Origin: Nemertoderma westbladi
Taxonomy: Eukaryota; Animalia; Xenacoelomorpha
Reading direction: 5' to 3'
NCBI GenBank assembly: GCA_032718475.1
Contig: JAUCBJ010006274.1
Coordinates: 1 to 48,607 of the forward strand
Length of the DNA: 48,607 bases
In this document: positions 1 through 48,607 of the stretch, in pieces
How positions within the stretch are numbered: position 1 is the stretch's first letter
Layout of the letters: every line of letters starts with the position of its first letter
Translations under genes and position numbers: made by a program
The notes under the pieces: model-generated
What the model was told of the DNA's origin: nothing
The model's input: the letters and a program-made list of their open reading frames with translations, nothing else
The model's database searches: none

Positions 1-1356
1 TATATATAGATGTTGCGCTTAACAAATACGCCATGTCGAAATATGTATATTGGCGCTTTTGCGACCTGTTTATATAAGATGAGGGCGTTCTGCGGGATAT
101 AATGGCGTTTTGTAGGCATGTCATCTTAACGCCACAATGGCGATAATGCTACTTAAGACCAAAAAATTCATCATAAGTGGCGTTTGTCATCATCCTATCA
201 TCTCTTGTATTTCATGCAACGAAAAAAGCATATGTTCCTGGGGAACGATTTATAATTCTTTTTGACGGCACCCTGGCTAGCAATAAAAAATAAACCATTT
301 TTAATATAAACAATTAAAATGAGCATAATATTAATTAAAGCTATAAACTCATGGGGTGACTATTAATGGCATTTATTGTGGTATATAGGCCTAAGTAAAA
401 ACACGGGACCTACAGTAAATTATCAGCAATTTACGATTTATGTTCGCATAAGAAGCCTAAGAAGTTTGCTAGGTTCACCAAAGTCAGGTTTTTTAGGATC
501 TAATTTAGACTTTTTATCCTGCAGGCTGCATCGCATGTACCAGTTATACCAAACAGCCAATATACAAAAATTAAATACAGAAGCGTGATTGGCGCAAGTT
601 TGTGGTGCTGCTTCCCAGTGGATAGTTACTGCCCACAACTATATTAGTTTCGTAGGCCGTTCCTTTCCCCTTTGAGGCTTCACTCTTATTGTCATCTCTT
701 GGGCTCCCTCTTGAGAATGCCTTCATTTGTGATGCGAAACAGTACGAGCGCAACCAGTCTAGTGATGGAGACGAGTTTATTCACGAAATTGGCAAATTGT
801 TGACCTATTTATTGTTGGCACACTGTAAACATTTTACAACTAAAGTGGCGTTTCAATTCAAATTCCCATATAAAACAAATTAATAATAAGCAGAATGATT
901 CTGCGGGTAATATTTAGGAATGTCCAGTCCAGTGTACTGTAATTTGTTTCGAAGGCCACATTATTTACATCAACTGAACCATAACATACATGGACCTTCA
1001 AAATCATAGGCAAAACCATACCGGTATCACCTGCACTGTGACCTTAAGAGATCTAAAGACTTACCCGAATCATCATAACCATATCGTCCCTTTCATTTTG
1101 AAACCACCTATATGCCATTTTTGCCGAAATGGTGATTTCTGCGTTTCTCTATGTTAAAATGTATTCTTTTACTTTTATAAGAAGGGATCTAGGGGTCTTA
1201 ACCTCGAATGATAAGTTTATTTTACCGAAAATAACTTATCTTTTATTGGCGCAATTGTAGGACTAATCCCATCACATGCGTACTTTTTAACCGGGTAGTG
1301 TACAAATTTAGGAATCGCGTAATTTTTCTTGAAATTAATATCTCATATCTCTCCAA

Positions 1357-1399
1357 ACCACGTACGCGTTTCGACCTTACTGGGTCTCATCAGCGTGGT
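1357..1399 (-). ncRNA. Minimal type I hammerhead ribozyme
   Basis: Minus strand reads ACCACG-CUGAUGA-GACC(CAGUAA)GGUC-GAAA-CGC-GUA-CGUGGU: complete catalytic core, 6-bp stem I, 4-bp stem II, palindromic minimal stem III (ACGCGU), GUA cleavage triplet; predicted cut between 1363 and 1362. Confidence 0.9.
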
Positions 1400-1456
1400 G
1401 TCGGATTCGAACCTGGGACCTCGAGGCGGAAGCCGAGACTACAACCACTAGGCCAC
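1396..1456 (-). promoter_or_regulatory. tRNA-derived internal RNA polymerase III promoter (A and B boxes)
   Basis: Minus strand: A box TGGCCTAGTGG (1455-1445), anticodon-loop-like CT-TCC-GC, B box GGTTCGAATCC (1413-1403), ending GACACCA. Acceptor and T stems do not pair, so this is not a functional tRNA. Confidence 0.75.
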
Positions 1457-3894
1457 ATGTTCTTGAGATATGGAGTATTAATTTCAAAGACAGCTGCCAT
1501 TTTTTAGCCCCTGATTTTTGATTATTGATAGTAACAATGTGTTGGCAAGCTGTATTTTTCGAGGTGTTTGTTATTTTACTTTTATAAGAAGGGATCTAGG
1601 GTCTTAACCTCGAATGATAAGTTTATTTTACCGAAAATAACTTATCTTTTATTGGCGCAATTGTAGGACTAATCCCATCACATGGTTTGGAGAGATATGA
1701 GATATTAATTTCAAGAAAAATTACGCGATTCCTAAATTTGTACACTACCCGGTTAAAAAGTACGCATGTGATGGGATTAGTCCTACAATTGCGCCAATAA
1801 AAGATAAGTTATTTTCGGTAAAATAAACTTATCATTCGAGGTTAAGACCCCTAGATCCCTTCTTATAAAAGTAAAATAACAAACACCTCGAAAAATACAG
1901 CTTGCCAACACATTGTTACTATCAATAATCAAAATGTATTCTGAATCCGATTAACACACTTAGAAGGCCATGCCCCCTCCCACGTATAACTGAGATATTT
2001 AACTTTTCAAAACCACCTATATGCCAGTTTTGCATAGACCGCATGATAAAGAAATTTACGAAACGTTGATTTAAAATTGGAAACAACGAATCAGGAGCTA
2101 GAATTGTTGTTTATTATGATAGAGGGAGATTTGTTTTATATTTTTAAAACTTAATAATCGAATTCGTCTTAAGGGTTTTAATAATTTTTGAGTGATCATT
2201 GTGAAAAATGAAATATTTTTTTTGAAACAACCTATATCCCTATACATTGTTTCCTACCTAATATGTTACATAATTCCAATACCATAACTTTTTTCGTTTA
2301 AAATCGTTAAATTTAATGGATTCAAAAGTAAATAAGACCAAAATCCGGGAATATTACTTTCAAACAAAATTAGAATCGAAAATGCCGTTTTACAGGAAAA
2401 TACATTTTTGTCATTTAGGTTGTTTGAAAATGAAAGGGACGATAAAATCTTGAAACAGAACTATAACATGAAACCATAACACCAAAAATCGCAAAACTTA
2501 ACCATACCATTACTCTGGGCGTACTGAAGCCATTTTACATATACCCTGGCGATATGTAGACTTTTAATAACCACATTGGCAAATTGTTTACATATTTAGC
2601 ATCTGGCGCATGCCGAATATTTTATAACAAAATTGGTGTTTCATTACATGTTCGTAAATATTACAAATTGAGACAAGTTTTTTGATGTTCGTGTGCCAGA
2701 ATATACTTAGTAGAAATGCTATGAAGAGCTCCTATTATATAATAATATAATATACATTATATATAATTATACAATATATGAAGAGCTGAAGAGATCATAT
2801 TGGCTATCGACAATTTTTGTCGAATTAAAACCATTTTACGTAGATACTGGCGTTATGTAGTCTTTTATTCACGAAATTTGCATATTTATAGTTGGCACAT
2901 TGTAAACATTTTACATCTAAATTGGCGTTTCAATTCAAATTCCCATATAAAACAAATTGATAAGACATGTTATTTTTTATATGTCAGAAACCACAAAATT
3001 AACTGAGCAGAATTCTGCGGGTAATATTTAGGAATGTCCAGCGTACAGTAATTTGTTTGGAAAGCCACTGAACCAATAGCCAAACCTTAATCTGAACCAT
3101 AATATGGATCATAACAAAACCATACCGGTATCATTACCTGCACTGTGACCTTAAGAGATCTAAAGCCGTACCCGAATCATAATCATATCTTGAAACAGAA
3201 CCCTTACATGAAACCATAATAACGATAACGCAAAACTGAACCATACCCTTACTCTGGGCGTATTGAAACCATTTTACATATAACCTGGCGATATGTAGAC
3301 TTAATAACCTCATTGGCAAATTGTTAACATATTTAGCATCATATTTCATATTTATATGTCATAAATAAACCCCTATCATTTAAATTAAAAAAACCGGTCA
3401 TTAAAATTGAAAAAACCCCCATCATTAAAGTTGTCTGATCGCATAATACGAATCTTTATCCTAACCTTAACATGAACAACATTAAAACCTTGTCATTATT
3501 ACTTGTAGGGCGTACCTAGACATTGAACAGTCCGTCATACCAATACCAGTACTGAAACGTGATTGGTGCAAGTTTTCGGTGCTGCTTCCCAGTGGATGTT
3601 TATTGTTCACACATATGTTCGTTTCATCAGCCGTCCCATCCCCTTTGGGGCTCCACTCTTAATGTCATCTCTTGGCCTGCCTCTTGAGAATGCCTTCAAT
3701 CGTGAGGAGAAACCTACCGATCAGATGGCTGCCGTCGGCTGATCAGTGATTGCATTCACCAAGTTTAGCTTATTGGGGTCGGTCTGGACCAGCCCATTTA
3801 TTTTGGTGAACGCAGACTTATTAAACGAGTGCAATGATAGTTGTAATGAAGACGAGTCTGTGCTGACTAAAATACTCAACCACATTAGGTTCTA

Positions 3895-4167
3895 CCTTGG
3901 TGTGGTGGTTGCATTGAATTCACATCTCCTGTAGGTTGTGGTTTCGATCCTTACATGGGCCAGGGCAGTTTTTGTTCCGGCACGAATGCTTTAAAGGGAC
4001 CAGCCAGGGCTCATCTCTGCCTTGCATCCTTAAGTGGTAGCTAAATGAGTACTAGAGTTTCCTCTGGGGAGTTAAGTTCTGGGGGACCGCACTGGAAATC
4101 AGACTTTGTGCGTAATCCCTGGCCAAGCGGCCGAAGAAAATTTACTTTTTTTACTTTACTTTACTTT
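3895..4167 (+). mobile_element. tRNA-derived SINE with Nin/Deu-like core and (TTTAC)n tail
   Basis: Decayed A box TGGTGTGGTGG and B box GGTTTCGATCC; core CTCTGCCTTGCATCCTTAAGTGGTAGCTAAATGAGTAC resembles the Nin/Deu SINE domain; 3' tail TTTACTTTACTTTACTTT. Confidence 0.65.
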
Positions 4168-4620
4168 AAAACGCAAAACAGAATCATTCCTCAAAGACAC
4201 ACAATGAACCATGTCGTATCCAGAACCTAAGCAGAACCACACAATAAGATCATATTGGCTATCGTCACTTTTGGCGAAATAGAACTATTTTACATACATA
4301 CTGGCGTTATGTAGTCTTTTGTTCACGAAATTGGCAAATTGTTCACATATTTATAGTTGGCACATTGTAAACCTTTTACATCTAAATTGGCGTCCCATAT
4401 AAAACAAATGAATAAGACAAATGGATAGATTTATTTATACATGTAAAAATCAATAACAGATGCACCAAATAATGCATATAGGTATTGTCCAACATACTGT
4501 AGCATATAGGTTTACCCCTAAAGCTTTGCAGCTTATTTCCAAGGGGGTCCTTTATGTTACTTGGTTACAAATACAATATTACACTATGCTAACCTAAAAC
4601 CAATATAAAACGTAATTACA

Positions 4621-4781
4621 CTATGTACAACTTTACCGAGAACGTGAGAATTGTACGACTCAACGATAAAGATGTAACTATGTACAGTACAATTTAATAT
4701 TAATATAAAACGAAATTAAACTACGTACAACTTTAACGAGAGCGAGACAATACTCCGACTCAACGAAAAATATGTAACTAT
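4621..4781. repeat. Diverged two-copy tandem repeat, period 100 bp
   Basis: CTATGTACAACTTTACCGAG..GACTCAACGATAAAGATGTAACTAT (4621-4681) vs CTACGTACAACTTTAACGAG..GACTCAACGAAAAATATGTAACTAT (4721-4781). Confidence 0.6.
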
Positions 4782-4786
4782 CGCCT

Positions 4787-5200
4787 TTAACCATTTTCGG
4801 AATATTTAAATCCTTCACTTGAACCCCATGGGCAGCACAATGCCGCCTTAATCAATTGTAAGAATATTATTGGTTAAATTGAAATTAAATTGCATAAATT
4901 ATGTAATGTAATATATTACCCTCAAACCAATAGGAATCCCTTCAAGCAATATTAAATTAACTTTTCTAGACCAGTTTTTCCTGCCGCCCATCACGAATAT
5001 GAACTCCATTTTTCTTCCTCAATAGTTATAAGAAAGTTATAAGAGCATTTAAATAAAGGCGGCACCCTGCCGCCCGGGGGTGAAGTTATAATTATATAAA
5101 GGCGCACACTGCCGCCTTTAGGAGCATGGTCCTGAATTATTTAGAATGAAAATTGAGGAAGTGTGCCGCCTTTTTTAAGTATTGGTACGCAAAGGGTTAA
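4787..5200. mobile_element. Possible piggyBac-type MITE
   Basis: TTAA|CCATTT.. at left and ..AAAGGG|TTAA at right, imperfect TIR, multiple internal GCCGCC/GGCGGC motifs. Confidence 0.4.
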
Positions 5201-5360
5201 TCTGAACCATAACATGGACCATAACTAAATCATGGATAAAACCATATCGGTATCATTTTTACCTCACTGTGACCTTGAGAGATCTAAAGCACTACCCGAA
5301 TCATAATTGTATCTTGAAACAGAACCCTTACATGAAACCATAACAGCGATAACGAAAAAC

Positions 5361-5606
5361 GGGGGGGGGGGGGGGGGGGGAAATGGAAGCAAAACCCGCC
5401 TTGGCGAATTAATATCCCGCCTCAATGTTAAATTCTCAATTTAGGGAAAGGAGCAGGTTACAGTGAAACGTTATTTTAACCAAAACAATAAACTAAACAA
5501 AATAGAAAAGCTTACAGTTTTCTTTTGGAGAGTAAATTAGCTGTTATTTGCGTCGAATTTCCCCTGGAGAGGGATGAAATTTTATTGCGTCCAGTTCCCC
5601 CCCCTA
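5361..5606. mobile_element. Short TIR element (MITE); further copies at 44403-44595 and (partial) 47718-47840
   Basis: Ends GGGG..GGAA(A/C)TGGA(A/C)GCAA and TTGCG(T/C)CCAGTTCCCC are inverted; internal AAAACCCGCCTTGG and TTATTTTAACCAAAACAATAAACT are shared between copies; it interrupts a block contiguous at ~3221-3245. Confidence 0.7.
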
Positions 5607-7225
5607 TCTGCAAAACTGAATCATAACATTACTCTGGGCGTATTGAGACCGTTTTACATATACCCTGGCGATATGTCGACTTTTAATAACCACATTGGCA
5701 AATTGTTAACATATTTAGCTTCTGGCGCATGCCGAATATTTTATAACAAAATTGGCGTTTCATTACATGTTCGTAAATATTACAAATTGAGACAAGTTTC
5801 TTGTTGTTCGTGTGCCAGAATATACTTAGTAGAAATGCAATAAACAGAGAAGCCGGCAAATATAATAAATGTAAATTGTTGAGAAAACCCCTATCATTAA
5901 AATTGTCTGACCGCATAATACGAACCTTTATCCTAACCTTAACATGAACCACATTAAAACCTTGTCATTATTACTTGTAGGGCGTACCTAGACATTCAAC
6001 AATCCGTCATAACATACAGCCATACCAATACTTCAATGCAGAAACGTGATTGGCGCAAGTTTTCGGTGCTGCTTCCCAGTGGATGTTTACTGGTCACACA
6101 TATTTTCGTTTCATCAGCCGTTCCTTCCCCCTCTGGGGCTCCACTCCATTGTAATTACAAATCACATTCAATGAATTCAATAGCTAAATTTGCAGTGAAA
6201 ACATTGTCAAAGGGAGTGAAAATAATGTAGTTGATTGTTTAACGCCATTTCTATGGAAGGAGTTAAAATAATGTTCTATTTTTAAATAAAATTTATTGGT
6301 TTTACAGTATTATATTATTAGCTTCACAATTTTTTCATTTATGGCGCATTTCCTACTAATCCCTTATTAGAAAATTCATTTTAATCATAATTTGTTAATT
6401 CGTCATTTTTTATATTTATTGCGCATTGTTAACTGCGATCTGAACCAATATCATATATAAGAAAGGCGTATTTGATCCATTATATCTATATATATATATA
6501 ACAGGTTCTGCATTCTCCACTATTTGATAATAGAATGGCGTATAGATATCGGCTATCGCTATTGGGTAGAGAGGCATGTGTGCACAGTAAACCATCAAAT
6601 TATATTACAATAATCGTCTATGATAATAAAATGCTAATAATCCTATGTTATTTATTACAACTCTTTAATATTTGCCTGGAAAAGAAAAGTGTAAACTACA
6701 ACTATTTATTACATGGAAAACAAATACATTTGTTTTGCATGTAATACGTAATTTTGTTCCACAAAATTGCCTTTTCACGTCCCCTAAATTCACGCCCCGT
6801 TTCACTACTCCTTGCTAGCAGTAAACAACTGTACCGGTACTTTGCTTCTAGTGTACCTGGACAGTTTAGTATGCACTCAAGAAATATCCGCAATTTTTAT
6901 AAAGTTGAGCCAGAATAATTGCATTCAACAGTGTATATTTTTTAGGAAATTTGTATGAAAAGAAACCTCTAACCAAGAAAACTCGGTTATAAATTGGTGA
7001 AAAAGCTATTTTGTGGAATTCAATTATATCATGCATGTATTATAGTTGAGAGATCAGTCAACATTAAAACAATAATAAAACAATATATATATTATATTAT
7101 ATATCTATAATATAGTATATGAGTAACATTAATGTCCACAATCTATTGGCCAGTCCAATTTACAGTCTATTGTCCAGCATGTGATCATGAGTTCGATGAT
7201 GGATATTTATTGACCGTCATTTAGT

Positions 7226-7975
7226 TTAATACAGATTCTTTGGCTGGACAGCTAATATGAAGTACACCAGACAATATATGAAGGTACACATAATATAGCT
7301 TGTAGGGAAGATAATTCGAGCAATTTTGTCGAGACGGATGGCTTTATAGTTAGTGGAGTCAACTGAGTGGGTTTTGCGTTTAAAAACAATATCGCAGTGG
7401 CAGACTGCTGCAAACTGAACAAGGGTTGCGAAAACCCACAGCAACCCAGCCGCAAAAGCGACATCTAGGGCCTTGATGTAGGAGACCTTGGGAAGTCGGT
7501 TGTAGGTGTTAAGACTTAGAGTGAGGAGGGTGAGGACACTGGTAATACTGATAGAGGCTCGTGCTGGTACAGCCCGGTAGTCAACCCAGAATCCAACCCA
7601 AGACATTACAACGATTAGGTTGAGTGGGACGAATGCACTGATAGCGTAGTAGCTGATGAGTCGATTGAGTGGGATGTAGATTCGGAGAGTCGAGAAGATA
7701 CCGCTAGGTGTTTGGCGTGACTCCCGTATGAATGATAAGTTTCCGGTTCGGATGGTCTCATGGCTCGGCATCTCAATGTCGGCTACAACTTCTGCTCCTA
7801 GATTTGATTCGCTCATTGCAAAGAAGTCGAAATAAACATGTTCCTCCGAATAGCTGTAACTCTCGAGGATAATGGGGCAGATCTGGGAGTCTAGAGGGAA
7901 GTAGGCCAGATCATATTGGCACCCCGCAACTATGGGAACACGGGTGTTGTAATAAACGTCGCCATTTGGGTAGAC
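7226..7975 (-). CDS. Cys-loop ligand-gated anion channel subunit, paralogue A, coding exon 2 (Cys loop, loops B/C, M1-M4, stop)
   Basis: The open frame extends upstream of the listed ORF to acceptor CCAG|GTC: VYPNGDVYYNTRVPIVAG-CQYDLAYFPLDSQIC-PIILESYSY; SWVGFW, PAR motif before M2, LPKVSYIKALD, LDKIARIIFP. 750 nt, phase 0. Confidence 0.95.
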   Translation of the reverse strand, partial: VYPNGDVYYNTRVPIVAGCQYDLAYFPLDSQICPIILESYSYSEEHVYFDFFAMSESNLGAEVVADIEMPSHETIRTGNLSFIRESRQTPSGIFSTLRIYIPLNRLISYYAISAFVPLNLIVVMSWVGFWVDYRAVPARASISITSVLTLLTLSLNTYNRLPKVSYIKALDVAFAAGLLWVFATLVQFAAVCHCDIVFKRKTHSVDSTNYKAIRLDKIARIIFPTSYIMCTFIYCLVYFILAVQPKNLY

Positions 7976-8262
7976 CTGGCAATATTACCATAATCAGGAC
8001 CTCAAAATTAATTTGTATTTGTTTCTGCATGATAATTTTTTTTGCAAAATTTCCTTCATCTTTATTCAAATTGTTATCTTCGATGTAGAATGAGTTCTGA
8101 ATATGTTTTTTGACTGGAACATGTTATAGATTTCGAATTTTTTGGATATTATGTGCATGTGTGTAGGTGATGATTGTATATGTGCGTGCAGTGTTCCAAT
8201 TCATTATGTTTGGATAGTAGATGCGCTTGAATTGTAGTAGTGTTAGTTTTTTTACCCGCTGC

Positions 8263-11168
8263 TGTAATAGACCAATATAATCATTTTCATATATCCTCAT
8301 ATTCAGAACATCCAGTGGAGGGTTACTGTTTTGTTTCTATATAATGTTGATAACCTAGCTTTAAATATTGCAGTAAACTGGTTTATGAGTAACGGTGGTT
8401 ACCGGTACTGATTGAAAGATATAATGCATGGCAGTACTGGCAGTATATAGATAGACCTCTATATTAATGGCGTTTTGATATTGTCATTCTGCTCTCTGAA
8501 TATCCACAGAAGGATGGATCAGACTGAGTTGATTGAGCAGATCCTTGGGGGGTTTCAAGCAATCCATGCGGCCTCAGACTCAGTCAAACTTTTTAAATCT
8601 ATAAGTGACTCCCTGTCGGTAAACTGCAACCTCATCCTGTTTGGTGATCACTTAGTCATACCAAAGGCTGCTCGAAGTGATATTCTAGAATGCCTTCAAA
8701 GTCCTCATCAAGGAGTGACGAGTACCAAACAATGTGTGCGCCAAACGGTATACTGGCCCGGAATTAGCAGGGACAATAAGGCAATGACATGGGAATGCTA
8801 ACACTGTCAGCAGCGATTGCCAAGTCTACCGAATGAAACTCTCAAGGCAGATGACCCACCTACCCGAACATTTCAGCTCACAACTGCAGACCTATTTAAT
8901 TGATGAGATGCCTTTTTTGGTATATACTGACTGCTTCTCTGGTTACACAAGCATCACGGAGTGGCAAACACCACCATGTGCCAGATAAGTAACCTCTGTA
9001 TTATGCAAACACTTTGTAGACTTGGGGGTTCCAATTGTATTAAGAACTGATGGGGAACCACAATTTTCGGCCCGTTTCACCAGGGATTTCCTGAAATATT
9101 GTGGCTTTGCATGGAAACCCAGCACACCCCACTACCCAACCAGTAATGATCATTTTGGCACTTAGAAGGATAATTGAAGAGTTATCAAAAAAGAAAAACA
9201 GGCAGGTATCTGGCTGTTATCTTTGTTGACTTCTTCAAGGCCTTTGATTCCGTCTCGAAATTATTGCAGCAATCAGATCAGTATACGATGGTTCGACAAC
9301 ATTTGTGTCTACTGTTGACGGTGACACAACCATTTGAAGTGTTATGGGGCGTCCTCCAGGGAGACACAATTGCACCATTCTTGTTCAAAATTGTGGTTGA
9401 CTATGTTCTACGCATGTCCTTAGATCATCATAATGATGATGGGGTGATGATAACTCCACCTACTGGCTCCAGAAGTCGAGGAAATCTTGCCAAGTACCTA
9501 ACTGATCTAGACTTTGCTGATGACTTAGGAGTACTCTCAGAATCACTAGAGGGAGCCCAACGGCTCCTCAGCTCATTAGAACATGCTGCTTCTAGTGTTG
9601 GTCTTTTTATTAACTCCAGAAAGACCAACATTTTGACAGTTAACTTTGAAAGCCCTCAGCAAGTCTCTGATCGGATGAGCATAAGCTCAAAGGATGGTAT
9701 GCTTGAGCATGTGGACGACTTCTGTTACCTGGGATCATGGATCCGGAAGTCAGGTGAGGACCTTCGAATACGTAAGGGAAAGGCATGGACAGCCTTGAAT
9801 AGGCTTTCCAGGATTTGGAAGTCACCGAGAACTAATCGGAAACTTAAGGTCCGATTATTTAGAGCAGCGGTAGTTCCAGTACTCCTATGGGAGTCCATGC
9901 TGGGCTCTAACTGCTGAGGACACCAAATCTCTGGATGGCACATTCACAAGAATGCTACGCCGGGTTCATTGTGTCAAGTACAATGCTCACATCTCCAACC
10001 AGACACTATATAACATTGGAGGTGTCTCATTGGTTCCCCCAAGCTTGACACTAGAACAAAATCGCCTCCGCTTTGCAGGACATTGCTTTCGCCGTGAAGA
10101 CCAGCCAGTGCATAATCTTGTACTTTGGCAGCCTCATGGAGTGAATAAGCATGGTGGACAGCCCATGACTTTCTTGAGACGCATCTTAAAGGACACTGGC
10201 CTTGAAGATGCCGATGATCTAGCAAATGTCATGGGTGATAGGGAGATGTGGCGGCGCAATTTTGTCGACAAGCCGGCACAGCATTCTTAAAAATGCAGCT
10301 GCAATGCAGCATGCCGTTCCTAGTAGTAGTAATGATCATGCTGAAGCATTAGTAAAACGACTCAAGTCATTACTGGCAAAGTATTCTCAACCCGACATTC
10401 ACTCTGAGGAATTCCTCCAAGGACTTATGGAACTCAGAAATTGTCCTCGTGTGACGGAGACTCCCCAAGTGAAACATCACAGTGATGATGAGACTAGGCT
10501 CATGAAAGAGACACAGCAACTGCCACTCACCGTGAGTAAACAGAGGAATTATACAACCACACCACCACTGATCTACCCAGCCTCAAAATCGGGTCTAATG
10601 TTCGTGTACAAGACTCCAATACCAATCGCTGGTCACATATTGGTACGATTGCTGGTGTGGGTAGAAACCGCCATTATATGGTTAAGCTACCATCGTGACG
10701 CACCTGGTGGCGAAACCAACGTTTTCTTAGACCATATCACTGAAGAAAAATTTAGATTTTACACTAGATGAGTATGTAAATTAAAGTTAAACTGAAACTG
10801 AAAGTAAACCTGACACAATGCATTAACCAAGCGAAAGGCTTCAAAAGAAAATAGTTAATTTATTCATTAACGATTTAGACTATAAAATTCGAAAGGAAAA
10901 AAAAGGAAAGGGGGTGGGGATAGACCAATATAATCATTTTCTTATATCCTCTTTTCATACAGAACAGCTGGTGGCGGGTTACTATACAATGTTGAGTTGC
11001 GTGCTTTAATATATAGCAGATACTGGTTTTAGTGTAATGGTGGTTACTGGTACTGATTTTCAGATAGAATACATATCAGTACCGGCAGTATATAGACATC
11101 TACATTAATGGCGTTTTGATATTGTCATTCTTCTCTCTGAGTATCCACAGAAAGACGGAGACAAAACA
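8263..11168 (+). mobile_element. Decayed Gypsy-type LTR retrotransposon (internally deleted; integrase remnant) inside intron A
   Basis: Direct repeats 8268-8512 and 10921-11152; TGTAA start and AACA end; purine tract ~10890-10920 before the right LTR; flanks GCTGC/CCTGC. Integrase motifs HQGVTSTK..VYWPGI, GVPIVLRTDGEPQF, PHYPTSNDHAEALVKRLK with stops and frameshifts. Confidence 0.85.
9154..10327 (+). mobile_element. RTE-group LINE, family 2, 5'-truncated, inserted into the Gypsy integrase
   Basis: RT motifs FVDFFKAFDSV, GVLQGDTIAP, FADD, YLGS; closely matches 28011-29240; (TAG)n tail; TSD AGTAATGATCAT at 9142-9153 and 10328-10339; frameshifts and a ~45-bp internal deletion. Confidence 0.92.
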
Positions 11169-11484
11169 CCTGCAATCTTGCCGAAGTTGTGTAATTATTA
11201 CTGCACTATCTTATTGACTATGTAATCATTATCATTTGTATCTTATGCTATGAGTAGTGTATTTGATAAACAGTGTATCAGTAGGCAATGCCGCGGAGTA
11301 AAACAAACTGGGTTGTGAGGATAACTACCAACTTGTTTCAGTTGGTTAAAATTTTATTGTGCCAAGTTTTGTAAAAATGACTCAGGTCCTTTCCATTGAT
11401 TAAAATATACTTAGATCCAACACATCGTGATGGATATCATGAAAATATTTAATTCTAAGATCCTGATATGGTAATTATTCGCTC

Positions 11485-11901
11485 CTCGAGTTGTTTTATC
11501 CCGCCAGATGACTTAGGTGGAAGGAATTCGTTGACAACATAGAGATGAGGGATCCATACGGATTGGGTGAGGAGGGGTCGAAGAGCGATAGAGGAATGGT
11601 GTTGTGGGAATGTAGAACCGAACGCTAACAGGGGGTTGTTCCACTGCATACGAAGATAGATGAGTGCCGAGAATGACATTGATGAATCCGTAATATCTCC
11701 AATGTGTGCGAGACCAATATTAACGCCTACACGTAGCATACGGTTCTGGTGTGGGCGTTCCAATATATTTTCTTTTTCTCTCGCAATTAGTTCACTGATA
11801 TGTCGCATTACAGACGCGCTGCTGTTGCTGGGATGACCAGAACTCGCGAAACTGCCCATTACCATGGTAACAATGAACATCAGCTTTGTGATTACAGACA
11901 T
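11485..11901 (-). CDS. Cys-loop channel paralogue A, coding exon 1 (signal peptide and N-terminal ligand-binding domain)
   Basis: ATG at 11901; MSVITKLMFIVTMVMGSFA hydrophobic leader; RP..V.V.I, IYLRMQW (loop D), WIPHLYVVNE (loop A); 417 nt = 139 codons, same length as exon 1 of B. Spliced product 388 aa. Confidence 0.9.
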
Positions 11902-11951
11902 TGTTAATATAATCAAGCAAACGATAAATATTTCTAAAATAATATAACTGT

Positions 11952-14900
11952 AGGGTTACTACTGCTAGGCTTACTACTGCTAGGCTTACTACTGCTAGGC
12001 TTACTGCTGCTAGGTTTACTACTGATAGGCTTACTACTACAAGGCTTACTACTGCTAGGCTTACTACTGCTAGGCTTACTACTGCTAGGCTTACTGCTGC
12101 TAGGTTTACTACTGCTAGGCTTACTACTACAAGGCTTACTACTGCTAGGCTTACTACTGCTAGGCTTACTACTGCTAGGTTTACTACTGCTAGGCTTACT
12201 ACTGCTAGGCTTACTACTGCTAGGTTTACTACTGCTAGGCTTACTACTGCTAGGTTTACTGCTGCTAGGTTTACTACTGCTAGGCTTACTACTGCTAGGC
12301 TTACTACTGCTAGGTTTACTACTGCTAGGCTTACTACTGCTAGGCTTACTACTGCTAGGTTTACTACTGCTAGGCTTACTACTGCTAGGCTTACTACTGC
12401 TAGGCTTACTACTGCTAGGCTTACTACTGCTAGGCTTACTACTGCTAGGCTTACTACTGCTAGGTTTACTACTGCTAGGCTTACTACTGCTAGGCTTACT
12501 ACTGCTAGGCTTACTACTGCTAGGCTTACTACTGCTAGGCTTACTACTGATAGGCTTACTACTGATAGGCTTACTACTGCTAGGCTTACTACTGCTAGGC
12601 TTACTGCTGCTAGGCTTACTACTGCTAGGCTTACTGCTGCTAGGTTTACTACTGCTAGGCTTACTACTGCTAGGCTTACTACTGCTATGTTTACTACTGC
12701 TAGGCTTACTACTGCTAGACTTAATACTGCTAGGTTTACTACTGCTACGCTTACTACTGCTAGGGTTACTACTGCTAGGCTTACTACTGCTAGGCTTACT
12801 ACTGCTAGGCTTACTACTGTTAGGCTTACTGCTGCTAGGCTTACTACTGCTAGGCTTACTACTGCTAGGCTTACTACTGCTAGGCTTAATGCTGCTAGGC
12901 TTACTGCTGCTAGGTTTACTACTGCCAAGCTTACTACTGCTAGGCTTACTACTGCTAGGCTTACTGCTGCTAGGTTTACTACTGCTAGGCTTACTACTGC
13001 TAGGCTTACTACTGCTAGGCTTACTACTGCTAGGCTTACTACTGCTAGGCTTACTACTGCTAGGCTTACTACTGCTAGGCTTACTACTGCTAGGCTTACT
13101 ACTGTTAGGCTTACTACTGCTAGGCTTACTACTGCTAGGCTTACTACTGCTAGGCTTACTGCTGCTAGGCTTACTACTGCTAGGCTTACTGCTGCTAGGT
13201 TTACTACTGCTAGGCTTACTACTGCTAGGCTTACTACTGCTAGGTTTACTACTGCTAGGCTTACTACTGCTAGGCTTACTACTGCTAGGTTTACTACTGC
13301 TAGGCATACTACTGCTAGGCTTACTACTGCTAGGCTTACTACTGCTAGGCTTACTACTGCTAGGCTTACTACTGTTAGGCTTACTGCTGCTATGCTTACT
13401 ACTGCTAGGCTTACTACTGCTAGGCTTACTGCTGCTAGGCTTACTACTGCTAGGCTTACTACTGCTAGGCTTACTACTGCTAGGTTTACTACTGCTAGGC
13501 TTTCTACTGCTAGGCTTACTACTGCTGGGCTTACTACTGCTAGGCTTACTACTGCTAGGCTTACTACTGCTAGGCTTACTACTGCTAGGCTTACTACTGC
13601 TAGGCTTACTACTGCTAGGTTTACTACTGCTAAGCTTACTACTGCTAGGCTTACTGCTGCTAGGTTTACTACTGCTAGGCTTACTACTGCTAGGCTTACT
13701 ACTGCTAGGTTTACTACTGCTAGGCTTACTACTGCTAGGCTTACTACTGCTAGGTTTACTACTGCTAGGCTTACTACTGCTAGGCTTACTACTGCTAGGC
13801 TTACTACTGCTAGGCTTACTACTGCTAGGCTTACTACTGCTAGGCTTACTACTGCTAGGTTTACTACTGCTAGGCTTACTACTGCTATGCTTAATACTGC
13901 TAGGCTTACTACTGCTAGGCTTACTACTGCTAGGCTTACTACTGATAGGCTTACTACTGATAGGCTTACTACTGCTAGGCTTACTACTGCTAGGCTTACT
14001 GCTGCTAGGCTTACTACTGCTAGGCTTACTGCTGCTAGGTTTACTACTGCTAGGCTTACTACTGCTAGGCTTACTACTGCTATGTTTACTACTGCTGGGC
14101 TTACTACTGCTAGACTTACTACTGCTAGGTTTACTACTGCTACGCTTACTACTGCTAGGGTTACTACTGCTAGGCTTACTACTGCTAGGCTTACTACTGC
14201 TAGGCTTACTACTGCTAGGCTTACTACTGTTAGGCTTACTACTGCTAGGCTTACTACTGCTAGGCTTACTACTGCTAGGCTTACTGCTGCTAGGCTTACT
14301 ACTGCTAGGCTTACTGCTGCTAGGTTTACTACTGCTAGGCTTACTACTGCTAGGCTTACTACTGCTAGGTTTACTACTGCTAGGCTTACTACTGCTAGGA
14401 TTACTACTGCTAGGTTTACTACTGCTAGGCATACTACTGCTAGGCTTACTACTGCTAGGCTTACTACTGCTAGGCTTACTACTGCTAGGCTTACTACTGT
14501 TAGGCTTACTGCTGCTATGCTTACTACTGCTAGGCTTACTACTGCTAGGCTTACTGCTGCTAGGCTTACTACTGCTAGGCTTACTGCTGCTAGGTTTACT
14601 ACTGCTAGGCTTACTACTGCTAGGCTTACTACTGCTAGGTTTACTACTGCTAGGCTTACTACTGCTAGGCTTACTACTGCTAGGCTTACTACTGCTAGGC
14701 TTACTACTGCTAGGTTTACTACTGCTAGGCTTTCTACTGCTAGGCTTACTACTGCTGGGCTTACTACTGCTAGGCTTACTACTGCTAGGCTTACTACTGC
14801 TAGGCTTACTACTGCTAGGCTTACTACTGCTAGGCTTACTGCTGCTAGGCTTTGTACTGCTAGGCTTACTACTGCTAGGCTTACTACTGCTAGGCTTACT

Positions 14901-15089
14901 ACTGCTAGGCTTACTACTGCTAGGCTGACTACTGCTAGGGTTACTACTGCTAGGCTTACTACTGCTAGGCTTTCTACTGCTAGGCTTACTACTGCTGGGC
15001 TTACTACTGCTAGGCTTACTACTGCTAGGCTTTCTGCTGCTAAGCTTACTACTGCTAGGCTTACTACTGCTAGGTTTACTACTGCTAGG
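11952..15089. repeat. 15-bp minisatellite (TTACTACTGCTAGGC)n, left arm, ~209 units
   Basis: Direct inspection; strict 15-bp phase with point variants. Confidence 0.99.
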
Positions 15090-15614
15090 TGTTAGCTTAT
15101 TCAATTCCGCTAACACAAACCCATAAAGTAAGCCGATAAGCAATATTGGGGGCCACGAGGTTGATTACCCAATCTCGTGCCACCCCAATAAAGTGGGAAG
15201 GAGAAACACACAATGAGGGTCAGGGGCCAAACCCCTAACAGAGAGAGAACAGAAGGAGTGAAGGGAAACACTCCAAAGGGTGCCAACAGGGATATTAGCC
15301 AATCAGGGGGGAAGCATCGGCTGAGTATGCAATATGGCCAACCGTGCAATATATATATTACCGGTCGATGCAGCTTTCATTCAGTTATCCCAGTACAGTC
15401 AGGCAGTACGGTGACAGTTAGGACCGTCACCGCCGTCACCATATTACCGGTACATTACCATCATTAACGCTATCTGTTATCATCCTATTTATACTGTATT
15501 CTACATATATTAACAATACGTCGGAGCAACACAAACTCTTTTCCATCACGGTACGGCGGGGACGCGTACAGAAACAACACCGGATAAACCGGGATCCTCT
15601 CGGATCCCGTCACA
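15090..15614 (+). repeat. 5' LTR
   Basis: TG..CA termini; CCAAT (ATTAGCCAAT) and TATA-like AATATATATATT; aligns with 20885-21418. Confidence 0.95.
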
Positions 15615-17473
15615 GTCGACTAAACTCAGTCCAACCAACTGCCTGCAGACTGTGGCTGATAGCCACCAAGAGACAAGATGAGTAGAGGAGGAGAAGCGAC
15701 ACCGCCGCGGACCCCGGACGACGATCTAACGATCCGCGAGGCCGCGACGAGACGGTATCAACCCACGACGCCGGACCCATCGATAACGGGCGATCCGGCG
15801 ATCCAAGATGAGGGGGGCCGTCTACAAAGAGAGGACGAGTCGGGAGTCGAAAGGGAGAAAGACGAGTCGACGCGGAGCGAGGGTCGACGTACCGATGTCG
15901 CCGGCCAGCCACAGGCCGAGGGCGACGGACGGCCCACCGGAACGGCGACGGTGGGGCCGCCGGTACGACGTCGGACCCGGAGAGATGGAGGAGAGGTCGG
16001 CGACGAGGACGTCGGGGTTTCTGATCGACTTCGACGGGCCTACCCGCGACCCGGGAGCAACTGAAGGAGGCCAAAGGAGGGGCGAAGATAGACGAGGTGA
16101 AGATTGAGGAAACGACTAGGTGAGTCGAACAGATACTTTGATTACCTAATGCGTTTTGGGCAGAGAGAACTAGCCGAGGAGAGGGCGAGGGGAGTTGCCA
16201 ACGAACTGATTGAACTATGGGAGTGTGGGGGTATGCAGCCTAGTGTAGTGTACATAGGGCCATACTTAGTCGATGCCCGGGGAGTAAAATTAGTGGGTTG
16301 GAGGAGACCGCAGGAGGGCGAATCCGAGGTTAACCCCGAGGATTCGGTCTCGTCGGTCGGAGGAAGTTCCGGGAGGCGGGGGAAAGTTGGTGGGACGGAG
16401 GGGCGACGGGAGTCCGTCGCAACCGATAAGTCTGCTACATCCTCCGCAAAAGAAAGAAGGGTGCGGAGAGATAAATCTAGAGTATAAATTAGAAATGGCG
16501 GCGGCAGAGCAGAAACGGTTAGAGAGACAATTGAGGGAGGAAACCGCATTCTCAGAGGGTTAGGAGAGTGGAAGGGAGTATAGAGAGAAAGCCGAGGAGT
16601 CTAGAGAGAGCCGGAGTGTAGAGAGCGAGAGATGAGAGTAGAGACGAGCCGGCGAGGCGGCTCTGAGATGGTTGCGAGAGTGGCAGAGTCGGCCGAGCAG
16701 GAGTATGCGAGAGAGAGAGATAGAGGTAAGCGCAGGCGGGATGATTTGCGTGCCCGGCTAGGGAGGCTTAGGCAACATCGAGCCGAACTGAATCAGCGCC
16801 GACTAGAACTGGCGCGGTTGGAACTGTCAGAGAGTGAGACCCCACTTACAGGCACCGGGCGAGAGAACCAGAACTGGTGTAGCCGTACGGGCGGGGGGGG
16901 GGGGGGTAATAGTAGTACGTTAGAAATAGTTAATATTAATAGTACCGTAGTAGATAACCCTAATCCCTTTATTACAGGAAATAATATTTTACCTGGTAGT
17001 AGTAATTTAAATTTAAATTCAAATACTCTAACATAATAATTTCAAATATTCAAACCATTCAAAATAATTCGAATAATAATTTAAGTTTAGAAAATAGTAG
17101 TGATCTCAGTAATTTAAATAATTTAAATAATAATCCCGTTTCAAATTCTAACAATTTAATTGATTTAACAAATAATATTGGGAATGGTGCTATTAATATG
17201 AGCGTGTCGGACGTACATAACCCGGCAGACGGGGGCCTGGTAGGCCACGCAGTTAGTAGGCAGGAGGTGGCAGGGGTCGAGCCAACCCGACGGCGGCCTG
17301 GTAGGCCACGTAGTTGGTAGGCAGGAGGTAGCGGGGTTGAGCCAACCCGAGGTGGGCCTGATGGGCCACGCAGTAGTAGAGAGAGAGGCGGGGGTGAATA
17401 GACCCAGCCGTAGTAGAGACAGTGCGTCGACTAGAGAGGGGTGTAGAGACGAAGTAAGAGATAGTGAAGTTAG

Positions 17474-19360
17474 ATGTGGCGAGTGGGGGGGGGGGCTACC
17501 GGCGCCCCACCACATAAGATTAGTGGCGAGAGAGGGGGGGTAGAGAGTGTCCGACAAGAGGGACGCAGAAGTGTAGTAAGAGATAGTGAAGTTAGAAGTG
17601 GCGGGTGGGGGGGGGCTACGGGCACCCCACCGCGAGAGATTAGTAGCGAGAGAGGGGGGGCAGAGAGTGTCCCACAGGCGTCGGCGAATAATGCGCGGGC
17701 CGAATTAGGTAAACCGCAACACCCGGCGATGGGGAGTAATAGGGGGATTGCGAGTATCCCCAGCGGCGTGCGATCGAGCAGAGAGAGGCAGGTTGACGTC
17801 GCGAGAGGGCGGACGAAGCGTCGAGCCCGATCAGAAGAGGGAAGAAGAACAGTGGAGTTTAACCGGGAGGTCGACGAGAGATCTCATGAGCCGGAATACT
17901 GCACTGAAAAGAGAAGAAGAGGAGATAGTAGAAGAAGTGTCGCCACGAACGATAGGAGTGTGAGGACGGATAGCGGACCGTCGATAGTAGAGATGGAGTT
18001 AGGGAGTCAGTGGGGTCGAACTTCGGGAGATTGCCGTCGCCCCGGAGAAACGCACCACACGCCAAGAGAGGGGTACAGGACGTACCAATACAAAGTCGAG
18101 AACAGGAGAGGGGATCGGAGAGAAGCTTCCCGACGGGATATAGCTGCCGATCGAGAGTGCGGTAGTCGCCGGGAGATTCGAGATTCGCGAAGATTAAACT
18201 TCGGTTCGAAAGGGCACATGCAGACTGCAGGACATACTGTAGGCCTTACTGCACATACTATTATAGGCCATGCTGGGAGAGGTAGAGTAGGCGATAGGGT
18301 AGCGCGAACGACGGGATTAAACCCGGAAGCCGCGGAGTACATACCGGTAGGTAGGCAGGAAGTGGGTAGGCCTATATCGGTACAGCAGCATGACTATAAT
18401 ACACAGGGACATAACATATATCCAGGGGAGGGGAGAGTTATTGGAGATAGACGTATGGGCCCCAATATATTAACATCAACCCCAGTACCAAACATACCGG
18501 CCGGGGGGGGGGGACAGGGTGACATTCCCCCATCACAATATCGACAATATACCCCAATAGGAGCAAGAACATCGAACTCCCTGGACGAGAACAGGTCGTG
18601 CGGACAGTCGCTACCACACGCGGCCATACAGGGGACTGCTAGTCCACAGTTAGCTGGTAGCAGGGCCACACCGTGGCAGGGACAGAAAGAAAATAACACC
18701 ATAAATAAACACAATCCCAATATACCCAGTAGGCCGAGTCTAGACAATCGAAACATTAAATCGGTACATATAAACCTAAGCGCGATACGTGAAGGACTAT
18801 ACAGGAAACGCTATAATCCAGGATTCCAATGTCAATTACATCGGGACGGAACCCATGAGACCAGGAGTTGTAAGTACTGGCAAGCGTTGCCCAAACGAGA
18901 TCGTGTAGCCTACACAGACGCAAACGGACTATGTCATCGATGTGTGGTAAAAGGACACAGATCCGGAGAGTGTTGGAAAGAGAGAGGATGTGAAAGGACT
19001 AAACCAGGGGCAGAGAGGCCCATGAGCAAACATAAAGGAGTCGGAGGCGTGTTGCATACGCACGCAGGACTGACACAGTGCGAGGGGGCATTACATGGGC
19101 GGACGCCGTGTATACCAAGGGACGATCGGGGGTCGTCGAGGGCTTTAATGCCAGCGCACATACGAAGGGGGAGGCCAGCAAAGGTAGCACCGAAGAGAGT
19201 GTGGCGAAGAGTTAGAGGACGTATAGGAGGGCAGCAGGAGAGTGCCTACTGGAAGAAGGGGCACGTGAGAGTTTTTAGTCGTCCAAAGTTTTGGACTGAG
19301 GGGGGTGGGAATGAGGGCGAGACGCCCTTCCCACGCATAAAATATAAAATAATTATTTAA
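17474..19360 (+). pseudogene. Gag-like ORF remnant with BEL/Pao-type Cys/His knuckles
   Basis: CQLHRDGTHETRSC-KYWQALPKRDRVAYTDANGL-CHRCVVKGHRSGEC-WKERGC matches the spacing of the BEL/Pao gag zinc-knuckle cluster. Upstream Arg/Glu/Gly-rich broken ORFs from 15678 are probably the same reading frame disrupted by indels. Confidence 0.65.
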
Positions 19361-19389
19361 TTAAAAACAATAAAATAATTAAATAATAA

Positions 19390-20660
19390 AGTAGGTAGAA
19401 GTTAGGTAGTAAGAGAGTAGTACTGTTAGTTAGTTAGAGTTAGTTAGAGGGTACGTAGTACCGTTAGTAGTGGAGTTAGAGTTAGTAAGAGGGTACGTAG
19501 TACCGTTAGTTAGAGAGAGTTAGAGTAGTAAGAGGGTACGTAGTACCGTTAGTTAGAAAGTTAGTAGAGCAGTAGAGGGTTGTGGGCACCATAAGCGCCA
19601 CGTAGAAAGGAGTAGAGCAGTAGAGGGTTGTGGGCACCGTAAGCGCCACGTAGGAAGTAGTAAGCAGAGTGGTTGTGGGCACCGCAAGCGCCACGTAGTT
19701 AGAGTTAGTAGGGAATGCGTTGAACTTAGTGGGGCACGGGCGTGATGACGTGTTTGATGTAAGAGCAGGGTATGTTAATTAGGGTGGGTGCCGGGCACAA
19801 GAGGTGCCGGGCACAAAAGAGAGTTAGTAGTTAGAGTTAGTAGTAGAGTTAGTAGTAGAGTTAGTAAGAGTTAGTAGAGAGTTAGTAGAGTTAGTAAGAG
19901 TTAGTAGTAGTTCACATAATTAACGTACCCACTCTGCCGGCATTCAGAGCGTCACGTGTAGGCGAGTAGATGTAAAGGGAGTAGATGTAAAGGAAGTAAG
20001 TTAGAGATAGAGTAGAGTGGTAGAGAGGGCACATAGGGTGCCAGGTAGTAGAGTGAGTGTTAGGTAGTAGAGAGGGCACTAGGGTGCCAGAGAGTAGAGT
20101 AGTAGAGAGGGCACATAGGGTGCCAAGTAGTAGAGTTAGAGTGTTAGAGGTAGTAGAGAGGGCACATAGGGTGCCAGGTAGTAGAGTTAGAGAGGTAGTT
20201 GAGTAGTAGAAGGGCACATAGGGTGCCAGATAGTAGAGTGGTTGTGGGCACCGCAAGCGCCACGTAGAAGGAAGTAGACAGTAGAGTGGTTGTGGGCACC
20301 GCAAGCGCCACGTAGTTAGAAGAGTGGGTAGAGTTAGGGAGTTCTAGTTAAAGGGCTAGAGAGTTGGTAGACTTAGAGGAGTCAAGTAGAGTTAGTAGAA
20401 GTAGAGAGTTAGTAGGAGTTAGTTAGACTTAGTAGAGCTAGTTAGAGTCGGAGAGTTAGTAGAAAGTAAGATAGTTAGATAGTTAGCAAGTAAGTAGTAG
20501 GTAGATAGTATGATAGCACAGGGGTAGCATTAGAGATTAGGGCCTTAGAGAGTGGTAGAGAGGAGATAGTGAGAGGAGTATGGAGAGAAGTTAGAGTGCG
20601 ATTCAGGTGTGGGGAGAGAGTAAGACTGGGGAGTCGAGTTAGAGAGCGGAGCTAGAGTGG
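19390..20660 (+). repeat. Purine-skewed AGTTAG/AGTAG low-complexity region with 40-60-bp tandem subrepeats inside the LTR element
   Basis: Repeats such as GGTTGTGGGCACCGCAAGCGCCACGTAG (5 copies with variants) and AGAGGGCACATAGGGTGCCA (5 copies with variants) in a C-poor background. Confidence 0.85.
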
Positions 20661-20884
20661 TGAGAGTGCCGGGGAAACAAAAATTGTGTGAGAGAAGCGC
20701 ACGATCGGCCCGACACAAGACGCCAGAGGGTAGTGACATCATACCCATAGGGAGCGGCCTGGAAAGCCGGCTCCGAAAGAAAATAGACCCACCCCACACC
20801 CGATACTAGATCGGGATCCAGCGGAATTGTAGCGCACTTTAGTTGGATGCTATCTTCCTACCGGGAAGATAGCATGGGGGGGAG

Positions 20885-21418
20885 TGTTAGCTTATCCAAT
20901 TCCGCTAACACAAACCCATAGAGTGAGCCGATTAAGCAATATTGGGGGCCACGAGGTTGGTTACCCAATCTCGCGTCACCCCAATAAAGTGGGAAGGAGA
21001 AACACACAATGAGGGTCAGGGGCCAAACCCCTAACAGAGAGAGAACACAAGGAGTGAAGGGAAACACTCCAAAGGGTGCCATGCCAACAGGGATATTAGC
21101 CAATCAGGGGGGGAGCATCGGCTGAGGTACTGCAACATGGCCAAACCGTGCAATATATATATTACCGGTCGATGCAGCTTTCATTCAGTTATCCCAGTAC
21201 AGTCAGGCAGTACGGTGACAGTTAGGACCGTCACCGCCGTCACCATATTACCGGTACATTACCATCATTAACTGCTATCTGCTATCATCCTATTTATACT
21301 GTATTTCATATATTAACAATAACGTCGGAGCAACACAAACTCTTTTCCATCACGGTACGGCGGGGACGCGTACACAAACAACACCGGATAAACCGGGATC
21401 CTCTCGGATCCCGTCACA
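20885..21418 (+). repeat. 3' LTR
   Basis: Preceded by PPT; followed by TSD CTAGG. Confidence 0.95.
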
Positions 21419-22287
21419 CTAGGGTTACTGCTGCTAGGCTTACTACTGCTAGGCTTACTGCTGCTAGGCTTACTACTGCAAGCCTTACTACTGCTAGGCT
21501 TACTGCTGCTAGGCTTACTACTGCAAGCCTTACTACTGCTAGGCTTTCTGCTGCTAGGCTTACTGCTGCTAGGCTTACTACTGCAAGCCTTACTACTGCT
21601 AGGCTTACTGCTGCTAGGCTTACTGCTGCTAGGCTTACTACTGCAAGCCTTACTACTGCTAGGCTTACTGCCGCTAGGCTTACTGCTGCTAGGCTTACTA
21701 CTGCTAGGCTTACTACTGCTAGGCTTACGACTGCTAGGCTTACTGCTGCTAGGCTTACTACTGCTAGGCTTACTGCTGCTAGGCTTACTACTGCAAGCCT
21801 TAATACTGCTAGGCTTACTGCGGCTAGGCTTACTGCTGCTAGGCTTACTACTGCTAGGCTTACTACTGCTAGGCTTACTGCTGCTAGGCTTACTGCGGCT
21901 AGGCTTACTACTGCTAGTCTTACTACTGCTAGGCTTACTACTGCAAGGCTTACTACTGCTAAGTTTACTACTGCTAGGCTTACTGCTGCTAGGCTTACTG
22001 CTGCTAGGCTTACTACTACTAGGCTTACTACTGCTAGGTTTACTACTGCAGGGCTTACTCTTGCTAGGCTTACTACTGCTAGGCTTACTACTGCTAGGCT
22101 TACTGATGCTAGGCTTACTACTGCTAGGCTTGCTACTGCTAGGCTTACTACTGCAAGGCTTACTACTGCTAGGCTTACTACTGCTAGGCTTACTACTGCT
22201 AGGCTTACTACTGCTAGGCTTACTACTGCAAGGCTTACTACTGCTAGGCTTACTACTGCTAGGCTTACTACTGCAAGGCTTACTACA
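21419..22287. repeat. 15-bp minisatellite, right arm, ~58 units
   Basis: Same unit as 11952-15089, resuming in register after the TSD. Confidence 0.98.
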
Positions 22288-22954
22288 ACTACTTTATCTT
22301 TAGCACGGGTTGGATATGTAATATAATAATTAAGCTAACCTCCAGAACATGAGTATGATGGTTAGTGGATACCTTATTAAAGGTTGCTTAGGGTAGATTA
22401 CAGTCCTTGTGGACCTACAGACTGCTTAGGTTACTCAACAAACCTGAACTGCGCGAAAACTTTGCATGGGTAGAATCTTCACACGATATATAATAAATAC
22501 AATTGTACAAATTGTTTGGCTGATGACACTGTATCTGGTGGTATAACTATCCTTTTATTATTTTGTGGTGCGAACCACGAGGTCAACCTTTGAGTCTAAT
22601 TAATTTGTCAATCAGCCGTCAATGCATTCGTAGTTTGTCTGAACGCCAATAAATTCAGTCTTTGATGAAATTAAACCAAACTTTGTACACATATAATCTA
22701 CGAAACTCTAGAAATTATACTAGAATTTAGTGCCACATCAACGTGCTCCTTTACCTAAATTGGTGATAATCGGGCAAAGAATAGAGACGGACAAAATGTT
22801 CACATGGGCTAATATTGCTGCACCAAACCTTGCATGTAGGAAACATCATTACTGCCACAGTGGTAGCAGGTAACTCACTTCATTGGAGTAACTGTCGTTC
22901 TTGACTGCCAACTAATATAATGCCGCGTTATGCAGCATGCAGTAGTGCAGACAA

Positions 22955-23140
22955 TATATAAAACACAATAATATCCGTTTTTAATTGCTTCGAAATTACA
23001 ACTCTAATCTTATCAAACCTGATGATATAAATTAATATAATCATTATTAACGGATATAAATAACGTAATATATAATATATTATACGTAATATAAATATAA
23101 TAAAATATAATTGAAAAATCTAATGTAACCTATCATAACA
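22955..23140. repeat. Dispersed AT-rich repeat, second copy at ~40928-41150
   Basis: Shared AAAACACAATA..ATATCC, AAATTACAAC and ATAAAATATAATTGAAAAATC blocks in the same order. Confidence 0.5.
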
Positions 23141-23518
23141 ACAAAATAATCACACTCGTGCTTTATTGTTGAACTCCCTTCTACAGAAGAACTCGCCGGG
23201 TATTTTACCATGGGATAAATGTCTTAATTAAAGGACCATATTATATATGTGACTTGTAAGGGACGATCTTAGATAGCCTACAAAGTAAAAGCCGAACAAC
23301 CAACATTCGAAAACATTAATAAGTTTGATAAAGCTAAGGAATATCTTAAATTACCCTACAACATCAGCCATGAGAAGTAAATACAGGACAGGATTGAAGA
23401 AATTACAACTGCTCACATACAGCAACGATCAAGACTTACCTGACAAAATGTAAATGAGGAATCTGATCGGAGAAGCTATCCTAAAGCTTTTCAATAAACA
23501 CAGAACACATTTCAATAG

Positions 23519-24224
23519 GCACAGCTTCACTGCATAAAGTGGAGAGGGCTGCTAAGGAGGTTGGATTGCATATAAATGCTACCAAGACTGAATTCATGAC
23601 TTTCAATGTTGACTTGACAACAATTGATAATAATCAACTAAGGAAGGTCGATGTCTTCCAGTACCTTGGATCATGGATAGAGAGTAGCAAAAAGGACATA
23701 GAAGTTAGGAAAGCAAAGGCTTGGGTAGCTCTATCAAAAATGGATACCATCTGGAAATCAGATCTCTCCAGGCACCTGAAGACTAAGTTCTTTCGAGCCA
23801 CAGTGGAAAGTGTATTTTTATACGGGGATGAGACCTGGACACTGACTAAATCACTTGAACAACGAATTGATGGTTGCTACACAAGACTACTAAGGGCAGC
23901 CCTAAACATCAGTTGGAGACAACACATGACAAACGCCGAGCTTTAAGGTACAATACCACCTGTATCAACCACCCTCCGTGAACGCAGATTAAGATTCAGT
24001 GGGCACTGCTCGCGAAGTAAAGACGAGGTCATACCAGATCTACTTCTCTGTCAACCAACTCATGGAAAGCGTAGTCGTGGACGACCGGCCATAACATATA
24101 TAGATCAACTTGAAAGGGATACTGAACTTGGGAGAAACGAAATTGCGACAACTATGGAGAATCGGGAAGCCTGGAAGGATCTCATTTCCACTGTCCGAGT
24201 TCGCTCGACCCAGTAGTAGTAGTA
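23519..24224 (+). mobile_element. RTE-group LINE, family 1, 3' fragment
   Basis: Closely matches 26334-27046; premature stop at 23944-23946; (TAG)n tail. 23280-23480 translates to RTE-linker-like sequence and may belong to the same, internally deleted copy. Confidence 0.92.
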
Positions 24225-24639
24225 TTCTATATATAATTTTAATTAAACCGACACATATATCGATTATGAAAGTTTTGCTATGGATACAGTGACAACATAT
24301 TCCAATTTCAATCCTATAATTTCGGGAATATACTGTATATATTTTTTTCCCTCCTGCTGCTCAAACATTTTCCGAATTATATGCCCCCATGTATTGTATT
24401 TAATTGGTTCCGCATCCGCACATACAACCAACACTACCTTCTTCCCCAATATCCACAGCAATTATTAACACAATAAAAAATCTAATATCTAAACGATAAT
24501 ATGTATTATAATTTACTTACTTATACTTTTACACTTACTTATACTTTTACACTTAGGTTTAATACAAGTAAGTGATAAAGATAGTCATTATTATAACGCT
24601 GAACGATTAATGTAGCATATTTTATTCACTGAAAAGGAT

Positions 24640-24811
24640 AAACGGCGGTTGAGATAAACCAGTGCACACCTGCCCCTAGTAATATCTGCCGGTAGCAGAA
24701 CTCATTCGCCATTATTAAATCTAGGCGACTGAATGAATAACTTCCTCCCGATTACGCAAATACTCCGTGAATTAGGTCTCAACCTCGTGCGGAAACGCAG
24801 GTGCGACTAGC
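24640..24811 (+). mobile_element. Non-autonomous Helitron-like 3' end; second copy at 41483-41651
   Basis: Two ~170-bp copies (TAAACCAGTGCACACCTGCCCCTAGTAATATCT..) both ending in a small hairpin TGC(G/T)GAAACGCA followed by CTAG. Confidence 0.55.
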
Positions 24812-25380
24812 CAAAGCTGGTTAGATTAATACAATAAATACTGTAATATCAGGCCTCATAGAAGTGGTTAACTATCTGGGTCGCGGGTCTTTAGGAAATA
24901 TGCGTCGAATCAAATATTATAAGTATAGTATAGGTATATATATATAAGTATAGTACACCCCTGCCCTGAATACAATATCATCTTTTTTGCCTCAGAATTT
25001 AATGGGGATTGCTGCCCTGAAAACCGCTCGCGTTATCGTGGAATATCTGTCTGGCAATCTGGCTGTCAAAATGTCAGACAGACAACCGACCGACGGGAAG
25101 ACTAGATTCCACCCTATATTAAAACTGATATCTGAAATTAAATCAGCGACCCCGAAAGCCCTGTATATATCATTTTAGCTCGGTGGTCGTGGTCGGTGGC
25201 CTCCTTCCAAGTATCCCATTTACTATTAAAGAACCAGACCCCATACCCATACAGGCAATTTTGGGTGAGAAAGTTTGAACTTTGAAAGCAATTATCTCTG
25301 AATAATATTTTTTCACACGAAAATTAATGAAAACTTTTGTAAACACACCACCAACTTCTTTCAGCACCTTTGCATGTTGT

Positions 25381-27046
25381 TCAAAAGTTGTGCAAAGGGG
25401 CGCCTCAAAGCCGATAGTCCTGAAGAACGTGTTGGGAAGTGGAAAAATCACTTCAGCAACTTGCTTGGGCAGCCACCAAACATCGAGGTCAGCCCTACAA
25501 GGAAAATATATGACAAGACACTACCTATAGAAACAGGGGACTTCACACCTGCCGAACTCCAAAGAAGCATTAAAAGCATGTCCAATAATAAAGCGAGTGG
25601 ATTAGATGAAATCCCAGCGGAGGTATGGAAAACCGGAGTGCTAAACAGACCATTATTGAATGTTTGCAACCGGATGTTAAAAGGGGAAAAGCCACCACCA
25701 ATTTGGACTAAAGGTCAACTAAAGCCTCTCCCCAAGAAAGGAGACCTCGGCATACCAAGAAACTATCGTGGGATCTGTCTGCTTGTGGTAGCTGCCAAAA
25801 TATACAATAAAATGATTCTATATAGGATTAGGCCTCACATAGAGAAACTACTGCGTAAGAGCCAAAACGGATTTCGACCAAGTAGATCAACAATAGCTCA
25901 GATACTTGCACTACGGAGACTGATTGAAGGAATTAAGTCAAAGAATCTCCCCGCTGTCATGACTTTTGTGGACTTCAAGAAGGCATTCGACTCCATCCAT
26001 AGAGGTAAAATGCTTGAAATCCTAAGAGCTTATGGAATACCAGAAGTAGTTGTTGCTGGCATTGGATTGTTATATTGTGACACAGAAGCGCAGGTACTCT
26101 CACCAGATGGTGAAACTGAGTTTTTCTCAATCCTGGCTGGCGTACTGCAAGGTGACACATTAGCACCATTACTATTTGTAATTGTGCTGGATTACGCAAT
26201 GAGGACGGCCACAAAGGGTGAAGACCTGGGATTCACACTTCAAGAACGCAGAAGCAGTAGATATCCGGCAACTACAGTCACAGACACCGACTTTGTGGAT
26301 GACATCGCCCTGCTCTCTAATACCCTAGCAGATGCACAGCTTCTACTAAATAAAGTGGAGAGGGCTGCTAAGGAGGTTGGATTGCATATAAATGCTACAA
26401 AGACCGAATTCATGACCTTTAATGTTGATGGAAACTTGACAACCATTGATAATAATCAACTAAGGAAGGTCGATGACTTCCAGTACCTTGGATCATGGAT
26501 AGAGAGTAGCAAAAAGGACATAGAAGTTAGGAAAGCAAAGGCTTGGGTAGCTCTATCAAAAATGGATACCATCTGGAAATCAGATCTCTCCAGGCACCTG
26601 AAGACTAAGTTCTTTCGAGCCACTGTGGAAAGTGTATTTTTATATGGGGGTGAGACCTGGACACTGACTAAATCACTTGAACAACGAATTGATGGTTGCT
26701 ACACAAGACTACTAAGGGCAGCCCTAAACATCAGCTGGAGACAACACATGACAAACGCCGAGCTTTATGGTACAATTCCACCTGTATCAACCACCCTCCG
26801 TGAACGCAGATTAAGATTCAGTGGGCACTGCTGGCGAAGTAAAGAGGAGGTCATACCAGATCTACTTTTCTGGCAACCAACTCATGGAAAGCGTAGTCGT
26901 GGACGACCGGCCATAACATATATAGATCAACTTGAAAGGGATACTGAACTTAGGAGAAACGAAATTGCGACAACTATGGAGAATCGGGACGCCTGGAAGG
27001 ATCTCATTTCCACTGTCCGAGTTCGCTCGACCTAGTAGTAGTAGTA
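25381..27046 (+). mobile_element. RTE-group LINE, family 1, 5'-truncated, RT frame open (553-aa ORF)
   Basis: PKKGDL..NYRGICL, QNGFR, FVDFKKAFDS, GVLQGDTLAP, DFVDD (FADD in the 36.4-kb copy), YLGS, GRP; (TAG)n tail; TSD GCATGTTGT at 25372-25380 and 27047-27055. Confidence 0.95.
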
Positions 27047-27520
27047 GCATGTTGTACAATCTCACGTTGTTTTGCATTCGTTTCCACTGTAATTACAGCC
27101 GGACGAGCCCTCTTCTCCAAGGTACCTTGAAGTCGATTCACCGTTCCCAACCTCTGCAGCTGGAATTGGCCCACATCAACATCCATAGCAGAAAATACCT
27201 TGGAATATTTGTCAAAATCGGAATGTGCACCCTCAAAGTCTTCATTCTCTGGAACACCGAGAAATACAATATTGCGGCCCCGCAAATCCCAATCCAGCAT
27301 CTCGCAAGACCGTTGCTGTTGAGCGATCACACCTCGCAGCGTTTCCTTCTGAACATCATCCAACCGGGTTTTCTCCGTCCCCTGGAGATTCTCTACAACA
27401 GCTAGACGATTATTAGTTTCTTCAATGGAATACATTACCCTCTCAATCTCCTGCCGGACAGTTGCTATCTCACAAGCCACAGTTTCTCGAATAATAACTC
27501 TTAGATCGTCTACTGATAGA

Positions 27521-29240
27521 GTACCCACCAACTGAGATCCCATAGGAGTGTGTCGACACGACTGCTCAATAATGACAGGGTATTGCCTGATAACTTTATA
27601 GAAGTAAAAGTGTCTGAGTCTGTACTCCCAGATATTCCCATTGGCGATATCTCCTTTGCAGAAGTGAAGGCTGCTGCAAAGCGCATTAAGACCAATCGTG
27701 CCAGTGGAGTAGATGGTGTTCCCCCTGAGGTCTTTAAAATACCTGAGTGTTTAAAGCTCATCAATCCCATCATAGTAGACATGTACCGTACAACAAGAGT
27801 CCCACAAGAAATGAAAACAAATAAGTTGGTGCCAGTTCCCAAGAAGGGCAACCTAACACTCTATGGTTCTTTTCGGGGAATCTCATTGATCTCGATTGCT
27901 GCAAAGCTATACAATAGAATTCTATTAAATCGCATCAGGGATCCCATTGAGAGACTGCTCCGTGGAAATCAGAATGGGTTCCGTAAAGGTCGTGGGACCA
28001 TGGAGCCCATTTTGGCACTTAGAAGGATAATTGAAGAGTTATCAAAAAAGAAAGACAGGCATCTGGCTGTTATCTTTGTTTACTTCTTCGAGGCCTTTGA
28101 TTCAGTCTCTCGCTCACGTATGTTCAGCATACTTTCATTATATGGGATTCCTGATGAAATTATTGCACAATCAGATCAGATCAGTATACGATAGTTCGAC
28201 AACATTTGTGTCTACTGTTGACGGTGACACAGAACCATTTGAAGTGTTATGGAGCGTCCTCCAGGGAGACACACTTGCACCATTCTTGTTCATAATTGTG
28301 GTTGACTATGTTCTACGCAAGTCCTTAGATCATCATAATGATGATGGGGTGATGATAACTCCACTTACTGGCTCCAGAAGTCGAGGAAATCCTGCCAAGT
28401 ACCTAACTGATCTAGACTTTGCTGATGACTTAGGAGTACTCTCAGAATCACTAGAGGGAGCCCAACGGCTCCTCAGCTCATTAGAACATGCTGCTTCTAG
28501 TGTTGGTCTTTTTATTAACTCCAGAAAGACCAAAATTTTGTCAGTTAACTTTGAAAGTCCTCAGCAAGTCTCTGATCGGATGAGCATATGCTCAAAAGAT
28601 GGTATGCTTGAGCATGTGGACGACTTCTGTTACCTGGGATCATGGTTCCGGAAGTCAGGTGAGGACCTTCGAATACGTAAGGGAAAGGCATGAGCAGCCT
28701 AGAATATGCTTTCCAGGAATTGGAAGTCACCGAGAATTAATCGGAAACTAAAGGTCCGATTATTTAGAGCAGCAGTAGTTCCAGTACTCCTCTATGGGAG
28801 TCCATGCTGGGCTCTAACTGCTGAGGACACCAAATCTCTGGATGGCACATTCACAAGAATGCTACGCCGGGTTCATTGTGTCAAGTACAATGCACACATC
28901 TCCAACCAGACACTATATAACATTGGAGGTGTCTCATTGGTTCCCCCAAGCTTGACACTAGAACAAAATCGCCTCCGCTTTGCAGGACATTGCTTTCGCC
29001 GTGAGGACCAGCCAGTGCATAATCTTGTACTGTGGCAGCCTCATGGAGTGAATAAGCATGGTGGACAGCCCATGACTTTCTTGAGACGCATCTTAAAGGA
29101 CACTGGCCTTGAAGATGCGGATGATCTAGCAAATGTCATGGGTGATAGGGAGTTGTGGCGGTGCAATTTTGTCGATAAGCCGGCACAGCATTCTTAAAAA
29201 TGCAGCTGCAATGCAGCATGCCGATCCCAGTAGTAGTAGT
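27521..29240 (+). mobile_element. RTE-group LINE, family 2, 5'-truncated, frameshifted
   Basis: RT motifs across three ORFs (PKKGNL..FRGISL, QNGFR, VLQGDTLAP, FADD); (TAG)n tail at 29229-29240. Confidence 0.92.
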
Positions 29241-30284
29241 GACACGAGACAGGTTGCTGATACACCAAAGGTGACAGACCTATGACTTCAAAGCTTTGAT
29301 TTCCCAATGATACTGCGCTGGTGGACGCAGGTTCAGATGTAGACAAATTACCGGTTTTCGAACTGCCGACATTGGTCCCTTGGACGTTAAATGCAACACC
29401 AGAATTGAAACACATTGTACATATACCCCCGGGCTTTAACCGCTGTTCAAAATACCCACATTTATCCAATTACCCATATTCGATAATATCGATATTGTGG
29501 TCAATATTGCCCAGTATTGCCGGTACGGTACAGCAGTACAGGCAGGCAGTACTTACTTACGAAGCAACAGTACTTACTTATTTGCTTATTTATTATATTT
29601 ACATAGATTAGTTGACAGTTACTGGAAGCTACAGGTATTATTGGCTCTACATTCACTCCAACATGGATGTTGAAGAATGAGTGGGTTAATGGAGACAAAC
29701 TTCACCAAATACAAACACCTTCAGACAAACAGACTTCACCCATTAAAGAATGGGTGAAGGATCACGGATCTTCTATAACAACTTCTGACATGAATCGCAG
29801 GGGAACAAGGTCAAACTTGACAGTTTCATAAATATAATATGTTGATATAGGCCTATATTCCGGTCCAAAGCAGTTATGTAAAAAGTTAGACAAAACATAA
29901 TTAGGCCTACTTAAAACTGTAATAGGTTTTTTTCCACACCAACCCTATTATATCAATAACATAATTCCGGTTCGTATATATACAAAGTACTTTATGAAAA
30001 TACGATGTGATATAGTGTTATATGTGATATATGTGATATAGTGATTAAATGTTACATATTTTTAGCGTGTTTATTTTGGATTTCTTTTTTTTTGTGAAAA
30101 TTACTTACAAGACCTACTGGTATTGCTATTGGTACCTACTGGTAAGCTGTAAAATACTTGAGTTGAGTAATTCTGGTACTTGTTTTATAGTTGTTATTAG
30201 GTTATGTCAAATAGGCATCGAGTTTCACTTCCGGCCTTTAGTAATATTTCACCCACAAATTATTGTCATTTTTGTTTTTTCAGA

Positions 30285-32085
30285 ATTATTTCCTCATGAA
30301 CCTAAATTTAAGTGCGATTTGTGTAATAATAGTTTTCATTTACCATGCGGATCTCAAATGATTTGTGAAACTATTGACCGTCCACCGAACCTAGATAGCT
30401 ATTGTAACTTTTGTTACTGCGAAATTTTCCCCTTTGCATGTATTGATGTAACTGATGATGATATTTTCTTTTCTCTACTAGCTGAGAATGATGAACCGAG
30501 TGACATTGTTAATCAAACTTTTAGTTTCATAGATCCTGAAGACAATATCATCAACCTTAACCACAACAAAGGAGATTATTCAGAGAGTCAGTTAAATGAA
30601 GAAATTAACAAAAATTTATCTAAAAAATCATTATCCGTTCTGAATTTTAATTGTAGAAATCTTAACAAAAATCTTCAACCAACAATTTATTTTCTCCTTT
30701 CTCTTGAAAATAAAGTAGATATTCTAACTTTTACCGAAACTTTTGTAAAAAAGGATTATGAAGAACTATTAAATTTTTTCAAAATTGCTGGATATTTAGA
30801 TTGTAGGGAAATAAAAAGAGGCGGGTCGGCAATTTTTCTAAATGAAAATTATGAAGTTAATCAAAGGCCTGACTTACGGGTTGAAGGTTTGGAAAACGTG
30901 TTTATTGAGATCAAATGCACAAGCAATGCAAAACCCTTAATTATTGGAACTATTTACCGAACTGGAGCAATTAAATTCAAACTTAGATTTGAATGTTTTT
31001 TAAACTCTTTAGATTCTTTATTAGCAAATTTGTCAAACAAAAAACTTGACGTAATTTTAACAGGAGATCTAAATTTAAACATATTGAAAAAATACTTGCC
31101 AAGCACGTGAATATACAAATTCTTTCGGTTTTCTCCAGTTAATAACAACAGCAACTAGAAGAGTTGAAGGCTCAGACGATTCATTAATAATTGATCACAT
31201 TATAACTAACATAACAACTTCTTTTACAACCGCAGGCACAATCTTAGCTCAAATTGGTACATCGGATCACTTACCTTGCTTTTCAATTTTTAGAAACAGT
31301 TCTTGCCATTTTTCAGACCCAACACACAATACCATTTTTGATTACTCAAATTTTAAGGCCTGATCAATTCATAAAATATATTAAACTGGAAAGATCTTGG
31401 TCTTACAAATCCAGTTTAATACCAGATAATGAAAAATTGAATAAATTTTATGAAAATCTAGAAAACATTTGTTCGAATCATGTAACCAAAAAAAAAATAA
31501 GTCAACGCAATTCCTCCAAAAAACCCTGGATAACCACCTCTTTAATAAAATACTCACGCAAGAAGAATACATTATACCGAAAATATTAAAAAAATCCCAC
31601 AACAGAAAACTCAAATAAATTTAAAACATATCGTAATAAATATTCCTAATTAATAAATTAACTTCATGCCTGAAAATTGCAGAGAAAAATTATTATACAA
31701 ACAAATTCACATCAAATTTAAACAACACCAGAAAAACCTGGCTCATAATAAACTCAGCTTTAAATAGACAAAAAAAATTAAACATTCCAAAAAAATAACT
31801 GTTAAAAAAGGGGATAAAATTGAAACATTTACAGATAAATTAAATATTGCTAACATTCGTAACACCCATTTCGCAAATATTGGTCCAGAGTTGACAACCT
31901 CAATTCCCACATCAAACCGCTCTCCAACTCGGAATATTAAGTTTTATAGCTCCAGTTCGTTCTCATTAGTTGAGACATCGCCGGTGGAAGTTGAATATGA
32001 ACTCTTGCATTTAAATCCAAAATCAGGAACCAATGACACATTTCCAACTACACTTCTTATACTGGCTGCTAAACCACTGTCATAA
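30285..32085 (+). mobile_element. CR1/L2-group LINE ORF2 remnant: PHD-like finger plus APE endonuclease, truncated before the RT core
   Basis: CDLCNNSFHLPC..YCNFC; LNFNCRNL, TFTET, GGSAIF, IGTIYR, TGDLN, IDHIYTN, SDHLP; KPWIT; HFANIGPEL; several frameshifts. Confidence 0.85.
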
Positions 32086-33071
32086 TAATAATAAAATCAA
32101 TAAAATAAAATAAAAGGACGCTTTTACATTACAGGTCGGTATACAACAGTGGCTACACCTCAGCAGTAATATATCCCCCCCCCCCCCCCCCCCCCCCCAC
32201 CCGGTACGCCTATGCTGCCAAAGTTTGCTTTAAATTTACCTGGCTTCTCTAACTCCCTTTACAATGATCCACTAGCTACACTTGGTAATTATAAAACAGT
32301 TTCAGCACTTTTTTGGAAGATTCAAAACATTACTATTTTAAGAACATAGTATAGTGTGGGTAGACACAATAATGATAGGGAAATTTCAATGGTAATTATT
32401 TTGATCTGTTGTAAAAACTGTATGTAAGAGGATTCAGTAGTTGCATTAGTTTCAAGTTTTACAATGGGATGTGTGATAGTTAGATACTTACAGATACTTA
32501 TTTTTTGAGAGGCTATTTTCTTTAACTTTCTGAATAGTACACATCCATATAATCTTTAGTTAGGAATTAATCAACTATTTAGGCAAAGGTATTACATTTA
32601 TCTTTCAATTCAAGGGGCTCAATTTTCATTGAATTTTATTGACTTGTCATTGTGAGGCTTATTATTATAAGATGTGACTCGAATCAAATTTTTTAGGGAC
32701 ATTAACACTGTTACTCATATATGCAATATGTGTTGGGTTCATTTTACCAGCTTTGTATTTCGCAACTAAGTTCCTGCTGCCAGTAGATTTAGATATTTAC
32801 TTGAGACAGTGATGTACAGCCTACTTTTAGCACTTCCCACTTTCATTGTTGCAGCTAATAAGATAGGATTATAGCACAATAATCTTATATGCCAAGTTAA
32901 TGGTTGCCTGGAAAGGAAAACTGGAAAGTCTGCATGCATTATAGTTGAGAGATTAAACAACATAAAAACAATAATATAACTAACTATATGGTATGGGTAA
33001 CATTAATGTCTATTGTCCAGCATCTTAATCATGAGTTCGATGATGGATATTAATGAATATCATTTAGTTTA

Positions 33072-33818
33072 CTACAGATTCTTTGGCTGGACAGCTAATA
33101 TGAAGTACACCAGACAATATATGAAGGTACACATAATATAGCTTGTAGGGAAAATAATTCGGGATATTTTGTCAAGCCGGATGGCTTTATAGTTAGTGGA
33201 GTCAACTGAGTGGGTTTTGCGTTTAAAAACAATATCGCAGTGGCAGACTGCTGCAAATTGAACAAGGGTTGCGAAAACCCACAGCAACCCAGCCGCAAAT
33301 GCTAAGTCAATTGCCTTCATGTAGGAGACCTTGGGAAGCTGGTTGTAGGTATTGAGACTGAGGGTGAGAATGGTAAGCACACTAGTAATACTGATAGAGG
33401 CTCGTGCTGGTACAGCCCGGTAGTCAATCCAGAATCCAACCCAAGACATTACAACGATTAGGTTGAGTGGGACGAATGCACTGATAGCGTAGTAGCTGAT
33501 GAGTCGGTTGAGTGGGATGTAGATTCGGAGAGTCGAGAAGATACCGCTAGGTGTTTGGCTTGACTCCCGTATGAATGTTAAGTTTCCGGCTCGGATGGTC
33601 TCATGGCTCGGCATCTCAATGTCGGCAACAACTTCCGCTCCTAGATTTGATTCGCTCATTGCAAAGAAGTCGAAATAAACATGTTCCTCCGAATAGCTGT
33701 AACTCTCGAGGATGATGGGGCAGATCTGGGAGTCTAGAGGGAAGTAGGCCAGATCATATTGGCACCCCGCAACTATGGGAACACGGGTGGTGTAATAAAC
33801 GTCGCCATTTGGGTAGAC
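33072..33818 (-). CDS. Cys-loop ligand-gated anion channel subunit, paralogue B, coding exon 2
   Basis: Acceptor CCAG|GTC; VYPNGDVYYTTR..CQYDLAYFPLDSQIC..ESYSY; PAR motif; M1-M4; 747 nt open. Confidence 0.95.
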   Translation of the reverse strand, partial: VYPNGDVYYTTRVPIVAGCQYDLAYFPLDSQICPIILESYSYSEEHVYFDFFAMSESNLGAEVVADIEMPSHETIRAGNLTFIRESSQTPSGIFSTLRIYIPLNRLISYYAISAFVPLNLIVVMSWVGFWIDYRAVPARASISITSVLTILTLSLNTYNQLPKVSYMKAIDLAFAAGLLWVFATLVQFAAVCHCDIVFKRKTHSVDSTNYKAIRLDKISRIIFPTSYIMCTFIYCLVYFILAVQPKNL

Positions 33819-34172
33819 CTGGCAATATTACCAATATCAGGACCTCAAAATTAATTTTATTTTCAATATTTTTATTCTAATATTTTTTTTCCAATCTTTT
33901 TGTTCAATTTCTCTCATGTTTATTTCAATATATGTTTGAAAGAAACCAAAGATTGTGCAGCATAAAACCACAGTGGCTTGTATTGTTGGCTAGTAATTTG
34001 TTACGGTTGGTTAGGGTTTTAATTGTATCAAGATTCATTAAAAATGTATTTTACTAAGGTCTTCGATATTAAAAGATCTTAGGCCCAACTGAGTTCCCTC
34101 ATATCGCTTCGCGATGGAAATCATGAAAGTAATATTTATATTCGGAGATCCTGATATGTTAAATATTGGCAC
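33819..34172 (-). other. Intron of paralogue B (354 bp), GT-AG, with complementary termini
   Basis: GAG|GTGCCAATATTTAACATATCAGGATCTC ... GAGGTCCTGATATTGGTAATATTGCCAG|GTC; phase 0. Confidence 0.9.
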
Positions 34173-34589
34173 CTCGAGCTGTTCTATCCCATCAGATGAT
34201 TTAGGTGGATGGAATTCGTTTACAACATAGAGATGAGGGATCCATACGGATTGGGTGAGGAGGGGTCGAAGAGCGATAGAGGAATGGTGTTGTGGGAATG
34301 TGGATCCAAATGCTAGTAGAGGGTCATTCCATTGCATGCGAAGATAGATCAGTGACGAGAATGACATTGATGAATCCGTAACGTCCCCAACACTTGCTAG
34401 ACCAATATTAACGCCTACACGTAGCATACGGTTCTGGTGTGGGCGTTCCAATATATTTTCTTTTTCTCTTGCAATTAGTTCACTGATATATCGCATTACA
34501 GAAGCGCTGCTGTTGCTGGGATGACCAGAACTCGCGAAACTGCCCATTACCATTATAACAATGACAATGAGCTTAGTGATTACAGACAT
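34173..34589 (-). CDS. Cys-loop channel paralogue B, coding exon 1
   Basis: ATG at 34589, signal-peptide-like leader, IYLRMQWNDP, WIPHLYVVNE; 417 nt ending at a GT donor. Spliced product 387 aa. Confidence 0.92.
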
Positions 34590-34999
34590 CGCTAATATAA
34601 TAAAGTTGATAATATATATTTGCAAATTATAAAATAAACAAATATTCAAATTCAAATAGCTTATTATAGCAGAATAGTAACATATAACTGTACTGCTGTA
34701 CCATAAATATTAAATTGGGGATTGTAACAATAGAGACTGGACTGAATAGAGGTAGGTGACAGTAGATTGGTTGTTCAGGGCAGATTGTCTGGACAAATTG
34801 AGTGAGCAATTAGTACCAATAGACCTATGTAATTCTTTAATATTATATCGAGTTGTTTAACAATTATATCAGTGGTACAACATTTGGTACAACATTAACT
34901 AAAGTAAGTATTGTAACAATTAGTAACTATTGGTAACTAATAGTAACTATTGGGCTATGTTAAAAATTGTGATGGATCCATTGACCCCTGCCCTGTGCG

Positions 35000-37600
35000 T
35001 GGCAACAAACTTTTAAAGATACTTATAGCGTTCTCGAGGTTGAATCGAAACTAAAACCTGAAACCAAGGCCATGCATTTGAAACTGTCATTGGAAGGACA
35101 GATGGGATGAAATGGTGAGTGACCCATCGGGAATCTGGGAACAGGAATATGGACACTGATGGTTGGGCAAATCGAGTGGCGACTCTGACAATCGTCGACA
35201 CATGAATTGGGTGTTCTAAGTATGGCAAAGAAGGCCAATATGCCTGTCATTGTCAAAGTTATAGAGGAGGAAATTCTGTGCAGCAAATGCGCTGTGGGTT
35301 GCTACTACAGCAGTGTGAAAGACCATTTTGCTAGGGGATGTGTGGCTGATAGGTGGTTGAATTCGGGAAACTAGTTGATGGGGGTGACCTTTGTGCCAGA
35401 ACTGGATGTTCCTCAAACTATAACTCTGGTGAACCAAATATGACTCCAAAATATTTGAATAAACTGCGGTAGGAAGTTAGTTGAGGCACTACTTGTAGAT
35501 TTAGGCTGCACAAAGAGCATTATGAGCTCTAAATTTATTAGCAATAAATCGGGTTCATATGTCCATATTGGGGCTCCTATTGAGATAATAATGTTAGATG
35601 GGACTGGTACATTAGATATGGGGAGGCAATTTGGAACTACTGTAGATCTTGATACAGGGACAAAACTCAATGGGTCTTTTCCATGGTACAGGCAGGATGC
35701 CCGATTCTCCATAGTTGTCGCAATTTCGTTTCTCCCAAGTTCAGTATCCCTTTCAAGTTGATCTATATATGTTATGGCCGGTCGTCCACGACTACGCTGT
35801 CCATGTGTTGGTTGCCGAAAATTATATCTGGTATGACCGACCTCGTCTTTACTTCTCCAGTAGTGCCCACTGAATCTTAGTCTGCGTTCATGGAGGGTGG
35901 TTGATACAGGTGGTATAGTACCATAGAGCTCTGCGTTTGTCATGTGTTGTTTCGAGCTGATGTTTAGGGCTGCCCTTAGTAGTCTTGTGTAGCAACCATC
36001 AATTCGTTATTCAAGTGATTTAGTCAGTGTCCAGGTCTCACCCCCGTATAAAAATACACTTTCCACTGTGGCTCGAAAGAACTTAGTCTTCAGGTACCTG
36101 GATAGATCTGATTTCCAGATGGTATCCATTTTTGATAGAGCTACCCAAGCCTTTGCTTTCCTAACTTCTATGTCCTTTTTGCTACTCTCTATCCATGATC
36201 CAAGGTACTGTCGACCTTCCTTAGTTGATTATTATCAATGGTTGTCAAGTTTCCATCAACATTAAAGGTCATGAATTCGGTCTTTGTAGCATTTATATGC
36301 AATCCAACCTCCTTAGCAGCCCTCTCCACTTTATTCAGTAGAAGCTGTGCATCTGCTAGCATATTAGAGAGCAGGGCGATGTCATCCGCAAAGTCGGTGT
36401 CTGTGACTGTAGTTGCCGGATATCTACTACTTCTGCGTTCATGTAGTGTGAATCCCAGATTGTCAGCCTTTGTGGCTGTCCTCATTGCGTAATGTAGTGC
36501 AATTACAAATAGTAATAGTGCTAATGTGTCACATTGCAGTCCGCCAGCTAGGATTGAAAAAAACTCAGTTTCACCATCTGGTGAGAGTACCTGTGCTTCT
36601 GTGTCACAATATAACAATCCAATGCCAGCAACAATTTTCCATAAGCTCTTAGGATTTCAAGCACTTTACCTCTATGGATGGAGTCGAATGCCTTCTTGAA
36701 GTCCACAAAAGTCATGACTGTGGGGAGATTCTTTCACTTAATTCCTTCAATCAGTCTCCGTAGTGCAAGTATCTGAGCTATTGTTGATCTACTTGGTCGA
36801 AATCCGTTTTGACTCTTACGCAGAAGTTTCTCTATGTGAGGCCTAATCCTATATAGAATTAGGCCTCTTTATTTTGTATATTTTGGCGGCTACCACGAGC
36901 AGACAGATCCTATATACCAAGTATACCTTTAGGAAGAGGGGAGAGGCTTTAGTTGACATTTAGTCCAAATTGGTGGTGGCTTTTCACCTTTCAGCATCCG
37001 GTTGCAAACATATTTTTAGCACTCATGTTTTCCATACCTCTGCATGGATTTCATCTAATCCACTCGCTTTATGATTGTACATGCTTTTAATGGTTCTTCG
37101 GAGTTCGGTGGATGTGAATCCCCTGCTTCTATTAGGTAGTGTCTTGTCATATATTTTCCTTGTAGGGCTGACCTCGATGTTTGGTGGCTGCCCAAGCCGC
37201 TGGTTGTAACCCAGAAAATCTCAAAAATTAAAATAGACAAAAACTGAGTATTCAGCAACTTTTAATTGTTCTTACTAGGAAGCTGAATATAAATTTGATA
37301 AGGGAATTGGCCCCACTAGCCTGATCAAATCAAGTAAAAGAATACAATATACCAGAACACTTAAAAAGTAAATATACCAAGAACATTGAGCAGCAATGGG
37401 TGGAAAAAGGTTGGCTGGTAGAATTTAGTGGGGTTGTAAAAGCACTGCTTCTGCTCATGGGAAGCACGAGCATCATAAAGACACAGTTCACCCCATCATT
37501 GATGTTCAGGAACTCAATGAATACATAATGAGCAGCCAGGCAACATAGCGGCTGCCAGTTATGAAAAACCACATAATGTATCGGGAACAAAACTGCTATA
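35000..37600 (+). mobile_element. Heavily decayed Gypsy gag-protease-RT remnant, interrupted by an antisense RTE copy
   Basis: Decayed knuckles CSKYGKEGQYACHC (35212) and CYYSSVKDHFARGC (35300); protease-like ALLVDLGCTKSI (35486); after the RTE, WVEKGWLVEFSGVVKALL and VHPIIDVQELNEY resemble the start of Gypsy RT. Boundaries approximate. Confidence 0.6.
35693..37197 (-). mobile_element. RTE-group LINE, family 1, decayed, tail missing
   Basis: Reverse complement of ~25462-26995 with many indels; FADD retained. Confidence 0.92.
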
Positions 37601-38399
37601 ATTGACTTGAAATGGGCCTACATCCATCTGATGGCTGATCCATACCACACATTAATATATACTGGAAAAATATATGTAATGACTCGATTGGGGTTTGTCC
37701 TTGACCCCACTACTCCTAAGATATCCAATGACATAGTTGATGATGCCAACCGATAAAACAAATGAATTAACGATGCTACAATAACGTTTAGGGAGGATAT
37801 TTGGGTAGACCTATCAACTGAAGTTACTCTAGATGATGTTTGTGACCACTTTGCTCAAATATTGTCTGATTACTAAAAATCACCGAATCCAACGAATTTC
37901 CAGAAATTCCACCGAATGGAATGGATGGAGCAGTATCCCTGGGATAACTTAGGACATGATAAATTTGTTTTTCTTGTGTCAGCTGAATACCTATTGTTTA
38001 TAATTTCTTGATGAATACTAGTACGTTTACAAGAACTTTTATGATTGGAAAGAAGATCTTGGCAATTAACTAAAACCCAGTTAACTCCAGTTAGTCAGTA
38101 GTTAACTTTCAGTAACTCCAGTTAAAAACTTTGAAGACAGTAGTCTACCTACCAATTAATTGTAGGGAACACATTAGATTTATACCAAGTTGGTCGTATT
38201 CTAGCAGTTGCTGGCAGATTACTCTATCCCACGCAAACAATATTGTTGAGATAATTTATATTTATCTATGGAGAAACCGAACATGGTTGTTATGGTTAAA
38301 TACCGTTCCAGTAGATATAATATTCCTACCAGTATTGGTTCTGATGGATAAGGCTAATAGTAGGGGTGACCATGACAACGTTAAATAAAACAAGGAGCA

Positions 38400-39000
38400 G
38401 AAAATTTAAGATCACACAGGTATTGATTTGAAGCTAGAAATTTATTCAGAATTTCTACTCATTGAGTAGCTGCATACCTGAGAAACCTAGCACCTTGGAG
38501 GGGACACAGTAAAGACAGTTTGGAAGGATGGAGTTTTATTATAATGTGTTGATTCTCGAAAGGTAGTCTTCATAGTGAGTCACAGATTTATATGCATCTG
38601 TGAATAATCTGACAGGGAAATGAGACTGTTAACATGACCAGCGATTGAAATAGAGCCCTTAACTTCCACAACATCATCATCTGAACTTAGTTGCAGAACC
38701 CAGTAAGTCTGTCTGTTCTGTACCAAAGCGTCATACCCCCAGCACTGTGAGTCTTATATGGATTACTCATTAGGTGACTGCTGGTTGAACTTAGTTGCAG
38801 AACCCAGTAAGTCTGTCTGTTCTGTACCAAAGCGTCATACCCCCAGCTGGTATATGTGCACTTTAATTTGCTGTAAAAAGTCTATCAATTGGTTTTCTGC
38901 TTCCATGGAGTCTAACCAGTGTTCTTGAATAGCAACAATGTCAGATAGGAAACCCATGACAGTAATAAGTTGGCACATTCAAGTTCGAGTGCCATTAGTC
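38400..39000 (-). mobile_element. Decayed LINE APE endonuclease fragment
   Basis: SDIVAIQEHWL (~38945-38913) and IAGHVN (GDxN-like); contains a 62-bp direct repeat at 38682-38743 and 38786-38847. Confidence 0.45.
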
Positions 39001-39504
39001 AGGTGTGATGCTATTGGTAATATTAAACATATGGTCATTGACCACTCAGATCCTAAGTGTTTGCCCTAGCTGTGCTATAATGGGTCCAATGATTTCTTGC
39101 TTGTACCCTCCTGTGGAAATCGTAATCTCCATAATATGAACAGAATGCACCACCAGTGTGGTCCCATCTAAAATGGTTATTGTACCTCGAGCTTGTATGG
39201 CTGTAATCCTCATTATGATTACTGTTGTCGTTCTACAATTTCCCTTGACCATAAAGGCCTGTACCTATCAAAGAAAATCATTCTGTTGTTAGATGGATTG
39301 TGGTTCTTGTATAAGGAAATTATTACAGTTCCCAAATTTTGCGCTGTAGTAGTCATTTTGGTTCCTCCTATTCAATCTATATTTGTCAAAACTAGTGTTT
39401 ATTGTGGTGCTGGTTGTTCGATGAATTATTGTGCCGGACTGTAGTTATACATACAGTATGTAGGTATATAGTCCTTCTTAACCACTTTACTGTTGTTTTC
39501 ATTT

Positions 39505-40334
39505 TGATTGTATAAGTGATGGACTGATTGATTGTATAAGTGGTGGACTGATTGATTGTATAAGTGATGGACTGATTGATTGTATAAGTGATGGACTGAT
39601 TGATTGTATAAGTGATGGACTGATTGATTGTATAAGTGATGGACTGATTGATTGTATAAGTGATGGACTGATTGATTGTATAAGTGGTGGACTGATTGAT
39701 TGTATAAGTGATGGACTGATTGATTGTATAAGTGATGGACTGATTGATTGTATAAGTGATGGACTGATTGATTGTATAAGTGATGGACTGATTGATTGTA
39801 TAAGTGATGGACTGATTGATTGTATAAGTGGTGGACTGATTGATTGTATAAGTGGTGGACTGATTGATTGTATAAGTGATGGACTGATTGATTGTATAAG
39901 TGGTGGACTGATTGATTGTATAAGTGATGGACTGATTGATTGTATAAGTGATGGACTGATTGATTGTATAAGTGATGGACTGATTGATTGTATAAGTGAT
40001 GGACTGATTGATTGTATAAGTGGTGGACTGATTGATTGTATAAGTGATGGACTGATTGATTGTATAAGTGATGGACTGATTGATTGTATAAGTGATGGAC
40101 TGATTGATTGTATAAGTGATGGACTGATTGATTGTATAAGTGGTGGACCGATTGATTGTATAAGTGGTGGACCGATTGATTGTATAAGTGATGGACTGAT
40201 TGATTGTATAAGTGATGGACTGATTGATTGTATAAGTGATGGACTGATTGATTGTATAAGTGATGGACTGATTGATTGTATAAGTGATGGACTGATTGAT
40301 TGTATAAGTGATGGACTGATTGATTGTATAAGTG
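39505..40334. repeat. 24-bp minisatellite (GATTGTATAAGTG(A/G)TGGACTGATT)n, ~35 units
   Basis: Direct inspection; near-perfect units with an A/G variant. Confidence 0.99.
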
Positions 40335-40576
40335 GCAAAGAGAACAAGGTAAGAGGTGTTCCTTCTTTCCATCCTCACTTCCACTCCAACGGCTCGCTCA
40401 ACCAAAGTTAGTAGCAGTGGTATGTGAGGGAATCATTAAGATGGCAATCTCTACCGATAGAGAAAATAAACCACCTTGACTAAGCTGTGTTCACAATTGT
40501 AATTTAACTTGCTTTCAACATTAAATATTGTACATTAATGGAGTTTGTAAAGATGAGACTAATAATATAATTCAAG

Positions 40577-40659
40577 TTAGAAATTTACCAGTAATATTGA
40601 TAAGCTTTTCTTACTCAGAGAGTAAGAAAAGCTTATCAATATTACTGGTAAATTTCTAA
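40577..40659. repeat. Perfect 40-bp inverted repeat with a 3-nt spacer
   Basis: TTAGAAATTTACCAGTAATATTGATAAGCTTTTCTTACTC-AGA-GAGTAAGAAAAGCTTATCAATATTACTGGTAAATTTCTAA. Confidence 0.97.
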
Positions 40660-41689
40660 ATTTGAATGAAGAAAGCTATTACTGGACAAGTTCGAACTTT
40701 CAGCAGATTTCAAATTTAAGGAAACCAACCCAGCCGTTTTTATAAACTCAACATATAAAATCGTAAAAAAGAGTGAAAAGTGTTCACAGTTTATTGAGAT
40801 AGGCCCTGCGATTGGTTTGGACGGTTTAGGTCATTCAAAGGTTTGGCTGGCCTAATTTTCCTGTAGAAAAATATTATCTGTTCTGCGCCTCACTCTGAAA
40901 ATGCGTAACAAAATGATGCCGCAAAATAATAAAACACAATAGATATCCATATCATTAATGATTACTTCAAAAATTACAACGGTCATTTTAACAAACCTCC
41001 AATCTTATTGGACGATTTTAATTAATATAGTCGAAAGATCGAAAGTAGAGTAGAATGCATAAAATAAATAAAATAAAAGTAATGGAATAAATGGAACGTC
41101 GTATAATAAAATATAATTGAAAAATCAAATCGAATCTATATCATAATACTCGTAAAATGGGGATACTGGTACAGCGAAGAATGTGTGGGTGATTAAATCA
41201 ACCGCTGTATATGTATATATATAGTAAAGGATTTTTGATGGATGGATGGATGTGTATATCTATCCATTATTCCATATTCCATCCATATTGTGTATAACCA
41301 AATCCAAATTTTATCTTTCTGTCCGATCTGGTATACTGAATATCTTCATATCCATGTAGGCCTACTGTATATGTACTCCATAGTACGGGTGTATCTACAT
41401 ATACAACTACACCCCATAATCCACAACAATTTATTATTAATACTTTACAAAAATCGTCTTTTTATAACATGTTTTATACGTGAACGGCGGAATAAATAAA
41501 CCAGTGCACACCTGCCCCTAGTAATATCTACCGGGATCCGAAACTCATTCGCCATTATTAAATCTAGGCGACTGAATAACTTCCTCCCGATTACGCAAAT
41601 ATTCTGTGAACTCGGTCTCAAACGTCGTGCTGAAACGCAGGTGCGACTAGCAAAGTTAATACAACATAAAAAATTCCGTTTTGTAGATG

Positions 41690-41880
41690 TGTGGCGAGCG
41701 ACGAAAGTAAGCGAGCTTAGCATACAGGTACTCACTCAATCGATGTGTCTGTTGATCTGTTGCTCTGTTGTGTCCAATTTTAAACGTCAATAACTCAGCC
41801 AAATCTTGATAAAATATATCCAAACTTGGTACATATGTAGTCTGGCAAAAGTTTAGAAATTTTCCAAGTTGAATTTGCGT
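41690..41880 (+). mobile_element. DINE-1/Helentron-associated-like fragment
   Basis: GCGAGCGACGAAAGTAAGCGAGC, decayed (CTGT)n and CCAAACTTGGTACA motifs resemble this non-autonomous class; similar motifs at ~22440-22850 and ~25050-25320. Confidence 0.4.
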
Positions 41881-43494
41881 GGGGTCTTTGTGCAGCATCT
41901 GTGTAACTGTCTTGCAGTTATAATACATTTATCTATCCAAAAATTATTAGGCTTGGCATCAGCTGGTTGCTAGGACCCTGCAGGATATATCAAGTGGGTT
42001 TGAAATTCAGCAATACCGCTACAATGCAGCAATAATGTGGCCTTGGGAAGTGTGGTAGGCCTATTTCACCATGGAGTCCAGCAATTGTCTGAGTGATGTC
42101 TGAATTGCGATATCGCGACTATTCAGCCATATCATGTACCGGTACGGTACCTTAATATTATTAAACATATGTTTTACAGTACGGTACCGGTACTGTTACA
42201 GTGGTACAGAATTACCAGTACCGTCTTCAGGTCGTTGGCGCCACCCGCCAATCATGCTCGACAACGGCAACCATGCAAGTTTTGAAATTATGCGGACTTA
42301 AGACAGACTGACATATTGTCAGGTTGTACCAGCTGACCTTTATTCCATGTTCCGGTATCCACTACTGCACTAGGTACCCCAACAGCCCAATACTGCAATA
42401 CCCAGCAACCTTTTGGAATTGTACTGGTACTCAAACAATTCGCCATCAAGGCCACCGCCTCTGTCTGTTGCAGTGTTGTTGGCGACCTCGACTTTTGGTG
42501 TCGCTACTGTGCTATGGGCAAACTGGACTAACCGATGAGCGAGACCCGAGGACTGAAGAATGCATTGAATTCTTTGAGCAGTTTGACTGTGGACTTCTAT
42601 GACATCGATGCCAAGCTGCCAATGAGATAGTTTTTTTTTAAGTAAAAGTTTGGTTAAATTTTCTTAATTATTTATTTAAATTTCTTAAGTACCGATTTTG
42701 GGATAGAATTGCTATATTTTAATCTGTATCTAATAACTGACCCTCATCCTGCGCGATGGCCCCACGAACGTGTGTAGACGTGAGTAACTAACTATCTTGT
42801 GTCTCTGTAGGGAATATATCTTATCATATGTTATGATGAAAGCATTACACTTTACGAGTGTGCAAGATGGTGTGCAAGAGCAACACAATTATAATTTAGA
42901 GTTAGCCTTACTTTTGTAAATCAGTTAGAATTCCAATTAACGTACCAGTTATTAAATCCATGGACACTCCACTCAGATGCACTATATATTATTGTTGGTC
43001 AGTTAGGTGTCAGTTAATTTATACTTTCATCAATTCAATTCGGTAGTGATCAGCTATACGTGGCTATCTATCAGTAAAATAGTGCTATGCCCATAAATGG
43101 TTCTGTGATGCTGGTAATACGAGTCCTGCGAGCCATCAGTGAACTGTTACAATTATACTATGGCCGTTTTTTTATGGGTGTGTTAGTGGTAGGGGTGTCA
43201 GTGTGTGTGTGAAGCGTGCATGTGTCGGAAGCCATAATTGTCAGAAGCCAAGATCAGGATAGGCCGATATAACTAGCCCTAGTATTATTATAATAATTGT
43301 TGGCTAAGATATTGTTCGCTTTTCCTGCACGAATTCCCCACTCATGTCAATACTGTGCAAGGAACTTCTGAATTCCGGGTACAAGCTCGAATTTCCATCT
43401 GTATAGAATTCCCCTAATTACCACTTTATATACAGTAATTATATTTATATTGTTATTTTTTCTATTAATATAATTAATATTAAAATCAGAATCA

Positions 43495-44153
43495 TGTAAG
43501 CGGATTCAATTCCACTTCATTACCCACCAGAAAATGGGACCAGTGGGATTTTACCAATAAGTTGGGGATACGAGATTACCAATATTAATCTCATCTCATA
43601 ACCAACATTGGGGGGGGGGGGGGGGGGGGGGACACAAGCCCCAAGGCCACAGAGAGAGGTGAGATGTCAAACCACCTCGGAGGGAACACAGCTAGTAGAG
43701 GCTAGCAGCGGGGGAACGCTCACGGGGAGTGCCAAAGTGACAATTAGTATATTAGCCAATAGTGGGGAGGGAAGCACGTGATTAGAGATAGGAAAGCATC
43801 CATTGGGTACAGAGGGCCAAAGTACAGTAAGAGGTGAAATTAATATCCATGTGTGTTAACCATATATTATCCTACATTACTGATTACCGGTCAGTTGATT
43901 CAGTTACTCAGTCAGTGCAGACCGGTCATAGTTAATGACCGTCACCGCCATTAACAATTAATCTGTATTTTTCTGCTGTTACATCTGCATCACTACCGAC
44001 GTGCTATTATCATCTGCGATTATCAATATTGAGAAACAACAAAACTCTTATTGTTTTCCCCAACGGCCTTCGGCCAAAGCAACTAGCACGACCGCCCAGC
44101 AGAACGGTGACGCGTACATTTCTAACCCGGTCGGGATCTCCGATCCCGTCACA
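43495..44153 (+). mobile_element. Solo LTR related to the 15090-21418 element
   Basis: Starts TGTAAGCGGATTCAATTCC, ends GATCCCGTCACA; perfect 5-bp TSD AATCA (43490-43494, 44154-44158); shares ATATTAGCCAAT, TTCAGTTA, GACCGTCACCGCC, GACGCGTACA. Confidence 0.9.
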
Positions 44154-44402
44154 AATCATGAGGAAATTTATTTGTGATGTATTGCCTATGAAGGCGCGAA
44201 AAATCGATTACACTCAACCCATGGCAAATTTTGGAAAAAAATTGGTCATAAAAAGAAAAGATTTTGAGCCAAGATTTTGAAAAATAGTTTTTTTTTATAT
44301 ACAAAAAATAAACAGCACTGTGTGAGCGCCTGGTGTTTGCTTAAAATCTGACCAAAAAATATACGCGGTTTCTGTTTAAGGTTATTTAAATATAAATAAT
44401 TA

Positions 44403-44595
44403 AGGGGTGGAACTGGACGCAAAACCCGCCTTGGTGAATTAATATCCGGGTTACAGTGGCAAGTTATTTTAACCAAAACAATAAACTTAACACAATAAAA
44501 CAGGTTACAGTTTTACTTTTGAGAGTAATCAGCTATTATTTGCGTCCAATTTCCCCTGGAGAGGGTTGAATTTTTATTGCGCCCAGTTCCCCCTC
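44403..44595. mobile_element. MITE, same family as 5361-5606
   Basis: GGGGTGGAACTGGACGCAA..TTGCGCCCAGTTCCCC termini; internal similarity to the 5.4-kb copy. Confidence 0.7.
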
Positions 44596-45599
44596 TATCT
44601 GCACAAACGAGACAAATCTTGTTAATATGCCTTGTTCCACGAATGGAACTATAGAAGCAATCAATTATATATATGGTCCTAAATAATTTGACTCGGCATA
44701 GAGTTCAATGGAGTCGGTATAGAGTTCATAAGTCGTGATCAAGTTCTGAGAGTTGGTAGCGGCGTCCAAGATAGGACAAAGCATCAAACACGGTCTGAAC
44801 GTGGCGGAAGGGAGATCTGTTCCGAACTGACCCACGTCAGAGAAGGACTATAAGGAGTTGGTGGTGCCGGAAACGCAACCATGTGTTATGGGACCTAGAG
44901 GATTAGGGAGGGTGTTGTAGGCGTCCTCGAGATTTCCTTTACAGGGCATAGAGGAACCTTCGACCGCGATATCGACACCAGCCACGGAGGCTGAGACTCT
45001 TACATTGATGTACAGCGAGCACACTTACATTACAGCGAGTAGACCCAAAGGAAGAGGAAGGGCCGTGCAGTTCGTGAGGTCAAGAGACGATGACGAGGAT
45101 CCGTCAGTAGGTATTATACGAGCCGAGGCGCTGATGGAGAGATTCCAGAGGGAATGTATGGCTAGGAGGGCGGCAGCACATCGAAGCTGCACATCGACTT
45201 CCAGGTTTGGGAAGGGGGATTCTTCCACCGACCACGACTAGAGGGCGAGGGCGCGTGGTGGGCAAGAAAGCATTACCAAAGAGCTTGTAATCGAAGAAGT
45301 TACCACAAACTCAAAACTCTCGGACATTAGGGAAAGGTTTGAATTTTAGCCTATAGCAATACAGTTTAATACAGTTTAATACAGTTTGTATGTAAATCTA
45401 CCTAATAACTAATCAAACATTATATTTTATTAATTAGTTAATGTCTTGAAGAACGATTTGTATATATATTCCATAAGATTGATTATTTGCATTAAATTGA
45501 ATTATTTTCATGAAGTTATTTTTATAAGAAAACTTAGTAAAACCCAAATTCATAAACACTATACTTAAGAAAGTTTTTTTGTCTAAGTAGTTGATATTT

Positions 45600-46080
45600 C
45601 AGTTGGTAGAGCACCAGACCGAAGCAAGACAGATTACGGGATTCTTAAGAACTCGGTTGTGGTTCTATATCACAATATCAACCATGTAATATCATGTAAT
45701 CAATCAGGTAATATAAACAGCAGAACACTGTACAGAAATAATGCCGAGGTGAGGCTAAATACTGGTAACACCCCATAACCACAAAGATAGTACAGTAGAG
45801 CTAGAGTCAGTCGGTTGAGGCCATGGCAAAAGCGAGTATCTCTCATCTCCCCTTTTTAGTTGGACCAGCACTTTAAGTTTGTGTGATTTGGGTATCCCTG
45901 AGTTTGTTTATGTTTAGTCTTGGGGATCGCCTTGGAATGGGGAATATGGTTACTTTATCATCAAAACAGACGTGTGGTTGTTCTAGAGATCTCGGTGTAG
46001 TAAATGGTTTGGTATGGATTATTGGGGTTGGTGTAAACCGTTTCAAGTAGCGACGATTTTGTCCGACCATTAGAAAGACT
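45600..46080 (-). mobile_element. Possible 3' end of a Gypsy element (integrase tail, PPT, LTR start)
   Basis: QNRRYLK..RRSPRL at 46070-45873 followed by AAAAAGGGGAGA-TG on the minus strand; far LTR boundary uncertain. Confidence 0.45.
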
Positions 46081-46891
46081 CACAACATAACATCAAATAA
46101 TTTGTACGCAGCATAGCGGAGAGTAGTTTAAGTGATTGTTTAGAATACCGTAGACTATTCACGCTAGGCGGTTATTTGAAAATAGCGGGGCAACGGGCTG
46201 ACAGCGGTATCTAGTATACAGTAGTAAATTCGCTGGTCTAAAGCTAGCAAAAGGCCAAGTTTTGACATTAAGAAAATAAACAGACTTATCCTTTTATAAT
46301 ATTAAAATATTCTCACATTCGGCAAATTCGGGTAAATTCCAGTGTTTTTGGTGATAAGTGAACGCCGAGTGCTAGACCACCCGCACTCATTTTAAGTAAC
46401 TTAGGGAGCCGATTCAGGTTTATTGTTTTGGTTATTCCTGCGTGGCTCATAGATTCGAACAGTTAGCTCTCTGTTGAGCGATCAACAGAGAAAGGAACAA
46501 GCGATTTGTCGGAGCCGTATAGTAAATAATAGTAAAATATTTTAGCGCTGTTCGTGGGGGTTTAACAGTGGTTGGCGGACTTTAGTGGGAAGACTACTGA
46601 GTAAGATTAGACCGGTAGTTGAGACCGCGTTTAGAACGGCTCTACTTATTAGACCTTCGAACCCCTGGCTATCAGTGCATCCAGCGAATAATTTCTAGAC
46701 TCTCGAGATCGGAAGTGAGAACATTTGTGGATTCGGTTCTTATTTTTACAATTCCAATTCATAATAATAATAATAATAATATCAAAATAATTTAAATTTG
46801 AGTTATGCCACAGGTTATATAAGACGGTTGAAAAATATCAATATATTTGTAGCAAAAAATATAAATATTGAAATTATCATCAATAATATTG

Positions 46892-47614
46892 CTAAAAGTA
46901 AACAGTGTTTGACATGACAATAAATATAACAAAATAAACGACATTTGTTACTAAAAACGTGAGCGGGAACATATATCGAGATGTTTTATCCATAAGTTTA
47001 GCATAATTACGTGGTGGCTGTTCATTCGTCCATTTTGAGTCGTTTATCTTTCTTTGAGAAACTCGAAACATGTGTTCCAACTGACAAGAGAGTGAAAACT
47101 CCAGGAGAGCAGCCATTACGAAAATAACTCCAATATTTAAATAAATATCCAACGCTTTTATATATGAAACCTTTGGTATTGCATCGTAGGTGCTTATTGA
47201 AAGTGTCAACAGAGTAAGAACAGTCATTACACTCAATTTAGCGCGAGCGCTAACTGGCTCCACCCAAAAGCTAATCCAAGATATAAAGACAACAAGATTT
47301 AAAGGTAATATAGTAGCTATTATATAATAGTTAATATAACGTTGAAACTTGAGGTAAACTGTTATTTCTGTGAAATTACCAACCAATGGAAACGCAACAG
47401 AGGTCTTATTCAACGTTACGGAGTCACTTACTAATGCGTGGTGTTCTGGAAGGTGTATAACATCATCTACCAAGTAAGCTCCAATGTTTCCATCCATCAT
47501 GTTGTTGGAAAACTCAAAAATGACGTCACTCTCAGGGTAACTGTAACTCGACAATATTATTGGACAATACTGCGTGTCCATGGGGAATACAAATAGGTTG
47601 AATTTACACTTTAC
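46892..47614 (-). CDS. Cys-loop ligand-gated channel subunit C (divergent), terminal exon; upstream exon(s) lie beyond the window
   Basis: Likely acceptor TTCAG|GTAAAG; CKFNLFVFPMDTQYC Cys loop, SSYSY, SWISFW, SAR-M2, PKVSYIKALD, MDKTSRYMFP; open to the stop at 46892. Confidence 0.88.
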   Translation of the reverse strand, partial: VKCKFNLFVFPMDTQYCPIILSSYSYPESDVIFEFSNNMMDGNIGAYLVDDVIHLPEHHALVSDSVTLNKTSVAFPLVGNFTEITVYLKFQRYINYYIIATILPLNLVVFISWISFWVEPVSARAKLSVMTVLTLLTLSISTYDAIPKVSYIKALDIYLNIGVIFVMAALLEFSLSCQLEHMFRVSQRKINDSKWTNEQPPRNYAKLMDKTSRYMFPLTFLVTNVVYFVIFIVMSNTVYF

Positions 47615-47893
47615 CTGAACGCAGATAGACATGGATGTATTTAGATACAAACCACACTTCACAACAATGATGCGAATTTAAGACACAGGCTTCGTTCGAG
47701 AGTTTATGCTGATGCAAATCCAAACTTGGCGAGTTAATATCTTTCCTGAATTCTAAATTATCAATTTAGGTACAGGAGCAGGTTACAGTGGCATGTTATT
47801 CTGACCAAAACAATAAACTAAAGTCAATAGAACAACTGTAACTATATGTACCTGAATAAGTACCCATTAACTACCTGTATTTAACTAATTGAT

Positions 47894-48607
47894 TCAGTAG
47901 TATGAATCTGGGAGGTCTGCACACCAAAGGCCAGCATCATCTCCAAATCCTAGTCCCATCCAAGAACTGTGACTCTCTCGTAGAGAGTTGTACCGCAACA
48001 ACGCAAACTGTAGGCACCTGCGGACACTGCCCATCACCAAGGCCAACTTTCGCGAACGCATTCCCTCATGCCTGGTGATCAGAGTCTCTGCAAGGCGCTC
48101 GATGAATATCTCGGCCTCCTTGCACCAGACCCCGCTTGTGGTTCCAACAAAGGGCGTGAAAGAGACCCTCCTTGCCTCGCTGACTGCACGGTAATGCGCC
48201 TTCTTCACACGGACGCATTGTTCAAGGATGGAGTTGATGGGTGTGTTGATGTATGAGGGGGCGTCGGCGTTAACAATCGCTATGTCAAATGATGCCACCC
48301 TCTGATTGACCCATACACCCCTTGCCAGATCTGCCCCTACCCCTCCCACCTCACGGCCGTGGCTGTCCAGGTACCCAGAGGACAGGGTCACCTCCCGCTG
48401 GACACAGGAACCTCCGAATGCAGATGAGATCAGGTCCCCGAACACCTCATGCAACTCGTTATGCTTCTTGATGATTAAACCCCCCGTGTTTGCAATTGAG
48501 GCCATGGGTAGTGGTAAAAGGAGCTCCACAACCCTTGCAATTCGACGGGAGACTGGGTGGCATGAGACCGTAGCGTAGCGCGAGGTTGTCCCGGAATGCT
48601 TCGGGAT
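47894..48607 (-). mobile_element. CRE-like non-LTR retrotransposon 3' end (CCHC finger plus restriction-like endonuclease), frameshifted
   Basis: [30 protein letters not shown], a frameshift at a G run (~48480), then KHNEL..VQRE..ADL.RGVW..FDIAIVN..SY..KKAHY..FTPFV. Confidence 0.8.

What the first reader, a model, noticed from the sequence alone, without database searches (positions are those of the whole stretch)
7976..11484. Intron whose two ends base-pair close to the splice sites, conserved in both paralogues (candidate structure-guided splicing system)
Seen: in A the 5' arm UCAGGAUCUUAGAAUUAA pairs at all 18 positions with the 3' arm UUAAUUUUGAGGUCCUGA. All three non-Watson-Crick positions are G-U wobbles on the pre-mRNA strand (they would be A-C on the other strand), and pairing continues outwards (AAUAAUUACCAUA / UAUGGUAAUAUU, with bulges) to within ~5 nt of both junctions. 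B (33819-34172) keeps the same stem, with one U-G of A present as C-G, while the intron interiors show little similarity and differ tenfold in length (3509 vs 354 bp). There is no polypyrimidine tract before the AG, and the donors match the U1 consensus poorly (GTGCCA, GAGCGA). Inference: the stem is selected as RNA and defines the intron by juxtaposing weak splice sites, tolerating kilobases of inserted transposons. Known partial parallels: euglenid non-conventional introns and TIR-bearing non-canonical introns of the larvacean Fritillaria borealis.
Basis: partly seen in the sequence, partly recalled or inferred. Interest (0 to 1): 0.88.

Follow-up and report, generated by a model that had tools for sequence, protein, structure and literature searches.

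The report
Transposon-like intron with paired ends
The single intron of two duplicated neurotransmitter-receptor genes in an invertebrate has ends that are inverted copies of each other right up to the predicted splice sites, most likely the worn ends of a small transposon that became an intron, and a role of the predicted RNA stem in splicing is possible but untested.

Summary
The stem is real: A's ends pair at -37.0 kcal/mol (0 of 2000 shuffles) and B's at -27.9. The ~36-nt inverted repeat is in register with the G[T/A]...AG ends and flanked by AGG at both junctions, the layout of a transposon-derived (introner-like) intron. Several supports for a selected, structure-guided system fail. The interiors are homologous (72% identical), so A and B are one insertion, not two examples. 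B carries stem-breaking changes and shows no strand bias. Neutral decay of a once-perfect repeat gives stems this good in 3-56% of simulations. Hints remain: 4 of 4 transitions give G-U (p=0.06), and A's strand gap is uncommon under neutrality (1.4-5.6%). The 3' arm holds a branch-point-like CTGAT, and A's GA donor came with a gain of consensus +5G, which suggests ordinary spliceosomal recognition. No RNA data were available, so the junctions are inferred. No third copy of the element was found. The host may be an acoel (tree only). The scan noted a similar paired-end intron in another genome (e1-7499326), not on this DNA.

The parts
11485..11901 (-). Gene A coding exon 1 (Cys-loop receptor, N-terminal part of the ligand-binding domain), ending ...QLE
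   Evidence: Pfam Neur_chan_LBD profile 13-92, E 1e-9; ORF; A/B differences mostly at third codon positions, 9/4/24
7226..7975 (-). Gene A coding exon 2, starting VYP..., to the stop codon
   Evidence: Pfam Neur_chan_LBD from profile 108 plus Neur_chan_memb; 8/2/25 codon-position differences from B
7976..11484 (-). Inferred intron A, GA...AG, 3509 nt
   Evidence: exons joined in frame; junction not shown by RNA; profile does not single it out
11449..11484 (-). 5' arm of the terminal inverted repeat of A (+1..+36); 18-bp core 11449-11466; GA donor with +5G
7976..8011 (-). 3' arm of A (-36..-1); core 7994-8011; branch-point-like CTGAT at 7993-7997 inside the stem; AG acceptor
   Evidence: a second version with three changed bases (7994, 8003, 8005) in contigs of runs X1 and X2
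11194..11421 (-). Interior of A homologous to the interior of B (33868-34089)
   Evidence: 151 matches / 59 mismatches / 30 gap columns, 0 of 300 shuffles
8020..11190 (.). About 3.15 kb present in A only, just inside the 3' arm; holds the mobile-element pieces below (ends approximate)
   Evidence: length difference and alignment ends
9151..10335 (+). 5'-truncated LINE-type (RVT_1) retroelement with a 12-base direct repeat at its ends; very high copy
   Evidence: Pfam RVT_1; 92% to 28008-29242; flanks; contig depth about 1e6 vs about 40 elsewhere
8267..11159 (+). Degraded element bounded by ~250-bp direct repeats (8267-8518, 10920-11159, 78.5% alike) with an integrase zinc-binding fragment; likely an LTR-retrotransposon remnant into which the LINE inserted
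   Evidence: self-BLAST; Integrase_H2C2; flanks
34173..34589 (-). Gene B coding exon 1
   Evidence: Pfam; 88% to A region
33072..33818 (-). Gene B coding exon 2
   Evidence: Pfam; 94.5% to A region
33819..34172 (-). Inferred intron B, GT...AG, 354 nt; arms 34137-34172 and 33819-33854; first 11 nt mirror the last 11 at 9 of 11 positions
46892..47677 (-). Gene C, 3' part of a related Cys-loop receptor; 5' boundary of the exon unresolved
   Evidence: Pfam; sister to A/B in tree, support 0.97; upstream 21 residues score above 372 of 400 random peptides

Best explanation
The intron ends are a ~36-nt inverted repeat that runs to the inferred G[T/A] and AG splice sites and is flanked by AGG, and the intron is most likely the relic of a small inverted-repeat DNA transposon that inserted once, before the gene duplicated, and is probably removed by the ordinary U2 spliceosome. 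Shown: the inverted repeat, its register with the ends, the AGG repeat, and the common origin of A and B. Inferred steps: (1) a ~350-nt element inserted at AG|G (or G|G) in an intron-free Cys-loop receptor gene, and its ends plus the duplicated target supplied GT and AG, so that splicing restores the frame; (2) the gene duplicated; (3) A took up ~3.15 kb of retroelements next to the 3' arm and changed its donor from GT to GA while gaining +5G; (4) the arms have since decayed from -58 (perfect) to -37 and -28 kcal/mol. The stem is predicted to form and may help modestly, but these data do not need it to be selected.
For: Register: B's first 11 nt match the reverse complement of its last 11 at 9 positions with no offset, and AGG spans both junctions in A and B. 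Introners with TIRs that take splice sites from the TSD are described, with GA donors in 0-40% of a family's introns (10.1101/2022.06.06.494994, passages; PMC11282704). A's 5' arm pairs better with B's 3' arm over 50 nt (-42.9) than with its own (-37.0), as expected of a longer ancestral repeat eroded differently in each copy. Interiors are homologous. The arms are not frozen: B has C-U and A-G mismatches, and a second A version has 3 changes in 40 nt against 25 in 1553 nt in five X1 contigs elsewhere in the intron (p=0.03, post hoc). Neutral simulations give a pair as good as observed in 9%, 3%, 30%, 13% and 56% of 1500 runs under five rate settings. Spliceosomal marks: G..AG ends, AG at the exon end, CTGAT with A at -19 in both copies, +5G gained in A at the cost of a repeat pair (consensus AG/GTAAGT; branch consensus recalled). 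The coding pattern stops at QLE: the next four A/B differences are all at codon positions 1-2, against 23 of 72 in the exons (p=0.014).
Against: No third copy of either arm was found: none in the window, none among contigs of X1 and X3 at 85% likeness apart from one 33-nt AT-rich match in X4 (16 pieces not shown), none at 95%. So a family is not shown, and AGG at both junctions is also the common proto-splice site. All 4 transitions at Watson-Crick pairs give G-U (p=0.06). A's 12 kcal/mol strand gap arises in only 1.4-5.6% of neutral runs, and one rate setting gives p=0.03. A 13-nt core of the 5' arm is identical in A and B (p=0.014, chosen post hoc). The second A version has G in place of the branch-like A, which weakens that branch-point call. 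The junction leaves the loop two residues shorter than in 60 of 63 homologues.
Confidence: 0.55

Rival explanations
1. Transposon origin, but the stem has been kept by selection as an RNA bridge that pairs a weak donor with an acceptor lacking a pyrimidine tract, as in zebrafish AC/GT introns and Drosophila complementary boxes; the spliceosome still does the cutting.
For: 4 of 4 transitions give G-U; in A all core mismatches are wobbles; at one position B has C-G, A has U-G and the second A version would have U-A if its 5' arm equals the window's; that version still pairs at -35.1 sense vs -26.0 antisense; the stronger stem is in the long intron with the GA donor; the stem survives whole-intron folding; both copies keep a one-base bulge at shifted positions with the same CTGAT-to-AG distance.
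Against: None of these passes a clear threshold (p 0.01-0.13, several post hoc). B has no strand bias. Three transversions break pairs. C-to-T and A-to-G changes on the sense strand, which transcription-linked deamination would favour (recalled), also give G-U. The stem covers the branch-like motif. The phase of the second A version is unknown.
Confidence: 0.27
2. One reading: a genome-wide, structure-defined splicing system like euglenid non-conventional introns, in which the stem rather than U1/U2AF defines the intron.
For: Weak donors in both copies, a GA donor in A, no pyrimidine tract, an A-rich stretch before the 3' arm, and pairing close to both ends.
Against: One independent intron only. 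Ends are G..AG. The Euglena code (N3CDG ... CH'G N5-6|R, PMC12501133 abstract) is not met: +4..+6 are CGA and CCA. A gained consensus +5G while breaking a terminal pair. GA donors are handled in copepods (12% of introns, PMC5714493). Whether pyrimidine tracts are normal in this species is unknown.
Confidence: 0.07
3. The inverted repeat arose without a transposon, by a template switch or fold-back during break repair that copied ~40 nt in reverse while the intron was created or remodelled.
For: No family copies found; AGG repeats are expected at ordinary junctions.
Against: The repeat ends exactly at both splice sites, which repair would not predict; the window holds several other inverted-repeat elements; old copies diverged by 28% or more would escape an 85% filter.
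Confidence: 0.08
4. The junction is not QLE|VYP (for example G[T/A]...AT giving QLE|CQVYP), or gene A with its GA donor is no longer spliced, so the stem geometry is misread or irrelevant in A.
For: A 3.1-kb satellite starts ~50 nt upstream of A's start codon.
Against: Random two-residue insertions score as well as the junction or better in 391 and 395 of 400 trials, so the profile measures length only. The repeat register, the AG and the change of substitution pattern all point to QLE|VYP. Both reading frames are intact.
Confidence: 0.1

Closest known systems
TIR/TSD introners (MITE-derived spliceosomal introns; Gozashti et al., 10.1101/2022.06.06.494994, passages read; review PMC11282704, main text read)
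   Same: Inverted repeat at the intron ends; short direct repeat overlapping both junctions; splice sites formed from element end plus target; exact restoration of the frame; GA donors occur.
   Different: No multi-copy family found; arms 15-20% diverged; repeat ~36 nt or more; one copy expanded tenfold by nested retroelements.
Amoebophrya introner elements (PMC7789003, passages read)
   Same: Inverted repeats between 5' and 3' ends, 3-5 nt direct repeats over the boundaries, predicted hairpin joining the exon ends; also seen there in canonical introns.
   Different: There the repeats are 8-20 nt in repeated families, mostly with non-canonical ends, in a dinoflagellate; here a single G..AG intron in an animal.
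Fritillaria borealis non-canonical introns (PMC13326754 abstract, section 21 and passages; PMC11282704; the 2019 paper itself not read)
   Same: Animal introns at new positions with TIR and TSD, removed by a U2 spliceosome.
   Different: Those are mostly AG/AC and AG/AT with YAY at both borders; here G[T/A]..AG, ending CAG, with no YAY before the donor.
Zebrafish (AC)m-(GT)n bridged introns (PMC4691745 abstract and discussion) and Drosophila complementary intron boxes (PMC2724269 abstract)
   Same: A long-range stem across a spliceosomal intron with weak sites; this is how the stem would work if it is functional.
   Different: Those are shown by genome-wide enrichment or conservation and by minigenes; here a unique-sequence repeat reaching the splice sites, one instance, no test.
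Euglenid non-conventional introns (PMC12501133 abstract and discussion)
   Same: End-pairing, no pyrimidine tract, likely MITE origin, wide length range.
   Different: The required CDG/CH'G signature is absent; ends follow G..AG.
GA donors of the copepod Eurytemora affinis (PMC5714493, first part of text)
   Same: GA donor preceded by exonic AG.
   Different: +3 is G here, not the near-obligate A; no stems are described in the part read.

Membership tests
TIR introner (MITE-derived intron) | Terminal inverted repeat at or next to the intron ends | tested here: met
TIR introner (MITE-derived intron) | Target-site duplication overlapping the junctions | tested here: inconclusive
   AGG spans both junctions in A and B, but one site cannot be told from the proto-splice consensus (caveat stated)
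TIR introner (MITE-derived intron) | Several sequence-similar introns at unrelated loci (families of 5 or more) | tested here: inconclusive
TIR introner (MITE-derived intron) | New intron position, absent from orthologues | not testable with these tools
   No close orthologue found; a 36%-identical receptor, L001, is uninterrupted across this site but is distant; ancestral receptor intron positions are recalled only
TIR introner (MITE-derived intron) | Removed from the mRNA by splicing | not testable with these tools
   no RNA holder listed
Euglenid non-conventional intron | 5'-N3CDG ... CH'G N5-6|R signature | tested here: not met
   +4..+6 are CGA (A) and CCA (B); no matching triplet at the 3' end
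Euglenid non-conventional intron | Non GT-AG ends | tested here: not met
   B is GT-AG and A GA-AG under the inferred junction
Fritillaria-type non-canonical intron | AG/AC or AG/AT ends with YAY triplets | tested here: not met
   the only in-frame AG..AT option ends AAT and has no YAY before the donor; rank 110 of 576 and 78 of 621
Structure-bridged spliceosomal intron (zebrafish/Drosophila type) | Stable predicted stem across the intron near weak sites | tested here: met
Structure-bridged spliceosomal intron (zebrafish/Drosophila type) | Conservation of pairing beyond neutral expectation | tested here: inconclusive
Structure-bridged spliceosomal intron (zebrafish/Drosophila type) | Disruption and compensatory rescue in a minigene | not testable with these tools
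   bench test

The most novel reading that the evidence does not exclude
In this animal lineage (possibly an acoel) an old wave of inverted-repeat transposons created many of the introns, and their end stems have been kept as RNA bridges that let GA donors and acceptors without pyrimidine tracts work across kilobases of later insertions: a genome-wide, stem-assisted intron class in a bilaterian, with unique-sequence stems reaching the splice sites.
Probability: 0.15. Interest if true: 0.75.

Novelty: new member of a known kind. Interest (0 to 1): 0.35.

Why it matters
As it stands, this is a clean single case of what looks like intron gain from an inverted-repeat element in an animal receptor gene, caught while ageing: duplication, donor drift from GT to GA, and tenfold growth by nested retroelements. 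Searches and passages of two acoel papers showed no report of such introns in acoels; most subscription papers and all supplements were not seen. If the stem proved selected and common, it would show how a transposon's ends turn into a splicing aid, a step proposed for euglenids and Amoebophrya and testable here with three natural versions of one intron.

Tried and rejected
RNA evidence: no RNA holder listed; this is no evidence on expression. Run X6 laid nothing; X4 laid one 33-nt AT-rich piece; X5 covered only the LINE. No joint skipping the insert of intron A among the 15 joints shown (141 not shown). Close protein relatives: none (best 37%; 27-45% among the 150 listed); the Atlas gave only the family. 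The metagenome scan gave one distant, uninterrupted receptor. Rfam: 0 matches. LINE homologues gave no taxon names. Profile scoring cannot place the junction. The idea that the 5' arm is coding (ERIIT) was rejected: 15 of 400 random peptides match it in A but 210 of 400 in B, and the differences there are all at codon positions 1-2. Gene C: whether the 21 residues before VKC are coding is inconclusive (28 and 37 of 400). The Fisher test for the 5' arm used a miscount (7); the count is 6 of 39, redone. A recalled report of introners in an acoel was not borne out (no 'worm' in PMC12130899). Huff et al. 2016 is not held. Earlier scan notes: none for this genome or sequence.
Full report
Setting. 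The window is repeat-rich animal DNA; no whole genome is held. It holds two near-identical two-exon genes on the minus strand, A and B, and the 3' part of a third, C, all Cys-loop ligand-gated channels (Pfam Neur_chan_LBD and Neur_chan_memb). No close relatives were found. In a FastTree tree of 135 proteins, A/B and C group together (0.97) and their sister is a GABA-receptor-like protein of the acoel Symsagittifera roscoffensis (0.91). Branches are long, so 'possibly an acoel' is a weak inference.

Observation. The ends of intron A pair at -37.0 kcal/mol (0 of 2000 dinucleotide shuffles; z -9.8) and those of B at -27.9 (0 of 2000; z -6.2). Of 4857 tiles of the window, only B's 3' arm pairs as well with A's 5' arm. 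The stem is part of the minimum-energy fold of the whole 3.5-kb intron A (+10..+36 with -9..-36), and B's core pairs with probability near 1.

The interiors are homologous: A nt 64-291 aligns with B nt 84-305 (151 matches, 59 mismatches, 30 gap columns; 0 of 300 shuffles). A is therefore a B-like intron of about 350 nt plus about 3.15 kb inserted just inside the 3' arm. The insert holds a very high-copy LINE with a 12-base flanking repeat, nested in an element with ~250-bp direct repeats and an integrase fragment. A and B come from one duplication (fourfold differences 14 of 65 and 12 of 111), so they count as one case. B's stem has a C-U and an A-G mismatch and extra bulges, and no strand bias (-27.9 vs -25.7; -30.7 vs -33.3 over 50 nt).

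The junction. No RNA run was listed. A profile of 113 homologues does not single out QLE|VYP (rank 173 of 576 and 149 of 621), and 60 of the 63 homologues that matched the motif have two more residues there. This preference is for length only, since random two-residue inserts do as well in 391 and 395 of 400 trials. Three things favour QLE|VYP: the only AG after the last in-frame stop; the shift of A/B differences to codon positions 1-2 right after QLE (4 of 4 vs 23 of 72, p=0.014); and the register of the inverted repeat. A G[T/A]..AT junction adding CQ is the main alternative (rank 82 and 51).

Anatomy. The repeat does not stop short of the junctions. In B the first 11 nt mirror the last 11 at 9 positions with no offset, and AGG spans both junctions in both genes. 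An element with TG...CA ends and a GG target repeat, or one taking AG from an AGG repeat, would give exactly this and would be spliced out without trace (inference). This is the layout described for TIR introners (10.1101/2022.06.06.494994, passages; PMC11282704; PMC7789003, passages). A's 5' arm pairs better with B's 3' arm than with its own over 50 nt (-42.9 vs -37.0), which suggests a longer ancestral repeat. A family is not shown: no other copy in the window or among contigs at 85% or 95% likeness; these tables are filtered and cut, and copies as old as the A/B split (28% diverged) would be missed.

Is the stem selected? The 5' arms differ at 6 of 39 columns against 59 of 210 in the interior (p=0.11). 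The 3' arms differ at 3 of 40 (p=0.005 vs interior), but this equals the exon-2 fourfold rate (p=0.76), and the arm carries the acceptor and a CTGAT with A at -19. Simulated neutral decay from a perfect repeat (-58.4) gave a pair as good as observed in 9.4%, 3.3%, 30.3%, 13.3% and 56.2% of 1500 runs under five rate settings, and a strand gap like A's in 1.4-5.6%. Contigs of runs X1 and X2 show a second version of A's 3' arm with three changes. If its 5' arm is the window's (the only A-type 5' arm laid is identical; phase unknown), these turn U-G to U-A, U-A to U-G (removing the branch-like A) and G-U to G-G; the duplex stays at -35.1. Counting by hand over all versions, 4 of 4 transitions at Watson-Crick pairs give G-U (p=0.06), while three transversions break pairs. 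Sense-strand deamination would also favour G-U (recalled). The result is suggestive, not decisive.

Mechanism. A differs from B at +2 (T to A) and +5 (C to G). B matches the repeat at both, so A is taken as derived. The +5 change gains the consensus G (AG/GTAAGT) and breaks a terminal pair, which fits continued snRNA recognition rather than a stem-defined cut (inference from one case). The Euglena signature is not met and neither is the Fritillaria AG/AY-YAY pattern. If the stem has a function, it would be a bridge like those of zebrafish and Drosophila (PMC4691745; PMC2724269 abstract), and it would have to open for the branch region to be read.

The profile aligns residues upstream of the proposed acceptor, but not significantly (28 and 37 of 400), so that stretch may be exon or intron.

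Verdict. A real feature, best read as the ageing terminal repeats of a transposon-derived spliceosomal intron (0.55), with a fair chance that the stem is now kept as a splicing aid (0.27) and little support for a new splicing system (0.07). It works like an introner, but is not filed as a member of an introner family because copies were not shown. Supplements were not consulted; those of the introner surveys may list this species.

Noticed in passing
window 11947-15089 and 21419-22286: A 15-bp satellite array of about 210 copies begins ~50 nt upstream of gene A's start codon; a second array of 58 copies lies beyond a GC-rich element. B has no such array.
   Followed up: no
window 15089-21418: A ~6.3-kb GC-rich element with ~530-bp direct repeats (15089-15614, 20884-21418, 95%) sits between the two satellite arrays; its 628-aa ORF has no Pfam hit. 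Likely an LTR-type element inserted into the satellite.
   Followed up: partly
window 7940-11540, runs X1 and X2: Contigs show a second version of gene A's intron, about 1.6% different and carrying the same insert pieces; allele or third paralogue is unresolved.
   Followed up: partly
window 7165-8020 vs 33008-33862 and 11425-11947 vs 34109-34637: The 3' halves of A and B are closer (94.5%; fourfold 12/111) than the 5' halves (88%; 14/65, p=0.08), which may reflect gene conversion reaching into the 3' arm.
   Followed up: partly
window 9151-10335: The LINE in intron A has summed contig depth near 1e6 against about 40 for single-copy DNA, so it is a very abundant family.
   Followed up: no
window 1082-2444, 1516-1934, 6738-7037, 40574-40662: Several inverted-repeat or palindromic elements, including nested near-perfect palindromes; their ends do not resemble the intron arms.
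   Followed up: partly
window 11930-11945 (minus strand): A U-rich TTTTAG lies some 35 nt before A's start codon and could be a 5' UTR or trans-splice acceptor; spliced-leader trans-splicing is reported for 30% of genes of one acoel.
   Followed up: no
L001 279-1880: An uninterrupted 533-residue Cys-loop receptor frame in a metagenome contig, 36% identical to B exon 2.
   Followed up: partly
window 39504-40334: A 24-bp tandem array, 35 copies, 98% alike.
   Followed up: no
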